NCBI RefSeq assembly: GCF_055900595.2
Contig: NZ_CM148325.1
Length of the DNA: 64,000 nucleotides
Strand: one strand, 5' to 3'
In this document: piece by piece, positions 1 through 64,000 of the stretch
Numbering within the stretch: position 1 is the stretch's first letter
How the letters are laid out: the number at the start of each line of letters is the position of its first letter
Made by a program: the position numbers and the translations under genes
Notes under the pieces: model-generated
The model's input: the letters and a program-made list of their open reading frames with translations, nothing else
Databases searched by the model: none
Told to the model about the DNA's origin: nothing

Positions 1-38
1 TCCACACCCACAGGAAAATGTTGTCGAAAAGCGTGTAA
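1..38 (+). CDS. mrdB: 3' end of rod-shape peptidoglycan glycosyltransferase RodA (partial, 5' end off-window)
   Basis: Frame 3 reads ...HTHRKMLSKSV then TAA at 36-38, matching the RodA C-terminus as I recall it; the expected neighbour upstream of rlpA. Only ~11 codons visible. Confidence 0.5.
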   Translation, partial: HTHRKMLSKSV

Positions 39-48
39 GAGGTGCGCA

Positions 49-1137
49 ATGCGTAAGCAGTGGCTCGGGATCTGCATCGCGGCAGGAATGCTCGCGGCAT
101 GTACAAGCGATGATGGTCAGCAACAGACGGTAAGTGTACCGCAGCCTGCGGTATGTAACGGCCCCATAGTTGAAATTAGCGGGGCGGACCCGCGTTTCGA
201 ACCACTGAACGCGACGGCAAATCAGGATTACCAGCGCGACGGTAAAAGCTACAAAATCGTGCAGGATCCGTCTCGATTTAGCCAGGCGGGACTGGCGGCA
301 ATCTATGATGCCGAACCCGGCAGTAACCTGACGGCCTCTGGCGAAGCATTCGATCCGACACAGCTGACAGCGGCCCATCCAACGCTTCCGATCCCCAGCT
401 ACGCCAGAATCACTAACCTGGCTAACGGGCGAATGATCGTGGTGCGCATTAATGATCGCGGTCCTTACGGCAACGACCGCGTTATTTCGCTTTCTCGCGC
501 GGCAGCTGACCGTCTTAACACGTCAAACAACACCAAAGTTCGTATCGATCCGATTATTGTCGCCCAGGATGGTTCGCTTTCTGGTCCTGGTATGGCCTGT
601 ACCACAGTTGCCAAACAGACTTACGCCCTGCCTGCACCTCCCGATTTAAGCGGTGGCGCGGGAACAAGTTCAGTGTCTGGCCCGCAGGGTGACATTCTTC
701 CGGTCAGTAATTCGACGCTAAAAAGCGAAGATCCGACCGGCGCGCCGGTAACCAGCAGCGGTTTCCTCGGTGCACCAACGACGTTAGCGCCTGGTGTGCT
801 GGAAGGCAGCGAACCAACACCTGCGCCACAGCCCGTTGTTACAGCTCCCTCGACAACGCCTGCAACCTCGCCTGCAATGGTGACACCGCAAGCCGCCTCG
901 CAAAGCACTAGCGGCAACTTTATGGTGCAAGTTGGGGCCGTAAGCGATCAGGCGCGTGCGCAACAGTACCAACAGCAACTGGGACAGAAGTTCGGCGTCC
1001 CCGGTCGCGTAACTCAAAATGGCGCGGTCTGGCGGATCCAGCTTGGCCCATTCGCCAGCAAAGCCGAAGCCAGTACCTTGCAGCAACGTTTGCAAACCGA
1101 AGCCCAATTACAGTCATTTATTACCACCGCGCAGTAG
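49..1137 (+). CDS. rlpA: Septal ring lytic transglycosylase / rare lipoprotein A, with C-terminal SPOR domain
   Basis: 362-aa ORF; lipoprotein signal with lipobox LAAC; Pro/Thr/Ser-rich linker; recognised RlpA sequence. Confidence 0.93.
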   Translation: MRKQWLGICIAAGMLAACTSDDGQQQTVSVPQPAVCNGPIVEISGADPRFEPLNATANQDYQRDGKSYKIVQDPSRFSQAGLAAIYDAEPGSNLTASGEAFDPTQLTAAHPTLPIPSYARITNLANGRMIVVRINDRGPYGNDRVISLSRAAADRLNTSNNTKVRIDPIIVAQDGSLSGPGMACTTVAKQTYALPAPPDLSGGAGTSSVSGPQGDILPVSNSTLKSEDPTGAPVTSSGFLGAPTTLAPGVLEGSEPTPAPQPVVTAPSTTPATSPAMVTPQAASQSTSGNFMVQVGAVSDQARAQQYQQQLGQKFGVPGRVTQNGAVWRIQLGPFASKAEASTLQQRLQTEAQLQSFITTAQ

Positions 1138-1276
1138 CGTAAAGCAGGCATCTGATGTGTCAATTTCTGTAAATGACGTTAACAAAGTCACGCGGAAAGT
1201 CAGATGCCTGCCGGTAGTGCATTTGCTATAGTAGGGCACTTTTTTTAATTCCATCACGGATGTCGTAGTTCAGACC

Positions 1277-2488
1277 ATGAATACCATTTTTTCCGCTCGT
1301 ATCATGAAGCGCCTGGCGCTCACCACGGCTCTTTGCACAGCCTTTATCTCTGCTGCACATGCCGATGACCTGAATATCAAAACTATGATCCCGGGTGTAC
1401 CGCAGATCGATGCGGAGTCCTACATCCTGATTGACTATAACTCGGGCAAAGTGCTCGCCGAACAGAACGCAGATGTCCGCCGCGATCCTGCCAGCCTGAC
1501 CAAAATGATGACCAGTTACGTTATCGGCCAGGCAATGAAAGCCGGTAAATTTAAAGAAACTGATTTAGTCACCATCGGCAACGACGCATGGGCCACCGGT
1601 AACCCGGTATTTAAAGGTTCTTCGCTGATGTTCCTCAAACCGGGCATGCAGGTTCCGGTTTCTCAGCTGATCCGCGGTATTAACCTGCAATCGGGTAACG
1701 ATGCTTGCGTCGCCATGGCCGATTTTGCCGCTGGTAGCCAGGACGCTTTTGTTGGCTTGATGAACAGCTACGTTAACGCACTGGGCCTGAAAAACACTCA
1801 CTTCCAGACCGTGCACGGTCTCGACGCTGACGGTCAGTACAGCTCCGCGCGAGATATGGCGCTGATCGGCCAGGCGTTGATCCGTGACGTACCGAATGAA
1901 TACTCGATCTATAAAGAAAAAGAATTTACGTTTAACGGTATTCGCCAGCTGAACCGTAACGGCCTGTTATGGGATAACAGCCTGAATGTCGACGGCATCA
2001 AAACCGGACACACTGACAAAGCAGGTTACAACCTTGTTGCTTCTGCGACTGAAGGCCAGATGCGCTTGATCTCTGCGGTGATGGGCGGACGTACTTTTAA
2101 AGGCCGTGAAGCCGAAAGTAAAAAACTGCTAACCTGGGGCTTCCGTTTCTTCGAAACCGTTAACCCACTGAAAGTAGGTAAAGAGTTCGCCTCTGAACCG
2201 GTTTGGTTTGGTGATTCTGATCGCGCTTCGTTAGGTGTTGATAAAGACGTGTACCTGACCATTCCGCGTGGCCGCATGAAAGATCTGAAAGCCAGCTATG
2301 TGCTGAACAGCAGTGAATTGCATGCGCCGCTGCAAAAGAATCAGGTCGTCGGTACTATCAACTTCCAGCTTGATGGCAAAACGATTGAACAACGCCCGCT
2401 GGTTGTGCTGCAAGAAATCCCGGAAGGCAACTTCTTCGGCAAAATCATTGATTACATTAAGTTAATGTTCCATCACTGGTTTGGTTAA
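1277..2488 (+). CDS. dacA: D-alanyl-D-alanine carboxypeptidase PBP5
   Basis: 403-aa ORF, signal peptide, SLTK (SxxK) active-site motif, recognised DacA sequence. Confidence 0.95.
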
Positions 2489-2597
2489 AAATCGAACACT
2501 TGAAAGTGTGATTTCCGCCCCCATATACTAAGCATCAGTAAAAAACTCCCGCCTTCTGGCGGGAGTTGCTATTTAATTACGTTACGCCGGAGCTGAC

Positions 2598-2861
2598 ATG
2601 AAAACCAAACTTAACGAACTGCTTGAATTCCCTACTCCTTTTACTTACAAAGTTATGGGGCAGGCGTTACCTGAGCTGGTTGATCAGGTGGTTGAAGTGG
2701 TACAGCGCCATGCGCCAGGTGACTACACCCCAACGGTAAAACCAAGCAGCAAAGGCAACTACCACTCGGTATCTATCACTATCAACGCCACTCATATTGA
2801 GCAGGTTGAAACACTGTATGAAGAACTGGGCAAAATCGATATTGTCCGCATGGTTCTGTAA
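2598..2861 (+). CDS. ybeD: UPF0250 protein YbeD
   Basis: 87-aa ORF matching YbeD; conserved position upstream of lipB. Confidence 0.9.
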
Positions 2862-2961
2862 CTCGCGTATTCTTTACCCGGCCCCTGGTCGGGTAACTCC
2901 CCTCTCCTCGCTGTGATATACTTTTCCCCCACTTTTACTCATTCTCCACGGAGATGCCGTT

Positions 2962-3603
2962 TTGTATCAGGATAAAATTCTTGTCCGCCAGCTCGGTCTT
3001 CAGCCTTACGAGCCAATCTCCCAGGCTATGCATGAATTCACCGATACCCGCGATGAAAGTACTCTTGATGAAATCTGGCTGGTCGAGCACTATCCGGTAT
3101 TCACCCAAGGGCAGGCAGGAAAAGCGGAGCACATTTTAATGCCGGGCGATATTCCGGTGATCCAAAGCGATCGCGGTGGGCAGGTGACTTATCACGGGCC
3201 GGGGCAACAGGTGATGTATGTGTTGCTTAACCTGAAACGCCGTAAACTCGGTGTGCGTGAACTGGTGACCTTGCTCGAGCAAACAGTGGTGAATACCCTG
3301 GCTGAACTGGGTATAGAAGCACATCCTCGGGCTGACGCGCCTGGTGTCTATGTCGGGGAAAAGAAAATTTGCTCACTTGGCTTACGTATTCGGCGCGGTT
3401 GTTCATTCCACGGTCTGGCATTAAACGTCAATATGGATCTTTCGCCATTTTTACGTATTAATCCTTGTGGGTATGCCGGAATGGAAATGGCTAAAATATC
3501 ACAATGGAAACCCGAAGCGACAACTAATAATATTGCACCGCGTTTGCTAGAAAATATTTTAGTGCTACTAAACAATCCCGACTTCGAATATATTACCGCT
3601 TAA
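2962..3603 (+). CDS. lipB: Octanoyltransferase (lipoyl(octanoyl) transferase)
   Basis: 213-aa ORF beginning at TTG ([12 protein letters not shown]...), matches LipB, which is known to use a TTG start. Confidence 0.92.
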
Positions 3604-3862
3604 TTACATACATCAATGGCCCAATTTACACTGGGTCATTACTCATAATACCTGCTAATGCTTTACTTCTCCTTCGCGTTTGTATATTTTCTTTATCACT
3701 TGCAGAAATGCGATGCAATGCTTCGCTCCGTAACTCACCCCATTGATTAACTTATTGAAATAGTTGACTATGGTGAGCAAAAGCGTTCCATTCAAATTAG
3801 ATATAAGATTATTGTAATTTTTTTAAATATTATTTTTCCATGAATAAAATTGGAGTAAGTGC

Positions 3863-4816
3863 GTGGATAGTAATAATCAAATTGAACCCTGTTTAAGCAG
3901 AAAGTCGTCAGAAGGTAAACCACAAATATTTACAACCTTACGAAATATTGATCTTAACCTTCTGACTATTTTTGAAGCTGTGTATGTGCATAAAGGGATC
4001 GTTAATGCAGCGAAAGTGCTTAATCTGACACCCTCGGCAATCAGTCAGTCTATTCAGAAACTGCGCGTTATATTCCCTGACCCATTGTTTATTCGCAAAG
4101 GCCAGGGCGTCACTCCTACTGCATTTGCAATGCATTTGCATGAGTATATCAGTCAGGGCCTTGAATCCATTCTCGGCGCGCTGGATATCGAAGGAACCTA
4201 TGATAAGCAACGAACGATAACTATCGCGACCACCCCCTCGGTCGGAGCCCTGGTCCTTCCTGTCATCTATCGGGCGATTAAATCTCACTATCCGCAGCTT
4301 TTACTGCGCACCCCCCCCATCAGCGACGCGGAAAACCAACTCAGTCAGTTTCAAACCGATCTCATCATCGATAACATGTTTTGCACCAATCGTACGGTGC
4401 AACATCATGTTCTGTTCACCGACAATATGGTGTTAATTTGCCGCGAGGGAAATCCGCTACTCTCTTTAGAAGATGACAGAGAGACTATTGACAACGCTGC
4501 GCATATACTCCTGTTACCGGAAGGGCAAAATTTCAGCGGTCTGCGGCAGAGAGTTCAAGAGATGTTTCCGGACCGGCAAATCAGTTTCACCAGCTACAAC
4601 ATTTTGACAATCGCTGCACTGGTTGCCAACAGTGACATGTTAGCGATTATTCCCAGCCGTTTTTATAACCTGTTTAGCCGTTGCTGGCCGCTGGAAAAAC
4701 TGCCTTTTCCGTCCTTAAATGAGGAGCAAGTAGATTTCTCTATCCACTACAACAAATTCAGCCTGCGTGATCCCATCCTGCACGGGGTAATAGATGTTAT
4801 CCGTAATGCATTTTGA
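3863..4816 (+). CDS. ybeF: LysR-family transcriptional regulator YbeF
   Basis: 317-aa ORF with GTG start; N-terminal HTH (LTPSAISQSIQKLR); paralogous to YbdO later in the window. Confidence 0.85.
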   Translation: MDSNNQIEPCLSRKSSEGKPQIFTTLRNIDLNLLTIFEAVYVHKGIVNAAKVLNLTPSAISQSIQKLRVIFPDPLFIRKGQGVTPTAFAMHLHEYISQGLESILGALDIEGTYDKQRTITIATTPSVGALVLPVIYRAIKSHYPQLLLRTPPISDAENQLSQFQTDLIIDNMFCTNRTVQHHVLFTDNMVLICREGNPLLSLEDDRETIDNAAHILLLPEGQNFSGLRQRVQEMFPDRQISFTSYNILTIAALVANSDMLAIIPSRFYNLFSRCWPLEKLPFPSLNEEQVDFSIHYNKFSLRDPILHGVIDVIRNAF

Positions 4817-5024
4817 AAAAGTATTGTTACAGCCAGATCACAGCGAAGAACGAAAAAATGGCACAATCCAACAACAATTTTACATTTTCGCGACCGCTTT
4901 GGCTGCTTTCAGGTCCGTTTCAATGATATACTGCCAGTCGTTAATTCAAAAATAGTTGATAATTACAACAATCTATTGAATTGAAACGCTTTCCTTCGTA
5001 ATTCGCAACTGGAACACGCACGCT

Positions 5025-5990
5025 ATGAGTAAACCCATTGTGATGGAACGCGGTGTTAAATACCGCGATGCCGATAAGATGGCCCTTATCCCGGTTAAAA
5101 ACGTGGCAACAGAGCGCGAAGCCCTGCTGCGCAAGCCGGAATGGATGAAAATCAAGCTTCCAGCGGACTCTACACGTATCCAGGGCATCAAAGCCGCAAT
5201 GCGCAAAAATGGCCTGCATTCTGTCTGCGAGGAAGCCTCCTGCCCTAACCTGGCGGAATGCTTCAACCACGGCACAGCAACGTTTATGATCCTCGGCGCT
5301 ATTTGTACCCGCCGTTGTCCGTTCTGTGACGTTGCCCACGGTCGCCCGGTAGCTCCGGATGCCAATGAACCAGTGAAACTGGCGCAGACCATTGCCGATA
5401 TGGCGCTGCGTTATGTGGTTATCACCTCCGTTGACCGTGATGACCTGCGCGATGGCGGTGCCCAGCACTTTGCGGATTGCATTACTGCCATTCGGGAAAA
5501 AAGCCCGCAAATCAAAATTGAAACTCTGGTGCCGGATTTCCGCGGTCGTATGGATCGTGCTCTGGATATTCTGACCGCCACACCACCAGATGTGTTCAAC
5601 CATAACCTGGAAAACGTACCGCGTATTTACCGTCAGGTACGGCCTGGTGCAGATTACAACTGGTCGCTGAAGCTGCTGGAACGCTTTAAAGAAGCGCATC
5701 CGGAAATCCCGACCAAGTCTGGGCTGATGGTGGGTCTGGGTGAAACCAATGAAGAAATTATTGAGGTAATGCGCGACCTGCGCCGTCATGGTGTGACGAT
5801 GCTAACGCTGGGGCAATATTTGCAGCCAAGCCGCCATCACCTGCCGGTTCAACGTTACGTTAGCCCGGATGAGTTCGACGAAATGAAAGCCGAAGCGCTG
5901 GCGATGGGCTTTACCCATGCTGCATGCGGTCCGTTTGTCCGCTCGTCTTACCACGCCGATTTGCAGGCGAAAGGGATGGAAGTTAAGTAA
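5025..5990 (+). CDS. lipA: Lipoyl synthase (radical SAM)
   Basis: 321-aa ORF; CxxxCxxC radical-SAM motif (CTRRCPFC) and second Cys cluster ([12 protein letters not shown]). Confidence 0.96.
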
Positions 5991-6020
5991 TCCTGTAATA
6001 ATTACTTACATCTGTCTGAT

Positions 6021-6051
6021 AAAAAACCCGCTTTTTGAAGCGGGTTTTTTG
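6021..6051. terminator. Bidirectional rho-independent terminator between convergent lipA and tatE
   Basis: aaaaaacccgctttttgaagcgggtttttt: GC stem flanked by A-run and T-run. Confidence 0.75.
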
Positions 6052-6090
6052 TATCGAACAAGATATTGAGGGAGCGTCCTGCTCGCCACG

Positions 6091-6294
6091 TCACTCTTTA
6101 TGAGAGAGCTTTTCAGCCTGAAGATCAACGTCTGCGCCTTTTTTCGCCGCAGCATCGTCATCATTCATCGCCTTCTTGAACCCTTTAATGGCCGCTCCAA
6201 GGTCTCCGCCCAGCGTACGTAACTTCTTAGTCCCAAACAGCAGAACGACCAGCGCCGCAACCACCAGCAGTTTGGTAATACTAATCTCACCCAT
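6091..6294 (-). CDS. tatE: Sec-independent protein translocase component TatE
   Basis: 67-aa [36 protein letters not shown]..., TatA/E family. Confidence 0.93.
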
Positions 6295-6422
6295 AGATAC
6301 CTTCTTGACATATAACCGGCAACAGAACGCGCCTTAAAAACCAGAGAATATTAACGGTCATTCGACGCGCGCACACAATAGCAATCTGTAACAAGGTGAA
6401 TCAAGCGCCGAGTAAAAAAACA

Positions 6423-7211
6423 TCATAATAATTGCGGCGGCGCAAAGCGACGGTTGTTTAAGACGGGCAGTTGCGCGCGCACCTGACGCACACGTTCGGG
6501 CGTCACTTCCGCCATAATGAGTGCAGGCATTTCTGACGCTGCCGCAATGGTGACGCCAAAGGGATCTATAATCCGGCTTTGCCCGATATTTTTGTTCCCG
6601 CACTCCCCCGCCGCCACCATATAACAGGTGGTATCCAGCGCACGAGCGGCAAGCAACGTTGACCAGTGATGCTCTTTGAGCGGCCCGCGAACCCAGGCGG
6701 CAGGAAGTACCAGAATTTCAGCTCCCTGTAATGCCTGTGCCAGCGCCAGCTCTGGAAAGCGTAAGTCATAACAGGTCATCAGACCGACCTTCATCCCTTC
6801 CACCTCCAGTAACGGAGCTATTTCATTACCAGCATCAACATGGCGTGATTCCTGAATGGCAAATGCATCATAGAGATGCAGTTTGGCATAACGGGCGACG
6901 ATGTTTCCTGCCTGTAGCGCCACCAGCATATTCCATGCGCGCCCCGGCGTTGAAGGAACATGAATCGTCAGAATTGTCGTCATCATGTTACGTTTACTTT
7001 CTCGCCGTAAACGTCCGAGAAATTCGCCTTCCAGCAGCTGTGCTGATTTAACCGATAGATCTGCATCATGATCATCACGCGCCAACAATGCTTCCGGCAG
7101 GACAAACAGCGAAACGTCGTTTTCCGCCGCCTGCGCCATCAACGAGGCACAAATCTCAGCGTTCTTTTCCCACACAGATGTAACAGCAAACTGTCCTGCG
7201 GCAACCAGCAT
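6423..7211 (-). CDS. ybeM: Carbon-nitrogen hydrolase (nitrilase superfamily; deaminated glutathione amidase-like), apparently intact
   Basis: ORF 6423..7217 starts at GTG; preferred start is the ATG at 7209-7211, preceded by GGAGGAG with a 6-nt spacer (262 aa). Nitrilase-like catalytic Cys context ([10 protein letters not shown]). Confidence 0.8.
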
Positions 7212-7306
7212 TGCCACCTCCTCCTGTCAGAGTCGTAAAATTCGCCAACGGCGATTATTCGGCGTTACACTTATCACTCATACAAATCAAATAGCAGGAT
7301 TTTGCA

Positions 7307-7690
7307 GTGTTACAACTTCTTTTAGCAGTTTTTATTGGCGGTGGTACGGGAAGCGTGGCGAGATGGCTGTTAAGTATGCGATTTAACCCGCTGCATCAGG
7401 CGATTCCGTTGGGGACGCTGGCTGCAAACCTGATTGGGGCATTCATCATAGGAATGGGATTCGCCTGGTTTAGCAGGATGACGAACATTGATCCAGTGTG
7501 GAAAGTATTAATCACCACCGGATTTTGTGGCGGTCTAACAACCTTCTCAACATTTTCGGCAGAAGTGGTGTTTTTGTTACAAGAGGGCCGCTTTGGCTGG
7601 GCATTACTGAACGTTTTCGTCAACCTTCTGGGGTCTTTTGCCATGACCGCACTGGCTTTCTGGCTGTTTTCGGCCTCAACCGCACACTAA
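7307..7690 (+). CDS. crcB: Fluoride-specific ion channel CrcB/FluC
   Basis: 127-aa hydrophobic ORF with GTG start, matches CrcB. Confidence 0.9.
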
Positions 7691-7695
7691 AGACC

Positions 7696-7724
7696 AAAAA
7701 AAACCCGCTGATTAAGCGGGTTTT
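7696..7724. terminator. Bidirectional rho-independent terminator between convergent crcB and cspE
   Basis: aaaaaaacccgctgattaagcgggtttt hairpin with flanking A-run and T-run. Confidence 0.75.
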
Positions 7725-7743
7725 GAATTCTTGCTGACGTATC

Positions 7744-7953
7744 TTACAGAGCGATTACGTTTGCAGCAGAAGGGCCTTTGGCACCGTTAGTGATTTCGAA
7801 CTCTACGCGCTGACCTTCAGCAAGAGTTTTAAAACCATTAGTCTGGATTGCAGAGAAGTGTACGAACACGTCTTTGCTGCCGTCTTCCGGAGTAATGAAA
7901 CCGAATCCTTTGGACTCATTAAACCACTTAACGTTACCTTTAATCTTAGACAT
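7744..7953 (-). CDS. cspE: Cold-shock-domain protein CspE
   Basis: Supplied ORF is 97 aa from TTG; the internal ATG at 7951-7953 gives the 69-aa [33 protein letters not shown]... CspE sequence with RNP1 motif KGFGFI. Confidence 0.95.
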
Positions 7954-8127
7954 CAAAATTACCTTTACATGAAAAATAGACACAAATGCTGTGTCGGTTA
8001 CCAGTACACCAATTGTGGTACGCTTTGTCCAGTGCAACTTTACTAAAAAGTGATAAAAGTCGCGTTATTTTTGATGTTAATTATTTTAGTCATTGATTTT
8101 AAAGAAGTTACTAAAATTTCATTTGTC

Positions 8128-8688
8128 TCAAAACTGAAAGCGCATCCAGGCAAAGTACACATTGCCATTGTTATAGGTACCCGGAATGTAGGTCATCTGA
8201 AAAGTCACTGGACCATAACCCACAGAGGCCAATGGCAGTAGAACCGGGAGAGGGATGTAATTCCAGTTATCGCGTGCCGTTACGCCAGCGGTGAATCCCA
8301 GTCCTAAATGAAAATTTTCATCCGCCAGCGGTCGCCAGGTACTTTCCCATCCGTATCCGGCAATCGGTTCCCATTTGTTCCACGAGTCCTTAAATGCCAT
8401 GGCATACAGGCCATGCCAGTTTCCTTTTTCATCCCAACGCGACTGACCAAAACCGCCCCCCCACGGTCGCTCGTTATAGCGATCGGTTTTTTCTTTGTCG
8501 TAAGCGAAACGAGCATGCCAGGTGATGGCAGGAATATATAAATCATAATGTTCAGGCTGTTGCCAGGTTTGTGTAATATTTTCTCCAAACGTTGTCATCC
8601 ACTCATCTGCGTTAGCTAAAACTTTACCAACGCTGATTAACTGAATAAAAACAAAGGAAAATATAGCGACATATTTACTCACGTTCAT
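8128..8688 (-). CDS. pagP: Lipid A palmitoyltransferase PagP (outer-membrane beta-barrel)
   Basis: ORF trimmed to the internal ATG at 8686-8688 ([12 protein letters not shown]..., 186 aa), matching PagP/CrcA. Confidence 0.92.
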
Positions 8689-9173
8689 TTGTGACCATAA
8701 AACATTTATCAAAAATCTACTACTAGCATAGCAAAACTACAATTAACATAACCTTAATAGACCCAACATGAAGAATAATCTGAATAGCTGCTCTATTTAT
8801 TTCCGCTTGTTCAAGTTAAATATTTCCGCGCATCGATTAAAGATGATGCGTCGTTTTCTGCGATGGGAATAGTCAAAAAAGAAAAACCAAGTCTTTTTTG
8901 ATGACAAAATGCAATCAAAGAAAAATTATTTTATTTTTTAACTAGATACAACAATCATCTTAACGAAGTATATAATATATATCGTCAACCCATGCTCATG
9001 GTAGATTATTTTATGAGCACACAACCGCAGCTAACACCATTGCAATTAACAAATTTGCATCAATCCACCATCAATTTACACACATTATTATGTGATAATT
9101 GCCAACCGCTAAATATGCGTTTTGTTATCTATGTATAAAAACAGCAACTTCAATGTCTTAATGGCAGTTTTTC

Positions 9174-9187
9174 TTGATTTTAATCAG
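9174..9187. promoter_or_regulatory. Putative FNR box upstream of dcuC
   Basis: TTGATtttaATCAg matches 9 of 10 positions of the FNR consensus TTGAT-N4-ATCAA, centred ~96 bp upstream of the dcuC ATG; dcuC is known to be anaerobically induced. Confidence 0.5.
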
Positions 9188-9276
9188 CATTCACCGCCAA
9201 TTTATTGGGCATATTTTTTCCTTAAGCTTTAGGAATTTTTTATTATTTACCTTGGGGCCTGGAGACAGGAAAAATT

Positions 9277-10662
9277 ATGCTGACATTCATTGAACTCCTT
9301 ATTGGGGTTGTGGTTATTGTGGGTGTAGCTCGCTACATCATTAAAGGGTATTCCGCCACCGGCGTGTTATTTGTCGGTGGCCTGTTATTGCTGATTATCA
9401 GTGCCATTATGGGGCACAAAGTGTTACCGTCCAGCCAGGCTTCAACAGGCTACAGCGCCACGGATATCGTTGAATACGTTAAAATATTGCTAATGAGCCG
9501 CGGCGGCGACCTCGGCATGATGATTATGATGCTGTGTGGCTTTGCCGCTTACATGACCCATATCGGCGCGAATGATATGGTGGTCAAGCTGGCGTCAAAA
9601 CCATTGCAGTATATTAACTCCCCTTACCTGCTGATGATTGCCGCCTATTTTGTCGCCTGTCTGATGTCTCTGGCCGTCTCTTCCGCAACCGGTCTGGGTG
9701 TTTTGCTGATGGCAACCCTGTTTCCGGTGATGGTAAACGTTGGTATCAGTCGTGGCGCAGCAGCTGCAATTTGTGCCTCTCCAGCGGCGATTATTCTTGC
9801 ACCGACTTCAGGGGATGTGGTGCTGGCGGCGCAGGCTTCCGAAATGTCGCTGATTGATTTCGCCTTCAAAACGACGCTGCCTATCTCGATTGCTGCGATT
9901 ATCGGCATGGCGATCGCCCACTTCTTCTGGCAACGTTATCTGGATAAAAAAGAGCACATCTCTCATGAAATGTTAGATGTCAGTGAAATCACCACCACTG
10001 CCCCTGCGTTTTACGCCATTCTGCCGTTCACGCCGATCATCGGAGTACTGATTTTTGACGGCAAATGGGGTCCGCAATTACACATCATCACAATTCTGGT
10101 GATCTGTATGCTGATTGCCTCCATTCTGGAGTTCATTCGCAGCTTTAATACTCAGAAAGTGTTCTCGGGCCTGGAAGTGGCTTATCGCGGGATGGCAGAT
10201 GCGTTTGCTAACGTGGTGATGCTGCTGGTTGCCGCTGGGGTATTCGCTCAGGGGCTTAGCACCATCGGCTTTATTCAAAGTCTGATTTCTATCGCCACTT
10301 CGTTTGGTTCGGCGAGTATCATCCTGATGCTGGTATTGGTGATCCTGACAATGCTGGCAGCAGTCACGACCGGTTCAGGCAATGCGCCGTTTTATGCGTT
10401 TGTTGAGATGATCCCGAAACTGGCGCACTCTTCCGGCATTAACCCGGCGTATTTGACTATCCCAATGCTGCAGGCGTCAAACCTCGGTCGTACCCTGTCA
10501 CCCGTTTCTGGCGTAGTCGTTGCGGTTGCCGGGATGGCGAAAATCTCACCATTTGAAGTCGTAAAACGCACCTCGGTGCCGGTGCTTGTTGGGCTGGTGA
10601 TTGTTATCGTTGCTACAGAGCTGATGGTGCCAGGAACGGCAGCCGCGGTAACAGGCAAGTAA
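9277..10662 (+). CDS. dcuC: Anaerobic C4-dicarboxylate transporter DcuC
   Basis: 461-aa polytopic membrane ORF matching DcuC; intact. Confidence 0.93.
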   Translation: MLTFIELLIGVVVIVGVARYIIKGYSATGVLFVGGLLLLIISAIMGHKVLPSSQASTGYSATDIVEYVKILLMSRGGDLGMMIMMLCGFAAYMTHIGANDMVVKLASKPLQYINSPYLLMIAAYFVACLMSLAVSSATGLGVLLMATLFPVMVNVGISRGAAAAICASPAAIILAPTSGDVVLAAQASEMSLIDFAFKTTLPISIAAIIGMAIAHFFWQRYLDKKEHISHEMLDVSEITTTAPAFYAILPFTPIIGVLIFDGKWGPQLHIITILVICMLIASILEFIRSFNTQKVFSGLEVAYRGMADAFANVVMLLVAAGVFAQGLSTIGFIQSLISIATSFGSASIILMLVLVILTMLAAVTTGSGNAPFYAFVEMIPKLAHSSGINPAYLTIPMLQASNLGRTLSPVSGVVVAVAGMAKISPFEVVKRTSVPVLVGLVIVIVATELMVPGTAAAVTGK

Positions 10663-10702
10663 ATAGTCATGCCGGAGGCAAGCTTCCTCCGGCTTTATCA
10701 TG

Positions 10703-11383
10703 TCACCCACTGTGGTATATGCGTTGCGGTCTGCCAACTTTGCCGTGAACAATTTCAGCAATAATCAGATGGCGGCTGGCGCAATATTCAAGATAACGTC
10801 TGGCAGTGGTGCGGCTGATAGTCAGTGCCTGCGCCACCGTTTCTGCCGTATGTTGCACACCAGGCTCTTTAAACAGTTTTCGCACCGCGTTTAGCGTCAA
10901 GGGGTCAATGCCGGTCGGCAGTTCGTCTTTGGGTTCACCGCGAGCATAGGCATTAAACATCTCATCGATTTGCTTCTGGCTGGCGCTATCAATACTTTCC
11001 AGCATATGTTTACGCTGGCGGAAACGGGTTAGCGTTTGCCCCAGCCGTTCATAGGCAATTGGCTTAATGAGATAATCAAATACACCACAACGTACGGCTT
11101 CAGACACCGTTTCCATATCACTGGCTGCAGTGGTAAACACCACGTCGCCGGGATAATGCGCCTGCACCAGTTCATGCAGTAAATTAATCCCTCTACCGTC
11201 AGGAAGATAGTTATCGAGCAAGATTAGCCCCGGCTTAAAACGCTCGATCATCATTCGGGCCTGCGCCAGGTTTCCCGCCAGTAATATCTGACTGAATCCG
11301 GGAATGTGACGAATATATTCCGCATGCATCTCTGCCAGCGGCGTTTCGTCCTCAACGATCAATAGGGTTAATGGAGCTGTCAT
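10703..11383 (-). CDS. dpiA: Two-component response regulator DpiA (CitB)
   Basis: 226-aa ORF with receiver domain (LLIVEDE..., LILLDNYLPDG) and C-terminal HTH; overlaps the dpiB 3' end by 32 nt. Confidence 0.93.
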   Translation of the reverse strand: MTAPLTLLIVEDETPLAEMHAEYIRHIPGFSQILLAGNLAQARMMIERFKPGLILLDNYLPDGRGINLLHELVQAHYPGDVVFTTAASDMETVSEAVRCGVFDYLIKPIAYERLGQTLTRFRQRKHMLESIDSASQKQIDEMFNAYARGEPKDELPTGIDPLTLNAVRKLFKEPGVQHTAETVAQALTISRTTARRYLEYCASRHLIIAEIVHGKVGRPQRIYHSG

Positions 11384-13010
11384 TAGGTTTCACTTTCGGA
11401 ATATAGATTGAAAATAAGGTACCGCAGGGATCATTATCTTCGAGAGTGATAACACCACCGCAGCGCGTTACGTAGCTGGCAATCAAGTACAACCCAATGC
11501 CATGTTCGCCGGGCTCGTCAGCACGCGTACTGACACCCTGCTCAAATATTTTGTCTCGTAGAGACTCTGGAACGCCGCAGCCCTGATCGGCGACTTCAAT
11601 CACCACATCATCGCCTTCATCGCTGAGGAATAATTCAACGATCTTGTTTCCTTCATCGCTACGCAGGCTGGCTTCGAAGGCGTTATCAAGTAAATTGCCA
11701 ACAATGGCTGCAAACTCGGTGCTGTCCAGTCCTGGCGGCAGTTGCGAAAGATGACTTCCGGGGACGATGACCATTTTTAGCCCCAGTTCGCGGGCGCGCT
11801 GCACTTTACCAAAAAGCAGCCCCGCCACCTGGCGATCGGCAAACGCCTCGCGCAGGCTATCAATAAGCTGTTGCTGGGCCTGAGACTCCCCCTGCACCAT
11901 CGCCAACACGCGATCATACTCTTTCATCTGCAACAGACCATTGAGCGTCGACATCCAATTGAGATGCTCGTGTCGCAATGTGCGCAGGCTCTCGACGTAT
12001 TGTTTAATTTGCGTCAGTTGTGCATTGAGGGTGGATATTTCGTCTTTACTACGAAAGCTGATAATGGCCCCCAGCAAATCATCACCAGAACGAATAGCTT
12101 CCCGGTTGGCAATAACGCTCAGACCGTTAAAGTTCGCCACCACATCCTGACGTTTTTCATCAATCTGTTCGGTAAAGAAATCGGCGGGCCTGACCACTTC
12201 AGCAATGGGTTTACCCAACCATTGCCGTCCGGGGGAACTCAGCCCCAGCATCTTTCTTGCGTTACGATTGATGGCGGTAATGTAACCGTGCGGATCCACC
12301 GCAATCAGCCCTTCATAAACCGAACTAAACAGCGCCTCTTGCTGACGGACCACGCGTGCGATTTGCTTTGGCTCCATGCCCATCATTTGCCGACGGATAT
12401 GCGCGGCCAGGAACCACGACAGCAACATCAGAATCCCTAACAGCACGACAAACACGCCAGCCATCGGTAATAAAAACTCAGCCCGCCAGCTATCGATTTT
12501 ACTCACCAGGTAGCCAATCGACACCACGCCGATGACTTTTCCATCGTCATCAAAGATTGGCGTTTTGGCACGCATCGCCATGCCAATTGACCCTTTCCCG
12601 GTGATAAAGTAGCTCTCCCCTTTCTCCAGCGCGCCCGGTTTGGTGAACTGCATAGGATAACCAATTTTCTCCGGATTAGGATGGTAAAGACGAATCGAGT
12701 GCCGATCGCCAATCACCACATAATCGAAATCAGTATCTCTTTGTAATTTGTCAGCGATGGTCGCCAGCCTCTTGTAGTCACGCGTTTTCACTGCGCTGAT
12801 GATACTGTCATTAGAAGCAATAATTTTTGCCTGATTCATTGCCATGTCGCGCACATGAAGCGTTAAATAGTCCTCAAAACTGGCCGTAAAATATTGCGCC
12901 AGGGCTGCAATGACAAATATTGAGAACACCAGAATCAGCAAAAAGATACGCAGCGGAAATGCCAGTCTTTGGAAAAATGCAAACTGTTTATTCTCGTTAA
13001 GCTGCAACAT
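11352..13010 (-). CDS. dpiB: Sensor histidine kinase DpiB (CitA), citrate-responsive
   Basis: ORF trimmed to the ATG at 13008-13010 (MLQLNENKQF..., 552 aa); two TM segments, H-box and ATPase motifs. Confidence 0.92.
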   Translation of the reverse strand: MLQLNENKQFAFFQRLAFPLRIFLLILVFSIFVIAALAQYFTASFEDYLTLHVRDMAMNQAKIIASNDSIISAVKTRDYKRLATIADKLQRDTDFDYVVIGDRHSIRLYHPNPEKIGYPMQFTKPGALEKGESYFITGKGSIGMAMRAKTPIFDDDGKVIGVVSIGYLVSKIDSWRAEFLLPMAGVFVVLLGILMLLSWFLAAHIRRQMMGMEPKQIARVVRQQEALFSSVYEGLIAVDPHGYITAINRNARKMLGLSSPGRQWLGKPIAEVVRPADFFTEQIDEKRQDVVANFNGLSVIANREAIRSGDDLLGAIISFRSKDEISTLNAQLTQIKQYVESLRTLRHEHLNWMSTLNGLLQMKEYDRVLAMVQGESQAQQQLIDSLREAFADRQVAGLLFGKVQRARELGLKMVIVPGSHLSQLPPGLDSTEFAAIVGNLLDNAFEASLRSDEGNKIVELFLSDEGDDVVIEVADQGCGVPESLRDKIFEQGVSTRADEPGEHGIGLYLIASYVTRCGGVITLEDNDPCGTLFSIYIPKVKPNDSSINPIDR

Positions 13011-13389
13011 TGTTTTCCTTGCGGGTTGTCCCGAGCCTCTTTGACGGATGTAATTAAAATGTTGAATCAAAATACATAGATATTAAATATAATCGTGGCA
13101 AATTTTATTCATTAAATCAATTAAATCACTTAAACCTGCGGGTCATTTCGTAATTACATTAATTAAAAAACTTAAAACCATTAAATAAATAAAAAACCAC
13201 TAACTCTATGTGAAATAAATCAAAATTTCACGCTGCAATACTCCTTAGGATGTATAGCGAAAGGAGAAAAAGATATACCTCGATCGCCCCCCTTTCTCCC
13301 AAGTGAAAATAAAAGGTTATCAGTTTGCAACATCGAACAACATTCGTTGCAAATCGATAACAACATGCACCTTCAGGATACTATTTATT

Positions 13390-14448
13390 ATGTTCGGCAA
13401 TGATATTTTCACCCGTGTAAAACGTTCAGAAAATAAAAAAATGGCGGAAATCGCCCAATTCCTGCATGAAAATGATTTGAGCGTTGACACCACAGTCGAA
13501 GTATTTATTACCGTAACCCGCGATGAAAAGCTTATCGCGTGCGGTGGAATTGCCGGAAATATTATTAAATGCGTTGCTATCAGTGAATCCGTTCGCGGTG
13601 AAGGACTGGCGCTGACATTAGCCACTGAATTGATAAACCTCGCCTATGAGCGGCACAGCACGCATCTGTTTATTTATACCAAAACCGAATACGAGGCGCT
13701 GTTCCGCCAGTGCGGTTTTTCCACGCTGACCAGTGTACCCGGCGTGATGGTGCTGATGGAAAACAGCGCCACGCGACTGAAACGCTATGCCGAATCGCTG
13801 AAAAAATTTCGTCATCCAGGGAACAAGATTGGCTGCATTGTGATGAACGCCAATCCCTTTACGAATGGTCACCGTTATCTGATTCAACAGGCTGCAGCAC
13901 AGTGCGACTGGTTGCATCTGTTTTTAGTTAAAGAAGATTCTTCACGCTTTCCCTATGAAGACCGGCTGGATCTGGTGTTAAAAGGCACCGCCGATATTCC
14001 ACGCCTGACTGTGCATCGCGGCTCCGAATACATCATCTCCCGCGCTACGTTCCCTTGCTACTTCATTAAAGAACAGAGCGTCATTAACCATTGTTACACC
14101 GAAATTGATCTGAAGATTTTCCGTCAGTACCTCGCTCCCGCGCTGGGTGTAACTCACCGCTTTGTCGGTACTGAACCCTTTTGTCGCGTTACCGCCCAGT
14201 ACAACCAGGATATGCGCTACTGGCTGGAAACGCCGACTATCTCCGCACCGCCCATCGAACTGGTTGAAATTGAGCGGCTGCGTTACCAGGAGATGCCGAT
14301 ATCCGCTTCCCGGGTACGTCAACTGCTGGCGAAAAACGATCTCACGGCTATCGCGCCGCTGGTCCCTGCAGTCACGCTGCATTATTTGCAGAACCTGCTT
14401 GAGCACTCCCGCCAGGACGCGGCAGCTCGTCAAAAGACCCCCGCATGA
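13390..14448 (+). CDS. citC: [Citrate (pro-3S)-lyase] ligase
   Basis: ORF trimmed to MFGNDIFTRV... (352 aa); first gene of citCDEFXG, divergent from dpiB. Confidence 0.9.
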   Translation: MFGNDIFTRVKRSENKKMAEIAQFLHENDLSVDTTVEVFITVTRDEKLIACGGIAGNIIKCVAISESVRGEGLALTLATELINLAYERHSTHLFIYTKTEYEALFRQCGFSTLTSVPGVMVLMENSATRLKRYAESLKKFRHPGNKIGCIVMNANPFTNGHRYLIQQAAAQCDWLHLFLVKEDSSRFPYEDRLDLVLKGTADIPRLTVHRGSEYIISRATFPCYFIKEQSVINHCYTEIDLKIFRQYLAPALGVTHRFVGTEPFCRVTAQYNQDMRYWLETPTISAPPIELVEIERLRYQEMPISASRVRQLLAKNDLTAIAPLVPAVTLHYLQNLLEHSRQDAAARQKTPA

Positions 14449-14462
14449 GAAACAGGTGAAAA

Positions 14463-14759
14463 ATGAAAATAAACCAGCCCGCCGTTGCAGGCACCCTTGA
14501 GTCTGGGGATGTGATGATACGCATCGCCCCACTCGATACGCAGGATATCGACCTGCAAATCAACAGCAGCGTTGAAAAACAGTTTGGTGATGCCATTCGC
14601 ACCACCATTCTGGACGTTCTCGCCCGCTACAACGTGCGCGGCGTACAGCTGAATGTCGATGACAAAGGCGCACTGGACTGCATTTTACGTGCACGACTGG
14701 AAGCCCTGCTGGCACGCGCCAGCGGTATCCCGGCTCTGCCATGGGAGGATTGCCAATGA
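14463..14759 (+). CDS. citD: Citrate lyase acyl carrier protein (gamma subunit)
   Basis: 98-aa [26 protein letters not shown]... matches CitD. Confidence 0.93.
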
Positions 14760-15664
14760 TTTCCGCTTCGCTGCAACAACGTAAAACTCGCACCCGCCGC
14801 AGCATGTTGTTTGTGCCTGGTGCCAATGCCGCGATGGTCAGCAACTCATTCATCTACCCGGCTGATGCCCTGATGTTTGACCTCGAAGACTCCGTAGCAT
14901 TACGTGAAAAAGACACCGCCCGCCGCATGGTTTACCACGCGCTGCAACATCCGCTGTATCGCGATATTGAAACCATTGTGCGTGTAAACGCGCTGGATTC
15001 CGAATGGGGTGTCAACGACCTGGAAGCCGTCGTTCGCGGTGGTGCGGACGTTGTGCGTCTGCCGAAAACCGATACCGCTCAGGATGTTCTGGATATCGAA
15101 AAAGAGATCCTGCGTATCGAAAAAGCCTGTGGTCGTGAACCCGGCAGTACCGGCTTGCTGGCGGCGATTGAATCTCCACTGGGCATTACCCGCGCAGTGG
15201 AAATCGCTCACGCTTCCGAGCGTTTGATCGGTATCGCCCTCGGTGCAGAAGACTATGTGCGCAACCTGCGTACAGAACGCTCCCCGGAAGGAACTGAACT
15301 GCTGTTCGCTCGCTGCTCCATTTTGCAGGCCGCGCGATCTGCGGGTATTCAGGCGTTCGATACCGTCTATTCTGACGCAAACAACGAAGCCGGATTCCTG
15401 CAAGAAGCCGCCCATATCAAACAGCTGGGCTTTGACGGCAAATCGCTGATCAACCCGCGTCAGATTGATCTGCTGCACAACCTCTACGCACCGACCCAGA
15501 AAGAAGTGGATCACGCCCGCCGCGTCGTAGAAGCCGCTGAAGCCGCCGCTCGCGAAGGCCTCGGCGTGGTTTCCCTGAACGGCAAGATGGTGGACGGTCC
15601 GGTTATCGATCGCGCCCGTCTGGTGCTCTCCCGTGCAGAACTTTCCGGCATCCGCGAAGAATAA
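14756..15664 (+). CDS. citE: Citrate lyase beta subunit (citryl-CoA lyase)
   Basis: Start [10 protein letters not shown]... overlaps the citD stop (ATGA); 302 aa. Confidence 0.92.
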
Positions 15665-15674
15665 GGCAATCAAA

Positions 15675-17207
15675 ATGACGCAGAAAATTGAACAATCTCA
15701 ACGACAAGAACGGGTAGCGGCCTGGAATCGTCGCGCTGAATGCGATCTTGCCGCTTTCCAGAACTCGCCAAAGCAAACCTACCAGGCTGAAAAAGCGCGC
15801 GATCGCAAACTGTGCGCCAACCTGGAAGAAGCGATTCGTCGCTCGGGTTTACAGGACGGCATGACGGTTTCCTTCCATCACGCTTTCCGTGGCGGTGACC
15901 TGACCGTCAATATGGTGATGGACGTCATCGCGAAGATGGGCTTTAAAAACCTGACTCTGGCCTCCAGCTCCCTGAGTGATTGCCATGCGCCGCTGGTAGA
16001 ACACATTCGCCAGGGCGTGGTTACCCGCATTTATACCTCTGGCCTGCGCGGTCCACTGGCGGAAGAAATCTCCCGTGGTCTGCTGGCGGAACCGGTGCAA
16101 ATCCACTCTCACGGCGGACGTGTGCATCTGGTACAGAGCGGCGAACTGAATATCGATGTGGCTTTCCTCGGCGTCCCGTCCTGTGATGAATTCGGTAATG
16201 CCAACGGCTACACCGGTAAAGCCTGCTGCGGCTCCCTCGGCTATGCAATGGTTGATGCCGACAACGCAAAACAGGTCGTGATGCTTACCGAAGAACTGCT
16301 GCCTTATCCGCATAATCCGGCAAGCATTGAGCAAGATCAGGTTGATCTGATCGTCAAAGTTGATCGCGTTGGCGATGCTGCAAAAATCGGCGCTGGTGCT
16401 ACCCGTATGACCACTAACCCGCGCGAACTGCTTATTGCCCGTAGCGCTGCGGATGTGATTGTTAACTCTGGCTACTTCAAAGAAGGTTTCTCCATGCAGA
16501 CCGGCACCGGCGGCGCATCGCTGGCGGTAACCCGTTTCCTGGAAGACAAAATGCGTAGCCGCGATATTCGCGCTGACTTCGCCCTCGGTGGTATTACCGC
16601 AACGATGGTTGATCTGCACGAAAAAGGTCTGATCCGCAAACTGCTGGATGTGCAGAGCTTTGACAGCCACGCTGCACAATCGCTGGCCCGTAACCCCAAT
16701 CACATCGAAATCAGCGCCAACCAGTACGCTAACTGGGGTTCAAAAGGTGCATCGGTTGATCGTCTCGACGTGGTGGTACTGAGCGCGCTGGAAATTGACA
16801 CCCAGTTCAACGTTAACGTGCTGACCGGCTCTGACGGCGTACTGCGTGGCGCTTCCGGTGGTCACTGCGATACCGCGATTGCCTCTGCACTTTCCATCAT
16901 CGTCGCACCGCTGGTACGCGGTCGTATTCCGACTCTGGTGGATAACGTGCTGACCTGCATCACCCCGGGCTCCAGTGTCGATATTCTGGTCACAGACCAC
17001 GGTATCGCAGTTAACCCGGCACGTCCGGAACTGGCAGAACGTCTGCAGGAAGCGGGGATCAAAGTGGTTTCTATTGAGTGGCTGCGTGAACGTGCGCGTC
17101 TGCTGACCGGTGAACCACAGCCGATTGAATTCACCGACCGCGTCGTTGCCGTTGTGCGTTACCGCGATGGCTCGGTGATCGATGTTGTGCATCAGGTGAA
17201 GGAATAA
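15675..17207 (+). CDS. citF: Citrate lyase alpha subunit (citrate CoA-transferase)
   Basis: Start MTQKIEQSQRQ... (510 aa), upstream in-frame extension rejected. Confidence 0.92.
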   Translation: MTQKIEQSQRQERVAAWNRRAECDLAAFQNSPKQTYQAEKARDRKLCANLEEAIRRSGLQDGMTVSFHHAFRGGDLTVNMVMDVIAKMGFKNLTLASSSLSDCHAPLVEHIRQGVVTRIYTSGLRGPLAEEISRGLLAEPVQIHSHGGRVHLVQSGELNIDVAFLGVPSCDEFGNANGYTGKACCGSLGYAMVDADNAKQVVMLTEELLPYPHNPASIEQDQVDLIVKVDRVGDAAKIGAGATRMTTNPRELLIARSAADVIVNSGYFKEGFSMQTGTGGASLAVTRFLEDKMRSRDIRADFALGGITATMVDLHEKGLIRKLLDVQSFDSHAAQSLARNPNHIEISANQYANWGSKGASVDRLDVVVLSALEIDTQFNVNVLTGSDGVLRGASGGHCDTAIASALSIIVAPLVRGRIPTLVDNVLTCITPGSSVDILVTDHGIAVNPARPELAERLQEAGIKVVSIEWLRERARLLTGEPQPIEFTDRVVAVVRYRDGSVIDVVHQVKE

Positions 17208-17210
17208 GCC

Positions 17211-18615
<1,405 letters not shown>

Positions 18616-18665
18616 TTATTTAAGCACTTGATAAATTTGGAAATATTAATTTTCGGAGAACCCGT

Positions 18666-20129
18666 ATGTCTTTAGCAAAAGATAATATATGGAAACTATT
18701 GGCCCCACTGGTGGTGATGGGCGTCATGTTTCTTATCCCTGTCCCCGACGGTATGCCACCGCAGGCATGGCATTACTTCGCTGTGTTTGTGGCAATGATT
18801 GTCGGCATGATCCTCGAGCCAATTCCGGCAACAGCGATCAGTTTTATTGCGGTTACTATTTGCGTTATTGGCAGTAATTACCTTCTCTTTGATGCCAAAG
18901 AATTAGCTGACCCAGCGTTTAATGCGCAAAAACAGGCGCTGAAATGGGGTCTGGCTGGTTTTTCCAGCACCACGGTATGGCTGGTATTTGGTGCATTTAT
19001 TTTTGCATTAGGGTATGAAGTTTCCGGGTTAGGTCGTCGCATTGCCCTTTTCCTGGTGAAATTCATGGGCAAACGCACGCTGACGTTAGGTTATGCGATA
19101 GTCATTATCGACATTCTGCTGGCACCGTTTACACCTTCCAACACCGCGCGTACCGGGGGTACGGTTTTTCCGGTCATTAAAAACCTGCCGCCGCTGTTTA
19201 AATCATTCCCGAACGATCCGTCCGCGCGTCGTATTGGCGGCTATTTGATGTGGATGATGGTCATTAGTACCAGTCTGAGTTCGTCCATGTTTGTCACCGG
19301 TGCGGCACCAAACGTGCTGGGTCTGGAGTTCGTCAGCAAAATTGCCGGCATCCAGATTAGCTGGTTGCAGTGGTTCCTCTGCTTCCTGCCGGTTGGCGTT
19401 ATCTTACTTATCATTGCGCCGTGGCTTTCCTACGTGCTTTACAAACCGGAAATCACACACAGTGAAGAAGTAGCAACCTGGGCGGGTGATGAACTAAAAA
19501 CCATGGGTGCGCTGACACGCAGAGAGTGGACGCTGATTGGCCTTGTATTGCTCAGCTTAGGTTTGTGGGTATTTGGCAGTGAAGTCATTAATGCTACTGC
19601 GGTAGGTCTGCTGGCAGTTTCGCTAATGCTGGCCCTGCACGTTGTGCCGTGGAAAGACATTACCCGCTATAACAGCGCATGGAACACGCTGGTCAACCTG
19701 GCAACTTTGGTTGTGATGGCTAATGGCCTGACTCGTTCTGGCTTTATTGACTGGTTCGCCGGTACCATGAGTACGCACCTGGAAGGATTCTCACCAAACG
19801 CAACGGTGATTGTACTGGTTCTGGTGTTCTACTTTGCGCACTACCTGTTTGCCAGCCTGTCTGCGCACACCGCAACCATGCTGCCGGTTATTCTGGCCGT
19901 CGGTAAAGGTATTCCGGGCGTACCAATGGAACAACTGTGTATCCTGCTGGTGCTGTCTATCGGTATCATGGGCTGTCTGACGCCGTATGCAACCGGTCCT
20001 GGGGTGATTATTTATGGCTGCGGCTATGTGAAATCAAAAGATTACTGGCGACTTGGTGCAATCTTCGGGGTGATTTACATCTCTATGTTGCTGTTGGTTG
20101 GCTGGCCGATTCTCGCCATGTGGAACTAA
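18666..20129 (+). CDS. citT: Citrate:succinate antiporter
   Basis: 487-aa polytopic membrane ORF matching CitT. Confidence 0.93.
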   Translation: MSLAKDNIWKLLAPLVVMGVMFLIPVPDGMPPQAWHYFAVFVAMIVGMILEPIPATAISFIAVTICVIGSNYLLFDAKELADPAFNAQKQALKWGLAGFSSTTVWLVFGAFIFALGYEVSGLGRRIALFLVKFMGKRTLTLGYAIVIIDILLAPFTPSNTARTGGTVFPVIKNLPPLFKSFPNDPSARRIGGYLMWMMVISTSLSSSMFVTGAAPNVLGLEFVSKIAGIQISWLQWFLCFLPVGVILLIIAPWLSYVLYKPEITHSEEVATWAGDELKTMGALTRREWTLIGLVLLSLGLWVFGSEVINATAVGLLAVSLMLALHVVPWKDITRYNSAWNTLVNLATLVVMANGLTRSGFIDWFAGTMSTHLEGFSPNATVIVLVLVFYFAHYLFASLSAHTATMLPVILAVGKGIPGVPMEQLCILLVLSIGIMGCLTPYATGPGVIIYGCGYVKSKDYWRLGAIFGVIYISMLLLVGWPILAMWN

Positions 20130-20159
20130 TACGTTCGCCAAACGCTGAATAAATCATCA

Positions 20160-20196
20160 CGCCCGCCAGGTAAGCCCACCTGGCGGGCTTTTTTAT
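20160..20196 (+). terminator. Rho-independent terminator downstream of citT
   Basis: gcccgccaggtaagcccacctggcgggc stem followed by TTTTTT. Confidence 0.8.
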
Positions 20197-20242
20197 GATT
20201 TAATAGATAGTATTCAGTGTATGTATGAGTTCCACACCCATT

Positions 20243-21049
20243 ATGAAAGCATTCTGGCGTAACGCCGCGTTGCTCGCGGTTTCTCTGCTTCCCTTCTCTT
20301 TTGCCAACGCCGTGGCGTTGCAGGCAAAACAGTATGGCGATTTTGATCGCTATGTCCTGGCCCTCTCCTGGCAAACCGGATTTTGCCAGAGTCAACACGA
20401 TCGAAATCGTAACGAACGAGATGAATGTCGCCTGCAAACCGAAACGACCAACAAAGCTGATTTTCTGACCGTACATGGTCTATGGCCAGGATTGCCTAAA
20501 TCGGTTGCTGCCCGTGGTGTTGATGAACGCCGCTGGATGCGCTTCGGTTGCGCTACTCGCCCAATCCCGAATCTACCAGAGGCGCGCGCCAGCCGGATGT
20601 GTTCATCGCCGGAAACTGGGTTATCACTGGAAACGGCAGCTAAACTAAATGAAGTCATGCCGGGAGCTGGCGGTCGTTCCTGCCTGGAACGTTACGAATA
20701 TGCCAAACACGGCGTCTGCTTTGGTTTTGATCCGGACGCTTACTTCAGCACGATGGTACGTCTGAATCAAGAAATTAAAGAGAGCGAAACCGGAAAATTT
20801 CTTGCGGATAACTACGGTAAAACAGTGAGCCGCCGTGATTTTGATGCCGCCTTTGCCAAAAGCTGGGGAAAAGAGAACGTGAAAGCCGTTAAGCTAACGT
20901 GCCAGGGTAACCCTGCGTATTTGACTGAAATTCAGATTTCAATCAAAGCTGACGCCATCAACGCTCCGCTTTCTGCAAACTCATTCTTGCCACAACCACA
21001 CCCAGGCAACTGTGGCAAAACCTTTGTGATTGATAAAGCAGGTTATTAA
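20243..21049 (+). CDS. rna: Periplasmic ribonuclease I (RNase T2 family)
   Basis: ORF trimmed to MKAFWRNAALLAVSLLPFSFA (signal peptide), 268 aa; T2-family HGLWP motif present. Confidence 0.93.
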   Translation: MKAFWRNAALLAVSLLPFSFANAVALQAKQYGDFDRYVLALSWQTGFCQSQHDRNRNERDECRLQTETTNKADFLTVHGLWPGLPKSVAARGVDERRWMRFGCATRPIPNLPEARASRMCSSPETGLSLETAAKLNEVMPGAGGRSCLERYEYAKHGVCFGFDPDAYFSTMVRLNQEIKESETGKFLADNYGKTVSRRDFDAAFAKSWGKENVKAVKLTCQGNPAYLTEIQISIKADAINAPLSANSFLPQPHPGNCGKTFVIDKAGY

Positions 21050-21196
21050 TCCTCTGATTTACAAAAGACGCTAATTCGTCTTCCATAAACTATGACGATT
21101 AAGATTTATACATAATGCGCTGCATTGAGGAATTCCCTGAATGTGACGCAAATCACTTCAAAGAGTGAGCAACAGTCAGTATCATCATGTGAGTTA

Positions 21197-21230
21197 AACC
21201 CTCGCCGCCTGACGGTGAGGGTTTTCTTTT
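21197..21230 (+). terminator. Putative rho-independent terminator between rna and rnk
   Basis: aaccctcgccgcctgacggtgagggtt hairpin followed by a T-rich run. Confidence 0.55.
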
Positions 21231-21278
21231 GGGTATGTTTATCTGCGACACTCGCAGTACCGACGACATGGAGTAAAA

Positions 21279-21689
21279 ATGTCCAGACCAACTATCATCA
21301 TTAACGACCTGGATGCCGAACGCATCGATATTCTGCTGGAGCAACCCGCCTATGCTGGTTTGCCAATCGCCGACGCGTTAAACGCAGAGTTGGATCGCGC
21401 CCAAATGTGTTCGCCAGAAGAGATGCCACACGACGTGGTGACAATGAACAGCCGGGTTAAATTCCGCAATCTTAGCGATGGCGAAGTGCGTGTGCGCACG
21501 CTGGTGTATCCGGCAAAAATGACCGATAGCAATACTCAGCTTTCCGTTATGGCTCCGGTAGGTGCCGCACTGCTGGGGCTGCGCGTTGGCGATTCCATTC
21601 ACTGGGAACTTCCGGGCGGCGTTGCAACCCACCTTGAAGTGCTGGAACTCGAATACCAGCCAGAAGCTGCTGGCGACTACCTGCTTTAA
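21279..21689 (+). CDS. rnk: Regulator of nucleoside diphosphate kinase (GreA/GreB-like)
   Basis: 136-aa [25 protein letters not shown]... matches Rnk. Confidence 0.93.
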
Positions 21690-22044
21690 TCCCATCTGCA
21701 CAAGCGACAACTCGCTTTGCCCAGAGGATGCACTCGCATCCTCTTTCCGCTCAAATATCAACCAGATTTATCATTTTGCTCTTAAGCACAGCATTCTAAT
21801 CTGAACTGGTTATTCATCTGCGGAACCCCATATGAGCGAAGCTCTCAGTATCACTGCGTTTTATATATTCATAGCAGCTATTATTGTTGCTGCAGTGCTA
21901 TACCTTGAACAACGCTGGTAGTACCTGGTTTTATTTATTTTCCAGATCAATCGCAAATTCAGATCGAATCAGCCTCGCAAATCATAGATTCATAATCAAT
22001 AATGTGCTGTTATGTATACATGCAAAAACAAGGAGAGAATGCTT

Positions 22045-22473
22045 ATGTACAAAACAATCATCATGCCAGTGGATGTTTTCGAAATGGAATTGAGCGACAA
22101 AGCTGTTCGCCACGCTGAATTCCTCGCCCAGGATGACGGAGTTATTCATCTACTTCACGTACTACCGGGGTCAGCCAGCCTGAGCCTGCACCGTTTTGCC
22201 GCTGATGTACGTCGTTTTGAAGAGCATCTGCAACATGAAGCAGAAGAACGTCTGCAAACGATGGTCAGCCACTTCACCATCGATCCTTCCCGCATTAAAC
22301 AACATGTCCGTTTTGGTAGCGTGCGGGATGAAGTCAATGAGTTGGCAGAAGAACTGGGGGCTGATGTTGTCGTTATCGGTTCGCGCAACCCATCGATTTC
22401 GACCCATCTGTTAGGTTCTAACGCCTCAAGCGTTATCCGCCACGCCAATCTGCCGGTGCTGGTCGTTCGCTAA
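22045..22473 (+). CDS. uspG: Universal stress protein G
   Basis: ORF trimmed to [21 protein letters not shown]... (142 aa), with AGGAGA 8 nt upstream. Confidence 0.92.
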
Positions 22474-22482
22474 TAGATAAAA

Positions 22483-22557
22483 GTATTTATGTCGCCCTGC
22501 CCGGAGCCATCCCGGCGGGGCTTTTTATTGCAATAAAAAAGCCGCCAGGTTTGACCC
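22483..22557. terminator. Back-to-back terminators between convergent uspG and ahpF
   Basis: Hairpin ...gccctgcccggagccatcccggcggggc + TTTTT serves uspG on the plus strand; gccgccaggtttgaccccggcggc with an A-run on plus (T-run on minus) serves ahpF. Confidence 0.7.
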
Positions 22558-22594
22558 CGGCGGCTAAGCAATTGCAGGTGAATCTTACTTCTTC

Positions 22595-24160
22595 TTATGC
22601 TGTTTTGGTGCGAATCAGGTAGTCAAAAGCACTCAGAGAGGCTTTGGCACCTTCGCCAGTGGCGATGATGATCTGCTTGTACGGAACCGTTGTACAGTCA
22701 CCCGCAGCGAACACGCCTTTGACGTTGGTTTCGCATTTCGCATCAATGATAATCTCGCCCATGCGGTTACGTTCGACTGCGCCTTCGAGCCAGTTGGTGT
22801 TCGGCAGCAGACCAATCTGGACGAAAATACCGGCCAGTTCGATGTTGTGAATATCGCCGCTGACACGATCGCGATATTCCAGACCAACAACTTTGCTGCC
22901 GTCGCCTTTCACTTCCGTGGTTTGCGCATTCAGAATAATGTCGACGTTTTTCAGGCTGCGCAGTTTGTCCTGCAGAACCTGGTCGGCTTTCATTTCTGGC
23001 GCAAATTCCAGCAGAGTTACGTGCTCAACGATACCCGCCAGGTCGATTGCCGCTTCCACGCCGGAGTTACCGCCGCCGATGACCGCTACGCGTTTGCCTT
23101 TAAACAGCGGGCCGTCGCAGTGCGGGCAGTAGGTCACGCCTTTGGTGCGATATTGATCTTCGCCCGGAACGTTCATGTTACGCCATTTTGCACCGGTCGC
23201 CACGATAATACTGCGTGCTTTCAGTACCGCGCCAGAAGCTGTTTCAATCTGATGCAGGCCGCCTTCAACCGCTGCCGGGATCAGTTTGCTGGCGCTCTGG
23301 CTGTCGATCACATCAACGTCGTATTCATCAACGTGAACTTTCAGCGCACCTGCCAGCTTCTGCCCTTCGGTCTTCGGTACAGAAATGTAGTTTTCGATAT
23401 CAACGGTATCGAGGATCTGACCACCAAAACGTTCGCCCATCAGACCAGTACGAATACCTTTACGTGCGGAGTAAATTGCTGCCGCTGCACCCGCAGGGCC
23501 GGAACCAACGATTAATACGTCATAAGCATCACGCTTGTTCAGCTCTTCTGCCGCACGTTTTTCCGCGCCAGTATCGATTTTGGCGACGATTTCGGAAATA
23601 GTCATGCGGCCCTGACCAAACTCTTTCCCGTTTACGAACACTGCCGGAACGCCCATCACGTTGCGATCGGTGATTTCGTTCTGGAAGGTGCCGCCGTCAA
23701 TTGCCGTATGCTTGATGCGCGGGTTCAGTACGCTCATCAGGTTCAGCGCCTGCACCACGTCCGGGCAGTTGTGGCAAGAGAGCGAGTAATAGGTTTCGAA
23801 TTCAAAATCACCGTCAATATGGCGAATCTGCTCCAGCAGAGACTGCGCTTCTTTCGACGGATGACCACCGGTCCACAACAACGCCAGTACCAGCGAGGTG
23901 AACTCGTGGCCCAGCGGGGAACCTGCAAAACGTGGCCCCTGGTTGGAACCTGGGTTAGTGATCAGGAAAGACGGCTTACGCACCGGCAAGCTGTTATCTT
24001 CTTTAAAGGTGACTTTGTCTGACAGTTCTGCGATTTCAGCCAACAGTTCCTTGATTTCTGCCGATTTAGCGCTGTCATCCAGCGTGGCAATTAACTCAAC
24101 AGGCTTGGTCAATTTCTCAAGGTAAGCCTTGAGTTGAGTTTTCATATTTGTGTCGAGCAT
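22595..24160 (-). CDS. ahpF: Alkyl hydroperoxide reductase subunit F (flavoprotein disulfide reductase)
   Basis: ORF trimmed to [13 protein letters not shown]... (521 aa), AGGAG RBS; CxxC motifs (CHNC, CPHC) and FAD/NAD folds. Confidence 0.95.
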
Positions 24161-24330
24161 GTTTATCTCCTGGGCTTTAAACATCATCATGCAAGCGGCC
24201 TCTGCGGCTACCTGGATGCAGCTTGCATCATGGTGCGGGGAAGAAAATCGGGTGCCGCAGCACCCGAAGAATTAGGTGAATTTCCGAAGTATTTCGCGCC
24301 GGAGTTGGTAGCGCGAAAGACGAAGGAAAT

Positions 24331-24894
24331 TTAGATTTTACCAACCAGGTCCAGAGACGGAGCCAGAGTTGCTTCACCTTCTTTCCATTTAGCCGGGCAA
24401 ACTTCACCTGGGTGAGAAGCTACGTACTGTGCTGCTTTGATTTTACGCAGCAGGTCAGACGCGTCACGGCCAATGCCTTCAGCGGTAACTTCGATTGCCT
24501 GGATGATACCCTGCGGGTCAACAACGAAGGTCGCACGGTCAGCCAGACCTTCATCTTCACGCATGTTGTCGAAGTTACGGGTCAGGGCGCCAGTCGGGTC
24601 GCCGATCATCGCATATTTGATTTTAGCGATAGTTTCAGAGCTGCTGTGCCATGCTTTGTGGGTGAAGTGAGTATCGGTAGATACTGCGTATACATCTACG
24701 CCCAGTTTCTGCAGTTCTTCGTAGTGGTCAGCAACGTCACCCAGTTCGGTCGGGCATACGAAAGTAAAGTCAGCCGGGTAGAAGAAGAAGACGCTCCAGC
24801 GGCCTTCGGTATCTTTTTCGGTGATTTCGATGAATTCGCCGTTTTTGAATGCCTGGTTTTTAAAAGGTTTAATTTTGGTGTTAATCAAGGACAT
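24331..24894 (-). CDS. ahpC: Alkyl hydroperoxide reductase subunit C (2-Cys peroxiredoxin)
   Basis: 187-aa [24 protein letters not shown]... with peroxidatic FTFVCPTE and resolving VCP motifs. Confidence 0.97.
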
Positions 24895-25266
24895 CTATAC
24901 TTCCTCCGTGTTTTCGATGAGATGTAAGGTAACCAATTTTTGCCGATTCGGCTAATGCGTTTCCATTATCAAATCGATAAGTTTTACCTTACAACCGTCG
25001 TAAGACAACTTTGTGAACTTTGCACCGCCAGTGGCGATAAAAAGTAAAATGGGCCCTCTTTCCAGGTGACCGTGTAATCTGAACTACCCTTTGGTATCTT
25101 CAGCGCCTGCCTGCAGGCTGTGGTGTTGCCCTTACAAATGCAACAACGACATGGATTACAACACCCTCATAAACAAAGGGCAATCACCTGATCTAAGCTC
25201 TTACCTATGACAGTGATAGGTTATGCCTTTTACTCCATTTTTGCACTGACTGAAAAGGACAAATTA
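24895..25266. promoter_or_regulatory. Divergent ahpC / dsbG promoter region (expected OxyR-controlled)
   Basis: 372-bp spacer between divergent starts; OxyR control of ahpCF and dsbG is established knowledge. Exact operator not resolved from sequence. Confidence 0.5.
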
Positions 25267-26013
25267 ATGTTAAAAAAGATACTTTTACTGGCTCTGCTTC
25301 CTACAATCGCCTTTGCAGAGGAACTTCCTGCTCCGGTAAAAGCGATTGAAAAACAGGGCATTAAGATCATCAAAACGTTCGATGCCCCCGGCGGAATGAA
25401 AGGTTATCTCGGCAAGTATCAGGATATGGGCGTCACCATCTACCTGACTCCAGATGGTAAGCACGCTATCTCTGGTTACATGTACAACGAGAAAGGTGAA
25501 AACCTGAGTAACATGCTTATCGAAAAAGAAATTTATGCGCCAGCCGGACGCGAAATGTGGCAACGGATGGAACAATCGCACTGGCTCCTCGACGGTAAAA
25601 AAGACGCGCCAGTCATAGTCTACGTTTTCGCCGATCCGTTCTGCCCATATTGTAAACAGTTCTGGCAGCAGGCGCGCCCGTGGGTTGATTCTGGCAAAGT
25701 ACAGTTGAGAACATTGTTGGTTGGGGTTATCAAACCAGAAAGTCCGGCGACAGCCGCGGCAATTCTGGCCTCTAAAGATCCCGCAAAAACCTGGCAAGAA
25801 TATGAAGCCTCTGGCGGCAAACTTAAGCTAAATGTGCCTACAAACGTAAGTGCAGAGCAAATGAAAGTGTTAAGCGACAACGAGAAACTCATGGACGATC
25901 TGGGGGCAAATGTCACACCGGCTATCTATTACATGAGTAAGGAAAATACGCTGCAACAGGCCGTGGGGTTGCCCGATCAGAAAACGCTTAATATCATCAT
26001 GAGAAATAAATAG
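25267..26013 (+). CDS. dsbG: Periplasmic thiol:disulfide interchange protein DsbG
   Basis: ORF trimmed to [17 protein letters not shown]... (248 aa); thioredoxin CPYC active site. Confidence 0.93.
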
Positions 26014-26220
26014 AAGGTAATTCATGGGTGGTTGAAATACATTCTTGCTTTTCAACCATTCTAAAAACGCATGAATTGCTTCTTCCCCTCCTGACAACTG
26101 TGTTACTTTAGAAAAACTTAATCCAGAGTTAAGTAATAAAACATAACAAATATAAATAAAACAGTAGAATCATTGATTACAAGAATGATTTATGGAAAAG
26201 ATAATATAACGGAGTATGTT

Positions 26221-27123
26221 ATGGCTAATCTTTATGATTTAAAAAAATTCGACCTCAATTTACTGGTCATATTTGAGTGCATTTATCAACACCTCAGCAT
26301 TAGCAAAGCAGCAGAATCATTATATATAACGCCATCTGCCGTTAGTCAGTCGTTACAACGTTTACGCGCGCAATTTAATGACCCGTTATTCATCCGCTCA
26401 GGGAAAGGTATCGCGCCGACTACAACAGGGTTAAATCTGCATCACCATCTTGAGAAAAATCTCCGAGGCCTTGAACAAACGATCAATATCGTTAATAAGT
26501 CTGAGCTGAAGAAAAATTTTATTATCTACGGTCCTCAGCTTATTTCTTGTAGTAATAACAACATGCTAATCCGCTGTCTAAGACAAGATACTTCAATCGA
26601 TATAGAATGCCATGACATACTGCTTTCAGCTGAAAACGCTGAAGAATTGTTAGTTCAACGCAAAGCTGACCTGGCAATTACACTGCAACCAGTAATTAGC
26701 CGCTCTGTCATCTGCATGCCGGTACATACTATTCGCAATTCTCTTATATGTAGCAACAAACATCCTCGTATTACCGATACCAGTAACTATGAACAAATTA
26801 TCGCCGAAGAATTCACCTTGTTGATATCTAAATCAGCAGGGATTGACGAAATTCAAATGGACATAGATGAACGTTTTATGAACCGTAAAGTTTCATTTCG
26901 CAGTTCTTCTTTGTTGACGATAATTAATAGTATTTCTGTTACTGACTTATTGGGCATTGTGCCCACCGAACTGTACGATTTACATCGTGATTTTTTGAAG
27001 TTACAAGAGATAAAACTGGAACGACCACTTCCTACGGTTAAACTTTATATTTCCTATAACAAGGCTTCGTTGAACAACCTTGTCTTCTCACGATTCATAG
27101 ATCGTTTAAATGATAGCTTCTGA
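26221..27123 (+). CDS. ybdO: LysR-family transcriptional regulator YbdO
   Basis: Start taken at MANLYDLKKFDLNLL... (300 aa, GGAG RBS); N-terminal HTH; strongly AT-rich coding sequence. Confidence 0.85.
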   Translation: MANLYDLKKFDLNLLVIFECIYQHLSISKAAESLYITPSAVSQSLQRLRAQFNDPLFIRSGKGIAPTTTGLNLHHHLEKNLRGLEQTINIVNKSELKKNFIIYGPQLISCSNNNMLIRCLRQDTSIDIECHDILLSAENAEELLVQRKADLAITLQPVISRSVICMPVHTIRNSLICSNKHPRITDTSNYEQIIAEEFTLLISKSAGIDEIQMDIDERFMNRKVSFRSSSLLTIINSISVTDLLGIVPTELYDLHRDFLKLQEIKLERPLPTVKLYISYNKASLNNLVFSRFIDRLNDSF

Positions 27124-27269
27124 TTTATTACCACGGATAAATGTTATATTACGCATCAATTGATTCATTGTGTGAATATAAAATAATGTGCTCTATCTTG
27201 CTTCGTTTACCCTATAATTAGCGGATTCATCTCACAAGTCACCCAGTAACGTTCAGAGAGCGTTTTCAG

Positions 27270-28490
27270 ATGTCTATTTATAAAATCCCTCTTCCGCTGA
27301 ATATTTTAGAAGCTGCACAGGAACGTATTACCTGGACACTTAACACATTGCCCCGTGTTTGCGTTTCTTTTTCGAGGGGTAAAGATTCCGGATTAATGCT
27401 GCATCTTACCGCCGAACTTGCCAGAAAATTGGGAAAAAAAATCTGCGTTTTGTTTATCGACTGGGAAGCACAGTTCTCTTGTACCATCGACTATGTACAG
27501 TCGTTACGCGAGTTGTATACCGACGTTATTGAAGAGTTTTACTGGGTAGCACTCCCACTCAAGACGCAAAATTCCCTTTCACAATACCAACCAGAATGGC
27601 AGTGCTGGGAATCTGATGTCGAATGGGTGCGTCAGCCCCCGCAAGAAGCGATAACCGATCCTGACTTTTTCTCCTTTTACCAGCCAGGCATGACCTTCGA
27701 ACAATTTGTACGTGAGTTTGCCGAATGGTTTTCACAAAAACGTCCGGCGGCGATGATGATCGGCATCCGTGCGGATGAGTCCTACAACCGTTTTGTCGCC
27801 ATCGCCAGTTTAAGTAAACAACGTTTTGCCGATGATAAGCCCTGGACCACAGCCGCACCAGGCGGTCACAGCTGGTACATTTACCCCATCTACGACTGGA
27901 AAGTAGCTGATATCTGGACCTGGTATGCTAATCATAAATCCCTATGTAACCCATTGTATAATATCATGTATCAGGCAGGCGTTCCCCTGCGTCATATGCG
28001 AATTTGCGAACCTTTTGGCCCGGAGCAACGGCAAGGATTATGGCTCTATCACGTTATCGAACCGGATCGCTGGGCTGCTATGTGCGCACGAGTTAGCGGG
28101 GTAAAAAGTGGCGGCATTTACGCCGGACATGACAATCATTTTTATGGTCATCGGAAAATCCTCAAACCAGAGCATTTAGACTGGCAAGAGTATGCATTAT
28201 TGCTGCTTGATAGCATGCCGGAGAAAACGGCTGAGCATTACCGCAACAAAATTGCCATTTACTTGCATTGGTATCAGAAAAAAGGTGTCGAGGTGCCACA
28301 GACCCAGCACGGGGACATTGGCGCGAAAGATATCCCCTCCTGGCGGCGAATTTGCAAGGTGTTACTGAATAACGATTACTGGTGTCGGGCATTATCATTT
28401 AGCCCAACCAAAGCGAAGAATTATCAGCGTTATAACGAACGGATAAAAGTAAAACGTCAGGAGTGGGGAATACTATGCAACAACAATTAA
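27270..28490 (+). CDS. ybdN: PAPS-reductase-like / PP-loop ATP-pyrophosphatase superfamily protein YbdN (function unknown)
   Basis: 406-aa ORF; N-terminal PP-loop-like motif VSFSRGKDSG; recognised as YbdN. Confidence 0.88.
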   Translation: MSIYKIPLPLNILEAAQERITWTLNTLPRVCVSFSRGKDSGLMLHLTAELARKLGKKICVLFIDWEAQFSCTIDYVQSLRELYTDVIEEFYWVALPLKTQNSLSQYQPEWQCWESDVEWVRQPPQEAITDPDFFSFYQPGMTFEQFVREFAEWFSQKRPAAMMIGIRADESYNRFVAIASLSKQRFADDKPWTTAAPGGHSWYIYPIYDWKVADIWTWYANHKSLCNPLYNIMYQAGVPLRHMRICEPFGPEQRQGLWLYHVIEPDRWAAMCARVSGVKSGGIYAGHDNHFYGHRKILKPEHLDWQEYALLLLDSMPEKTAEHYRNKIAIYLHWYQKKGVEVPQTQHGDIGAKDIPSWRRICKVLLNNDYWCRALSFSPTKAKNYQRYNERIKVKRQEWGILCNNN

Positions 28491-29092
28491 CGCAGGATTT
28501 AACCCAATTTCTCGCCAGCTTGCCGGAAGACGATCGCATCAAAGCGATTAACGAAATCCGCCTGGCGATCCATCAGGTTAGCCCCTTTCGTGAAGAGCCA
28601 GTAGATTGTGTTCTGTGGGTTAAAAACAGCCAACTTATGCCAAATGATTACAACCCAAACAATGTGGCACCGCCCGAGAAAAAACTGTTACAAAAATCCA
28701 TTGAGATAGATGGTTTTACCCAACCTATTGTGGTCACGCACACAGATAAAAATGCTCTGGAAATCGTGGATGGCTTTCACCGTCATGAAATTGGTAAAGG
28801 CTCTAACACGTTAAAAATGCGATTAAAAGGATATTTACCGGTCACCTGTCTGGAAGGAACACGTAACGAACGCATCGCCGCGACTATTCGTCATAACCGC
28901 GCTCGTGGACGCCACCAAATTACAGCCATGTCAGAAATCGTTCGTGAACTCAGCCAGTTAGGATGGGACGACAATAAAATCGGCAAAGAGCTGGGTATGG
29001 ACAGCGACGAAGTGTTGCGCCTGAAACAAATTAACGGCCTGCAAGAGTTATTTGCTGACCGTCAATATTCCCGCGCCTGGACAGTAAAATAA
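28463..29092 (+). CDS. ybdM: ParB/sulfiredoxin-fold (ParB-like nuclease domain) protein YbdM (function unknown)
   Basis: 209-aa ORF from GTG 28463, overlapping ybdN by 28 nt (alternative ATG at 28475); DGFHRH motif resembling the GxHR signature of ParB/Srx/DndB-like proteins. Confidence 0.82.
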   Translation: MGNTMQQQLTQDLTQFLASLPEDDRIKAINEIRLAIHQVSPFREEPVDCVLWVKNSQLMPNDYNPNNVAPPEKKLLQKSIEIDGFTQPIVVTHTDKNALEIVDGFHRHEIGKGSNTLKMRLKGYLPVTCLEGTRNERIAATIRHNRARGRHQITAMSEIVRELSQLGWDDNKIGKELGMDSDEVLRLKQINGLQELFADRQYSRAWTVK

Positions 29093-30253
29093 TTACAGCT
29101 GGCGCAGGCGTTCAGCTGCCGCCAGCAACGTCGATTCCTTCTTGGCAAAACAGAGACGAATGAGCTTATGGGGGAAGGGATCGGCGCAAAATACCGACAG
29201 CGGGATCGCCGCCACGCCATGCTCCCGCGTCAGCCACTGGCAAAACTCAACGTCATCCAGCGAAGAAACCGCGCTGTAATCCACCAGCAAAAAGTAAGTG
29301 CCTTCGCACGGTAAAATCTCCAGCCGACTCTCACTTAAGGCGTTCACCAGAATATCGCGCTTCTGGCGATAAAAGTCCGGTAACGCAAGGTAGTGTTCAG
29401 GTTCTGCTCGCAGCATATCGGCAAGGGCCAGCTGCGCCGGGGTATTCACCGAAAAAGTCAGATACTGATGCACTTTGCGGATCTCGGCGCTGATGGGCGC
29501 AGGCGCAACGCAATAGCCCACTTTCCAGCCGGTCATATGATAGGTCTTGCCAAACGATGACACCGCCACCGCCCGCTCACGCAGTTGCGGATGCGCCAGC
29601 ACACTGGCATGGCCCTGCTGTGAAAAGTTGATATGCTCGTAAACTTCATCGCTAATGACAAAAATCTCGTGCCCGGCAATTGCCTGCCACAAAGCGGAAA
29701 AATCAGTCTGCTGCCAGACAGTAGCACTGGGGTTATGCGGGGTGTTAAGGATCACCAGTCGGGTGCGCTCGCTTAACAATGCGGCAAATTCCTGCCAGTC
29801 CACGCGAAAATGCGGTGGTTGCAGTGCAATACGTTTCACTATTCCACCCGCAAGCGTGATGGCGGGGGCGTAACTGTCATAGCTGGGATCAAAGCAAATC
29901 ACTTCATCGCCATTGCGCACCAATGCAGTAATCGCTGCGTACAGCGCTTCCGTCGCCCCTGCTGTTACGGTGATATCGCTGTCGGCATCTGGTTGATAGC
30001 CATACAGCCGTTCCGTTTTCTGAACAATCGCCTCGCGCAAGGCCTGCACGCCGGTCATGGGTGCGTATTGGTTTGCTCCGTGGGCAACGTGGTACGCCAG
30101 CCGTTCCTGCAAATAGCGCGGACCATCAAAATCAGGAAAGCCTTGCGACAGGTTAATCGCCTGGTGTTGCTGCGCCAGTGCGCTCATCTGGGTGAAAATA
30201 GTGGTGCCAAGTTGTGGAAGTTTGCTTTGTGGAATCAGAGGGTTATTTGTCAT
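29093..30253 (-). CDS. ybdL: Methionine aminotransferase (PLP-dependent)
   Basis: ORF trimmed to MTNNPLIPQSKLPQLG... (386 aa); PLP-lysine context SFGKTY. Confidence 0.92.
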   Translation of the reverse strand: MTNNPLIPQSKLPQLGTTIFTQMSALAQQHQAINLSQGFPDFDGPRYLQERLAYHVAHGANQYAPMTGVQALREAIVQKTERLYGYQPDADSDITVTAGATEALYAAITALVRNGDEVICFDPSYDSYAPAITLAGGIVKRIALQPPHFRVDWQEFAALLSERTRLVILNTPHNPSATVWQQTDFSALWQAIAGHEIFVISDEVYEHINFSQQGHASVLAHPQLRERAVAVSSFGKTYHMTGWKVGYCVAPAPISAEIRKVHQYLTFSVNTPAQLALADMLRAEPEHYLALPDFYRQKRDILVNALSESRLEILPCEGTYFLLVDYSAVSSLDDVEFCQWLTREHGVAAIPLSVFCADPFPHKLIRLCFAKKESTLLAAAERLRQL

Positions 30254-30361
30254 TTTTATTGTGCCTGACAAAGTTGCGTGTTGAAGCCACTATAACACGA
30301 TGCTAGTATTTGGCAATCAAGACGTTTAGATGTCTAAATAAAACAATAAGGACAACACAAC

Positions 30362-31450
30362 ATGCCTCACAATCCTATCCGCGTCGTCGTTGGCCCTGCT
30401 AACTACTTTTCTCATCCCGGCAGTCTCAATCACCTGCATGATTTTTTCACTGATGAACAACTTTCTCGCGCAGTGTGGATCTACGGTGAACGTGCACTTG
30501 CCGCGGCGCAAACCAAACTTCCATCGGCGTTTGAACTGCCAGGAGCAAAGCATATTTTGTTTCGCGGTCATTGCAGTGAAAGCAATGTGCAACAACTGGC
30601 GGCTGAGTCCGGTGACGATCGCAGCGTGGTGATTGGCGTCGGCGGCGGCGCACTGCTCGACACCGCGAAAGCCCTCGCCCGCCGTCTCGGTCTGCCGTTT
30701 GTTGCCGTTCCAACGATTGCCGCTACCTGCGCTGCCTGGACACCACTCTCTGTCTGGTACAACGATGCCGGACAGGCGCTACATTATGAGATTTTTGACG
30801 ACGCCAATTTTATGGTGCTGGTGGAACCGGAGATAATCCTCAATGCGCCGCAAGAATATCTGCTGGCAGGAATCGGTGACACGCTGGCGAAATGGTATGA
30901 AGCGGTGGTGCTGGCTCCTCAGCCAGAAACGCTGCCGCTAACCGTGCGGCTGGGAATCAATAATGCGCAGGTCATTCGCGACGCCTTGTTAAACAGTAGC
31001 GAACAGGCGCTTGCCGATCAGCAAAATCAGCAGTTAACGCAATCATTTTGCGATGTGGTCGATGCGATTATCGCCGGAGGCGGAATGGTCGGTGGTCTGG
31101 GCGATCGTTTTACGCGTGTGGCGGCGGCCCATGCCGTGCATAACGGTCTGACCGTTTTGCCGCAAACCGAGAAGTTTCTCCACGGCACCAAAGTCGCCTA
31201 CGGAATTCTGGTGCAAAGCGCCTTGCTGGGTCAGGATGATGTGCTGGCGCAATTAACCGGGGCGCATCAGCGTTTTCATCTGCCGACCACGCTGGCGGAG
31301 CTGGAAGTGGATATCAATAATCAGGCAGAGATCGACAAAGTGATTGCGCACACCTTGCGTCCGGCGGAATCCATTCATTACCTGCCGGTCACGCTGACAC
31401 CAGATACGTTGCGTGCAGCGTTCGAAAAAGTGGAATCGTTTAAAGTCTGA
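30362..31450 (+). CDS. ybdH: Hydroxycarboxylate dehydrogenase (iron-containing alcohol dehydrogenase family)
   Basis: 362-aa ORF MPHNPIRVVVGPANYFSHPGSL... matches YbdH; GGGxxxD NAD motif. Confidence 0.9.
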   Translation: MPHNPIRVVVGPANYFSHPGSLNHLHDFFTDEQLSRAVWIYGERALAAAQTKLPSAFELPGAKHILFRGHCSESNVQQLAAESGDDRSVVIGVGGGALLDTAKALARRLGLPFVAVPTIAATCAAWTPLSVWYNDAGQALHYEIFDDANFMVLVEPEIILNAPQEYLLAGIGDTLAKWYEAVVLAPQPETLPLTVRLGINNAQVIRDALLNSSEQALADQQNQQLTQSFCDVVDAIIAGGGMVGGLGDRFTRVAAAHAVHNGLTVLPQTEKFLHGTKVAYGILVQSALLGQDDVLAQLTGAHQRFHLPTTLAELEVDINNQAEIDKVIAHTLRPAESIHYLPVTLTPDTLRAAFEKVESFKV

Positions 31451-31459
31451 CGTACAGAT

Positions 31460-31657
31460 TTAGCAGCAGCGCGCGCCACCTTTTCCACCGTAGCGCGCGT
31501 CCTGCCGCTCACGGAAAAACTCCTCGTAGGTCATCGGCGTTTGATCGGGATGGTTAACCCGCATATGTTCGACATAGTTGTCGTAATCGGGCATACCAAT
31601 CATCAGCTTCGCTGCCTGACCTAAATATTTTCCGGCTTTTGCCAGTGAATCAAACAT
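31460..31657 (-). CDS. ybdD: Small DUF466-family protein YbdD, encoded with cstA
   Basis: 65-aa [33 protein letters not shown]...; GGAGG 5 nt upstream of the ATG. Confidence 0.85.
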
Positions 31658-31721
31658 CAATACCTCCGGTAATCAGATTGCTGAGAGAGTGCATTAATAG
31701 CTATCAACGCGCTCGGTCAGT

Positions 31722-31793
31722 CCCCTCGCCCCACCGGGGAGAGGGTTAGGGTGAGGGGGAACCCTAGGCACTACGCCAACATCCCCCTCACTC
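31722..31793. repeat. GC-rich imperfect-palindromic intergenic element between cstA and ybdD
   Basis: cccctcgccccaccggggagagggttagggtgaggggg...ccccctcactc: repeated CCCCTC/GAGGGG units able to form alternative hairpins. Confidence 0.55.
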
Positions 31794-31798
31794 TGACT

Positions 31799-33904
31799 TT
31801 AGTGCGCGCCTTTCGCCTGCGCCACGATCTCCTCGACATTTTCCGGCATTGGCTCATACGGCGTTTCTTTCGCCGTTGGCTTCGGCTCTTTCAATGCCGC
31901 CAGTGCCGTCTTAATCGAGAACAGCGCCAGAACCACCACGACCACCATAAAGAAGATGGTTAACCCGGCATCCAGACGGTTGTTGAACACCAGTTGCGCC
32001 AGTTGTGACTCAGTATACTGCGACGGAATATTGCCGCTGTCGATCATTGCCTGGAACTTGTTAGCAATCGCCAGGAAACCGACTTTCGCATCCGGGCTAA
32101 ACGCTTTCTGCCAGCCTGCGGTCAGGGTACAAATCAGCAGCCAGGCCGTTGGTACCAGCGCCACCCAGGCGTAACGTTGACGTTTCATTTTGAACAACAC
32201 CACGGCACAGAGCATCAGCGCCATCCCTGCCAGCATCTGGTTGGCAATACCAAACAGCGGCCACAGAGTGTTAATACCGCCCAGCGGATCGACCACGCCC
32301 TGATGCAGGAAGTAGCCCCACGCCAGCACGCACAGCGCCGTTGCCAGCAGGTTAGCAGGCAGTGAATCGGTCCGTTTCAGACCCGGAGAAACCACGCCCA
32401 GCAGATCCTGCAACATAAAGCGCGCAGCACGCGTACCTGCATCCACCGCCGTCAGAATAAACAGTGCTTCAAACAGAATGGCGAAGTGATACCAGAACGC
32501 CACATCCATCATGCCGCCCAGCGCACCGTGCAGAATGTAGGCCATCCCCACCGCCAGCGTCGGCGCACCGCCCGCACGGGAAATGATCGACTGTTCACCC
32601 ACTTCGCTGGCAATCTGATTTAACGTATCTGGCGTAATGCTAAAGCCCCAGCTACTCACTACCTGCGCAGCAGATGCCACTACATCCGCCGTCCCCGCCG
32701 GAGCCAGCACCGCCATCGGGCTGTTCATCGCGAAGTACACGCCCGGATCGATGATACAGGCAGAAACCAGTGCCATAATCGCCACGAAGGATTCCATCAA
32801 CATCCCGCCGTAGCCGATAAAGCACGCCTGACCTTCGTTCGCCAGCATCTTCGGTGTGGTGCCGGAAGAGATCAGCGCATGGAAGCCAGACACCGCGCCA
32901 CAGGCGATAGTAATAAACAGGAACGGGAACAGATTACCGGTCCATACCGGGCCAGTGCCATCTACAAACTTGGTCAGCGCAGGCATGGTCAGCGTCGGAC
33001 GCATAATCAAAATGCCTACCGCCAGACCGACGATAGTCCCGATTTTCAGGAAGGTAGAGAGGTAGTCACGCGGAGCCAGCAGCAACCACACCGGCAGAAC
33101 CGCCGCCACAAAACCGTAACCCACCAGCATCCAGGTCAGCTGCACGCCGGTAAAGTCAAAGTACGGTGCCCAGGTCGGGCTTTCTGCCACCCAGCCGCCA
33201 GAGATAATGGCGAAAATAAGGAATACCAGGCCAATCACCGACACTTCCCCAATGCGGCCTGGACGCAGATAGCGCAGGTAAATCCCCATGAACAGCGCCA
33301 GCGGAATGGTGAACGCAACGGTATACGTTCCCCACGGGCTATGAGTCAGGGCTTTCACCACGATCATCGCCAGTACTGCAAGAATAATGACCATGATCAT
33401 AAAGCAGGCCACCAGCGCAATCACCCCGGCGGTTGGCCCCATCTCTTCTTTAACCAGCTCGCCCAGCGAGCGACCGTCACGGCGCGTGGAAACAAACAGC
33501 ACCATAAAATCCTGCACCGCACCGGCGAGAACCACCCCGGCAAGTAGCCAGATCATCCCCGGTAGGTAGCCCATTTGCGCCGCCAGTACCGGCCCCACCA
33601 ACGGGCCTGCTCCGGCAATGGCCGCAAAATGGTGACCGAACAGCACTTTCTTGTCCGTCGGCACATAGTCCAGCCCGTCGTTATGGCGCACCGCTGGCGT
33701 CATACGCGTCGGGTCAACCGCCAATACATTTTTGGCAATATAAAGACCATAAAAACGGTAAGCGATCAGATAGATACAGACCGACGCTACCACAATCCAC
33801 AGCGCGTTGATCTGTTCCCCACGATTTAAAGCAATGTATCCCAGAGCAAATGCTCCCATTACAGAGAGCACTGTCCAGACGAGGTATTTCCCTGATTTGT
33901 TCAT
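31799..33904 (-). CDS. cstA: Carbon starvation protein A (pyruvate/peptide transporter family)
   Basis: 701-aa polytopic membrane ORF matching CstA. Confidence 0.94.
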   Translation of the reverse strand: MNKSGKYLVWTVLSVMGAFALGYIALNRGEQINALWIVVASVCIYLIAYRFYGLYIAKNVLAVDPTRMTPAVRHNDGLDYVPTDKKVLFGHHFAAIAGAGPLVGPVLAAQMGYLPGMIWLLAGVVLAGAVQDFMVLFVSTRRDGRSLGELVKEEMGPTAGVIALVACFMIMVIILAVLAMIVVKALTHSPWGTYTVAFTIPLALFMGIYLRYLRPGRIGEVSVIGLVFLIFAIISGGWVAESPTWAPYFDFTGVQLTWMLVGYGFVAAVLPVWLLLAPRDYLSTFLKIGTIVGLAVGILIMRPTLTMPALTKFVDGTGPVWTGNLFPFLFITIACGAVSGFHALISSGTTPKMLANEGQACFIGYGGMLMESFVAIMALVSACIIDPGVYFAMNSPMAVLAPAGTADVVASAAQVVSSWGFSITPDTLNQIASEVGEQSIISRAGGAPTLAVGMAYILHGALGGMMDVAFWYHFAILFEALFILTAVDAGTRAARFMLQDLLGVVSPGLKRTDSLPANLLATALCVLAWGYFLHQGVVDPLGGINTLWPLFGIANQMLAGMALMLCAVVLFKMKRQRYAWVALVPTAWLLICTLTAGWQKAFSPDAKVGFLAIANKFQAMIDSGNIPSQYTESQLAQLVFNNRLDAGLTIFFMVVVVVLALFSIKTALAALKEPKPTAKETPYEPMPENVEEIVAQAKGAH

Positions 33905-34084
33905 AGTTGTTATCCGTGTGCGTGTCCATAGAGATGTTACATTTTGTTTCTATAACATCTTTGTGCAATTTAACAACACGGCAACTATGTAAATCGGAGT
34001 TGAAACCAATATTTAACTTAACAATGTTAACTTGATCACTTCGTTAACTGAGTTTTCCTGCAATCTCATTTAATTCTGTCGGGT
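33905..34084 (-). promoter_or_regulatory. cstA promoter/leader region
   Basis: 180-bp spacer upstream of cstA containing an 8-bp inverted repeat agatgtta-N13-taacatct (33931..33960); CRP and CsrA control of cstA is established knowledge, sites not resolved. Confidence 0.4.
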
Positions 34085-35246
<1,162 letters not shown>

Positions 35247-35247
<1 letters not shown>

Positions 35248-36104
35248 CATTTCACCTCGCGGGAGAGTAGCTTCCACCAGGCATCGATGGTCGGATTTTT
35301 CGCCAGCATGACAAAATCGATATCGCCATGCACTTTGCGCCAGCGCGCCGCCAGCGCCATCATGCGCACCGAATCCAGACCGTAATCAATTAGGTTGTCG
35401 TCATCGAACGGCTCATCGGACTCGTCCAGCAACGGCAAGATCACCTCACGCAGCGCCGATTTGCTGGCGGGGATAGGTACTGGCAGCAATTCTTCGGTCA
35501 TCACCACCCGGCCAGAACGTCCGGCCACATATTTCAGCGACATCAAATGCTCGTCACGGCTGAAATCGGCCAGCGCATCTGCCACCATAAACGGTTTAAT
35601 ATCGCGCATAAATGCGTCGGTTGCGGTGGTCATACAGCCAATGTGGGCGTACACCCCGGTTATAATCAGTTGGTTACGTCCACTCTCTTTGAGCATTTGT
35701 TCCAGCGGAGAACGATGAAACGCGCTGTAGCGCCACTTCACCAACACCGTGTCGTCGGCATCTGGCGTCAGGCGATCCACCACCTTTTGCTGTTCCGGTG
35801 AACGGGTCAGGCCCGGCCCCCACATATCATTCAACAGCGCCCGATCTTCATCGCTCTGCTCTTTCGGCTGGGCGGTGTAATAAACCGGGATATTGTGCTG
35901 TTTGCAGTAGTCGCGTAGTGCCGCAATATTCGCGATCACCTGCTCCATCATCGGGCAGTTCTCGCCCCAGAAGCTAACAAAATAGTCCTGCATATCATGG
36001 ATTAACAACGCGGCACGTTGCGGCTCAAAGGCCCAGTTGACTTTATTGTGCGGAATATCGTGAGACTCCGGCAGTGCGTAAGCCTGTAATTTTGGAATAG
36101 CCAT
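35247..36104 (-). CDS. entB: Isochorismatase / aryl carrier protein
   Basis: 285-aa ORF MAIPKLQAYALPESHDIP...; C-terminal ArCP with LGLDSV phosphopantetheine site. Confidence 0.95.
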
Positions 36105-36117
36105 CGTGTTCTCTCCT

Positions 36118-37728
36118 TCAGGCTGATGCGCGTGACGCCAGCCACTGACGTAATTGTTTTTTATCGACTTTCCCGACCGCCGTCAGCGGAAGTGAATCTA
36201 CACACTCCACGCGATCCGGTAATTTAAATTCGGCAATACCCTGTTCACGCAGGAAACGACGCACCTGTACCGCACGCAGTGGTTCTTTTACCACCAGATA
36301 AGCACAGCTTTTTTCGCCCATCAGCTCATCTTCCATGCTCACCAGTGCGGCGTAGATCACTGCCGGATGGCGCAGTAACAGGTTTTCGATCTCTTCGGCA
36401 GCGATCTTCTCGCCGCCACGGTTGATCTGATCTTTCTCGCGCCCCTGCACGGTGATGTACCCCTCTGGATCAATAGAGATCAGATCGCCGGAACAGTAAA
36501 AACCGTTGGCATCAAAGGCGCTGGCATTGTGCTGTGGACTTTTGTAATAGCCGCGGAAGGTGTACGGCCCGCGCGTCATCAGGCGTCCAACCTCCCCTTG
36601 CGGCAGTGGATTTCCGTCAGCATCGGCAACCCACACTTCATCATCCGGACACATTGGATAGCCCTGGGTATGGATAATTTTTTCCGCGCTATCATCAAGA
36701 CGGGTGTAGTTCACCAGCCCTTCCGCCATGCCGAATACCTGCTGTAACTGGCAGCCAATCTCTGCGGGAATACGCGCCGCAAGCGTGGCAGAAAGACGTG
36801 CGCCACCGACCTGTAACAGTTTCAGCGAGGCAAGCTGCGCCCGGCTTTCGCCTTCAGCCAGTGCCTGCAACCACAGGCTGACTGCTGGCGGCACCAGCGC
36901 GGTGACGTTCACCTGATGTTTTTCAATCAATGGGAAACAAAGCGTGGCGCTGGGGTCGGCAGCCAGAACGACAGTGCCGCCAGCGAGAAATACCCCCAAC
37001 GATCCCGGCGAACTCATGGCGTAGTTATGAGCCGCCGGGATCGCGCACAGGTAGCGCGTTTGTTGCGTGAACTGACAAATCTCGACGCTACGACGCACGC
37101 TGTAGTAGTAGTCGTTATGAGTGCGCGGGATCAGTTTCGGTGTGCCGGTGGTGCCGCCGGAAAGCTGGAAATAGGCCACTTCATCGGCAGGTGACGGTGT
37201 GGCAGTAAAATCCTCTGCCGGATGGTTAATCGCATCCTGCAAGTTATGCTCACCGCTGTCGTTCAGCAGCTGCACCACGCGAATGGAGGAGTGCTCTGCA
37301 ACAAATGTATTGAGGAAATCATCCCCGCTAAACAGCGCATGTTGGCGATCGGCAATCAGTAACACCGGTTTAATCTGGCTGGCGTATGCGTTCATTTCAC
37401 TACGCTGATGACTGAACAGCGCCAGTACCGGTGCAACGCCCAGTTTTAACAGCGCAAAAAAGGTAATATACAATTCAGCGACGTTACCCAGTTGTACCAG
37501 TGCGGTTTCACCGGGTTTAATGCCCTGACGACGCAAGCTACAGGCGAGATTATCCGCCGCCTGATTCAGTTCCCGGTAACTCAACTGACGCTCGCCGTCG
37601 ATGACCGCGATGCTGTCGCTTGCGGCATGACGGGTCAGAATGTCGGTCAGCGGCAAATCCTGCCAGTAGCCTTTTTCCCGATAGCGACGGGCAAACTCTT
37701 CCGGCCAGCGGGTGAATGGAATGCTCAT
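36118..37728 (-). CDS. entE: 2,3-dihydroxybenzoate-AMP ligase
   Basis: 536-aa adenylation enzyme (SGGTTGTPK motif). Confidence 0.95.
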
Positions 37729-37737
37729 CCTCGCTCC

Positions 37738-38913
<1,176 letters not shown>

Positions 38914-38927
38914 ATCATCCTCCACAA

Positions 38928-38962
38928 AATGATAAAGGCTTTAATAATGATTATCATTTATA
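38928..38962. promoter_or_regulatory. Fur box in the divergent entC / fepB promoter region
   Basis: aaTAATGATtATCATTtaT closely matches the Fur consensus GATAATGATAATCATTATC. Confidence 0.8.
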
Positions 38963-39101
38963 TTTTCGGTCGCTAACCTAAAAGCAAACGAGCACTATGT
39001 CAACTCTTGAGGTAATGCAATCTGCAAGTCGGGGTTGCATCTGCTTGTGGTTACAATGAAAATGAGAAGCATTAACTTCATTAATAACAGGAAGCTGATT
39101 T

Positions 39102-40058
39102 GTGAGACTCGCCCCGCTCTACCGCAACGCCCTTCTTTTAACTGGAATTTTGCTTTCAGGAATATCCGCAGTTCAGGCTGCCGACTGGCCGCGTCAGATT
39201 ACTGACAGTCGTGGTACTCATACCCTGGAAAGCCAGCCGCAACGTATTGTTTCCACCAGCGTCACCCTGACCGGCTCACTGCTGGCGATTGATGCACCAG
39301 TGATCGCCAGCGGCGCGACCACGCCGAATAACCGCGTAGCGGATGACCAGGGTTTTTTACGCCAGTGGAGTAAGGTAGCGAAAGAACGCAAACTGCAACG
39401 TCTCTATATCGGCGAACCGAACGCCGAAGCAGTAGCGGCACAAATGCCAGATCTGATTTTAATTAGCGCGACCGGCGGCGATTCAGCGCTGGCGCTATAC
39501 GATCAGCTTTCCACTATCGCACCAACGTTAATCATCAATTACGACGATAAAAGCTGGCAGTCGCTGTTAACGCAACTTGGCGAAATTACCGGGCATGAGA
39601 AACAAGCGGCAGAGCGGATTGCACAGTTTGATAAGCAACTGGTGGCGGCGAAAGAGGAAATCAAATTACCGCCGCAGCCGGTCACTGCCATTGTCTATAC
39701 CGCCGCTGCACACAGTGCCAATCTCTGGACGCCTGAATCAGCACAAGGCCAGATGCTGGAACAACTCGGCTTTACGCTGGCCAGGTTGCCCGCAGGCTTA
39801 AACGCCAGCCAAAGCCAGGGCAAACGCCATGACATCATTCAGCTTGGTGGGGAAAATCTGGCGGCAGGGTTAAATGGCGAGTCGCTATTCCTGTTCGCCG
39901 GTGATCAGAAAGACGCCGATGCGATTTATGCCAATCCACTGCTCGCGCACCTGCCTGCAGTACAAAACAAGCAGGTTTATGCGCTGGGAACCGAGACGTT
40001 CCGACTGGATTACTACAGCGCCATGCAAGTGCTGGATCGGCTTAAGGCGCTGTTCTAA
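39102..40058 (+). CDS. fepB: Ferric enterobactin periplasmic binding protein
   Basis: 318-aa ORF with GTG start and signal peptide; matches FepB. Confidence 0.93.
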
Positions 40059-40061
40059 GCA

Positions 40062-41312
40062 TTAACTGTCAGACGCTGTCACCTGCGGCGGCGTCTGGCG
40101 AAAACGACGCAACTCTACCAGTACCAGCAACAACAACACGCCGATAATCAACAAACCAAAACCACTCGCGCTTGCGGAGGCCACCGGCGTCATCATCGCT
40201 CCCAGACCGCCCAACAGCGCTGCGCCTATAGCATCGCCCGTCACGTTTTGTGCCGTCCACAAACCGTTAATCCGCCCTAACATCGCTTCCGGGGTTTGCG
40301 TTTGCAGCATTGTGTATTGCAGCAACGAACTAACCGCGCTCAACCAGCCGAACAGCGCCAGACAAACCACGCCTAAAATCCACATCGGCATCAGGCCAAA
40401 CAAACCAATGGCGAGGAACGATCCCAGCGTGGAGAGCAGCATCAATAACCCTGGTCGCGCACTATGTGCCAGCTTCCCGCTGGTTAACGCGCCAATAGCT
40501 GCACCGAGCGGGATCGCCGCATAGAGAAAACCAATCTGTGCCGCCGACATCTGCCAGTTGTCAGCCAGCGCCGGATACAGTACCCGTACCGCGCTCGCCA
40601 TCGTCAATAAACCCCCCAGCAGCGCAATCCCTCCCACCAGCGGGCTGGCAAGCAGAAAACGAAATCCTGCCAGTAATGATTTCAACGGATGCTCACGCGG
40701 TTGCGGTGGCGGAGGTAGCGCCGGAAGGCTTAACAACGGTAGCAAGGTAATAAACGTGCCCGCCGCCGCCAGCCCGTAGTTCCAGGCTACGCCGCCAGTC
40801 GCCAGCAGTAAGCCGCCAATCATGGGCGAAATTACCGATCCCAGCCGCACGGTCAACATGGTGATTGCCCCGGCCTGCATTAAATTTTCACGCCCAACTA
40901 ATGCCGGAGTCGCCGCCAGAAGCGCCGTAACGCCAAGTGACGCGAAAAAGCCATCCCATAATCCGAGTAAATAGATTGCCAGCAAAGACGGCTCCGGCAG
41001 CAACGCGTTCAGGCACAGACCAATGAAGCCAATGCCACAGGTGCCGCGCGCCAGCAAAATCACTTTTTTGCGCTCATAGCGATCCGCCAGCACACCGCCG
41101 ACCATCAAGCCGACAAACATCGCCCCGCCGGTCAGCGTCACCGAAAGACCCACCTGCCAGGTAGAATGCGTCATCATCTGGATCTGCACTGGCACCGCGA
41201 CGCCGAGCAAACCCAGAGAAACAATAGAGATAAAACGAGCGAGGAATACTGCGCGAAACGCCGGGTGCGTTTTCAACAGGCTGAGGTTAAGCAGCCAGGA
41301 TTGTTTATTCAT
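40062..41312 (-). CDS. entS: Enterobactin exporter (MFS)
   Basis: 416-aa MFS membrane ORF matching EntS/YbdA. Confidence 0.93.
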
Positions 41313-41379
41313 TACAATGCCTTGCCATCAAATATTTTAAATACCTATTCTTAGGCTGCACATGCTAACATATCCAAAT

Positions 41380-41410
41380 AAGATCGATAACGATAATTAA
41401 TTTCATTATC
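41380..41410. promoter_or_regulatory. Fur box(es) in the divergent entS / fepD promoter region
   Basis: gataacgataattaatttcattatc contains overlapping GATAAT-type Fur hexamers directly before fepD. Confidence 0.75.
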
Positions 41411-41422
41411 ATGGAAGTTCGT

Positions 41423-42427
41423 ATGTCTGGTTCTGTTGCCGTGACACGCGCCATTGCCGTGCCCGGATTGCTGTTATTACTGATTATCGCGACGGCATTA
41501 AGCCTGCTCATTGGAGCAAAATCACTCCCCGCTTCCGTAGTGCTGGAGGCCCTCTCCGGCACCTGCCAGAGCGCCGACTGCACCATCGTGCTCGACGCGC
41601 GACTGCCGCGTACCCTTGCCGGTTTACTGGCAGGCGGCGCGCTTGGCCTTGCCGGGGCGTTAATGCAAACCCTCACCCGAAACCCACTTGCCGACCCCGG
41701 CTTGCTTGGCGTGAACGCCGGGGCCAGCTTTGCCATTGTGCTGGGCGCGGCGCTGTTTGGTTACTCATCCGCGCAGGAACAACTGGCGATGGCCTTCGCC
41801 GGGGCGCTGGTGGCCTCGTTGATTGTTGCCTTTACTGGCAGCCAGGGCGGTGGGCAGTTAAGTCCGGTGCGTTTAACTCTGGCGGGCGTGGCGCTGGCGG
41901 CAGTGCTGGAAGGGCTGACCAGCGGCATCGCCCTGCTTAATCCCGACGTCTACGATCAACTGCGTTTCTGGCAAGCCGGTTCGCTGGATATTCGTAATTT
42001 ACACACCTTAAAAGTGGTGCTGATCCCTGTGCTGATCGCCGGAGCAACTGCGCTATTACTGAGCCGCGCACTGAACAGTTTAAGCCTCGGCAGTGACACC
42101 GCGACGGCGCTGGGCAGTCGCGTAGCACGCACGCAGTTGATTGGGCTGCTGGCGATTACCGTGCTTTGTGGTAGTGCGACGGCGGTAGTTGGCCCGATTG
42201 CCTTTATTGGCCTGATGATGCCGCATATGGCGCGCTGGCTGGTAGGTGCCGATCATCGCTGGTCGCTGCCCGTCACGCTGCTTGCCACACCTGCCCTGCT
42301 GCTGTTTGCCGATATTATCGGGCGGGTGATTGTTCCCGGCGAACTGCGCGTTTCTGTAGTCAGTGCCTTTATTGGCGCACCAGTGCTGATCTTCCTTGTA
42401 CGACGTAAAACGCGAGGTGGCGCATGA
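41423..42427 (+). CDS. fepD: Ferric enterobactin ABC transporter permease
   Basis: Start taken at MSGSVAVTRAIAVPGLL... (334 aa); the ORF allows a start 4 codons upstream at 41411. Confidence 0.9.
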   Translation: MSGSVAVTRAIAVPGLLLLLIIATALSLLIGAKSLPASVVLEALSGTCQSADCTIVLDARLPRTLAGLLAGGALGLAGALMQTLTRNPLADPGLLGVNAGASFAIVLGAALFGYSSAQEQLAMAFAGALVASLIVAFTGSQGGGQLSPVRLTLAGVALAAVLEGLTSGIALLNPDVYDQLRFWQAGSLDIRNLHTLKVVLIPVLIAGATALLLSRALNSLSLGSDTATALGSRVARTQLIGLLAITVLCGSATAVVGPIAFIGLMMPHMARWLVGADHRWSLPVTLLATPALLLFADIIGRVIVPGELRVSVVSAFIGAPVLIFLVRRKTRGGA

Positions 42428-43416
42428 TTTACGTCTCTCGTCGATTAATTATCACCTGTCTGCTGTTGCTAATAGCTTGTGTGATGGCAAGCGTGTGGGG
42501 ATTACGCAGCGGTGCCGTCACGCTGGAAACCTCTCAGGTATTTGCCGCGCTGATGGGTGACGCACCGCGCAGTATGACAATGGTGGTCACCGAATGGCGT
42601 TTACCGCGGGTACTAATGGCACTGTTGATTGGTGCGGCACTGGGCGTCAGCGGCGCGATTTTTCAGTCGTTGATGCGTAACCCACTCGGCAGCCCTGACG
42701 TAATGGGCTTTAACACCGGAGCGTGGAGCGGCGTGCTGGTGGCGATGGTGCTGTTTGGTCAGGACCTGACGGCTATCGCGCTGGCAGCAATGGCGGGCGG
42801 CATTATCACTTCGCTGCTGGTCTGGCTGCTTGCCTGGCGTAACGGTATCGACACCTTTCGGTTGATTATTATCGGCATCGGTGTTCGCGCCATGCTGGTG
42901 GCCTTTAATACCTGGCTGTTGCTGAAAGCGTCATTAGAAACGGCGCTAACAGCGGGTTTGTGGAATGCCGGATCGCTCAATGGCCTGACGTGGGCAAAAA
43001 CCTCGCCCTCCGCGCCCATCATTATATTGATGCTAATTGCCGCCGCCTTGCTGGTAAGGCGGATGCGCTTGCTGGAGATGGGCGATGACACCGCGTGTGC
43101 GTTAGGCGTCAGCGTCGAACGTTCGCGGCTGTTAATGATGCTGGTCGCCGTAGTACTTACCGCAGCTGCCACTGCCCTGGCGGGGCCGATTTCCTTTATT
43201 GCTTTAGTTGCGCCACACATTGCCCGCCGCATCAGCGGCACCGCTCGCTGGGGTCTAACCCAGGCAGCGCTGTGCGGTGCGCTGTTACTGCTGGCAGCCG
43301 ATCTCTGTGCTCAACAACTGTTTATGCCGTATCAACTTCCGGTTGGCGTCGTTACCGTCAGCCTCGGCGGTATTTACCTTATCGTCTTGTTAATTCAGGA
43401 GTCTCGCAAAAAATGA
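42424..43416 (+). CDS. fepG: Ferric enterobactin ABC transporter permease
   Basis: 330-aa ORF MIYVSRRL...; start overlaps the fepD stop. Confidence 0.93.
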   Translation: MIYVSRRLIITCLLLLIACVMASVWGLRSGAVTLETSQVFAALMGDAPRSMTMVVTEWRLPRVLMALLIGAALGVSGAIFQSLMRNPLGSPDVMGFNTGAWSGVLVAMVLFGQDLTAIALAAMAGGIITSLLVWLLAWRNGIDTFRLIIIGIGVRAMLVAFNTWLLLKASLETALTAGLWNAGSLNGLTWAKTSPSAPIIILMLIAAALLVRRMRLLEMGDDTACALGVSVERSRLLMMLVAVVLTAAATALAGPISFIALVAPHIARRISGTARWGLTQAALCGALLLLAADLCAQQLFMPYQLPVGVVTVSLGGIYLIVLLIQESRKK

Positions 43417-44228
43417 CCGAATCAGTAGCCCGTTTGCGTGGCGAACAGTTAACCCTAGGATATGGCAAATATACCGTTGCGGAAAATCTGACTGTAGAAA
43501 TTCCTGATGGTCACTTCACGGCAATTATCGGGCCAAATGGCTGCGGTAAATCCACGTTGCTGCGTACCTTAAGCCGCCTGATGACGCCTGCTCACGGGCA
43601 TGTCTGGCTGGATGGCGAGCACATTCAACATTACGCCAGTAAAGAGGTCGCACGCCGGATTGGTTTACTGGCGCAAAACGCCACCACGCCGGGAGATATC
43701 ACCGTGCAGGAGCTGGTGGCGCGTGGGCGATACCCGCATCAACCGCTGTTTACCCGCTGGCGCAAAGAAGATGAAGAAGCGGTAACGAAAGCGATGCAGG
43801 CCACGGGAATAACTCATCTGGCAGATCAAAGCGTGGATACCCTTTCTGGCGGACAACGCCAGCGAGCGTGGATCGCGATGGTGCTGGCCCAGGAAACGGC
43901 AATTATGCTACTCGACGAACCCACCACCTGGCTGGATATCAGTCATCAGATTGATTTGCTGGAATTGTTAAGCGAACTGAACCGCGAGAAAGGCTATACC
44001 CTGGCGGCGGTACTGCACGATCTTAATCAGGCCTGTCGGTACGCTAGCCATTTGATTGCATTACGTGAAGGGAAAATTGTCGCTCAAGGAGCACCAAAAG
44101 AGATAGTCACTGCTGAACTGATTGAGCGTATTTATGGTTTGCGTTGCATGATCATTGACGATCCGGTAGCCGGAACTCCGCTTGTGGTGCCGCTCGGACG
44201 AACGGCACCTTCAACCGCGAAGATTTAA
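43413..44228 (+). CDS. fepC: Ferric enterobactin ABC transporter ATP-binding protein
   Basis: Trimmed from a 377-aa ORF to MTESVARLRGEQLTLGY... (271 aa); Walker A GPNGCGKST, signature LSGGQRQR; start overlaps the fepG stop (ATGA). Confidence 0.94.
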   Translation: MTESVARLRGEQLTLGYGKYTVAENLTVEIPDGHFTAIIGPNGCGKSTLLRTLSRLMTPAHGHVWLDGEHIQHYASKEVARRIGLLAQNATTPGDITVQELVARGRYPHQPLFTRWRKEDEEAVTKAMQATGITHLADQSVDTLSGGQRQRAWIAMVLAQETAIMLLDEPTTWLDISHQIDLLELLSELNREKGYTLAAVLHDLNQACRYASHLIALREGKIVAQGAPKEIVTAELIERIYGLRCMIIDDPVAGTPLVVPLGRTAPSTAKI

Positions 44229-45358
44229 ACTAAGTGGTCTGCCATCATGGCATCCTGTTTTCTGGATGCCATGGCATGGCGCAACAGCACGCTACCACAA
44301 GCCACCATACCGCCGATCAACGCAGAAAGGATCACGATAATCGCCTTACCCGGCCCGTCTTTTTTCACTGGCAATGACGGGCTTAACTGATATTTAAACG
44401 GCGTAAAATTCACATCGTTGATATTTGCTTTTGTTAGCTGCTCAACAAGATACTGACGATTACGTAATTCACCGTTCAGTTCCGCAACGTCAGTAACCGC
44501 TTTTTCAATTTCCAGTTTGCGTTCAATACCGTCTGCGCCGAGAGAAATAGAGAAATCGGGGTCATCTTTAACGGCCTGACCATTACTGTAAACGGGCTTT
44601 TTAATTCCTGCCGCGTTGGCAATGTCGAGTGAATAATTGAGGCGCTGAATGTTTGCATCAAGTTGATTTTTCGTTTTAATGCGATCCTGAGCCAGTTTTT
44701 CTTTTTCAAACTGGGTTTTGATCTCCAGTTTATTACGGACGTTTTCTATCGACTCTTTCACCACCAATGCAGAGATATAATCGATATACCCGCTCAAAAC
44801 GGTCTGCGCCTCTTCACTGGTTGGCGCGGTAAAACTTAGCGTCCAGGAGGCATACAGTGACGGTTCATCTTTTTTCTTACTGGCATTGTCATCAACCGCT
44901 TTCATTTTTTCGCTCAATGCGACGATAGCGCGATGCAAATCCAGTTCGTCGATTTTCGCCTCTTTTAATTGGTCCATCACATAAGGTGATGAGCGCAGGT
45001 ACTCTTCCAGTAAGCTAACAGACTGAAACTTCTTGATAAACAGGTTAAATGCTTCTGTACGATCAATTTTGATATCCAGATCCAGCACACGAAGCTTAGT
45101 GAATGTTTTCTCAAGCGCCTGCCACTGAACAGGTTCTGGAGGCGTGACAACCGCCGCGCTGGTCCATTTTTGCGGCAGGATGAAAGAGATCAGTAAACCT
45201 GCGCAGACAAACGCAAAAACGACCGCCATGACCGTTTTTTTGGCCCGCCATAAAACTTCAATTAGATTAAGTAAATCAATTTCATTATTACTGGGCGACG
45301 CCAGAGGATACTCGGGAAAATGAGCGTCACTTCCCTGTTTAATATTCAGTGATGACAT
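44225..45358 (-). CDS. fepE: Polysaccharide co-polymerase (Wzz-family O-antigen chain-length regulator) FepE
   Basis: 377-aa ORF with N- and C-terminal TM segments; 3' end overlaps the fepC 3' end by 4 nt (convergent). Confidence 0.92.
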   Translation of the reverse strand: MSSLNIKQGSDAHFPEYPLASPSNNEIDLLNLIEVLWRAKKTVMAVVFAFVCAGLLISFILPQKWTSAAVVTPPEPVQWQALEKTFTKLRVLDLDIKIDRTEAFNLFIKKFQSVSLLEEYLRSSPYVMDQLKEAKIDELDLHRAIVALSEKMKAVDDNASKKKDEPSLYASWTLSFTAPTSEEAQTVLSGYIDYISALVVKESIENVRNKLEIKTQFEKEKLAQDRIKTKNQLDANIQRLNYSLDIANAAGIKKPVYSNGQAVKDDPDFSISLGADGIERKLEIEKAVTDVAELNGELRNRQYLVEQLTKANINDVNFTPFKYQLSPSLPVKKDGPGKAIIVILSALIGGMVACGSVLLRHAMASRKQDAMMADHLV

Positions 45359-45573
45359 GGGGTATAACCTGAAAATGAGTCCAATAGGGGGAAATCTCCA
45401 CGGCGCTCACTTTACCAGTTGGTGAGAATTATCCGAAGCTGAAGTTTGTAAATTCCTCCCACTGAATGCAACATTCACTCTATTTCAGAGAAATATCCGT
45501 TAAATTGATAAATTAAATAAATAATAAACCCATAATCATTTATTGTAATTATGGGTTTATAGATAATATAAAT

Positions 45574-48500
45574 TTACTTATTTAGCGTCGCACGAATAAT
45601 TGGCCCTATTTTTTCAAACGCCATCGGCGAGATAATATCCACATGCGCGCAATCATGACGATAGATATCCAGCTCCGCAATCCATGGTGCCCAGGCCCGT
45701 TCGGGAGTCATCCCCTCCTGAAGCGTGCGTTCGGCAACAAACAGCGTCGCTTTTCCATCAAACGGAACACTATGGGCAGTGGTCAACAAGCGCACTGCAT
45801 CAGCGTAGTTGCCTTCAATGGTGGTAAACAGCTCCGTTGAAGTATTTCCCTGCTGTGCCGCCAAGAAAGCTTCACGTTCGCGGTTAATCTCCGCCAACAC
45901 TTCCGGGTCCAGACCATTAGCTTCTTTTTCCTGCCAGTTCTGCGTTTCTGGCGGCCAGGTATCCAGCAAGCCAAGAAATGCCACCTGTTCGCCACGGGCA
46001 CGCAGCCGTGCCGCAATCCCCTGCGCCAGCGTACCGCCCAGCGAATACCCCAGCAGGTAATAAGGGCCGTGCGGTTGTTGTTCAAGTAACGTTGCCAGAT
46101 GTGCTTCGCAGACTTCATCCAGGTTTGCCGCCGTCTGCATGGGGCCATGAGGGCGCGGAGACTGGATGCCAATAATCGACCATTGAGGATCGAGATAACG
46201 CGAGAGCACGCTAAACTGCCAGGCAAAACCAGATGCTGGATGGAAACAAAACAGCGTCGGGCCATTACCTTCACGCAACGGCAGGATGGTTTCAAATCCC
46301 ATGCGCTGGGTGCTGTCTTCTTCACCATCAATAACCGTTGCCAGTTTGGCGACGGTTGACGCGACCATCACCTGCCCCGGCGTCACCTGACGGGCAAACT
46401 GTCGACTAAGTTGTGCTGCCAGTTTCATTGCCAGTAGCGAATGACCGCCAAGCGCGAAGAAATCAGCGTCAGCATCCTGCACGTCACAACCCAGCAATGA
46501 CGAGAACGCCGTGGCGATAATCGTTTCACTGCCCGCTTTCGGCGCACGCCCCGACGCTTGTGCCTTCAGTTCCGGCAACGGTAAGGCTTTGCGATCCAGC
46601 TTACCGTTGGCGCTAAGTGGTAACTGCGGCAGTTGCAGCAGAACCACGGGCACCATATGCGGTGGCAATTTTTCGCGAAGCTGCGCCTGCAATGCGCTGG
46701 TATCCAGCGGCAGGCCCGATTGCGACACCAGATAGCCCACCAGTTGACGCGCATCCCCCCCGGTGGCTGCCGCCTGATTAATCACACAAGCGTGGGTAAC
46801 TGCTTGCTCGACATCCGGCAGAGCCTGCATCACGCGATCGATTTCGCCCAGTTCAATCCGCTGACCACGAATTTTTAGCTGATCATCACTACGCCCGAGA
46901 TACTCCACCGCGCCGTTATCCAGCCAGCGGGCAACATCTCCGGTACGGTACATGCGTTCACCTGGCGCGAAAGGATCGGCAATAAAGCGGCTGGCTGTCA
47001 GATCGGGTCGTCCAAGATACCCCTGCGCCAGTTGAATACCGGTGAGATAGAGATCGCCTGCCACACCCGGCGGCACCGGATGCATCATCGCATCGAGAAT
47101 GCGCAGGCCCGTGTTCCACACCGGGTAGCCAATCGGCACACTGCTGCCGCGTACCGCTGCAAGTTCAGCACCAAAGGCTGGATACCAGCTCACATCCACC
47201 GCCGCTTCCGTCGGGCCATAAAGATTATGTAACGGCGCGCCAGTTAACTGCTGCCATTCGCGACATAAATCGGCTGGTAAGGCTTCTCCACTACAGAAAA
47301 CCTGTTTCAACGTCGCGCAACTCTGGCGAGCGGTTTCCGGCGTCAACGAAGCAACAAACGCCGCCAGCATCGACGGTACAAAATGCGTGGTCGTTACGCC
47401 ATATTCAGCAAAGAATTGCTGCATAGCGAACGGATCGCGGTGCGCTTCCGGTTCAGCCATCACCAGTTTCGCCCCTGCAATAAACGGCCAGAAAAACTCC
47501 CACACCGAGACATCAAAACTGCACGGCGTTTTTTGGGCAACAACATCTTCGCCTGTGAGCGGGTAGTGGTTTTGCATCCATAACAGGCGGTTAACGATAG
47601 CCGTCTGCCCGACCATCACCCCTTTCGGCCTGCCGGTGGAACCGGAGGTAAAGATGATATAAGCCGTGTGGTGCGGTTGTGAAAGTTGCAGCGGCGCACT
47701 GCCCTGCGGTGTAAGCGGGGCGTTATAGCAAAGACTGGTTAAATTGGGGATATCGCTAAAGCGCGGCAGTTGATCATCGGTGGTGATTAACAGTGACGGA
47801 CGCGCATCTTCCAGCATCATTTTCAGGCGATCGTCCGGATAGCCCGTATCCAGCGGTAGCCAGGCCGCACCTGCTTCAACTATCGCATGTAGCGCCATAG
47901 TCAAAAAGACCGAGCGCGGTAGTGCCACCGCTACGCTGTCGCCAGGTTTAACGCCGCGCTCACGCAGCAGATTCGCCAGCGCCACCACCTGCTCGCGCAT
48001 TTCCCGATAACTGAACTGGTAACGCACATCTGCCAGTGCCGGAGCATCCGGCGTTTTTGCCGCCTGTTCTGCCACCAGCGCGCTCAGTGTGGTTTCTGGA
48101 ATCTCAACCTGAGTGGCGTTGATCTGCGCCAGCTGTGCATACTCTTCTGGCAGCAGAATATCGACATCGCCGCACAACCGCGCCGGATCCGCGGCAAACT
48201 GCGCCGTCAGCATTTTCAGCCGTTCAGCATGCTTGATTAACGTTGGCTCATCGTAACGCTGTTTATTGGCGAGGATCTCAATACTCAAATCACCGTTTTC
48301 ATCCGGGAAAAGGGCCAGTTCAAGGTCATTAACCGGACCGGTTGCCAGGGTATGGGTTTGCGCCTGTACCCCCGGAATATCTAACTGATAATCAAATACT
48401 TTAATATTGAGCACCGGACCGAACAGCGGTTCCTCTCCCGCCGCGCGCCCGCTGTCACGGACAATTTGTTCGGCATCGTAACGTTGATGACGACGCATTT

Positions 48501-49455
48501 TTTTCAGTTGTGCCGCTAGTCGTGCTGCCAGTTGCGGCAATGTTTCTTGTGCCTCAATGTGAATACCCAACGGCAACACGTTGAGCACGGGTCCGGTAGC
48601 CGTCAGCGCCGCTGAGCCCAGTCGACGCATAAAGATAAATCCGGCGGCGTAGTCCATGCGGCTGCACAATCGCCCCAGCCACAAAGCCGCCAGCGCAAGG
48701 GCTATATCGGTACGTTGTACACCTGAAAGTTGCGTAGCCAACTGGCGGAATTCCCCGCCGTTAAATTCCAGTTTCAGACGCAAAATATCTGCCGAGGCGC
48801 TGCGCCCCGGTAAAGGGGCTGGAGAAAGTGACGCGGGCGGTGGTAGTTGACGACGCTGTTCCGCCCAGAATGCCGCATCACGCTGCCAGGCTTCGCTTTC
48901 GCGGTACTGCTGGTACTCTTCCACGACATCAGCGAAAGGCGTAAACGGCGAAGCAGGCGTTGGTTCGCCACACCCCCATGCACAGTAAATGTTGGCGATC
49001 TGGCGGGTAATGACCGGGAAACTGAAGCCATCGACCAGCAAATGGTGGTAACGCTGATACCAGTACCAGCGGTTATCTGCCACCTGTATCAGTTGATGAA
49101 AAACCAGAGGTTTACCGCTATCGACGCGCAGATCTTGTTGCAAATCCGCCTGCATTAATGCCTGCGCAGTACCGTGCGGATCAATGTTGGTTCGCAGGTC
49201 GATAATTTCTGGCAGTTCGAACGTCAGCGCATCATCGACCCATTGCCAGACTTCGCCGTTATCTTCCGTAAAACGCATCCGCAGCGTATCTGCTTGCGCT
49301 AATCCGGCAACCACCGCGCGAGCCAGTAATGGCGCATCAACATCTCCGGTTAACTCAACGTAATGCGCCACGCTCCAGGCGGAGGGTAAATCCGACAGTT
49401 TTTCTGCCATCCAGATGCCGGGCTGTGCGGCAACTAAAGGTAAATGCTGGCTCAT
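45574..49455 (-). CDS. entF: Enterobactin synthase component F (NRPS: C-A-PCP-TE, serine-activating)
   Basis: Trimmed from a 1339-aa ORF to MSQHLPLVAAQPGIWMAEKL... (1293 aa); NRPS motifs HHLLVDG, SGSTGRPKG, LGGHSLLA, thioesterase GYSLGG. Confidence 0.95.
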   Translation of the reverse strand: MSQHLPLVAAQPGIWMAEKLSDLPSAWSVAHYVELTGDVDAPLLARAVVAGLAQADTLRMRFTEDNGEVWQWVDDALTFELPEIIDLRTNIDPHGTAQALMQADLQQDLRVDSGKPLVFHQLIQVADNRWYWYQRYHHLLVDGFSFPVITRQIANIYCAWGCGEPTPASPFTPFADVVEEYQQYRESEAWQRDAAFWAEQRRQLPPPASLSPAPLPGRSASADILRLKLEFNGGEFRQLATQLSGVQRTDIALALAALWLGRLCSRMDYAAGFIFMRRLGSAALTATGPVLNVLPLGIHIEAQETLPQLAARLAAQLKKMRRHQRYDAEQIVRDSGRAAGEEPLFGPVLNIKVFDYQLDIPGVQAQTHTLATGPVNDLELALFPDENGDLSIEILANKQRYDEPTLIKHAERLKMLTAQFAADPARLCGDVDILLPEEYAQLAQINATQVEIPETTLSALVAEQAAKTPDAPALADVRYQFSYREMREQVVALANLLRERGVKPGDSVAVALPRSVFLTMALHAIVEAGAAWLPLDTGYPDDRLKMMLEDARPSLLITTDDQLPRFSDIPNLTSLCYNAPLTPQGSAPLQLSQPHHTAYIIFTSGSTGRPKGVMVGQTAIVNRLLWMQNHYPLTGEDVVAQKTPCSFDVSVWEFFWPFIAGAKLVMAEPEAHRDPFAMQQFFAEYGVTTTHFVPSMLAAFVASLTPETARQSCATLKQVFCSGEALPADLCREWQQLTGAPLHNLYGPTEAAVDVSWYPAFGAELAAVRGSSVPIGYPVWNTGLRILDAMMHPVPPGVAGDLYLTGIQLAQGYLGRPDLTASRFIADPFAPGERMYRTGDVARWLDNGAVEYLGRSDDQLKIRGQRIELGEIDRVMQALPDVEQAVTHACVINQAAATGGDARQLVGYLVSQSGLPLDTSALQAQLREKLPPHMVPVVLLQLPQLPLSANGKLDRKALPLPELKAQASGRAPKAGSETIIATAFSSLLGCDVQDADADFFALGGHSLLAMKLAAQLSRQFARQVTPGQVMVASTVAKLATVIDGEEDSTQRMGFETILPLREGNGPTLFCFHPASGFAWQFSVLSRYLDPQWSIIGIQSPRPHGPMQTAANLDEVCEAHLATLLEQQPHGPYYLLGYSLGGTLAQGIAARLRARGEQVAFLGLLDTWPPETQNWQEKEANGLDPEVLAEINREREAFLAAQQGNTSTELFTTIEGNYADAVRLLTTAHSVPFDGKATLFVAERTLQEGMTPERAWAPWIAELDIYRHDCAHVDIISPMAFEKIGPIIRATLNK

Positions 49456-49670
49456 TGCGCCTCCTGCTGCTGGATGAAATTCGCCGGTGTCAGAGTACGC
49501 CAGTGGGCGTCCAGCCACTGCTGGCAGGACGCCTGTGACTGCGGCTGACACACAACATCCCAGCCTGCCGGTAAGGCGCACTGTTGCGGCCACAGACTGA
49601 ATTGCCCCTGCGCATTGCGTAAAATGTAAAACACGCCCTGCGGATCATCGAAGGGATTACTGAATGCCAT
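49452..49670 (-). CDS. ybdZ: MbtH-like protein (enterobactin biosynthesis accessory)
   Basis: 72-aa MAFSNPFDDPQGVFYILRNAQGQFSLWP...; stop overlaps the entF start (ATGA). Confidence 0.9.
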   Translation of the reverse strand: MAFSNPFDDPQGVFYILRNAQGQFSLWPQQCALPAGWDVVCQPQSQASCQQWLDAHWRTLTPANFIQQQEAQ

Positions 49671-49672
49671 AT

Positions 49673-50875
49673 TCAACTCCTGTCATGGAAAAGTGGTTGC
49701 CAGAGGTCGATTAGCCCCTGCATCAAGCCACCGCGCCAACAAAGCGCATCATGTCCGCCGTCAACCTGACGCCAGAAAATGGATTCTTTTAGGGGGGGTA
49801 ATTGCGCATACAGCGCCTGATTGGCCCGCATAATCATCGGCTCGCGAAGACCCGCTTCCAGCACAATGCGCAGACCTTCGGCGCTAACTTCACCAGCTTT
49901 GAGCTGTTCAAGTAACATGCCCTCTTGCTGACCGCTCCGGTGCGGCCACCAGTACGATCCCGACTGGCTTAATACACAGCCAAAGCGTTCAGGCCAGTGC
50001 AGTCCGGCATACAGCGCGGAAAGCCCACCAAAACTCTGCCCGGCGACCACAGTACGATCGGCGCGATCGCTAAAGGGGGCGATAGTTTTCACCTGGGGTA
50101 ATAACTCTTGCTGTACTGCCAGCCAGAAATCCGCATTACATGGCAGTTCGTGGGCACGTTGCGTGGTGTCGATAGCGTCGATCAACACGTACACGGCGGG
50201 AGGAAGTTGCTGACGATGGGTCAACGAAGTCAGCGCAGGCCAGACGGGCATACTCTGCGCCCAAAATTCGCCATCAAGTAAAACTGCCAGCGGACGTTCT
50301 TCTGCTGTTGCATCGCCGGTGGTAAAAATCCATACACGGCGTGAATTTTTCAACCGTTCACTTTTCCAGATAATTTCTTTGGCAGGCGTTTCTGGCGCTT
50401 GCGGACAATCCCATCCTGGTTGCAGGGGCGCTTGCGGCATTTCGAGTGCAGAAACAGCGTGCCCTCGCCCGCCTTTCCAGCTTTGTGGATTCAGCGGATC
50501 GGCTATCGCCAGGGGTAATAGTTTTCGCCAGCCTTCGCGCAATTCGAGGCGATCAGGTGATGGAGCAGAAAAAATGTCATCACGTTCGGTAGGAATAAAA
50601 CAGTAGCTGCCGCGCCAGTTGGCATTGAGTTGTGTCGTCCACTGCCAGACATCGGTCCCTGCAATTCGCTGCATCGACTGGGGCTGGCTGTTCTGATGGT
50701 GATCGGTCACGCCAGTGATATAGACCCATACGCGCTTTATCGTCGAGTGGTCTTCAGAACCTTGTGGATCACGCCACCAGAAAGTGACCTGATACATTTC
50801 GTCATTCAGACGCTGACATTCCGGGCCATGTTTCGACTGCCACCAGCTCTCACTTCCTACTTTTAACGCCGTCAC
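49673..50875 (-). CDS. fes: Enterochelin (ferric enterobactin) esterase
   Basis: 400-aa ORF from GTG (MTALKVGSESWW...); an alternative ATG 26 codons in would give a 374-aa product; esterase GQSFGG motif. Confidence 0.9.
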   Translation of the reverse strand: MTALKVGSESWWQSKHGPECQRLNDEMYQVTFWWRDPQGSEDHSTIKRVWVYITGVTDHHQNSQPQSMQRIAGTDVWQWTTQLNANWRGSYCFIPTERDDIFSAPSPDRLELREGWRKLLPLAIADPLNPQSWKGGRGHAVSALEMPQAPLQPGWDCPQAPETPAKEIIWKSERLKNSRRVWIFTTGDATAEERPLAVLLDGEFWAQSMPVWPALTSLTHRQQLPPAVYVLIDAIDTTQRAHELPCNADFWLAVQQELLPQVKTIAPFSDRADRTVVAGQSFGGLSALYAGLHWPERFGCVLSQSGSYWWPHRSGQQEGMLLEQLKAGEVSAEGLRIVLEAGLREPMIMRANQALYAQLPPLKESIFWRQVDGGHDALCWRGGLMQGLIDLWQPLFHDRS

Positions 50876-50919
50876 ACCATAACCCCATGTTTACTGTGCA
50901 ATTTTTCATTGATTGCAGA

Positions 50920-50965
50920 AATATATTGATAATATTATTGATAACTATTTGCATTTGCAATAGCG
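50920..50965. promoter_or_regulatory. Fur boxes in the bidirectional fes / fepA promoter region
   Basis: tattgataatattattgataactatttgcatttgcaat contains tandem Fur-type GATAAT repeats. Confidence 0.8.
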
Positions 50966-51117
50966 TAATGGCGCGCCGTGGGAAGCGCGGACATTAATTA
51001 ACCAACTGCACTGCGTGTCTTTCAGGATCAAAGGTTTTCGCGGTAGCGGGATACGTCGTATTGATGACGACTACGCCCGACAGTTGCAATTCGTGGCAAA
51101 AATGCAGGAATAAAACA

Positions 51118-53358
51118 ATGAACAAGAAGATTCATTCCCTGGCCTTGTTGGTCAATCTGGGGATTTATGGGGTAGCGCAGGCACAAGAGCCAACCGATAC
51201 TCCTGTTTCACATGACGATACTATTGTCGTTACCGCCGCCGAGCAGAACTTGCAGGCGCCAGGCGTTTCGACCATCACCGCAGATGAAATCCGCAAAAAC
51301 CCGGTTGCCCGCGATGTATCGGAGATCATTCGTACCATGCCTGGCGTTAACCTGACAGGTAACTCCACTAGTGGTCAGCGTGGTAATAACCGCCAGATTG
51401 ATATTCGCGGCATGGGTCCGGAAAACACGCTGATTTTGATTGACGGTAAGCCTGTCAGCAGCCGTAACTCGGTGCGTCAGGGCTGGCGTGGCGAGCGTGA
51501 TACCCGTGGTGATACCTCCTGGGTGCCGCCTGAAATGATTGAACGTATTGAAGTTCTGCGTGGTCCGGCAGCTGCGCGTTATGGCAACGGCGCGGCGGGC
51601 GGCGTGGTTAACATCATTACCAAAAAAGGCAGCGGCGAGTGGCACGGCTCCTGGGATGCTTATTTCAATGCGCCAGAGCATAAAGAGGAAGGTGCCACCA
51701 AACGCACCAATTTCAGCTTGACCGGTCCGCTGGGCGACCAATTCAGCTTCCGTTTATATGGCAACCTCGACAAAACTCAGGCTGATGCGTGGGATATTAA
51801 CCAGGGCCATCAGTCAGCGCGTGCCGGAACGTATGCCACGACGTTACCAGCCGGGCGCGAAGGGGTGATCAACAAAGATATCAATGGCGTGGTGCGTTGG
51901 GACTTCGCCCCTATGCAATCACTCGAACTTGAAGCGGGCTACAGCCGCCAGGGTAACCTGTATGCGGGTGACACCCAGAACACCAACTCTGACGCTTACA
52001 CTCGCTCTAAATATGGCGATGAAACCAACCGCCTGTATCGCCAGAACTACTCGCTGACCTGGAACGGTGGCTGGGATAACGGCGTGACCACCAGCAATTG
52101 GGTGCAGTACGAACACACCCGTAACTCGCGTATACCGGAAGGTTTGGCGGGCGGCACCGAAGGGAAATTTAACGAAAAAGCGACACAAGATTTCGTCGAT
52201 ATCGATCTTGATGACGTGATGTTGCACAGCGAAGTTAACCTGCCGATTGATTTCCTCGTTAACCAGACGCTGACGCTGGGGACTGAGTGGAATCAGCAGC
52301 GGATGAAGGACTTAAGTTCCAACACCCAGGCGCTGACCGGAACGAATACCGGCGGTGCTATTGATGGTGTAAGTGCCACTGACCGTAGCCCATATTCAAA
52401 GGCAGAAATTTTCTCGCTATTTGCCGAAAACAACATGGAGCTGACTGACAGCACCATCGTAACGCCGGGGCTGCGTTTCGATCATCACAGCATTGTCGGC
52501 AATAACTGGAGTCCGGCGCTGAATATATCGCAAGGTTTAGGCGATGACTTCACGCTGAAAATGGGCATCGCCCGTGCTTATAAAGCGCCGAGCCTGTACC
52601 AGACTAACCCGAACTACATTCTCTACAGTAAAGGTCAGGGCTGCTATGCCAGCGCGGGCGGCTGCTATTTGCAAGGTAATGATGACCTGAAAGCGGAAAC
52701 CAGCATCAACAAAGAGATTGGTCTGGAGTTCAAACGCGACGGCTGGCTGGCGGGCGTCACCTGGTTCCGTAACGATTATCGCAATAAGATTGAAGCGGGC
52801 TATGTGGCTGTAGGGCAAAACGCAGTCGGCACCGATCTCTATCAGTGGGATAACGTGCCGAAAGCGGTGGTTGAAGGTCTGGAAGGATCGTTAAACGTAC
52901 CGGTTAGCGAAACGGTGATGTGGACCAACAACATCACTTATATGCTGAAGAGTGAAAACAAAACCACGGGCGACCGTTTGTCGATCATCCCGGAATATAC
53001 GTTGAACTCAACGCTGAGCTGGCAGGCACGGGAAGATTTGTCGATGCAAACGACCTTCACCTGGTACGGCAAGCAGCAGCCGAAGAAGTACAACTATAAA
53101 GGTCAGCCAGCGGTTGGACCGGAAACCAAAGAAATTAGCCCTTACAGCATTGTTGGCCTGAGCGCGACCTGGGATGTGACGAAGAATGTCAGTCTGACCG
53201 GCGGCGTGGACAACCTGTTCGACAAGCGTTTGTGGCGTGCGGGTAATGCCCAGACCACGGGCGATTTGGCAGGAGCCAACTATATCGCGGGTGCCGGCGC
53301 GTATACCTATAACGAGCCGGGACGTACGTGGTATATGAGCGTAAACACTCACTTCTGA
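51118..53358 (+). CDS. fepA: TonB-dependent ferric enterobactin outer-membrane receptor
   Basis: Trimmed to MNKKIHSLALLVNLGIYGVAQA (signal peptide), 746 aa; TonB box DTIVVTA; terminal aromatic F. Confidence 0.95.
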   Translation: MNKKIHSLALLVNLGIYGVAQAQEPTDTPVSHDDTIVVTAAEQNLQAPGVSTITADEIRKNPVARDVSEIIRTMPGVNLTGNSTSGQRGNNRQIDIRGMGPENTLILIDGKPVSSRNSVRQGWRGERDTRGDTSWVPPEMIERIEVLRGPAAARYGNGAAGGVVNIITKKGSGEWHGSWDAYFNAPEHKEEGATKRTNFSLTGPLGDQFSFRLYGNLDKTQADAWDINQGHQSARAGTYATTLPAGREGVINKDINGVVRWDFAPMQSLELEAGYSRQGNLYAGDTQNTNSDAYTRSKYGDETNRLYRQNYSLTWNGGWDNGVTTSNWVQYEHTRNSRIPEGLAGGTEGKFNEKATQDFVDIDLDDVMLHSEVNLPIDFLVNQTLTLGTEWNQQRMKDLSSNTQALTGTNTGGAIDGVSATDRSPYSKAEIFSLFAENNMELTDSTIVTPGLRFDHHSIVGNNWSPALNISQGLGDDFTLKMGIARAYKAPSLYQTNPNYILYSKGQGCYASAGGCYLQGNDDLKAETSINKEIGLEFKRDGWLAGVTWFRNDYRNKIEAGYVAVGQNAVGTDLYQWDNVPKAVVEGLEGSLNVPVSETVMWTNNITYMLKSENKTTGDRLSIIPEYTLNSTLSWQAREDLSMQTTFTWYGKQQPKKYNYKGQPAVGPETKEISPYSIVGLSATWDVTKNVSLTGGVDNLFDKRLWRAGNAQTTGDLAGANYIAGAGAYTYNEPGRTWYMSVNTHF

Positions 53359-53397
53359 TGCTAACGTCAGATTGTTGACAAAGTGCGCGTCGTTCAT

Positions 53398-53496
53398 GCC
53401 GGATGCGGCGTGAACGCCTTATCCGGCCTACAAAAATCTTGCCAATTCAATATATTGCAGGATAGTGTAGGCCTGATAAGCGTAGCGCATCAGGCA
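53398..53496. repeat. REP/BIME pair (inverted REP units) between fepA and entD
   Basis: gccggatgcggcgtgaacgccttatccggcctac ... gtaggcctgataagcgtagcgcatcaggca: canonical enterobacterial REP sequence. Confidence 0.85.
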
Positions 53497-53523
53497 GTTT
53501 TGCGTTTGTCATCAGTCTCTAAT

Positions 53524-54153
53524 ATGGTCGACATGAAAACTACGCATACCTCCCTCCCCTTTGCAGGACATACGCTGCATTTTGTTGAGTTCGATCCAGT
53601 GAGTTTTCGCGAGCAGGATTTACTCTGGCTGCCACACTACGCACAACTGCAACACGCTGGACGTAAACGTAAAACAGAGCATTTAGCCGGACGGATCGCT
53701 GCTGTTTACGCCTTGCGGGAATATGGCTATAAATGTGTGCCCGCAATCGGCGAGCTACGCCAACCTGTGTGGCCTGCGGAGGTATACGGCAGTATTAGCC
53801 ACTGCGGGACTACGGCATTAGCCGTGGTATCTCGTCAACCGATTGGCATTGATATCGAAGAGATTTTCTCTGTACAAACCGCAAGAGAATTGACAGACAA
53901 CATTATTACACCAGCAGAACACGAGCGACTCGCAGAATGCGGTTTAACCTTTTCTCTGGCGCTGACACTGGCATTTTCCGCCAAAGAGAGCGCATTTAAG
54001 GCAAGCAAGATACAGGCCGCTCAAGGTTTTCTGGATTATCAGATAATTAGCTGGAATAAACAGCAGATCATCATTCGACTAGAGGATGAGCAGTTTGCTG
54101 TGCACTGGCAGATAAAAGAAAAAATAGTCATAACGCTGTGCCAACACGATTAA
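53524..54153 (+). CDS. entD: 4'-phosphopantetheinyl transferase for EntB/EntF
   Basis: Trimmed to MVDMKTTHTSLPFAGHTLHF... (209 aa); the supplied ORF extends upstream across the REP. Confidence 0.9.
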   Translation: MVDMKTTHTSLPFAGHTLHFVEFDPVSFREQDLLWLPHYAQLQHAGRKRKTEHLAGRIAAVYALREYGYKCVPAIGELRQPVWPAEVYGSISHCGTTALAVVSRQPIGIDIEEIFSVQTARELTDNIITPAEHERLAECGLTFSLALTLAFSAKESAFKASKIQAAQGFLDYQIISWNKQQIIIRLEDEQFAVHWQIKEKIVITLCQHD

Positions 54154-54274
54154 TTGACAACATCTGGTACGATTCGCCCGCAGCCATCACTGACCACGGG
54201 CGAAAGTGTAAAGCAGGTGCCTTACCATCCTGACCTGACAACCGGATATGCGGGGATTGCTCCCCGCACAACGG

Positions 54275-54427
54275 CTACTTCTTCGGTTCGTAAGCGAGAA
54301 CAGCCTTAAACTCAATATTACGTTCCTTTACGGTAAACTCACACAGCGAGTCGCCGACCAGAAGCGTAAATCCCAGCACTGTCAAACATAGCACTATGAC
54401 CGCCACAAGGGCATATTTCGTCAGCAT
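54275..54427 (-). CDS. hokE: Hok/Gef-family type I toxin (50 aa), copy 1
   Basis: [50 protein letters not shown]: single TM helix, conserved Hok C-terminus; the in-frame upstream extension (to 54571) is treated as leader, not Hok. Confidence 0.88.
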
Positions 54428-54776
54428 GTTTATATTGCCTCCATGCGAAGAAGGGACTACCATCCAAATTGTCTGGTTTGGAGTGGCGGCCCCAGGGTTG
54501 ATAGAAATATCTCCTGGGGCTTCATCTTTCCAGACCTCAGAGTAAACCTGAAACCGGAAAGCTTCAGGCACCCGCCGTTATCTTACCCTTCCTTAGCAAA
54601 ATAGCTGTTTATTTATACAGTAAATCCTGTTCCGGACTTTTCATTGGTATTATCGCCCATGCCAGTTAAACGAAATCGCCCGCAGCCATTGCTGACCGCG
54701 GGCGAAAATGTAAAGCAGGTGCCTTACCATCCTGACCTGACAACCGGATATGCGGGGATTACTCCCCGCACAGCGG

Positions 54777-54929
54777 CTACTTCTTCGGTTCGTAAGCGAG
54801 AACAGCCTTAAACTCAATATTACGTTCCTTCACCGTAAACTCACACAGCGAGTCTCCGACCAGAAGCGTAAATCCCAGCACCGTCAAACACTGCACTATG
54901 ACTGCCACAAGGGCATATTTCGTCAGCAT
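54777..54929 (-). CDS. Hok/Gef-family type I toxin (50 aa), copy 2 (paralogue from the tandem duplication)
   Basis: [50 protein letters not shown]: differs from copy 1 by L13Q plus synonymous changes. Confidence 0.85.
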
Positions 54930-55371
54930 GTTTATATTGCCTCCATGCGAAGAAGGGACTACCATCCAAATTGTTCGGGTTTGGAGTGGCAGCCCCAGGG
55001 TTGATAGAAATATCTCCTGGGGCTTCATCTTTCCAGACCTCAGAGTAAACCTGAAACCGGAAAGCTTCAGGCACCCGCAGTCATCTTACCCTTCCTTAGC
55101 AAAATAGCTGTTTATTTATACAGTTGGTCTTATTTCGGACTTCTCACTACGCATTAGATCAACCGAAACTAAGCCAGTTTTTCCTTCGCCCCTCAATCAT
55201 CAAAATTCTCCGCCGCCAGCCAGCTCTGCCATAACTTGGCACATTGCAAAAGTAGCCAAACTTCTTCAGTCACAATCAGTTCACCATCACCAAAAAAAAG
55301 AAACATTCCAGAACTTCCGCATCTCCCCCGGCCGCTCCCACTTCTATACTGAAATGAAAACGCCAACATAA

Positions 55372-56499
<1,128 letters not shown>

Positions 56500-56564
56500 G
56501 TCGGGAATTGCCTTACAGAAGAATATCCCTGACAATGGTGTTTTAACTTACATTTAACAATGTT

Positions 56565-56813
56565 ATGAAACACCCTTTAGAAACCTTAACCACCGCAGCA
56601 GGCATTTTGCTGATGGCTTTCCTTTCTTGCCTGCTGCTGCCCGCCCCCGCACTGGGACTGACGCTGGCACAAAAACTGGTGACCACGTTCCATCTGATGG
56701 ATCTTAGCCAGCTTTACACTTTATTGTTTTGCCTGTGGTTTTTAGTGCTGGGCGCAATTGAGTATTTTGTTCTGCGCTTTATCTGGCGACGCTGGTTCTC
56801 GCTGGCGGATTAA
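56565..56813 (+). CDS. ybdJ: Small inner-membrane protein YbdJ (DUF1158)
   Basis: 82-aa hydrophobic ORF matching YbdJ. Confidence 0.8.
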
Positions 56814-56877
56814 ACGTCGATTATCGCCGTACTTCACGGCATACTTTGCTTATTCTCCTTCGCCTAAAGGAACGTTT

Positions 56878-57246
56878 ATGGATAAGCAATCACTGCACGA
56901 AACGGCGAAACGCCTGGCCCTTGAGTTACCCTTTGTCGAGCTTTGCTGGCCTTTTGGCCCGGAGTTCGATGTTTTTAAAATTGGCGGCAAGATTTTTATG
57001 CTATCGTCGGAGCTGCGCGGCGTCCCCTTTATCAATTTGAAGTCCGATCCACAAAAATCCCTGTTAAATCAGCAGATATACCCGAGCATTAAGCCAGGAT
57101 ATCACATGAATAAAAAGCACTGGATTTCAGTGTATCCCGGCGAGGAAATCTCCGAAGCGTTACTTAGCGATCTGATCAACGATTCGTGGAATCTGGTGGT
57201 TGATGGCTTATCTAAACGCGATCAAAAAAGAGTGCGCCCAGAGTAA
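56878..57246 (+). CDS. ybdF: Uncharacterised YjbR/MmcQ-family protein YbdF
   Basis: Trimmed to [21 protein letters not shown]... (122 aa), RBS AAAGGA. Confidence 0.85.
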
Positions 57247-57340
57247 AAGCGAAAATCTATAGCGCATTTTTCTCGCTTACCATTTCTCGTTGAACCTTGT
57301 AATCTGCTGGCACGCAAAATTACTTACACATGGAGTCTTT

Positions 57341-57994
57341 ATGGATATCATTTCTGTCGCCTTAAAGCGTCATTCCACTAAGGCATTTGATGCCAGCAAA
57401 AAACTTACCCCGGAACAGGCCGAGCAGATCAAAACGCTGCTGCAGTACAGCCCATCCAGCACCAACTCCCAGCCGTGGCATTTTATTGTTGCCAGCACGG
57501 AAGAAGGCAAAGCGCGTGTTGCCAAATCCGCTGCCGATAATTACGTGTTCAACGAGCGCAAAATGCTTGATGCCTCGCACGTCGTGGTGTTCTGCGCGAA
57601 AACCGCGATGGACGATGCCTGGCTGAAACAGGTTGTTGACCAGGAAGATGCCGATGGCCGCTTTGCCACGCAGGAAGCGAAAGCCGCGAACGATAAAGGT
57701 CGCAAATTCTTCGCCGATATGCACCGTAAAGATCTGCATGATGATGCTGAGTGGATGGCAAAACAGGTTTACCTCAATGTCGGTAACTTCCTGCTGGGCG
57801 TTGCGGCGCTGGGTCTGGACGCGGTGCCAATCGAAGGTTTTGACGCCGCAATCCTCGATGAAGAATTCGGTTTGAAAGAGAAAGGCTACACCAGCCTGGT
57901 GGTTGTTCCGGTAGGTCATCACAGCGTCGAAGATTTCAACGCTACACTGCCGAAATCCCGTCTGCCGCAAAACATCACCATAACTGAAGTGTAA
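57341..57994 (+). CDS. nfsB: Oxygen-insensitive NAD(P)H nitroreductase B
   Basis: Trimmed to [22 protein letters not shown]... (217 aa), FMN nitroreductase family. Confidence 0.95.
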
Positions 57995-58053
57995 TTCTCC
58001 TTTGCCGGGCATCCGCCCGGCTATTTCCCCTCAGATTATCCTGATTTGCATAA

Positions 58054-59349
<1,296 letters not shown>

Positions 59350-59352
59350 TTA

Positions 59353-59390
59353 AAAAATCCGCTCTCATCGAATGGATGAGAGCGGATTCA
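59353..59390. terminator. Hairpin terminator in the ybdG / pheP convergent spacer
   Basis: aaaaaatccgctctcatcgaatggatgagagcggattc: 13-bp stem; the A-run on plus gives a T-run after the hairpin on the minus (pheP) strand. Confidence 0.65.
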
Positions 59391-59405
59391 GATGGTTGAC
59401 TTCGT

Positions 59406-59487
<82 letters not shown>

Positions 59488-59505
59488 AATCAGCCTCACA
59501 TCAGC

Positions 59506-60888
59506 TTAATTCGCTTTTCTACGCAATGTTTTAAACGCCACAAACAGGAATACAATCCACACCGGCAGCAAAATTGCCGACAAGCGCATATCATCCATCG
59601 TGCACATCAGCAGCAAAATCATGCCGAGGAAGGCAATGCAGAGATAGTTGCCGAATGGATAGAGCAGCGCCTTAAACTGTGTTTCACGCCCCTGACGTCG
59701 CATCGCCGCGCGAAAACGCAGATGCGCCAGACAGATCATAATCCAGTTCAACAGCAACGTTGCCACCACCAGCGCCATCAGCAGACCAAATGCTTTTTGC
59801 GGCAGCAGATAGTTGATCAACACCACCAGCGAAGTGATAGCCCCGGAAAGCATCAGCGAGTTAATCGGCACGCCGCGACGGCTGACGCGAGTCAAAAACT
59901 TCGGTGCATTACCCTGCACAGAAAGACCAAACAGCATCCGGCTGTTGGAGTAAACCCCGCTGTTGTATACCGATAATGATGCTACCAGAATGACGAAGTT
60001 CAGCGCAGAAGCCACCACGTTGCTGTCGAGATTATGGAAAATCATCACAAACGGGCTACTGTTGGATTTCACTTCCACCCACGGATAGAGTGCCAGTAAA
60101 ACCACCAGTGAACCGATATAAAACAGCAGGATGCGATAAACCACCTGATTTACCGCTTTTGGAATACTTTTTTCCGGATCGCGCGCTTCAGCGGCAGTAA
60201 TCCCAATCAGCTCCAGCCCGCCGAAGGAGAACATAATCACCGCCAGGGACAAAATCAGCCCATTCCAGCCCGTGGCAAAGAAACCACCGTAGCGCCAGAG
60301 GTTGTCGATACTGGCTTTCTCACCGCCGTGACCAGAAAACAGCAGCCACAGGCCAAAGCCGATCATACCGATGATCGCCAGCACTTTAATCAGCGCAAAC
60401 CAGAACTCAGTTTCGCCATATAAGCGCACATTCACCAGGTTAACAGCATTGATGATAATAAAGAAGGCGGCAGCCCAGATCCAGGTGGGAACATCCGGGA
60501 ACCAGTACTGCATATAGATGCCCGCAGCGGTGAGTTCAGCCATCCCTACCAGTACGAACATCACCCAGTAGTTCCAGCCTGAGAGGAAGCCCGCAAACGG
60601 TCCCCAGTATTTATAGGCAAAGTGGGCAAACGAACCGGATACCGGCTCCTCAACCACCATCTCGCCAAGCTGGCGCATAATCAGGAAAGCAATGATCCCG
60701 GCGACGCCGTAGCCCAACAATACAGCCGGACCTGCCATCTGAATCGCCGGGCCAATGCCAAGAAACAGACCAGTACCAATAGCGCCACCCAGCGCAATCA
60801 GTTGAATATGACGGTTATGTAATCCGCGATGAAGCGTCGGCTCTTTATTCGACGCAGTATCTTCCGATACGGTTGACGCGTTTTTCAC
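59506..60888 (-). CDS. pheP: Phenylalanine-specific permease (APC family)
   Basis: ORF matches PheP; start taken at GTG 60886-60888 (VKNASTVSEDT...) preceded by GGGGAAAGG; the ORF would allow 12 more codons upstream. Confidence 0.88.
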   Translation of the reverse strand: MKNASTVSEDTASNKEPTLHRGLHNRHIQLIALGGAIGTGLFLGIGPAIQMAGPAVLLGYGVAGIIAFLIMRQLGEMVVEEPVSGSFAHFAYKYWGPFAGFLSGWNYWVMFVLVGMAELTAAGIYMQYWFPDVPTWIWAAAFFIIINAVNLVNVRLYGETEFWFALIKVLAIIGMIGFGLWLLFSGHGGEKASIDNLWRYGGFFATGWNGLILSLAVIMFSFGGLELIGITAAEARDPEKSIPKAVNQVVYRILLFYIGSLVVLLALYPWVEVKSNSSPFVMIFHNLDSNVVASALNFVILVASLSVYNSGVYSNSRMLFGLSVQGNAPKFLTRVSRRGVPINSLMLSGAITSLVVLINYLLPQKAFGLLMALVVATLLLNWIMICLAHLRFRAAMRRQGRETQFKALLYPFGNYLCIAFLGMILLLMCTMDDMRLSAILLPVWIVFLFVAFKTLRRKAN

Positions 60889-60989
60889 GCCTTTCCCCTG
60901 TGTGTCTTTTTTGTTGAGGGGCACCTTTTAACATTTAGTGCCCATCGTCGCAAGACACAATCCACACGGTTAAACCGGGTATCTTGCTT

Positions 60990-63900
60990 TTATTTCCGTA
61001 CCCGGTGTCGGTGCAGCCACATCAGCTTATACGCCGCCGGAATAATAAACAGCGACAGCAAAGGTGCGGTAATCATGCCGCCAATCATCGGCGCGGCAAT
61101 CCGGCTCATCACCTCTGAACCTGCCCCCGTTCCCCACAAAATCGGCAGCAGACCCGCGATAATCACCGCCACCGTCATCGCTTTCGGGCGCACGCGCAGT
61201 ACCGCGCCGTGATATAACGCTTCATCCAGCTTCTGCTCGCTGAATGTTTGCGGATTATCCAGGGATGGATCTGCCTCTATGGCGTGACGTAAATACATCA
61301 ACATCACCACGCCAAATTCGGCGGCGACCCCGGCGAGGGCGATAAAGCCAGTGCCCGTCGCCACGGAAAGATGAAAGCCCATCCACCACAGCAACCAGAT
61401 GCCGCCCACCAGCGCAAACGGTACGCTGCTGATAATCAGCAACGCTTCGCCCACGCGACGGAACGCCAGATACAACAGCACGAAGATGATCATCAACGTC
61501 ATCGGCACCATGAGTTTCAGCTTATGGTTGGCGCGCTCCAGTAGCTCGAACTGCCCGGAGAATGCCACGCTGGTGCCCGGTTTTAACTGCACTTTCTCGG
61601 CAATCGCTTTTTGCAAATCGTGAACCACCGACACCATGTCACGATCGCGGGCATCGATATAAATCCAGCTTGTCGGGCGCGCATTCTCGGTTTTCAGCAT
61701 CGACGGTCCGGTAGAGACTTTAACGTCGGCCACATCCGCCAGGGTGATTTGCTGCTTCATCGGCGTCAGGATCGGTAGCTGGCGCAGCGCCTGTGGGCTA
61801 TCGCGCCAGCTTTGCGGATAACGCAGATTAATTGGATAACGGGCAATCCCTTCCACCGTTTCACCAACCATCGCACCGCCCACCGCAGAAGTCACAAACA
61901 ACTGCACATCCGCCACCGTCATACCGTAACGCGCGGCTTTTTCACGGTTGATCTCAACGTTGATATAGCGCCCACCTTCCAGACGCTCGGCAAGGGCAGA
62001 AGCCACGCCTGGCACCGTTCGCGCCACTTCTTCAATTAGCTCCGCCATCGCGTCGATATCCGCCAGCACAGTGCCGGAAACTTTAATGCCGATGGGGCTT
62101 TTAATGCCAGTCGAGAGCATATCGATACGGTTACGGATTGGCGGCACCCACAGATTCGCCAGCCCCGGCAGACGCACGGTGTTGTCCAGTTCCTCAATGA
62201 TTTTGTCCATCGTCATGCCTGGCCGCCACTGATCCTGTGGCTTAAGCTGGATGGTCGTTTCTACCATCTCCAGCGGTGCGGAGTCGGTGGCGGTTTCCGC
62301 TTTCCCGGTTTTGCCAAACACCCGCGCCACTTCAGCTACGCTCATAATCAGCTTGTCGGTTTTTTGCAGCATACTCGCCGCCTCCGCTGCGGAAATCCCC
62401 GGCAGTGTCGATGGCATATACAACAAGTCGCCTTCATTGATCTGCGGTAAAAATTCTCCGCCAACTTTATTGAGCGGCCAGAGAACCGTCAGCACCGAAA
62501 GCGCCGCCACCAACAGCGTGGTTTTAGGCCAGTGCAGTACTTTCAGCAACAGCGGATGATAAACACGAATCAAAAAGCGATTGAGCGGATTACTGCTTTC
62601 TGGTGGAATTTTGCCACGGATCCAGTAGCCCATCAGGATCGGGATCACTACGATCGCCAGCAGCGCCGCGCCCGCCATCGCATACGTTTTGGTGAACGCC
62701 AGCGGGCCAAACAGACGCCCTTCCTGCCCTTCCAGGGTGAAGATCGGGATAAACGACAGCGTGATAATCAGTAGACTGATAAACAGCGCTGGCCCCACTT
62801 CAACAGATGCATCGGTGATCACCTGCCAGCGCGTTTTATTATCCAGCGTGGCGTCAGGATGCTGGTGCTGCCACTCTTCCAGCCGTTTATGCGCATTCTC
62901 GATCATGACGATAGCGGCATCGACCATCGCCCCGACGGCAATCGCAATACCGCCCAGCGACATAATATTGGCATTCAGCCCCTGGAAGTGCATGATAATA
63001 AAAGCAATACACAACCCCAGCGGCAACGAAATAATCGCCACCAGCGCCGAGCGCACATGCCAGAGAAACAGCGCGCAGACTACCGCCACCACAATAAACT
63101 CTTCCAGCAGCTTGCCGCTGAGGTTGTCGATGGCGCGGTCAATAAGCTGGCTGCGATCGTATGTTGTAACTATCTCCACGCCTTCCGGCAGACTGCTTTT
63201 CAGCGTTTCCAGTTTGTCCTTCACGGCGGCGATCACTTCACGGGCGTTTTTGCCGGAACGCAGGATCACCACCCCACCTGCCACTTCGCCTTCGCCGTTC
63301 AGTTCGGCAATACCCCGGCGCATTTCCGGGCCAACCTGGACCTTCGCAACATCACGCAGATAGACGGGCACGCCATTTTCACTGGCTTTTAAAACGATGT
63401 GATTAAAGTCGTCGAGCGTTTGCAGATAGCCGCTGGCGCGCACCATATATTCCGCTTCCGCCAGTTCGATCGACGAACCGCCCGCTTCCTGGTTTGAAGC
63501 ATCCAGCGCGCTTTTTACTTCGGCGAGACTGATGCCATATTGCGCCAGGCGCTGTGGATCGATAACCACCTGATACTCTTTCACCACACCGCCCACCGAC
63601 GCCACTTCCGCAACGTCAGGGATGGTTTTTAGCTCATATTTGAGAAACCAGTCCTGCAATGAGCGTAAATCGGCCAGATCGTGCTTACCGCTGCGATCCA
63701 CCAGTGCATATTCATAGATCCAGCCAACACCCGTGGCATCTGGCCCCAACTCGGCGCTGACTCCCGCAGGCAGTTTACCCTGTACCTGGTTGAGGTACTC
63801 CAGTACCCGCGAGCGCGCCCAGTACGGATCGGTGCCATCTTCGAAAATGACATACACATAAGAGTCGCCAAACTGCGAGAAACCGCGCACAGTCTTCGCG

Positions 63901-64000
63901 CCAGGTACTGACAACATGGTGGTGGTTAGCGGATAAGTCACCTGATTTTCAACGATTTGCGGTGCCTGACCGGGATAGCTGGTTTTAATAATCACCTGCA
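60990..64000 (-). CDS. cusA: Copper/silver efflux RND transporter CusA (partial; N-terminal ~45 codons lie beyond the window end)
   Basis: ORF to the window edge matches CusA from ...[18 protein letters not shown] through the C-terminus ...HRHRVRK; true start is off-window. Confidence 0.93.

Follow-up and report, generated by a model that had tools for sequence, protein, structure and literature searches.

The perfect inverted repeat between rlpA and dacA probably forms the closing stem of a conserved 68-nt hairpin (1144-1211) of the plus-strand RNA, located in the 3′ untranslated region of rlpA (mrd operon), which would define and protect the 3′ end of this transcript. The window considered here is the whole stretch of 64,000 nucleotides, the plus strand of which carries rlpA, dacA, ybeD and lipB in that order. 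The rlpA coding sequence (49-1137, stop codon TAG at 1135-1137) was placed from the open reading frame list and the RefSeq annotation of identical E. coli DNA, and the coding sequence of dacA, which encodes PBP5 (1277-2488, ATG at 1277), from the same list and annotation. The repeat sits in the 139-nt spacer between them. Its left (5′) arm, GCAGGCATCTGA (1144-1155), starts 7 nt past the rlpA stop codon, and its right (3′) arm is TCAGATGCCTGC (1200-1211). Both arms are 12 nt long, 100% complementary and separated by 44 nt, as the sequence-only reading had described and as a repeat finder also returned.

The inverted repeat on its own is suggestive, its chance occurrence being just mildly improbable. 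The 64-kb window has four loci with a perfect inverted repeat of 12 bp or more and a spacer of 3-60 nt, as compared with a mean of 0.22 per Markov shuffle, and about 22% of the shuffles had at least one. The others lie at 6021-6050, 45524-45560 and 59356-59388, the one at 6021-6050 being a textbook intrinsic terminator after lipA (AAAAAACCCGCUUUUUGAAGCGGGUUUUUU). The main support for the element comes from its folding energy and from covariation between species, rather than from the repeat itself. The region is nearly universal in E. coli: bases 1100-1300 were matched in 5424 of 5426 complete genomes, and most of the sampled rows, including O157:H7, were 100% identical. The element is present in single copy, with a median of one place per genome across these 5424 genomes. 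This, together with the single covariance-model match in the window, led to the rejection of a dispersed repeat of the REP/BIME or ERIC type. The MG1655 spacer differs from the window only by a run of six T instead of seven at 1240-1246, so that MG1655 coordinates are obtained, for positions up to 1240, as 665239 minus the window position.

The plus-strand RNA of 1144-1211 folds with a predicted free energy of -31.4 kcal/mol (z -7.7 relative to shuffled sequences), and the ability of the two arms to form an RNA stem-loop, suggested earlier from the letters, is thus borne out by folding as well as by covariation. The minus strand of the same segment folds less well (-23.5 kcal/mol, z -4.0). The hairpin is built from an outer helix of 12 bp, or 13 bp if U1156·G1199 is counted as a possible extra RNA pair, followed by an interior loop, an inner helix of 7 bp (1164-1170/1192-1198), which is rich in G·U and has U·G pairs that are conserved, and an apical helix of 4 bp, which is conserved only weakly. 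Its base is GC-rich (GCAGGC/GCCUGC). In Escherichia, the stem can be extended further by an Escherichia-specific pairing of GCAGUAGCG (1131-1139), a segment including the rlpA stop codon, with CGGUAGUGC (1212-1220), which is also the spacer of the dacA promoter. The extended fold of 1131-1222 reaches -40.8 kcal/mol and leaves only AU unpaired at its 3′ end. E. albertii and a divergent E. coli strain (L002) differ from E. coli at 1212 and 1216, with pairing kept as wobbles. When the 10-nt spacer was shuffled, the extension of the stem toward the U-run gave a mean z of -0.55 across species (-1.75 in E. coli), and was rejected on this ground as a general feature; the same test supports it in Escherichia, in a Cedecea-like group and in some Erwinia.

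A scan for DacA, with one genome retained per species, provided 80 Enterobacterales loci, from which an alignment of 49 distinct Enterobacteriaceae sequences was prepared. Owing to register shifts, RNAalifold returned only six pairs on the plain MAFFT alignment, and pairs were counted instead on the explicitly specified E. coli structure. This structure is 75% paired over the 49 sequences, as compared with at most 44% when the register is slid by 1-3 columns. Pairing in helix 1 amounts to 82.5%, with double (compensatory) changes at 7 of its 12 pairs, so that the expectation of arms conserved through compensatory changes in other Enterobacteriaceae is confirmed. Helix 3 is 78% paired, with one inner-helix pair found as GC in 11 sequences and as CG in 10. 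Other pairs alternate between UA (23) and CG (20), or between AU (15), UA (7) and CG (2). The covariation score (0.19-0.21) exceeds the values obtained by shuffling columns (0.135-0.146) and was reached by none of 500 shuffles. The UA/CG switch recurs within Citrobacter, and U·G intermediates are seen at that pair in 3 of the 49 sequences, including one Kosakonia, which means that more than one event took place. One-sided changes are mostly wobbles of the plus strand (44 G·U versus 21 A·C), and U·G is retained at two pairs, in 36 and 41 of the 49 sequences. This excess and these conserved pairs point to the plus-strand RNA, rather than to the symmetry of the DNA, as the object of selection.

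The long hairpin folds in every Enterobacteriaceae genome, with the conserved (A/G)GATGCC block as its 3′ arm, and the conserved TGcTATAGT motif downstream keeps a nearly constant distance of 82-99 nt from the rlpA stop (82-91 nt in all but one genome). A covariance model derived from the Enterobacteriaceae sequences gives one match in the 64-kb window (103 bits) and detects held-out Erwinia and Mixta loci at E values of at most 2.8e-5, [Erwinia] mediterraneensis (L051) being weaker at 2.3e-4. The hairpin is thus kept in the 49 Enterobacteriaceae and in several Erwiniaceae. Yersiniaceae and Hafniaceae are marginal with this model (E 0.007 or worse) and have a short conventional hairpin directly after the rlpA stop in place of the long one, which is a different solution for the same job at the same position. 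Within the Enterobacteriaceae alignment, the mean major-allele frequency is 0.87 for the right arm, 0.79 for the 44-nt spacer forming the loop and 0.69 for the left arm, and ATGCC at 1204-1208 is 92-100% conserved over the 49 species. No Rfam family was recognized in a scan of 900-3000, where only chance-level matches were obtained, the best one overlapping the element being MIR477 (16.4 bits versus a gathering threshold of 65, E = 5.3).

The asymmetry between the arms has a counterpart in the promoter of dacA, which starts its own transcript downstream of the hairpin. In each of the nine conditions covered for EDL933, Cappable-seq places the dacA start at 745136(-) (PMC10469882, supplementary file 6). 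The dacA ATG of this strain is at 745097, which corresponds to a 5′ untranslated region of 39 nt, and its rlpA-dacA spacer is 139 nt long, as in the window; conversion through the ATG distance and this equal spacer length yields A1238 as the start. The 38-nt leader of K-12, as read from the same table, agrees with its run of six T (PMC10469882). With the start at A1238, TGcTATAGT (1224-1232, the -10 hexamer being 1227-1232) lies at the right distance to be the extended -10 element, the right arm therefore covers the -35 region (-38 to -27), and the seven T at 1240-1246 become positions +3 to +9 of the dacA mRNA. TGcTATAGT is invariant in the 49 Enterobacteriaceae and retained in Serratia, Yersinia, Erwinia and Rahnella. 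The putative -35 hexamer ATGCCT (1204-1209, 17-bp spacer) falls within the right arm, in line with the order-wide conservation of (G)ATGCC/ATGTC, and this arm is probably contacted as such by RNA polymerase, the left arm not being involved. The higher conservation of the right arm fits with a promoter-constrained sequence, which the left arm follows through compensatory changes. A pattern scan for promoters and terminators missed the dacA promoter and gave no terminator at the inverted repeat, its settings being too strict for an extended -10 element with a weak -35 and for a 44-nt loop. A literature search returned nothing relevant on an rlpA-dacA terminator or on a study of the dacA promoter.

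Transcript 3′ ends do map to the foot of the hairpin, which was one of the outcomes looked for. The published Term-seq analysis of MG1655 lists an end on the rlpA strand at 664018 in LB at OD 0.4 (91,306 reads), and at 664017 in LB at OD 2.0 (41,794 reads), and calls none there in M63 (Adams et al. 2021 eLife; PMC7815308, supplementary file 1). After verification of the -50 to +10 sequence convention of this table on the cspE terminator, these ends correspond to A1221 and U1222 of the window, i.e., -17 and -16 of the dacA promoter, between its -35 and -10 elements. Their distance downstream is 10-11 nt from the core stem, or 1-2 nt if measured from the Escherichia-specific extension, and they coincide exactly with the AU left unpaired in the extended E. 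coli fold. The read counts are high compared with those of neighbouring ends on the same strand. The filter applied by Adams et al. dropped the LB 0.4 end as part of the upstream gene and kept the LB OD 2.0 end, which implies a transcription start 21-200 nt upstream in that condition (PMC7815308); a short independent transcript may thus contribute to the signal at OD 2.0. MG1655 663900-664009, a segment including the T-run, is free of called 3′ ends, and the table of Rho termination regions has no entry with coordinates 6639xx or 6640xx (PMC7815308), where the dacA promoter would in any case mask read-through. The text of that study is silent on rlpA and dacA (PMC7815308). As to where these RNAs begin, rlpA has its own starts at EDL933 746467 and 746499, 142 and 174 nt 5′ of its ATG, in all nine Cappable-seq conditions (PMC10469882). 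Both lie inside mrdB, upstream of the start of the window, and they, rather than the mrd operon promoter, may therefore be the origin of much of the RNA that ends at the hairpin.

The opposite strand also shows a weak 3′ end at 1138 (Term-seq 664101(+), 1166 and 1788 reads), 6 nt past the hairpin on the minus strand. Two promoter-like features were seen on that strand. A possible divergent -10 element, TACTAT (reverse complement of 1228-1233), would start near 1221 an antisense RNA of about 84 nt, consisting of the hairpin. A perfect TTGACA (reverse complement of 1158-1163) is present in the loop, with TACGCT (reverse complement of 1136-1141) 16 nt further on, and this pair (1136-1163) would point into the 3′ end of rlpA.

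The following sequence of events would account for these observations. RNA polymerase coming from rlpA would transcribe the hairpin, and the mature RNAs would stop at 1221/1222, at the foot of the structure and inside the dacA promoter. The primary end may be made at this place or slightly downstream, either by a weak, U-poor, hairpin-dependent termination or by an RNase E-type cleavage between GCA and UUUGC. The 3′-to-5′ exonucleases would then halt at the base of the stem, extended in Escherichia, leaving a stable rlpA 3′ end. The right arm would be constrained as DNA by the -35 region of dacA, and the left arm would evolve so as to keep pairing with it. Such an arrangement would have the likely benefit of keeping upstream transcription out of the strong and independent dacA promoter. 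A route through Rho followed by trimming finds no support in the Rho-region table at 663900-664099, where masking by the strong dacA promoter is possible. By reasoning, promoter-bound RNA polymerase acting as a roadblock was discarded, as was a sigma-dependent pause, since ends would then be expected at about 1165 or about 1242, and not at 1221/1222.

How the end is produced divides the readings that accept the hairpin as a transcript-end structure. Trimming or cleavage back to the stem is tentatively preferred, at a little under even chances, over a direct intrinsic release, because the hybrid at the mapped end is GC-rich. In the latter case, which is less probable, the hairpin would form in the RNA exit channel and RNA polymerase would be released at about 1221-1229, with the imperfect tract AUUUGCUAU (UUUUGCUAU in many genera) acting as the U-tract. 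The GC-rich stem base and the distance of the 3′ ends from the core stem are compatible with such a factor-independent terminator. For roughly half of the species, the minimum-energy stem comes to 2 nt or less from the conserved UUU(U)GC, strong extensions abut UUUUGC in some genera (L038-L041, L040, L066, L074), and the weak end of the opposite strand follows UUUAC, as at bidirectional terminators. However, the RNA:DNA hybrid at the mapped end would be CGGUAGUGCA, the 10-nt tail that follows the core stem, which is about 60% GC and not U-rich. The sequence after the stem, CGGUAGUGCAUUUGC, offers just UUU, 11 nt after the core stem and 2 nt after the lineage-specific extension; this extension is not conserved overall, and the pattern scan detected no terminator at the hairpin. 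Compared with a canonical intrinsic terminator, a stable GC-rich stem-loop is present and the U-tract of about 4-8 U directly 3′ of it is missing, the 44-nt structured loop being atypical. At such terminators, RNAs end within the U-tract at 7-9 nt from the foot of the stem; here the distances are 10-11 nt (core stem) or 1-2 nt (extended stem). The sequence-only reading had proposed a terminator or attenuator using the downstream T-run. This run starts 29 nt past the right arm and beyond the dacA start, so that presenting it as following the repeat misleads. What stands from it is a terminator-type RNA hairpin with transcript 3′ ends, and neither the T-run as its tail nor the attenuation can be kept. 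An attenuator, either of read-through from rlpA or in the dacA leader, would combine the long-range stem with the T-run and with a small hairpin at 1216-1240. The latter can indeed fold just before U7, and is mutually exclusive with the extension strand at 1212-1220, which superficially evokes a terminator/antiterminator pair. But transcription of dacA starts at 1238, so that the T-run belongs to the first transcribed bases and the leader begins only beyond the long hairpin. None of the called 3′ ends coincides with the T-run, and the small hairpin has little stability (-8.1 kcal/mol, z -2.0), its 5′ half varying without compensation and its 3′ half being kept as promoter and start-site sequence. 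Attenuation by way of the T-run is thus largely refuted, and is the least probable of all the readings.

Protein binding to the DNA had been the other suggestion, the arms then being operator half-sites or looping sites for a regulator of dacA. The position of the right arm over the -35 region, and an invariant palindrome TGTnA-N7-TnACA (1168-1184) lying between the arms and centred near -62, a typical activator position, would agree with such a site, as would the reported binding of BolA to the dacA promoter. In contrast, 56 bp separate the centres of the arms, which at about 5.3 helical turns do not share the same face of the helix, and the two arms are unequally conserved (0.87 versus 0.69). 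The one-sided G·U changes and the U·G pairs of the inner helix break the symmetry of the DNA while preserving RNA pairing, and the foot of the structure is where RNA 3′ ends map. The arms are therefore very unlikely to be a symmetric protein-binding site, a reading scarcely more probable than attenuation. In another proposal, the hairpin would make up the body of a stable small RNA that comes from the rlpA 3′ untranslated region or is transcribed independently, and whose conserved apical loop would serve for recognition or as a seed. The abundant Term-seq reads, the start implied by the filter at OD 2.0 and a loop more conserved than the left arm all speak for it. Against it, the element has no Rfam family, a literature search found no paper tying rlpA or its 3′ untranslated region to a small RNA, and neither the pattern scan nor visual inspection revealed a convincing upstream promoter. 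Upstream promoter DNA of dacA could also account for loop conservation, and the sole complementarity noticed, 9 of 10 positions between loop segment UUAACAAAGU and the 5′ end of the dacA mRNA, is of low complexity, shows no covariation and was treated as chance. The small RNA is thus improbable, its low probability being kept alive by loop conservation and by the start implied at OD 2.0. This conservation (0.79, above the 0.69 of the left arm) is beyond what a mere protective hairpin explains. TGTnA-N7-TnACA could be an upstream element or factor site of dacA, or a functional RNA loop. Alternatively, upstream promoter DNA of dacA and terminator RNA of rlpA would be superimposed in one sequence. 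A stable small RNA with UGUnA...UnACA (1168-1184) as its recognition loop, or such a dual-use 68-bp module coupling the expression of two peptidoglycan enzymes, is taken together an unlikely proposition, and the transcript-end hairpin is preferred.

Some further observations concern the loop palindrome and the dacA leader. TGTnA-N7-TnACA has the T-N11-A form of LysR-type boxes, and an uncharacterized LysR-type gene, ybeF, lies at 3863-4816. A CRP site at this palindrome was rejected in view of its 7-nt rather than 6-nt spacer. A CpxR-like GTAAA-N5-GTAAA was likewise set aside, with a good fit in Rahnella only and a distance to the -10 element that shifts by 5 bp between families. In most Enterobacteriaceae outside Escherichia, a 6-bp palindrome, TATAGC-NTTT-GCTATA, overlaps the dacA -10 element and could form a second small hairpin (loci L003-L005, L012, L015-L018, L020, L021, L023, L025, L027, L028, L031, L037 and L050, at about 1436-1456 in their own numbering, equivalent to 1213-1232 of the window); E. 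coli lacks it and has GTAGTGCATTTGCTATA instead. The dacA mRNA begins with A-C-U7 (1238-1246); K-12 has T6 at this place, and other genera T5-T8. With a T-run so early in its transcript, the promoter is reminiscent of the UTP-sensitive ones with reiterative transcription, such as those of pyrBI, codBA and upp. Further down the leader, the motif CCAUCACGGAUGUYGU (within 1250-1276) is conserved across Enterobacterales and contains a two-codon mini-ORF, AUG UCG UAG (1260-1268). No Shine-Dalgarno sequence is found 5-10 nt ahead of the dacA AUG, and the leader has no predicted structure (z -0.08). Beyond dacA, a 10-bp GC-rich hairpin at 2544-2580, ACUCCCGCC-UUCU-GGCGGGAGU followed by UGCUAUUUAAUU, looks like a terminator or partial terminator between dacA and ybeD. 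It is the source of the weak Rfam matches in the scan of 900-3000, and the main Term-seq end of the dacA-ybeD operon comes after ybeD (662338).

A transcript-end hairpin at this place gives a function to an unannotated, orphan 3′ end of the published E. coli Term-seq data, and sets the 3′ boundary of the mrd-rlpA transcript. It also means that the core promoter of dacA, and thus of PBP5, is embedded in the terminal hairpin of the preceding gene. Changes made in these 68 bp, for example in rlpA deletions or in dacA promoter fusions, can consequently alter both rlpA 3′-end formation and dacA transcription. No general concept is changed by the rlpA-dacA hairpin, which provides a small and clean case of a constrained promoter half serving as template for a co-evolving RNA arm.

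Among known systems, intercistronic mRNA stabilizers such as the REP elements of malE-malF are also stable hairpins lying between co-oriented genes, and the rlpA hairpin could, like them, give the upstream mRNA its own protected 3′ end. Unlike them, it is single-copy and is followed by a gene with its own strong promoter. With canonical intrinsic terminators, such as that of lipA at 6021-6050, it shares the GC-rich base, the location at the end of a gene or operon and a 3′ end a few nucleotides downstream, as well as, with the bidirectional ones, a weak 3′ end on the opposite strand. It departs from them by a structured loop of 44 nt, as compared with 3-8 nt, and by the lack of a U-tract directly after the stem. 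A further precedent comes from E. coli, where steady-state 3′ ends were described directly past U-poor, stable stem-loops by which PNPase and RNase II are kept off (Dar & Sorek 2018 NAR; PMC6061677). The rlpA hairpin likewise displays a sharp 3′ end just past a stable stem-loop in a 3′ untranslated region, followed by no U-rich tail, and its presumed role would be the same, namely to block PNPase and RNase II. In contrast to the Rho-type ends of that study, the Rho-region table has no entry at 663900-664099, the hairpin, with its 68 nt and two helices, exceeds the usual length and has a 3′ arm doubling as a -35 region, and little untranslated sequence, most of it structured, precedes dacA. The element is thus an unannotated example of a well-known class, a fairly ordinary transcript-end hairpin packed unusually tightly against the next promoter.

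Follow-up and report, generated by a model that had tools for sequence, protein, structure and literature searches.

The window, that is, the whole stretch of 64,000 nucleotides that was analysed (NCBI RefSeq assembly GCF_055900595.2, contig NZ_CM148325.1), belongs to an Escherichia coli chromosome, and its ybeF locus is 99.9% identical to that of strain 2013C-4282. The gene order dacA, ybeD, lipB, ybeF, lipA, tatE is followed, about 22 kb beyond ybeF and past the citrate-lyase genes, by ahpC, dsbG, ybdO and ybdNM (K-12 annotation), with ybeF and ybdO lying on the same strand. The insertion of ybeF between lipB and lipA has been described as restricted to enteric bacteria (PMC4398509). The features considered in this work are as follows:

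2962..3603, plus strand: lipB, upstream neighbour of ybeF (open reading frame, RefSeq annotation)
3604..3862, no strand: lipB-ybeF spacer, 259 bp, 32.8% GC
3662..3688, plus strand: probable sigma-70 promoter of ybeF, TTTACT-15-TATATT (hexamers conserved in six genera; PMC3946193)
3832..3850, no strand: AT-rich dyad ATTTT-N9-AAAAT, 13-31 nt upstream of the ybeF start
3863..4816, plus strand: ybeF, LysR-type regulator of the YbeF family (open reading frame with GTG start, 317 aa; RefSeq-annotated alike in the 99.9% identical genome)
3947..4117, plus strand: coding region of the YbeF winged helix-turn-helix stretch (exact peptide match)
4817..5024, no strand: ybeF-lipA spacer, 208 bp, 38.5% GC
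5025..5990, plus strand: lipA, downstream neighbour of ybeF (open reading frame, RefSeq annotation)
26117..26133, plus strand: predicted CitR operator CTTAATCCAGAGTTAAG (CTTAA-N7-TTAAG), an exact match to the phylogenetic-footprinting box (PMC9068703, Fig. S2)
26221..27123, plus strand: ybdO, also named citR, LysR-type repressor CitR (300 aa; CitR family profile; K-12 b0603, 300 aa)
26248..26418, plus strand: coding region of the CitR winged helix-turn-helix stretch (exact peptide match)
27270..29092, plus strand: ybdN-ybdM operon (open reading frames, K-12 annotation; ybdN 27270-28490, ybdM 28463-29092)

Regarding the gene calls, the start of ybdO should be set at the ATG at 26221 rather than at the TTG at 26173 given by the mechanical open reading frame call, since the former yields 300 aa as in K-12 and agrees with the CitR family profile (NF047710), which aligns from residue 17 of the longer, TTG-started frame. 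YbeF carries a 28-residue extension before its helix-turn-helix (coding positions 3863-3946), which is probably real, because the GTG start and an upstream GGAG are unvarying across six genera. Between the two loci, positions 21751-22026 of the window hold 276 bp in place of the approximately 1.6 kb that contains ybdR and yldA in K-12, and the strain appears to be devoid of ybdR.

The sequence-only reading had described AT-rich spacers of about 260 and 210 bp on either side of ybeF, and the measured lengths and GC contents (259 bp at 32.8% and 208 bp at 38.5%, against 51.5% for the whole window) agree with this description. Alignment of six genera revealed two conserved blocks in the lipB-ybeF spacer, the first at 3660-3692 (GCTTTAC...T-A-T-A-T-T-T-T-C) and the second covering the 40 nt ahead of the unvarying GGAG and GTG, and the promoter hexamers lie in the best-conserved blocks. 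A constitutive, H-NS-marked ybeF promoter with the structure TTTACA-15-TATATT has been previously reported by genomic SELEX (PMC3946193), from which the window differs in its -35 hexamer (TTTACT vs the TTTACA published for K-12). At both loci, generic scans for promoters and terminators returned nothing above shuffled expectation, with the 15-nt spacer of the ybeF promoter lying outside what the scan allows. According to the literature, the ybeF-lipA spacer holds the lipA promoter, listed as ATGGCA-17-TACATT (PMC3946193).

At the place of the AT-rich dyad at 3832-3850, most genera present TTCAT-N7-ATGAA (loci L019-L023, at about 2467-2487), and in Citrobacter koseri both arms are changed together (TTTAT/ATAAA); the position, 13-32 nt ahead of the start codon, is conserved. 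For the dyad, binding of a protein or formation of a weak hairpin in the 5' leader can be envisaged, and it is unlikely to be a YbeF operator, because its arms change while the YbeF binding domain does not. An inverted repeat was further observed right after the lipB stop (3615-3640), reading GGCCCA...TGGGTC in E. coli, with arms that vary yet stay complementary in other genera (e.g., GTGGCT...AGCCAC in Enterobacter hormaechei); the repeat lacks a T-run, and the terminator scan did not report it.

Within the species, the locus is present in 5,424 complete E. coli genomes, and in about 1,094 of these (~20%) ybeF has become a pseudogene, when counted as less than 80% coverage of window positions 3600-5100. 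The pseudogenes share a deletion of ~392 bp, at about 4387-4778, which removes most of the effector domain, and some of them present a second loss at 4038-4232. The deleted copies are labelled frameshifted and incomplete by PGAP (loci L016, L017, L024, and L025), and in one genome (L018) ybeF has been lost together with most of lipA. The deletion is present in the phylogroup B2 strains ST131 O25b:H4 and LF82, in which citR is intact. The window copy of YbeF shares 97.8% amino-acid identity and the same lipB/lipA position with K-12 YbeF (b0629).

At the second locus, the search for the CitR box in the window recovered one exact match (26117-26133), the only further match with one mismatch (44382-44398) corresponding to the chance rate. 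The exact match contains the T-N11-A of LysR-type sites and is preserved in a promoter that otherwise shares only 72-77% identity with its K-12 counterpart. Relative to the K-12 transcription start determined by Higashi et al. (PMC4720273), the K-12 box occupies positions +3 to +19. On these sequence grounds the predicted box looks genuine, and its position fits autorepression by CitR. CitR binds its own promoter region in K-12 by ChIP-exo (PMC9068703; PMC8464067 supplement), represses ybdNM and affects citrate use (PMC9068703); repression of ybdO by H-NS has also been reported (PMC4720273; PMC9141747). The coordinates of the ybdO ChIP-exo site appear to follow an older K-12 numbering, since the site would otherwise fall inside the gene. 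Presumably, a shift of ~778 bp separates the K-12 numberings, and with it the site would overlap both the box and the transcription start.

The window CitR shares with K-12 CitR/YbdO (b0603) the upstream dsbG, the downstream ybdNM, the same CTTAA-N7-TTAAG box and residues 1-113, which are identical; nevertheless, the gene belongs to another allele class (79.5% nucleotide and 89% amino-acid identity), with all 33 substitutions falling past residue 113, in the effector domain. In this regard, E. coli strains differ extremely in citR and its promoter (window 25300-30800, with the trough at 26011-27310): 1,744 genomes carry a sequence at least 95% identical to the window allele, whereas 3,542, including K-12, W, and O157:H7, match it at only about 79%. 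The divergent block spans the 3' half of dsbG through ybdL, and synonymous sites of citR are saturated against K-12 (pS 0.71, compared with 0.04 for lipA). High diversity of the H-NS-bound ybdO has been already published (Higashi et al., 2016; PMC4720273).

The two N-terminal peptides quoted in the sequence-only reading as strikingly similar were found exactly in the window, at 3947-4117 and 26248-26418, and 34 of their 57 residues are identical (59.6%). As background we used 171 pairs from 19 E. coli LysR-type regulators, comprising the two window proteins and 17 encoded at K-12 loci, of roughly 45 others in E. coli (LeuO, NhaR, Cbl, Nac, HdfR, IlvY, AaeR, YhaJ, TdcA, XapR, YfeR, OxyR, MetR, CysB, YidZ, LysR, and LrhA). 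In this set, binding-domain identity averaged 30.6% (sd 6.9), which leaves YbeF and CitR about 4 sd above the mean, as rank 1 of 171. Over the full length, identity was 30.0%, against a background of 18.7% (sd 3.7), in rank 2 of 171 behind Cbl-CysB, and BLASTP aligned the two proteins with 131 bits (E 2e-40). Among the 17 K-12 regulators sampled, the next-best BLASTP partners of YbeF and CitR were LeuO (97 and 76 bits, respectively) and YidZ. The paralogy proposed from sequence is accordingly borne out by BLASTP, by the NCBIfam scores given below and by the pair ranking, with a binding-domain likeness far above the generic LysR level, as had been claimed.

The likeness is unevenly distributed, since it sits mainly in the first ~90 residues (59.6% there, 23% in the rest). 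Helix 3 reads T-P-S-A-[I/V]-S-Q-S-[I/L]-Q-[K/R]-L-R in the two proteins, with 10 of 13 residues identical, three conservative, and every polar position identical, so the recognition helices had been rightly called near-identical. Judged from cluster representatives (116 for YbeF, 105 for CitR), the binding domain is nearly invariant inside each family; the two families agree at 33 of its 57 positions, among them 28-31, 33-35, and 37, and 19 of the 57 are fixed differences. The latter include V/S19, N/K20, and K/E23 in helix 2, as well as K/S51 and Q/K53 in the wing, of which K/E23, K/S51, and Q/K53 change charge.

From the near-identical recognition helices, overlapping operator specificity had been suggested. 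Under such a reading, both regulators would act on common or overlapping operators, each controlling targets of the other. Apart from helix 3 and the positions identical across both families, this reading is favoured by published expression data, in which deletion of either ybeF or citR lowers lrhA and raises the FlhDC regulon (PMC9068703), with lrhA changes of -3.5 and -4.3 in the two mutants (given as fold in the text and as log2 fold change in Table 1 of PMC9068703). The same change on deleting either gene could reflect shared targets; moreover, ybeF and ybdO are both H-NS-associated and both listed as McbR targets in published surveys. The base-contacting positions of BenM-DNA structures, which we take to be 29-31, 33, and 34, are identical in YbeF and CitR and constitute a lead, and the identity of the solvent-exposed recognition-helix residues in both families would be compatible with a shared half-site.

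Nevertheless, the published ChIP-exo site lists do not overlap: sites for YbdO comprise ybdO, ybgD, ygiL, and yjjP, whereas those for YbeF comprise moeB, yfiD, and yihQ, with signal-to-noise ratios of 1.1-4.3, near background (PMC8464067 supplement). The strongest YbeF site, yihQ, looks like a sticky site, because it was also recovered with the unrelated regulator YjhI. The CitR peaks at ybgD and ygiL correspond to fimbrial genes, and ybgD carries an H-NS mark (PMC3946193). Regarding the box itself, no CTTAA-N7-TTAAG with up to one mismatch was found near ybeF, where only the AT-rich dyad at 3832-3850 is present, and neither ybeF spacer contains the TTAA-N7-TTAA core in any of the six genera compared. 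Likewise, the K-12 lrhA locus presents box matches with two mismatches only, at the chance rate. Furthermore, the fixed differences in helix 2 and wing that change charge separate the two families, and many further families of the branch carry this same helix 3. Overlapping operator specificity is thus not supported by the data so far, nor is it refuted, and we consider it improbable. Because of the family-specific fixed differences in helix 2 and the wing, and of the lack of a CitR box near ybeF, YbeF and CitR probably recognise related AT-rich dyads instead of the same operators.

A narrower version, in which YbeF and CitR share a core half-site owing to the identical surface of their recognition helices and act partly redundantly, with CitR covering for the lost ybeF in B2 strains, would explain the common lrhA and FlhDC change on deleting either gene, and it seems to us slightly less probable still.

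At the other extreme, the resemblance could be merely at the generic LysR-family level, with nothing distinctive about the pair. It is true that the T-x-x-A-V-S-x-x-I/L-x-x-L motif and the A-A pair of helix 2 are family-wide; however, the first rank in the binding domain and the second over the full length, together with the fact that YbeF and CitR are each other's next-best NCBIfam family, make this explanation very unlikely, and a full-length similarity no higher than that of random LysR pairs does not describe what was found (30.0% vs 18.7%).

NCBIfam keeps separate equivalog models for the two proteins, and each is a member of its own family: YbeF scored 605.4 bits with NF008554 (YbeF family, cut-off 277) and CitR scored 455.1 bits with NF047710 (CitR family, cut-off 400). 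In the crossed comparison neither reached the cut-off of the other (CitR with NF008554, 163.7 bits; YbeF with NF047710, 179.8 bits). Outside its own family, YbeF was ranked with CitR (180 bits), BsrA (119), and LeuO (113), and CitR with YbeF (164) and LeuO (96). Both proteins pass the domain models HTH_1 (PF00126, cut-off 26.6; YbeF 54.1 and CitR 67.6 bits) and LysR_substrate (PF03466, cut-off 28; YbeF 62.0 and CitR 40.1 bits), and both fall below the LeuO family model (NF007063, cut-off 262; 112.7 and 96.2 bits, respectively), which makes them relatives of LeuO lying outside the LeuO family. The position of the window citR is also that of the CitR family, upstream of ybdNM and with a predicted autoregulatory box in its promoter.

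When YbeF was scored against 1.8 billion representative proteins, its matches beyond its own family formed a cloud of families at 27-33% identity, some of which score higher against YbeF than CitR representatives do. Among the 113 nearest full-length representatives, binding-domain identity to YbeF had a median of 47%, with 52-63% attained by several families other than YbeF and CitR. The same helix 3 and the pattern DLNLL...F-x-D-P-L-F-x-R-x-G-x-G are common to YidZ and to many families of the branch. Since other families reach such binding-domain identity, the shared N-terminal pattern is a signature of the whole LeuO/YidZ-like branch, with no special YbeF-CitR link, and the pair lies at the upper end of a continuum within that branch, not apart from it.

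Comparison with known systems is consistent with this placement. LeuO and YidZ have in common with YbeF and CitR the D-L-N-L-L start, the S/P-A-V-S recognition helix and the F-x-D-x-L-F wing pattern, with 46-51% binding-domain identity, but their full-length identity to the two proteins is only 22-26%. LeuO is an H-NS antagonist at AT-rich loci. Cbl and CysB, for which functional overlap is established, are likewise a paralogous LysR pair in one genome with above-average similarity; in contrast, they are more alike over the full length (40.8% vs 30.0% for YbeF/CitR) and less alike in the binding domain (47.5% vs 59.6%). The closest solved structures for YbeF and CitR are those of DntR (PDB 1UTB, 2UYE, and 5AE4) and PA0477 (2ESN), which are only distant relatives; most of the matches (E 1e-18 and 4e-15) cover the DNA-binding domain together with a large part of the effector domain.

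With respect to the age of the pair, the DNA coding for the two binding domains (171 nt aligned) shows 55% identity overall, which falls to 26% at third codon positions; the same codon is used at 9 of the 34 identical binding-domain residues, and the longest identical run has 8 nt. Because of this low nucleotide and third-position identity, the split of ybeF and citR is ancient, and gene conversion between their binding-domain DNA is excluded for this window. Each family also has its own distribution. YbeF orthologues occur across Enterobacteriaceae with 63-72% identity, and the order dacA-ybeD-lipB-ybeF-lipA-tatE is kept in five further genera, with ybeF between lipB and lipA in Salmonella, C. 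koseri, Kosakonia, E. hormaechei, and a Cedecea-type contig. CitR orthologues were found only in Escherichia, Citrobacter, and Salmonella, with 56-61% identity outside Escherichia. In a neighbour-joining tree (Kimura distance, 300 bootstrap replicates), the YbeF and the CitR clades each received 100% bootstrap and the group YbeF+CitR+LeuO+YidZ received 94%, whereas YbeF and CitR as exclusive sisters were weakly supported (61%), so that the branching order inside the LeuO-like group is unsettled.

The weakest explanation, that the N-terminal likeness reflects a duplication in the recent past or a gene conversion of the binding domain between loci 22 kb apart, could invoke the common strand, the single 22-kb stretch and the concentration of similarity in the first ~90 residues, but it is contradicted by the low identity of the 171 nt with runs of no more than 8 nt, by the separate distribution and synteny of each family across genera, and by the fact that concentration of similarity in the binding domain is a LysR-wide rule (means of 30.6% there and 15.5% in the rest), and we regard it as extremely improbable.

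The explanation that we favour, with a probability of about 0.8, is that ybeF and citR are ancient paralogues in one LysR branch, with look-alike, conserved DNA-binding domains and divergent effector domains and operators. By this account, LeuO and YidZ would be further E. coli members of the branch, and YbeF and CitR would represent separate, well-conserved orthologue families that differ in genomic location: the former lies between lipB and lipA throughout Enterobacteriaceae, the latter beside ybdNM in Escherichia, Citrobacter, and Salmonella. The binding domains would be alike through branch-wide conservation under strong purifying selection; neither recent duplication nor gene conversion nor any particular functional tie would account for the likeness. 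In their effector-binding domains, on the other hand, the two proteins would have diverged to about 23% identity, and because of this divergence the two regulators presumably sense different signals.

In brief, the YbeF/CitR likeness is real and quantitatively strong, but it is that of a published paralogue pair, since the YbeF/YbdO paralogy was already recorded by Rodionova et al. (PMC9068703). With the pair thus recorded and covered by curated family models, its recognition matters little beyond bookkeeping. What is added here is a quantified measure of how far the pair exceeds the LysR background, evidence against gene conversion, and evidence for the N-terminal likeness being a trait of the whole LeuO-like branch and no sign of shared targets. 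The operator question is modest in reach, concerning the annotation of the E. coli regulatory network; if shared operators were true, they would help to explain the identical lrhA/flagellar phenotype of the two deletion mutants and would bear on why B2 strains can lose ybeF.

Follow-up and report, generated by a model that had tools for sequence, protein, structure and literature searches.

An intact ybeM, predicted to encode a deaminated glutathione amidase, in a non-K-12 Escherichia coli sequence, and the one-base deletion in its K-12 counterpart

The gene ybeM was analyzed within a stretch of 64,000 nucleotides, referred to here as the window, in which it lies on the minus strand between crcB and tatE. 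According to the ORF listing and to direct translation, its coding sequence begins with an ATG at 7211-7209, ends with a TGA at 6425-6423 and comprises 262 sense codons (789 nt including the stop codon) in an unbroken frame. An uninterrupted frame of 262 codons had already been described at 6423-7211 in the first-pass annotation; its coordinates and length were correct, and the strand, which had been left unstated, is minus. The ORF listing prolongs the frame by two codons upstream to a GTG (7217), a position placed within the spacer between the Shine-Dalgarno sequence and the ATG. RefSeq, on identical DNA (NZ_CP098223.1), starts the gene at the ATG (789 nt, WP_001305561.1) and names its product deaminated glutathione amidase. 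The following features were assigned at and around the locus:

6091-6294, minus strand: tatE, downstream neighbor of ybeM on the same strand (ORF, synteny, annotation)
6423-7211, minus strand: ybeM, predicted deaminated glutathione amidase of the nitrilase superfamily (ORF, PF00795, NF033621, WP_001305561.1)
7217-7225, minus strand: Shine-Dalgarno region AGGAGGAGG, separated from the ATG by 5 nt (TGGCA)
7307-7690, plus strand: crcB (fluoride exporter), divergent upstream neighbor of ybeM (ORF, synteny, annotation)
7744-7953, minus strand: cspE, lying within a cspA-thermoregulator match

On the coding strand, the sequence 5′ of and including the start reads GAC AGGAGGAGG TGGCA ATG, which places a perfect Shine-Dalgarno motif, AGGAGG(T), at a distance of 5 nt from the start codon. 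The motif GGAGGAG, which had been reported before the start codon, is indeed present, since it is contained in this upstream stretch at 7217-7225. The Shine-Dalgarno region is polymorphic in length, with (AGG)3 in the window and its nearest relatives and (AGG)2 in K-12 and CFT073. Both forms keep AGGAGG at a distance of 5 nt from the ATG and, therefore, translation is not expected to be affected. The intergenic region between crcB and ybeM measures 95 bp, tatE sits 128 bp past the ybeM stop codon and lipA comes next; this order (crcB-ybeM-tatE-lipA, an orthologous position) is the same in the window, K-12, CFT073 and strain Z0117EC0005. A simple and insensitive scan of the 95-bp spacer revealed no sigma-70 consensus promoter, and scanning of 5990-7420 gave no consensus promoter and two weak terminator-like hairpins, which were not above shuffled sequence. 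A fluoride riboswitch was also considered for the crcB-ybeM spacer and rejected, as a search of 5900-8200 against Rfam at the gathering threshold gave only a cspA-type element at cspE. The latter match (cspA-thermoregulator, 7696-8054, minus strand, 123 bits) spans cspE and its leader.

Protein family models were searched with the translated sequence. YbeM matches Pfam PF00795 (CN_hydrolase) with an E-value of 4.2e-41 and 141.4 bits, compared to a gathering score of 23.2, and the match spans residues 3-245 of the protein and positions 2-255 of the 256 positions of the model. Thus, the assignment to the nitrilase superfamily, made previously from the sequence, was recovered over the full length of the family. 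The NCBIfam model NF033621 (deaminated glutathione amidase) was matched with 451.5 bits against a cut-off of 355 (E-value of 7.6e-136; model positions 2-260 of 260); an ORF with a curated-family match at this level is no chance feature. The solved structures nearest by sequence are C. elegans NitFhit (1EMS, 1.7e-29) and yeast Nit2 (4H5U, 1.1e-26), both of the Nit1 branch. E40, K110 and C147 of YbeM align with E54, K127 and C169 of NitFhit, and the codons of the catalytic set are located as follows:

7092-7094, minus strand: codon of Glu40, catalytic (aligned with NitFhit E54)
6882-6884, minus strand: codon of Lys110, catalytic (aligned with NitFhit K127)
6849-6851, minus strand: codon of Glu121, second conserved Glu of the E-K-E-C tetrad of the superfamily (orthologue alignment)
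6771-6773, minus strand: codon of Cys147, nucleophile (aligned with NitFhit C169)

All four residues are invariant in 17 of 17 enterobacterial orthologues (71-99% identity, all about 262 aa), which were drawn from Escherichia, Citrobacter, Salmonella, Leclercia, Kosakonia and Enterobacter and are mostly named deaminated glutathione amidase. With the main E. coli protein cluster (3,131 member sequences), the protein of the window shares 99% identity, and it represents the same gene as the E. coli YbeM described by NF033621. Among the alleles of the window, CFT073 and K-12 (the latter after repair of its frame, see below), dN/dS amounts to 0.07-0.12, and we conclude that ybeM is under purifying selection. 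With eukaryotic Nit1 (NitFhit 1EMS; yeast Nit2 4H5U/4HG3/4HGD), YbeM shares the superfamily branch by best match as well as an aligned Glu-Lys-Cys triad, although the alignments to the Nit1-branch structures are local only (207-251 residues). In contrast to the eukaryotic proteins, the bacterial protein is a stand-alone domain of 262 aa, without a Fhit fusion and without an N-terminal extension.

Judged from these sequence features, the segment 6423-7211 very probably holds a functional allele of ybeM, a core gene of E. coli, coding for a 262-residue Nit1-type amidase of deaminated glutathione (dGSH). E. coli makes glutathione, and dGSH is the useless product of transaminases acting on it; gshA and gshB are not within the window. 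By homology, YbeM would hydrolyze dGSH to 2-oxoglutarate and Cys-Gly and would, thus, clear a side product which transaminases make from glutathione. Given that dGSH is a useless side product, this reaction would be one of metabolite repair. Catalysis would follow the thiol-acyl-enzyme (thioester) mechanism that is standard in the superfamily; Cys147 would be the nucleophile, assisted by Glu40, Lys110 and Glu121. Both the activity and the substrate are inferred here from the curated family model and from the 2017 work on Nit1 and dGSH. In that work, by Peracchi and colleagues in PNAS, the Nit1 homologues of E. coli and of other glutathione-producing bacteria reportedly proved to be excellent dGSH amidases. 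Nit1 is described as a dGSH-hydrolyzing repair enzyme in PMC9913352 (after Peracchi et al. 2017), and PMC8788347 equates YbeM with NIT1/dGSH amidase.

The situation is different in K-12 MG1655 (NC_000913.3), whose ybeM (b4581; 658031-658818, 788 nt), likewise situated between crcB and tatE, carries a pseudogene annotation. It is the orthologous locus, with the same neighbors and 98.5% nucleotide identity to the window. The first-pass annotation had named a disrupted pseudogene in this strain, which agrees with the annotation of b4581, and had proposed an alignment in order to locate the frameshift. The aligned sequences are not identical across the ORF: K-12 shows a deletion of 1 nt, 12 substitutions and, in the Shine-Dalgarno region, the 3-nt AGG difference. 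The deletion concerns a single G at nt 200 of the coding sequence (codon 67, window position 7012, alignment column 250):

7011-7013, minus strand: codon 67 (CGT, Arg), the middle base of which is deleted in K-12 (K-12 alignment)

The pseudogene allele of the K-12 type (GGAC-TTTACGG) does not occur in the window, which has GGACGTTTACGG instead. Consequent to the missing base, the K-12 frame shifts after Gly66 and ends after 75 residues, and this product keeps only E40 of the catalytic set, without K110, E121 and C147. When the G is put back into K-12 ybeM, an ORF of 262 aa is obtained, which differs from that of the window at three positions (V33A, V37A, H124R). From the CFT073 allele, the protein of the window differs by D32E and G66D, and none of these differences is substantial. 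Independent RefSeq records of the K-12 type carry the product name “deaminated glutathione amidase, frameshifted.” Further, the jump in the b-numbers (b0624, b4581, b0627) fits a merger of two former split ORF calls. The loss of the G at nt 200 has killed the gene in K-12 MG1655 as well as in related natural and laboratory strains, and the lineage of the window never acquired the deletion. An intact ybeM and the frameshift in K-12 are already known from genome annotation as well as from published work: in MG1655, ybeM has served as a neutral site of integration, being called a “pseudo gene” (PMC4788846), and in the UPEC strains CFT073 (PMC5320621) and UTI89 (PMC6206680) it has been treated as an ordinary gene.

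The distribution of the two states was determined in complete E. coli genomes, of which 5,424 of 5,426 contain the ybeM locus. The deletion site was probed by exact-word search with 30-32-mers centered on the site, where a megablast word of 28 nt separates the alleles. The following counts were obtained:

K-12 deletion allele (32-mer): 860 of 5,426 complete genomes, all with 100% identity over the 32-mer
Intact site, window/common type (30-mer): 3,676 complete genomes
Intact site, CFT073 type (G66D; 30-mer): a further 158 complete genomes

The site is, thus, intact in at least 3,834 complete genomes. Taken together, the three probes classify 4,694 of the 5,424 genomes, and the other genomes (about 730) presumably carry nearby SNPs. 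Carriers of the deletion comprise K-12 derivatives, NCTC86 and many isolates from humans, animals, water and soil, whose genomes measure 4.7-5.1 Mb. Since natural isolates carry it, the frameshift is a natural polymorphism of the K-12-related group rather than a laboratory artifact. A natural loss that is identical by descent, present in about 16% of complete genomes with K-12-like haplotypes on its flanks and leaving a large sublineage without dGSH repair, is the account that we favor with moderate confidence. One carrier, EcN_Sk, was considered as a case of transfer of the deletion into a distant background. This was rejected, as the sequences flanking its ybeM show 99.6-99.8% identity to K-12; EcN_Sk, therefore, simply carries a K-12-like haplotype, which fits one inherited haplotype. 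Recurrent independent loss of ybeM, as might be read from clusters of truncated proteins in a large protein database (P0044 with 215 aa and 537 members, P0046 with 214 aa and 945 members, and P0059), was rejected as well. The A5-to-A4 frameshift underlying P0046 was found in 1 of the 5,426 complete genomes, and contigs encoding P0044 also show a split pagP and a split lipA. Consequently, these truncations were mostly attributed to errors of assembly or sequencing.

The functional assignment has to be weighed against the case that YbeM is an intact enzyme of the superfamily with a substrate other than dGSH, e.g., an omega-amidase of the Nit2/YafV kind, with alpha-ketoglutaramate or alpha-ketosuccinamate as its substrate, or an enzyme for another small amide. 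Specificity within this superfamily is hard to read off a sequence, and YbeM also gives weaker matches to mouse Nit2 (2W1V, 4.4e-22) and to models of the N-carbamoylputrescine amidase, nitrilase and YafV types. However, each alternative NCBIfam model remains far under its cut-off, with 61.5 bits against 249 for the YafV/omega-amidase model NF007757, 63.3 against 410 for aguB and 61.5 against 500 for nitrilase; the same applies to all other nitrilase-superfamily models of NCBIfam, including formamidase. The model of the Yersinia-type dGSH amidase (NF043013) scored 82.7 bits, below its cut-off of 500. YafV of E. coli shares the superfamily and the catalytic chemistry with YbeM, but, at 61.5 bits, YbeM is not a member of the YafV family, which is paralogous. 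In contrast, the cut-off of NF033621 is exceeded by almost 100 bits over the full length of the model, and the best structural relatives by sequence belong to the Nit1 branch. A substrate other than dGSH is, therefore, improbable.

Another reading is that the frame is open, yet the gene is silent or decayed in the lineage of the window, leaving an intact-looking relic. An open ybeM frame does not prove present-day use. The gene was lost at no obvious cost in 860 of 5,426 genomes and is evidently dispensable, as 16% of complete genomes are frameshifted; in addition, the insensitive scan revealed no consensus promoter upstream. Nevertheless, the catalytic residues and more than 100 invariant positions of the family are all kept, dN/dS is low, and the Shine-Dalgarno sequence is strong and correctly spaced. 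Moreover, the CFT073 orthologue responds to nitric oxide stress with a significant differential expression (fold change 0.30), and an NsrR ChIP peak is located nearby (PMC5320621). We, thus, regard a relic as even less probable than a different substrate, and a functional allele remains the preferred reading. Finally, the difference between K-12 and the window might itself be an artifact, caused by a sequencing error in the K-12 reference or by an assembly error in the window. No assembly error is commoner than an indel of a single base, and some of the truncated YbeM clusters come from error-ridden assemblies. However, the deletion is situated outside any homopolymer (GGAC[G]TTTA), occurs in 860 independently assembled complete genomes, is flagged as “frameshifted” by PGAP in independent records of the K-12 type, and belongs to a locus which laboratories use as a known pseudogene (PMC4788846), and the intact state occurs in at least 3,834 genomes. 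An assembly artifact is excluded by these population counts (860; 3,676; 158).

K-12 is a poor reference for ybeM, given that the majority of E. coli encode an intact, predicted dGSH amidase. The deletion is present in 860 of 5,426 genomes and, therefore, work on the repair of glutathione damage or with ybeM as a “neutral” integration site should consider the strain background. If the loss is natural, a comparison of lineages with the deletion and with an intact ybeM could reveal any fitness cost of dGSH accumulation in bacteria. The intact gene of the window matters little beyond confirming a non-K-12 source, and the census of the deletion is a mildly useful by-product.

Concerning this source, the window is collinear with K-12 665238-598847 in reverse orientation. 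Identity to K-12 across the 64 kb ranges from 91.0 to 97.9%, with the highest value over the first 21.7 kb and the lowest over dsbG-ybdD; identity to CFT073 is 95.3-97.2%. The window is clearly non-K-12, as had been suggested beforehand, and this is evident mainly from the overall divergence and from the ybeM allele. Since the frameshift is common to 860 of 5,426 genomes, the intact ybeM rules out the whole K-12-related haplotype group and not just K-12. At least 99% identity over 20000-44000 is reached by only eight complete genomes, e.g., Z0117EC0005 (NZ_CP098223.1; dog, Korea), which is 100% identical to the window over this segment and over 6300-7320, i.e., across ybeM. Over 1-20000, the same eight genomes show 99.8% identity, about eight more show 99.2-99.6%, and a broad group shows 98.6-98.7%, including 042 and PCN033, both of phylogroup D. 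None of the 5,426 complete genomes is identical over 1-20000 (best 99.8%, i.e., about 40 mismatches as estimated from the bit score). Probably, the source genome is outside this set or carries a small recombined patch. Strain typing from the window, which had been proposed as well, only bracketed the phylogroup by identity to reference strains, as the window contains none of the MLST or Clermont marker genes.

The segment 24311-31692 (dsbG-citR-ybdN-ybdM-ybdL-hcxA-ybdD) is the one with only 91.0% identity to K-12, compared to 95-98% in the flanking segments, and the block 4790-31673, which contains the dsbG-ybdD segment, shows an identity of about 96.7% to CFT073. The dsbG-ybdD segment looks like a locally divergent haplotype block, which is probably recombinant. 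Further, CFT073 and EcN_Sk have lost the portion of ybeF that corresponds to 4037-4790 of the window and that K-12 possesses as well; in both, the gene carries the annotation of a truncated pseudogene.

The absence of IS186 and of ybdR had also been taken to indicate a non-K-12 lineage. Both absences are real, given that K-12 608007-609351 (IS186B) and K-12 about 641884-643496 (ybdR) are without counterpart in the window, but both are weak lineage markers. ybdR is also missing from CFT073. At the ybdR site (21750-22027), the window contains a yldA-like ORF of 29 codons (MSEALSITAFYIFIAAIIVAAVLYLEQRW), which resembles the CFT073 form. Z0117EC0005, the closest complete relative of the window with 99.9% identity on either side, carries an element of the IS421/IS186 family exactly at the junction of the K-12 IS186B. 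The presence of the IS, thus, varies inside the clade of the window itself and is no lineage marker, and the hokE junction looks like a hotspot for IS186. In Z0117EC0005 (1405244-1406582, corresponding to window 54253-54766), this element and a single hokE replace the first hok/sok unit of the window. The window has two tandem hok/sok (hokE) units at 54174-54643 and 54676-55146, with a period of 502 nt and about 95% alike, each with a Hok ORF of 50 aa and each with one sok:

54419-54573, minus strand: sok (Rfam) of the first hok/sok unit
54921-55076, minus strand: sok (Rfam) of the second hok/sok unit

K-12, in contrast, has one hokE unit and IS186B. Annotations of many E. coli, O157:H7 and ST131 among them, show tandem hokE units, two and even three in a row. 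However, over 54100-55250, the identity of complete genomes to the window reaches 96.4% at most.

Follow-up and report, generated by a model that had tools for sequence, protein, structure and literature searches.

The window, by which we mean the whole 64-kb stretch of DNA that was analysed, comes from Escherichia coli: the 801 bases around the site studied here match several E. coli chromosomes at 100%, and 5414 of 5426 complete genomes of the species contain them. Two genes face away from each other across a long spacer, pagP (crcA), which encodes the lipid A palmitoyltransferase, and dcuC, which encodes an anaerobic C4-dicarboxylate carrier. Both assignments, made from the letters alone in an earlier note on this DNA, are correct by Pfam and by the RefSeq annotation of identical DNA (Table 1). 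RefSeq gives the gene order as crcB, cspE, pagP (minus strand), dcuC (plus strand), dpiA and dpiB. A match to the Rfam cspA thermoregulator (RF01766) covers cspE together with its leader (7696-8054, minus strand), at 123 bits (gathering threshold 78, E = 2e-32). No annotated feature lies inside the pagP/dcuC spacer in MG1655 or among the RefSeq records listed.

In MG1655 the region corresponds to 654.5-657.1 kb, in reverse-complement orientation; a window position x corresponds to 665,245 - x in NC_000913.3, and the published ChIP co-ordinates follow the older U00096.2 numbering, which runs about 778 below that of NC_000913.3. The locus is the same as the dcuC/pagP (crcA) region of K-12. Spacer identity to MG1655 is ~ 97-98%, the FNR box, the -10 and the PhoP-type repeat described below are all identical, and the differences are strain-level SNPs only. 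A pagP/dcuC spacer is present in 5375 of the 5426 complete E. coli genomes. Alleles at least 99% identical to the present one occur in only 8 of 5383 genomes, and ~ 31% of E. coli genomes carry an allele that is only 90-95% identical to it.

Table 1. Features of the pagP/dcuC region in window co-ordinates. Divergence is the mean pairwise value for the segment among seven E. coli strains and among ten Escherichia.
Feature	Position	Strand	Divergence, E. coli	Divergence, Escherichia	Basis or remark
pagP (crcA), lipid A palmitoyltransferase	8128-8688	-			Pfam PagP, 1.9e-65; RefSeq annotation of identical DNA
Divergent AT-rich intergenic region, 588 bp	8689-9276	.			G+C 0.315
pagP core promoter (segment)	8689-8765		3.5%	15.9%	
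Putative pagP -10, TATGCT	8725-8730	-			conserved block aligned with the mapped Salmonella pagP -10
PhoP-type (OmpR-family) direct repeat TATTAA-GGTTA-TGTTAA, overlapping the pagP -35 region	8743-8759	-			position
Segment between pagP promoter and central spacer	8766-8830		4.7%	20.2%	
Hypervariable AT-rich central spacer	8831-9040		12.6%	30.3%	
Spurious ORF, 48 aa (41 aa from ATG 9013)	8992-9138	+			start codons, frameshift, stops in relatives
Conserved block upstream of the FNR box	9041-9165		3.5%	13.1%	
FNR box and flanks (segment)	9166-9190		0%	6.7%	
FNR binding site TTGATTTTAATCAG	9174-9187	+			weight matrix, published ChIP, conservation
dcuC -10 region (segment)	9191-9222		2.4%	13.1%	
Putative dcuC -10, CATATT	9210-9215	+			CAnATT at a 22-nt spacing from the box (76 of 78 species)
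Predicted dcuC 5' leader, Shine-Dalgarno AGGA at 9267-9270	9222-9276	+			read from sequence
dcuC leader (segment)	9223-9276		2.5%	10.7%	
dcuC, anaerobic C4-dicarboxylate carrier	9277-10662	+			Pfam DcuC, 1.4e-151; RefSeq annotation of identical DNA

The earlier note had described ~ 590 bp of AT-rich DNA between the two starts, with long A/T tracts that would suit nucleoid-protein binding, and these observations hold up well. The spacer measures 588 bp and its G+C content is 31.5%, compared with 0.515 for the whole window; no more than 0.14% of all 588-bp segments are equally AT-rich, and the minimum of the whole 64 kb falls within the spacer. It contains 11 A/T tracts of at least five bases, a density of 18.7 per kb compared with 3.4 per kb window-wide. 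By composition and A/T tracts it belongs with the AT-rich regions silenced by H-NS, for which occupancy and derepression at this locus are published: the H-NS ChIP-chip regions 654,590-655,558 and 655,584-656,283 (U00096.2) span the whole spacer, and pagP, which H-NS represses 18-fold, is derepressed in an hns mutant, with SlyA counteracting the repression (PMC4147861). The nucleoid-protein suggestion agrees with both. RcsB and GadE also act on pagP control (PMC6106083). The best match in the spacer to the high-affinity H-NS motif TCGATAAATT has two mismatches.

Sequence divergence is distributed unevenly along the spacer (Table 1). The middle ~ 200 bp diverge several-fold more than the flanks (12.6% among the E. 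coli strains), and we therefore regard them as hypervariable AT-rich filler of the H-NS type. The core promoters are confined to ~ 75 bp next to pagP and to ~ 100 bp next to dcuC, the latter running from the FNR box to the ATG. Spacer length varies by genus, between ~ 280 bp (Klebsiella) and ~ 900 bp (one Enterobacter). Judged from an alignment of 18 genera, conservation of the block 9041-9165, immediately upstream of the FNR box, does not extend beyond Escherichia; within this genus the block is conserved, also in strains in which the overlapping open reading frame is frameshifted. It holds two weak ArcA-like repeats (9047-9062 on the minus strand, 9123-9138 on the plus strand) and a 13-nt imperfect inverted repeat (9042-9054/9090-9102). 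This block might be the only part of the spacer in which something undescribed could hide. That it does contain an undescribed regulatory element, for example one or more ArcA sites through which ArcA would raise dcuC expression 4-fold, or the promoter or body of the predicted small RNA Ssr31 (see below), is a possibility that we regard as doubtful.

The sequence TTGATTTTAATCAG, read earlier as a near-consensus FNR box ~ 96 bp before dcuC, has a single mismatch to the FNR consensus, and its centre lies 96.5 nt before the ATG at 9277. The consensus TTGAT-N4-ATCAA with up to one mismatch is found seven times in the 64 kb, where 2.7 matches are expected, and 3 of 100 shuffled sequences also reached seven. 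Since matches are this frequent (7 versus 2.7), a consensus match alone is weak evidence, and we therefore built a symmetrized position-weight matrix from the 62 other ChIP-positive sites of Myers et al. (2013). Scanned with this matrix, TTGATTTTAATCAG scores 11.5 bits and ranks third of 63,987 positions. The second-best position in the spacer reaches 2.5 bits, which leaves TTGATTTTAATCAG as the sole FNR-like site there.

Elsewhere in the window, GTGATATCAATCAA (38444-38457), inside a 395-aa ORF, scores 13.9 bits, more than the dcuC site. Myers et al. list the reverse complement of this sequence as 'Within entC', with overlapping H-NS/Fis enrichment and no FNR ChIP peak. FNR occupancy at the two places thus contrasts, the better entC motif being unbound and the weaker dcuC motif bound. 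The second-best score in the window (13.6 bits) belongs to TTGAGTTTGATCAC (58142-58155), which falls just inside a 421-aa ORF at its listed start; a 216-aa ORF is divergent from this one.

The box corresponds to a site already in the literature. Table S6 of Myers et al. (2013) lists CTGATTAAAATCAA, the reverse complement of TTGATTTTAATCAG, as 'dcuC/pagP' with a PatSer score of 12.38 at an FNR ChIP-seq peak (PMC3688515). The two 14-mers are identical, so that the published site is the present one beyond doubt. In the same study the FNR peak 'dcuC/pagP' was found by both ChIP-seq and ChIP-chip (Table S5), dcuC was FNR-activated in RNA-seq (Table S8) and classed under 'direct activation by FNR' (Table 1 of that paper), and σ70 occupancy of dcuC was higher anaerobically (PMC3688515). 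The aerobic/anaerobic expression ratios (Table S12) are 0.05 for dcuC, which is a ∼ 20-fold anaerobic induction, and 0.29 for crcA (pagP) (PMC3688515). The reading of TTGATTTTAATCAG as an FNR-type box is thus supported, the same sequence being occupied in vivo upstream of an FNR-activated gene. Peak height was 0.87 in the wild type and 0.86 in a strain lacking hns and stpA (Table S7; PMC3688515); the FNR site is not occluded by H-NS. In Table S6 the FNR site itself carries no mark of H-NS overlap, unlike in Table S3, where an H-NS region covers it (PMC3688515).

These ChIP and expression data were obtained in K-12, with which the present strain shares an identical box; over the 63-nt core promoter (9160-9222) there is one mismatch to K-12 (T for C at 9194). 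The primary study of dcuC expression, conducted with reporters, is that of Zientz et al. (1999). In an arcA mutant, dcuC expression is 4.1-fold lower and pagP expression 2.8-fold lower; the spacer has a predicted ArcA site, and no ArcA ChIP peak was detected there (PMC3798270). YeiE represses dcuC, and its binding, mapped by ChIP-exo, lies downstream of the place where RNA polymerase is bound at this gene (PMC6237786), and DcuSR does not target dcuC (PMC10636207).

The decisive evidence that the box is no chance match came from a comparison of 80 dcuC loci, one per species, from across the Enterobacteriaceae. The pattern TTGAy-N4-rTCAn occurs within 200 nt of the dcuC start in 78 of the 80 species, usually 89-107 nt before the ATG and irrespective of whether pagP is the upstream neighbour. 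The hexamer CAnATT (as CACATT, CATATT, CAGATT or CAAATT) follows at a spacing of exactly 22 nt in 76 of these 78. Apart from box and hexamer, the 18-genus alignment has no conserved island upstream of the ribosome-binding site. The seven E. coli strains compared have no variation in the box, and the 63-nt stretch containing box and -10 has at least 95% identity in all 5374 matching E. coli genomes. The promoter-proximal half-site does not follow the consensus ATCAA in any of the 78 species. It reads ATCAG or GTCAG in 72 and ATCAT or GTCAT in the other six; with 72 of 78 species alike, the departure from consensus is itself a conserved feature.

In Citrobacter amalonaticus S646 the distance from the FNR box to the dcuC ATG is 334 nt and not the usual ~ 99 nt, which suggests an insertion of ~ 235 bp between promoter and gene. 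In E. coli MB51 (NZ_CP073946.1, 1750-3057) an IS1A element has taken the place of the 5' end of pagP, a gene annotated there as partial, and of most of the spacer. What is left of the spacer is the 57 nt adjoining dcuC, and the FNR box and the -10 have therefore been lost.

Judged from conservation alone, dcuC transcription likely starts near 9222. If the conserved CATATT is the -10 element at the canonical -12 to -7, the centre of the box (9180/9181) would fall at -41.5, the class II position, which is occupied by the FNR site in 19 of the 23 FNR-activated promoters with known start sites. Myers et al. remark 'TSS not in peak region' for dcuC (PMC3688515), from which it follows that the start then on record lay elsewhere. 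An anaerobic σ70 ChIP-seq peak at 655,235 (U00096.2) converts to approximately window position 9232, adjoining the putative -10. The sequence 17 nt upstream of CATATT has no resemblance to a -35 element, as expected because a class II promoter is activator-dependent. The predicted leader would be ~ 55 nt long with AGGA 6 nt before the ATG, and its computed fold is no more stable than that of shuffled sequence (z = +0.9).

This predicted arrangement resembles that of known class II FNR promoters (such as narG, dmsA, nirB and ydfZ, with the site at -41.5), which likewise have an imperfect palindrome 22 nt upstream of the -10 and no -35; anaerobic FNR-dependent activation and ChIP occupancy, published for K-12, are also common to these promoters and dcuC. 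dcuC differs in its promoter-proximal half-site, which is ATCAG or GTCAG in most species (72 of 78) in place of ATCAA. The dcuB-fumB promoter shares with dcuC an FNR ChIP peak and anaerobic induction; however, its FNR site is at -132.5 and it depends on DcuS-DcuR, of which dcuC is not a target. We suggest that under anaerobiosis a [4Fe-4S]-FNR dimer would bind TTGATTTTAATCAG, centred at -41.5 from a start near 9222, and would recruit RNA polymerase by the class II mechanism, giving the ~ 20-fold anaerobic induction of dcuC.

On the other side of the spacer, an alignment of the pagP upstream region from 14 taxa contains two conserved elements, the motif T(G/A)TTAAG and, 23 nt downstream, the -10-like G(C/T)TA(T/A)nnT. 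The same layout has been mapped at pagP of Salmonella, where the -10 TATTAT follows at 23 nt from a PhoP box with TGTTAAG at its end (PMC3335776). By alignment with it, TATGCT would be the -10 of the E. coli gene, with a predicted start near A8718 and a leader of ~ 30 nt. The centre of the direct repeat TATTAAGGTTATGTTAA is ~ 33 nt upstream of this start. The PhoP site of crcA is reported at 32 bp from the start site in E. coli and at 44 bp in Salmonella (PMC2908699); the position of the repeat fits both the published 32 bp and the Salmonella alignment. In sequence, TATTAAGGTTATGTTAA has three mismatches to the PhoP pattern (T/G)GTTTA-N5-(T/G)GTTTA, which is chance level (195 such matches in the window). 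The ArcA-type repeat TGTTA-N6-TGTTA is the better fit, with one mismatch, and this may have a bearing on why pagP depends on ArcA. A σ70 ChIP-seq peak at 655,742 (U00096.2) converts to approximately window position 8725, and occupancy there rises from 37 to 366 anaerobically.

The putative E. coli promoter shares with Salmonella pagP, which has PhoP architecture IV and is controlled by H-NS and SlyA, the T(G/A)TTAAG motif 23 nt before the -10, the short leader and the AT-rich surroundings, and differs in that the presumed functional repeat is closer to the -10 by 11 bp, the length of one half-site. In the scheme that we favour, H-NS on the AT-rich DNA silences pagP, and SlyA, RcsB and PhoP relieve the silencing; the roles of these proteins are published, their positions here are what we infer.

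Searches for other elements in the spacer returned little. There were no matches to CRP (TGTGA-N6-TCACA, up to two mismatches), to the IHF core or to NarL heptamers, and SlyA consensus matches had four mismatches. A σ70 promoter scan found one site in the spacer versus 4.4 expected and is uninformative. RpoN holoenzyme and NtrC give genomic-SELEX (gSELEX) peaks within the spacer (PMC8743547). We rejected a σ54 promoter (TGGCAC-N5-TTGCW), as the spacer contains only matches with three mismatches and these are no more numerous than expected by chance; the gSELEX peaks may be due to an affinity for AT-rich DNA that is not site-specific. Two structures were likewise discarded. A plus-strand terminator-like hairpin at 8828-8851 is weak and is lost in other E. 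coli strains, and a perfect 10-bp AT-rich inverted repeat with a 9-nt loop (TCAAAAAAGA/TCTTTTTTGA, 8873-8901) is not preserved in them.

Taken together, we are confident that the spacer consists of two independent σ70 promoters, each close to its own gene, and AT-rich filler coated by nucleoid proteins, that dcuC is driven by FNR, probably in the class II manner, and that the small open reading frame is no gene. The bare consensus count could be taken to mean that the FNR-like sequence is a functionless chance match in AT-rich DNA, given that single-mismatch matches exceed expectation, that shuffled sequence can reach the same number and that the higher-scoring entC site (38444) is reported as unbound in vivo. 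There is virtually no likelihood of this: it is already refuted by the conservation of the box and of its spacing to the -10 (76-78 of 80 species), and by the published ChIP occupancy and FNR-dependent expression (PMC3688515). A different proposal accepts the box and lets it drive the divergent pagP as well, which would make one site the source of bidirectional anaerobic control. pagP is indeed 3.4-fold higher anaerobically, and σ70 occupancy at the adjacent peak increases anaerobically (37 to 366). However, the box is ~ 460 bp from the predicted pagP start, Table S8 of Myers et al., which lists operons that depend on FNR, has no entry for pagP/crcA (PMC3688515), and pagP expression falls 2.8-fold in the arcA mutant (PMC3798270), with an ArcA-type repeat located at the pagP -35 region. 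Because of the distance, the Table S8 result, the arcA effect and the ArcA repeat, ArcA or a loss of H-NS silencing is a simpler cause of the anaerobic rise, and we consider control of pagP by the FNR box improbable.

It is also very improbable, in our view, that the spacer encodes an unannotated small protein (8992/9013-9138) or the pagP-strand small RNA 'Ssr31' of Shigella flexneri. The reading frame is open in five of the seven E. coli strains compared, the block 9041-9165 that it overlaps is conserved within Escherichia, and Wang et al. (2016) predicted Ssr31, of ~ 295 nt, between pagP and dcuC, where it was positive by RT-PCR only (PMC4782007). RT-PCR, however, cannot distinguish a discrete small RNA from a long pagP leader or from read-through. 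An Rfam scan of 7500-10000 gave no match within 8689-9276 at E ≤ 1, promoter-like sites in the spacer are fewer than in shuffled sequence, neither of the two hairpins is kept between E. coli strains, and the locus has no annotated feature in MG1655 or among the RefSeq records listed.

The reading frame itself fares no better. Its start codons are variable: ATG 9013, the product of a lineage-specific T-to-A change that is absent from K-12, reads TTG or CTG in the remaining six of the E. coli strains compared, and the upstream ATG 8992 is ACG in two strains. In the B2 strains sampled (ATCC 25922 and JA0265) a 1-bp deletion near 9039 shortens the frame to 18 aa, yet the DNA downstream of the frameshift is still conserved. 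Escherichia whittamii and Escherichia sp. E1V33 have in-frame stops, and the frame (8992-9138) has neither a Shine-Dalgarno sequence nor a Pfam hit. On the variable starts, the B2 frameshift, the in-frame stops and the missing Shine-Dalgarno sequence we rejected a small-protein gene at 8992/9013-9138. Disbelief in the 41-codon frame, already voiced in the earlier note, was justified.

The preferred reading, two gene-proximal promoters separated by filler, places the locus among the ordinary divergent control regions: both genes are textbook cases, dcuC as a member of the FNR regulon and pagP as a target of PhoP and H-NS. The site, its occupancy by FNR and the effect on dcuC are already known from genome-scale datasets. 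To these the cross-species footprint adds the likely position of the dcuC -10 and start, which the ChIP study had left open, and with it a probable assignment of the promoter to class II. It also adds the conservation of the non-consensus ATCAG half-site, which hints at selection for sub-maximal affinity for FNR. The contrast between invariant core promoters and the divergent DNA that separates them illustrates where constraint falls in a long AT-rich intergenic region.

Follow-up and report, generated by a model that had tools for sequence, protein, structure and literature searches.

MgrB, SafA and MzrA are small single-pass modulators of sensor kinases. Proteins of this kind that act on membrane sensor kinases have been reviewed (PMC12648545). 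YoaI of Escherichia coli, a small protein of the inner membrane, is described as binding the sensor kinase EnvZ and activating it (PMC11429745). Ser26, Val27 and Glu31 of YoaI are given there as invariant, and Glu31 is placed in the cytoplasmic tail; the substitutions E31A and E31Q are reported to abolish both EnvZ binding and EnvZ-OmpR activation while membrane location is kept (PMC11429745).

YldA of E. coli K-12 has been detected, together with other small proteins, by epitope (SPA) tagging on the chromosome and immunoblotting (VanOrsdel 2018, PMC6001520). The entry in that paper places it in the ybdR/rnk interval at 643330-643419 with the sequence MAEAFYILIGFLIMAAIIVMAVLYLENHS, and the protein was detectable at its native locus in rich medium. 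The ybdR-yldA pair of K-12 has been given as a case of convergent transcript overlap, an 'excludon' (PMC12288877), and yldA is among the genes upregulated by sodium fluoride (PMC10100675). We found no functional study of YldA in the literature; papers after VanOrsdel 2018 name yldA only in lists. The gene order in K-12 is uspG (-), ybdR (+), yldA (-, b4734) and rnk (-), and yldA converges on ybdR across a gap of 3 nt.

A compact rnk-uspG spacer carrying yldA

The window analysed here is a stretch of 64,000 nt, and the features of the locus are collected in Table 1. A sequence-only reading of it had reported that 355 bp separate rnk from uspG, that ybdR, expected between these genes from K-12, appears absent, and that the spacer holds a 29-codon ORF on the plus strand behind a weak GGAA Shine-Dalgarno sequence. 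All of this held. The spacer runs from 21690 to 22044, directly between the end of rnk and the start of uspG, and the K-12 record does have ybdR between the two genes. A tblastn search with K-12 YbdR (E ≤ 1e-3) gave no match anywhere in the 64-kb window. The coordinates reported for the ORF were exact, and GGAA lies 6 nt before its ATG.

The ORF is yldA. When 21600-22100 was searched by megablast in 5426 complete E. coli genomes, strain Z0117EC0005 matched it at 100% identity, and RefSeq there labels the ORF 'yldA: small membrane protein YldA'; the yldA label is also present on every compact-type genome among the matches listed. The peptide matches the NCBIfam equivalog model NF041476 ('small membrane protein YldA') over positions 1-29 of 29 with 57.9 bits (E = 6.8e-16), above the curated cut-off of 45 bits. 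On the Pfam model PF23689 ('YldA-like') the window allele scores 26.5 bits, 0.5 bits under the gathering threshold of 27, compared with 73.6 bits for the K-12 allele. We attribute this near miss to a model built around K-12-like sequences and give it less weight than the NCBIfam result and synteny. Annotation pipelines that rely on Pfam would miss the YldA allele of about a third of E. coli genomes, by 0.5 bits.

The position of the gene is the expected one. In the window, yldA shares the strand of rnk and starts 142 nt past the rnk stop, compared with 137 nt in K-12, and its stop is followed after 123 nt by the start of the co-oriented uspG. Since K-12 itself has yldA between ybdR and rnk, the ORF is no substitute for ybdR.

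Table 1. Positions of features at and around the rnk-uspG spacer, in window coordinates.
Feature	Position	Strand	Basis
rna	20225-21049	+	ORF list
rnk leader RNA element, upstream of rnk	21125..21233	+	Rfam RF01771, 124.9 bits (gathering score 50; E = 1.1e-24)
rnk CDS, nucleoside diphosphate kinase regulator, 136 aa	21279..21689	+	ORF list, K-12 identity, RefSeq annotation of identical strain
rnk 3' hairpin, (A)GAGGATGC-ACTC-GCATCCTC(T), then TTCC	21723..21748	+	RNA fold
Compact-type haplotype block, 276 nt	21751..22026		no blastn match to K-12 between 21750 and 22027
Shine-Dalgarno sequence of yldA, GGAA, weak	21822..21825	+	sequence; 6 nt before ATG
yldA CDS, 29 aa, MSEALSITAFYIFIAAIIVAAVLYLEQRW	21832..21921	+	RefSeq annotation of identical strain, NCBIfam NF041476, conserved frame
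uspG proximal promoter region (inferred)	21990..22037	+	conserved motifs in compact-spacer alignment
uspG Shine-Dalgarno sequence, AAGGAGAG	22030-22037	+	conserved A(A/G)GGAGA motif
uspG CDS, 142 aa	22045..22473	+	RefSeq annotation of identical strain, tblastn
ahpF	22595-24190	-	ORF list

Conservation of the reading frame

With Rnk as bait we collected 80 loci from species-representative Enterobacteriaceae genomes, and these were searched with an HMM built from the two E. coli YldA alleles. A yldA orthologue was found in 34 of the 80, in every case co-oriented with rnk and some 135-150 nt past it. When the window and K-12 were added and the sequences trimmed to the conserved Met, an ATG start and exactly 29 codons were present in 36/36. 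The frame is kept across Escherichia, Citrobacter, Enterobacter, Lelliottia, Leclercia, Kosakonia, Phytobacter and others. At 5-8 nt ahead of the ATG, a purine-rich motif (GGAA, GGGGA or GGGAA) is present in most orthologues.

Summed column entropy over the 36 sequences was 19.1, 14.0 and 34.3 for the first, second and third codon positions, so that the third varies about twice as much as the other two. Stops occur in the +1 frame of 33 of these sequences and in the +2 frame of 27. Pairwise NG86 dN/dS had a median of 0.24 and was below 1 in all usable pairs (429/429); for yldA of E. albertii against that of an E. coli-like representative, dN was 0 and dS was 0.30. When 35 sequences from many genera were aligned, six residues (M1, E3, A21, V22, L25 and E26) were invariant, and the window allele has all six. 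Taken as a sequence pattern, this conservation is the signature of a translated gene rather than of a promoter or an RNA element.

Compact and K-12 haplotypes

From 21200 to 21750, a range that spans rnk, the window is 99.5% identical to K-12 at the nucleotide level. The alignment breaks at 21750, just past the rnk 3' hairpin, and starts again at 22027, with 18 nt left to the uspG ATG. The K-12 counterpart of the intervening 276 nt is about 1.6 kb long and comprises a divergent yldA allele, ybdR and the ybdR-uspG promoter region. No DNA similarity between the two blocks is detectable by blastn. The haplotypes differ in the uspG promoter region and in the YldA allele, the two proteins being identical at 15 of 29 residues (52% identity) with synonymous sites saturated.

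The difference is no simple deletion relative to K-12; 21751-22026 is a different, deeply diverged haplotype. Local alignment of the spacer to the K-12 ybdR/uspG-upstream region revealed no ybdR remnant or deletion scar; its score of 28 compares with a mean of 23.8 and a maximum of 39 for shuffles.

Even by word-11 blastn, the compact block was detected in no more than 1818 of the 5426 complete E. coli genomes, and 1816 of these have it at full length. The K-12 block is present in 3600. UTI89, NRG 857C and a Nissle-derived strain are among those with the compact block. The exact variant of the window (at least 99% identical) was found in 18 genomes. Its yldA is a Ser6 variant of the compact-type allele; the four other compact-type Escherichia sequences compared, those of NRG 857C, E. 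albertii and two further representatives of the genus, have Gly6.

The presence of yldA and ybdR was tallied in 77 species representatives together with the window and K-12. Neither gene was found in 34, yldA without ybdR in 22, both genes in 13, and ybdR without yldA in 10. Most spacers with yldA and without ybdR measure 351-366 nt, and five measure 388 to 513 nt. Loci in the 351-366 nt range come from Escherichia, Citrobacter, Enterobacter, Lelliottia, Kosakonia and Phytobacter, and the similar lengths across these genera indicate that the compact layout is old and widespread. The compact form is a common natural variant and no lesion, being carried by about one-third of complete E. coli genomes, by E. 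albertii and by many other Enterobacteriaceae.

Two further loci have structures of their own. Enterobacter asburiae TN152 (locus L056, 1040-1230, compared with L026) is without ybdR, yet retains the ybdR ATG and Shine-Dalgarno sequence directly after the yldA stop; this clean deletion scar shows that other genera have lost ybdR independently. E. coli HH97 (locus L086, 2462-2870) has a rare hybrid haplotype in which a K-12-type yldA, its stop lost at about codon 27, continues into a homologue of the compact-type yldA-uspG spacer, followed by a ybdR 5' remnant of about 250 nt. We considered HH97 as an intermediate haplotype and drew no conclusion, as the G-rich, frameshifted remnant suggests poor sequence or assembly quality.

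Identity to K-12 also varies beyond the block. The uspG 5' part (22027-22226) is 94.0% identical and the uspG-ahpF intergenic region (22427-22626) 91.5%, and the surrounding genes are less diverged. This lower identity shows the diverged haplotype fading gradually on the uspG side, with an abrupt edge on the rnk side. Another locally diverged allele block lies at about 25900-26840, where identity to K-12 is 77-90%, compared with about 97-99% elsewhere; in the annotated identical strain this range takes in the 3' end of dsbG, the spacer between dsbG and citR, and a portion of citR.

The rnk 3' hairpin and the region upstream of uspG

The hairpin past rnk lies at 21724-21743, with a flanking A at 21723 and a T-tract (TTTCC) at 21744-21748. 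The 61-nt stretch from 21700 to 21760, which also holds a second small hairpin, folds with -21.4 kcal/mol (z = -5.2). The exact stem GAGGATGC-N3-5-GCATCCTC is found in 52 of the 80 species loci whatever lies downstream, with variable loop and flanks. Since loci without yldA have this invariant hairpin too, it belongs to rnk, and it is probably the rnk terminator. It also marks the left edge of the E. coli variable haplotype block. One would expect covariation in a plain terminator; the stem of this hairpin is instead invariant in sequence.

Ahead of uspG, the conserved elements lie in the last ~60 nt before the ATG. Two such elements are shared by compact spacers of several genera, the uspG Shine-Dalgarno sequence and an extended -10-like motif, TG-n-T..AAT, some 35 nt upstream of the start codon. 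They place the putative uspG core promoter downstream of yldA, so that the ORF does not lie inside it.

A consensus scan predicted no promoter or terminator site between 21690 and 22044 and found no sigma-70 consensus upstream of yldA; TCTAAT at 21795-21800 is a candidate -10 element for the gene. The yldA 5' region (21780-21850, z = +1.15) and 3' end (21895-21960, z = -0.45) fold no better than shuffles, and the spacer has no Rfam match except a chance hit to a snoRNA model below threshold. Because no convincing terminator is predicted between them, yldA and uspG may be co-transcribed, or linked by read-through, in the compact haplotype.

Resemblance of YldA to YoaI

The best 19-residue Kyte-Doolittle window of YldA covers residues 5-23 with a mean of 2.65, and the GRAVY value is 1.37. 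From this hydropathy, YldA is predicted to form one transmembrane helix at residues ~5-25. By analogy with YoaI, the proposed orientation is N-out/C-in, with a periplasmic N-terminus of 3-4 residues (Met-Ser-Glu) and a cytoplasmic tail of four (Glu26-Gln-Arg-Trp).

The model for YoaI, NF041475, is the only significant non-self family match of YldA. The window protein scores 30.2 bits on it (E = 3.6e-7), below the curated cut-off of 45 bits, and YldA is therefore no YoaI orthologue. The same model is matched by 34 of 35 YldA sequences at E ≤ 1e-3, the best at 1.2e-8. In the reciprocal direction the match is weak (E = 0.035); K-12 YoaI scores 18.8 bits on the YldA HMM, above all 10,000 composition-preserving shuffles, with maxima of 12.5 bits in 5,000 full shuffles and 14.3 bits in 5,000 core-only shuffles.

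YldA residues 1-29 align ungapped to residues 6-34 of E. coli YoaI (34 aa) with 11/29 identities, YldA being without the 5-residue N-terminal extension of YoaI. Two motifs are common to both proteins, E-x-L-x-I-T close to the N-terminus and (A/S)-V-L-x-(L/I)-E-(Q/R) at the C-terminal end, and the invariant A21, V22 and E26 of YldA superimpose on the invariant S26, V27 and E31 of YoaI. The genes differ in location, yldA following rnk and yoaI lying between yeaK and yeaL. The scores are compatible with YldA being a distant paralogue of YoaI, and the likeness may also have arisen by convergence, given some 30 hydrophobic residues.

Discussion

We consider it very probable that the ORF is yldA in its usual place, set in a compact haplotype without ybdR, with a product that would act as a single-pass inner-membrane modulator. 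Gene identity, conserved synteny, purifying selection on the frame and the frequency of the two haplotypes are shown by the present analysis. The role as a modulator is one that we infer by analogy, because of the resemblance to YoaI. YldA would bind a larger inner-membrane protein and tune its activity, as many small membrane proteins do. Its target would most likely belong to the sensor kinases or similar membrane proteins, and contact would be made through the helix face with Ala21-Val22 plus the membrane-proximal Glu26.

Three other explanations deserve consideration. Type I toxins are small, extremely hydrophobic peptides with weak Shine-Dalgarno sequences, and they are usually silent. 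YldA recalls them in its 29 aa, its GRAVY of 1.37 and its weak Shine-Dalgarno sequence, and the convergent ybdR-yldA overlap of K-12, the 'excludon' of PMC12288877, would suit a membrane-depolarising peptide like Ibs, ShoB, DinQ or TisB, whose translation is normally kept down by an overlapping or antisense RNA. Such a toxin is nonetheless very improbable here. Over many genera the gene keeps a single copy in strict synteny behind rnk, its K-12 product is detectable from the native locus in rich medium, where a type I toxin would usually be silent, and its closest relative, YoaI, is a signalling modulator. Moreover, the spacer matches no Rfam antisense or sRNA family, and the compact haplotype has no convergent gene to supply an overlapping RNA. 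We give less credence still to selection acting on an RNA feature, either an sRNA derived from the rnk 3'UTR or a uspG 5' leader, with the frame as a by-product. The strikingly sequence-invariant hairpin at 21724-21743 and the place of yldA on the same strand between rnk and uspG in the compact haplotype would fit such a feature, but that hairpin is also present in loci without yldA. Variation within the ORF is codon-periodic and amino-acid motifs are kept while the DNA is saturated; the ORF ends (z of +1.15 and -0.45) fold no better than shuffles, and no Rfam family matches.

The least probable of the three is a chance open frame, yielding no protein, in AT-rich DNA that serves only as the uspG promoter and rnk 3' region. 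Short ORFs are abundant here, with 47 of at least 20 aa in 3 kb, so that a 29-codon ORF by itself is at chance level; the Shine-Dalgarno sequence is weak and the consensus scan found no promoter. What lifts yldA above chance is conservation: a 29-codon ATG frame held over many genera, substitutions concentrated at third positions and a dN/dS of about 0.24. This pattern of sequence change already effectively refutes a chance frame. In addition, the product of the K-12 orthologue has been detected (PMC6001520), and the conserved elements ahead of uspG come only after the ORF, within ~60 nt of the uspG ATG.

These results also settle what the sequence-only reading had left between two options, an unannotated small membrane protein and a coincidence within the uspG promoter region. 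The second fails on a frame conserved in 36/36 sequences at dN/dS below 1 and on the downstream position of the conserved uspG elements. The first was right in kind: the NF041476 match and the conserved frame make this a real small membrane protein, with its membrane location predicted from hydropathy. It was mistaken as to novelty, since it overlooked the K-12 yldA between ybdR and rnk (b4734), and RefSeq annotates yldA in the identical strain. Of the checks that the reading had proposed, conservation and dN/dS came out in favour of the gene, with the 29-codon ATG frame in 34 other Enterobacteriaceae species and a median of 0.24. The K-12 record has ybdR at this place and the window has none, and alignment to K-12 revealed a diverged block instead of a plain deletion.

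The gene is already named and annotated, with NCBIfam and Pfam families of its own, and the finding is real but ordinary. As a discovery it carries little weight, yldA being known and the absence of ybdR being ordinary pangenome variation. Its residual interest lies in the depth of the allelic dimorphism, the altered neighbourhood of yldA relative to uspG, and a YoaI-like mechanism that can be tested. Expression of YldA is documented for the K-12 allele only, which is half-identical to the allele of a third of E. coli strains.

Beyond yldA as a modulator gene in a compact haplotype, a bolder version can be put forward, which we regard as unlikely though worth stating. YldA would be a YoaI paralogue whose invariant Ala21-Val22 and Glu26 face serves to tune a sensor kinase or another protein of the inner membrane, and E. 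coli would keep two ancient versions of the locus that differ in function. If so, yldA would possibly be co-transcribed with the stress gene uspG in the compact form and convergent with ybdR in the other. A third of E. coli, including the B2 strains UTI89 and NRG 857C, would then wire YldA and UspG unlike K-12.

The pairs MgrB-PhoQ, SafA-PhoQ and MzrA-EnvZ have the same general design as that proposed for YldA, in which a protein of <50 aa with one transmembrane helix binds a larger membrane protein. No sequence similarity was detected between YldA and MgrB, SafA or MzrA, and the analogy is confined to architecture and the resemblance to YoaI. The closest counterpart is K-12 YldA (b4734), which has the same 29 aa length, the same position about 140 nt after rnk, the same invariant residues and a single hydrophobic helix. 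The two differ in their downstream neighbour: in the window, yldA is followed at 123 nt by the co-oriented uspG, whereas in K-12 it meets the convergent ybdR at 3 nt.

Follow-up and report, generated by a model that had tools for sequence, protein, structure and literature searches.

How can two neighboring genes on one transcript be expressed at very different levels? AhpC is among the most abundant proteins of E. coli, where its decamer works with a much scarcer AhpF dimer (cited in PMC5371410), and the spacer between ahpC and ahpF is the place where one promoter region yields unequal outputs. In the window analyzed here (the whole 64,000-nt stretch from contig NZ_CM148325.1, NCBI RefSeq assembly GCF_055900595.2), this spacer carries three consecutive inverted repeats, which a preliminary description had read as stacked hairpins consistent with partial termination or attenuation, or else with an internal ahpF promoter. 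We find instead that the spacer consists of three unrelated, independent elements on the minus-strand ahpCF transcript: an ERIC remnant, a terminator, and an RNase III site. Each element is of a known kind, the RNase III site has already been published for exactly this locus, and no new mechanism comes to light.

Anatomy of the ahpC-ahpF spacer

The window around the spacer is E. coli DNA. A 301-nt query spanning the spacer matches many E. coli chromosomes at 100% and was found in 5,422 of 5,426 complete genomes, with ahpC and ahpF annotated on either side; the genes and the minus strand had been assigned correctly from the letters. The ahpC coding sequence (24331..24894, minus strand; 187 aa) is identical to RefSeq WP_000052796.1 and ends in a TAA stop at 24331-24333, and ahpF (22595..24160, minus strand; 521 aa) begins with an ATG at 24160 that gives the RefSeq start MLDTNMK. 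Its Shine-Dalgarno sequence, AGGAG (24167..24171, minus strand), precedes the ATG by 6 nt and stays free of pairing when the leader is folded to its centroid. The 170 nt between the genes (24161..24330, minus strand) constitute what we call the 'mini-ERIC' allele, whose hairpins we number along the transcript: H1 is ahpC-proximal, H2 lies in the middle, and H3 is ahpF-proximal.

Folded as minus-strand RNA, the spacer reaches -59.2 kcal/mol, compared with -44.0 +/- 4.0 for 200 dinucleotide shuffles (z = -3.8), none of which folded as well. Structure prediction on this transcript bore out the preliminary description in that each of the three hairpins, taken singly, folds better than shuffled sequence (z = -5.2 for H1, -5.7 for H2, and -2.5 for H3). 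The repeats themselves are present, all within 2 nt of where they had been placed. The atgcaagc and gcttgcat arms of H3 (24189-24196 and 24221-24228) lie exactly 24 nt apart, as claimed, and their pairing runs further than had been noticed, to 20 pairs over 24181-24236. The middle repeat exists, but its parse as cgggtgc-cgcag-cacccg was off register by one base; the true arms are tcgggtgc (24248-24255) and gcacccga (24260-24267) around a 4-nt loop. The third repeat, ttcgcgc (24293-24299) and gcgcgaa (24311-24317) with 11 nt between, was correctly recognized but placed 2 nt away, and it is only the inner part of 21-nt arms (24279-24299 and 24311-24331) that are 81% complementary. This anatomy is directly established.

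Searching the spacer and the corresponding K-12 allele against Rfam at permissive E-values gave nothing significant in the spacer: matches there were noise (SNORD98 and Mu-gpT-DE, both at E of about 5), and V_AS5 and CssrA matched weakly over the ERIC of K-12. We rejected a pairing of the 5'-end AUUUCCU with the ahpF Shine-Dalgarno sequence that appears in the minimum free energy (MFE) fold of the whole spacer; it is not in the centroid, and it also competes with the outer stem of H1 and is impossible in an E. coli allele that lacks the ERIC. A 66-aa open reading frame on the plus strand (24134-24334) was likewise set aside, as it crosses the region of ERIC indel polymorphism and therefore cannot be conserved.

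A conserved terminator between the genes

H2 (24248..24267, minus strand) is the stem-loop UCGGGUGC-UGCG-GCACCCGA, with 8 bp, 6 of them G-C, and a folding energy of -16.6 kcal/mol; it was called by a terminator scan. Directly 3' of the stem follows the U-tract UUUUCUU (24241..24247, minus strand), where the 3' ends of ahpC mRNA are predicted to lie. Lying, as had been stated, after the ahpC stop and ahead of the ahpF ribosome-binding site, the middle hairpin is indeed a textbook intrinsic terminator by the scan. H2 is called only on the minus strand, sense for ahpC, and the opposite strand reads AGAAUUAGG without a U-tract, indicating that H2 is unidirectional.

We compared spacers from 22 Enterobacterales species genomes together with 55 distinct metagenomic spacers. 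In 76 of 78 Enterobacterales spacers, a perfect hairpin of at least 6 bp was found at the homologous position, nearly always with a T-rich tail behind it. Among 29 distinct Enterobacterales versions, 99.1% of cells are paired and five of the eight pairs have changed on both sides, as in the stem variants CGGGUGC/GCACCCG, UGGGCGC/GCGCCCA, CAGGCGC/GCGCCUG, CGGAUGC/GCAUCCG, and CGGCUGC/GCAGCCG, with the caveat that the hairpins were extracted with a hairpin finder, which favors paired cells. The covariation score of 0.385 (0.184 in shuffles) was reached by none of 500 shuffles and in no slid register, and sliding the partners against each other lowers pairing to 30-45%. The conservation and covariation of H2 are direct observations. 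The spacers of Pantoea, Erwinia, Providencia, Brenneria, and Arsenophonus measure only 68-79 nt and hold little beyond H2, with the ahpF Shine-Dalgarno sequence following at once, so read-through is the only plausible source of ahpF mRNA in these genera. A strict scan further found terminator-like hairpins in 37 of 68 proteobacterial ahpC-ahpF spacers, which makes this terminator layout a widespread one.

The E. coli U-tract is interrupted (UUUUCUU), it is weaker in many relatives (UUUCAUUCC), and it is almost lost in Leclercia (GUUAUCCCC), so some lineages may terminate inefficiently at H2. When the nascent RNA is folded as far as the U-tract, H1 and H2 form next to each other in both the MFE structure and the centroid, and the lack of a competing fold, together with the lack of an Rfam family, points to a constitutive terminator rather than a switch. 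Judged from its sequence, H2 is presumably a leaky, constitutive intrinsic terminator. Being canonical and conserved with compensatory changes, it makes partial termination, with more ahpC than ahpF message, the best reading of this hairpin. The earlier proposal that partial termination shapes the AhpC:AhpF stoichiometry accordingly stands for H2, but it does not extend to H1 or H3. We infer that partial termination takes place at H2 in vivo and sets this stoichiometry; for ahpC, the supplement of Adams et al. 2021 lists a 3' end upstream of the gene only, and none in the spacer.

An RNase III site upstream of ahpF

H3 (24181..24236, minus strand) is an imperfect duplex in the ahpF 5' leader with 20 pairs over 56 nt and a folding energy of -23 kcal/mol. 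Interrupted by single-nucleotide mismatches and small internal loops, it still offers about two helical turns (some 20 bp) of mostly continuous dsRNA and is suited as a substrate for RNase III. The preliminary description did not include RNase III processing among its readings. Gordon, Cameron and Pfleger (2017, mBio, PMC5371410) reported that RNase III acts between ahpC and ahpF at MG1655 639695, a position that maps to 24218 of the window, in the upper stem of H3. From H2 to ahpF, both hairpins included, the K-12 sequence is identical to that of the window. Over the K-12 site, about 3,600 reads were found in an rnc mutant and 4 in the wild type, a ratio of 900, and purified RNase III cut the site in vitro; the half-life of ahpC was about 14 min in the wild type and about 6 min in the mutant, with the stability of ahpF unchanged (all PMC5371410). 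In the authors' proposal, ahpC keeps a protective hairpin at its 3' end once the cut is made, and the text of their paper, as far as it goes, does not give the exact cleavage positions at nucleotide resolution (PMC5371410). RNase III cleavage and its effect on ahpC half-life are thus established by the literature on K-12, in which H2 and H3 are the same as here, and H3 is an RNase III processing site by that evidence. The reads recovered in the rnc mutant show that read-through past H2 is substantial, and the position of the ahpF Shine-Dalgarno sequence, outside H3 and unpaired, fits the published observation that ahpF was not affected.

H3 occurs as a single copy and was found in 5421 of 5426 E. 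coli genomes. It is kept in Escherichia, Citrobacter, Enterobacter, Leclercia, Superficieibacter, and related genomes, and is absent from more distant genera that have H2 alone. Across the genera that keep it, H3 is invariant where the flanking spacer diverges to about 70-74%. This conservation is at the level of sequence: none of 13 consensus pairs has changed on both sides, so covariation speaks neither for nor against the fold, whose support is thermodynamic and experimental. Some relatives have variants of the 5' arm (AUGAUUCAAG, AUGACGCAAG) that introduce uncompensated mismatches, whereas their 3' arm does not change.

That asymmetry is why the 3' arm could have an additional, sequence-specific function. 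In such a scheme, the near-invariant arm GCUUGCAUGAUGAUGUUU would become the processed 5' end of ahpF, terminator and duplex would together form a conserved two-step 'operon splitter' in Enterobacteriaceae, and the arm itself could bind a small RNA or a protein, or act as a determinant of ahpF translation or decay. We regard this as quite unlikely; if true, the splitter would let AhpF output be tuned independently of AhpC, and the unusually invariant 3' arm is the only loose end at this locus with potential for novelty.

H3 also contains AUG triplets. Within 24161-24190 (minus strand), E. coli and E. albertii carry AUGAUGAUG in the 3' arm of H3 in frame with ahpF, which yields a 531-aa open reading frame in the window, which is the length given by mechanical ORF calling, where upstream in-frame ATGs inside H3 are taken as the start. 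In other genera, a one-base difference (UUUUAA vs UUUAAA) closes the AUGAUGAUG frame after 4 codons. Small open reading frames from the H3 AUGs (MMQAASR* and MMMF*) were rejected, their length, frame, and stop varying between genera; MMMF* is in frame with ahpF in E. coli, and no Shine-Dalgarno sequence precedes the ORF of the 5' arm.

One E. coli assembly lacks this part of the spacer. In DH5alpha NZ_CP045741.1 (locus L003, 730-835; about 24150-24255 of the window), the sequence from the 3' arm of H2 to about codon 5 of ahpF is missing, including H3, the Shine-Dalgarno sequence, and the start codon, and ahpF is annotated as a different, shorter protein. This deletion is either a laboratory mutation or an assembly error.

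An ERIC remnant in a polymorphic slot

H1 (24279..24331, minus strand) is an 18-pair hairpin of -19.1 kcal/mol that starts inside the ahpC stop codon. It is an internally deleted ERIC/IRU that keeps both terminal inverted repeats, 53 nt in all, and has lost the core of about 74 nt. ERIC/IRU elements were reportedly described by Sharples and Lloyd in 1990 and by Hulton et al. in 1991. ERICs, MITE-like repeats of about 127 bp, are co-transcribed with their neighbors and can have an influence on how mRNA decays (PMC3184786).

The identification follows from the spacer alleles of E. coli, which are 170 nt (window), 244 nt (K-12), or 128 nt long. In the K-12 allele, the H1 loop is longer by 74 nt, and these match the ERIC-PCR primers (21 of 22 positions for the reverse complement of ERIC2, 20 of 22 for ERIC1R); an alternative identification of this insert as BoxC was rejected, as it matches both the ERIC primers and full-length ERIC copies. 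The window spacer failed the same test for the ERIC core, with best primer matches of 13/22 and 11/22, which is chance level, and its H1 is therefore a remnant rather than a complete ERIC. The K-12 ahpCF copy can be aligned along about 117 nt (positions 5-121 of the 131-nt K-12 query) with ERICs found at rpsB-tsf and downstream of ybiT, and the aligned span takes in the outer arms retained in the window. As copies elsewhere in the genome align across the arms of H1, H1 is an ERIC/IRU that lost its core. Dispersed copies of the element occupy a median of 8 places in an E. coli genome.

Across about 5,420 complete E. coli genomes, roughly 1,764 carry a full ERIC at this site (about one third, K-12 included), about 2,500 carry the remnant, and 1,114 (about one fifth) carry none. 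The 128-nt allele has 14 unrelated nt in place of H1. This ERIC-less allele, seen for example in E. coli MEI008 (locus L002, 371-384) and O157:H7 PV15-279 and homologous to 24271-24330 of the window, is no clean excision: in this allele (1,114 genomes), the unrelated 14 nt, GTTCCGCAATCGCG, stand between TCTAA and TAATT. Both the repeat identity of H1 and its polymorphism are observed directly.

Across genera, the slot from the ahpC stop to the terminator may contain a single ERIC or two, remnants whose deletion end points differ, REP-like units, an ERIC plus REP, or nothing. Variable or absent across strains and genera, H1 is therefore a dispensable passenger, and it adds at most one more 3' structure to ahpC mRNA. 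The picture of a single stacked device accordingly fails, with H1 a mobile ERIC remnant absent from about 20% of E. coli genomes and H3 an RNase III site.

The slot acts as a landing pad for repeats. Tandem double ERICs occupy it in three metagenomic Enterobacteriaceae contigs (L095, L147, and L151), whose spacers are 373-377 nt long, and an ERIC accompanied by REP-like units fills it in two other sequences (L123 and L129). The full ERIC at this site in K-12 (locus L005, 1510-1634) is 95.2% identical to that of Superficieibacter electus (locus L019, 1765-1889); beside it, the ahpC coding sequences are 87.2% and the rest of the spacers 74% identical. Either the ERIC at ahpC-ahpF is more conserved than the adjacent gene, or it has moved horizontally or been re-inserted at the same site.

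Other reported or possible transcripts at the ahpCF locus

Upstream of ahpC, the dsbG-ahpC intergenic region contains a match to STnc70, an enterobacterial small RNA (25039-25133, minus strand), that falls below the Rfam threshold (32.6 bits, gathering 40; E = 1.8e-4) and ends in a hairpin and a U-run. By Term-seq, Adams et al. 2021 placed a 3' end 149 nt before ahpC, at MG1655 638796(+). This position maps to about 25043 of the window, the 3' end of the STnc70-like match, and a short leader or small-RNA transcript possibly arises from 25039-25133.

At the other end of the operon, an Hfq-associated small RNA from the ahpF 3' UTR has been described in E. coli (Iosub et al. 2020, PMC7213987; also PMC10703908). 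The corresponding stretch of the window, downstream of ahpF, lies at about 22474-22594 (minus strand), convergent with uspG. The sRNA interactome papers refer to the small RNA of the ahpF 3' UTR only and do not mention the ahpC-ahpF spacer.

A probable basis for unequal output from one transcript

In the reading that we favor, with a probability of roughly 75%, a leaky terminator gives abundant ahpC mRNA and a smaller amount of ahpCF read-through, which is then severed by RNase III, with H1 along as a passenger. The OxyR-controlled ahpCF transcript, on the minus strand, would run through three independent elements in series. The decayed ERIC right after the ahpC stop would be a passenger that adds at most a 3' hairpin to ahpC mRNA. 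At H2, transcription would mostly end, so that monocistronic ahpC mRNA, with a stable, G+C-rich hairpin at its 3' end, is abundant, and the minority of polymerases that pass it would supply the sole source of ahpF message. In these read-through transcripts, RNase III would cut H3 just upstream of the ahpF ribosome-binding site and part ahpC from ahpF; the severed ahpC part may then be trimmed back to the H2 hairpin and become as stable as the terminated mRNA. AhpF would be translated from the processed leader, its Shine-Dalgarno sequence being predicted to be free either way. The net outcome would be more AhpC than AhpF from one promoter region.

The same observations can be arranged differently if H2 is mainly a barrier to 3' exonucleases. 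Most polymerases would then enter ahpF, RNase III would cut H3, exonucleases would trim the upstream product to H2, and the AhpC:AhpF ratio would come from mRNA stability and translation. The roughly 3,600 rnc- reads over H3, against 4 in the wild type, fit this account, as many transcripts reach H3; so does the more than doubled half-life of ahpC mRNA upon RNase III cleavage, as do U-tracts that are imperfect in many relatives and nearly lost in Leclercia. However, E. coli and more distant genera have a canonical hairpin with a U-run (UUUUUUG, UUUUUUUU) directly behind the stem, and a T-rich tail accompanies the covarying stem in nearly all spacers, which a mere block would not need. H2 is moreover retained in genera without H3, indicating that its role is independent of RNase III processing. 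We therefore consider it unlikely that H2 is mainly an exonuclease barrier and retain partial termination followed by RNase III cleavage as the better account.

A promoter of its own for ahpF, with the hairpins insulating two transcription units, is very unlikely. Such a promoter would spare ahpF the limit that a terminator otherwise places on its expression, the roughly 80 nt between H2 and the ATG leave enough room for it, and a 9/12 promoter-like match lies in the 3' end of ahpC (24467-24440). Yet a consensus scan of the minus strand, which weak or alternative-sigma sites may escape, found no sigma-70-like site in the spacer, and the conserved blocks from H2 to the ATG are the two arms of H3 and show no conserved -10/-35 spacing, contrary to the suggestion of an internal promoter in the preliminary description. 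Where the spacer is only 68-79 nt long, as in some genera, a promoter would not fit behind the terminator, and transcripts from the intragenic 9/12 match would still meet H2. Published work agrees: Conway et al. 2014 (PMC4161252) place three promoters at this operon, all upstream of ahpC, and Gordon et al. (PMC5371410) treat ahpCF as one operon.

Could the spacer instead be a regulated attenuator, adjusting ahpF to conditions through a riboswitch, a leader peptide, or protein-controlled antitermination? On the surface, three structures in a row ahead of a gene look like an attenuator leader, and the loop region of H2 (24254-24260) has 7 nt of complementarity to the apex of H3 (24202-24208). 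This match was rejected as a regulatory pairing: it lies downstream of the termination point, where it comes too late for the termination decision, and it is unconserved, with another E. coli and E. albertii no longer having it. Nor is there a mutually exclusive fold, with H1 and H2 coexisting in the nascent RNA in both MFE and centroid and no competing antiterminator, and the spacer has no significant match to an Rfam family. H1 is missing from about 20% of E. coli genomes, and the short ORFs at the H3 AUGs are unconserved in length or frame. The regulated attenuation raised in the preliminary description is thus highly improbable. That the inverted repeats are chance and functionless, as the polymorphic and dispensable H1 might suggest, is barely credible and already refuted for H2 and H3 by conservation and cleavage data, given hairpin z-scores of -2.5 to -5.7, the covariation of H2, and an H3 that is invariant across genera amid a diverging spacer and cut by RNase III.

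One third of the apparent 'structure' of the spacer is mobile-repeat debris that varies by strain. Data from K-12, with its 244-nt spacer and full ERIC, therefore need care when applied to E. coli lineages with 170-nt or 128-nt spacers.

Comparison with known systems

Each element has established counterparts. H1 shares with ERIC/IRU elements (PMC3184786) an intergenic location, co-transcription, and an imperfect palindrome with terminal inverted repeats, but the window copy is without the central ~74 nt, which is the whole ERIC-PCR core. The stabilizing 3'-UTR hairpins of REP/BIME elements offer another parallel, with REP-like palindromes filling the same slot in Enterobacter-, Citrobacter-, and Leclercia-like genomes; the window, by contrast, has no REP here, and the sequence of H1 is not REP-like. 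H2 resembles partial terminators within operons, for example that of sdhCDAB-sucABCD (Conway et al. 2014, PMC4161252), in placing a G+C-rich hairpin and U-tract between co-oriented genes, and as with these terminators, ahpF has no evident promoter of its own and lower expression is expected. Unlike them, H2 in Enterobacteriaceae is then followed by a dedicated RNase III duplex. That duplex belongs with the RNase III sites that stabilize the upstream product, described at ahpC-ahpF and pflB-pflA (PMC5371410): H3 is the K-12 ahpC-ahpF sequence itself, and the strain of the window differs from K-12 only upstream of H3, where it carries a mini-ERIC instead of a full ERIC.
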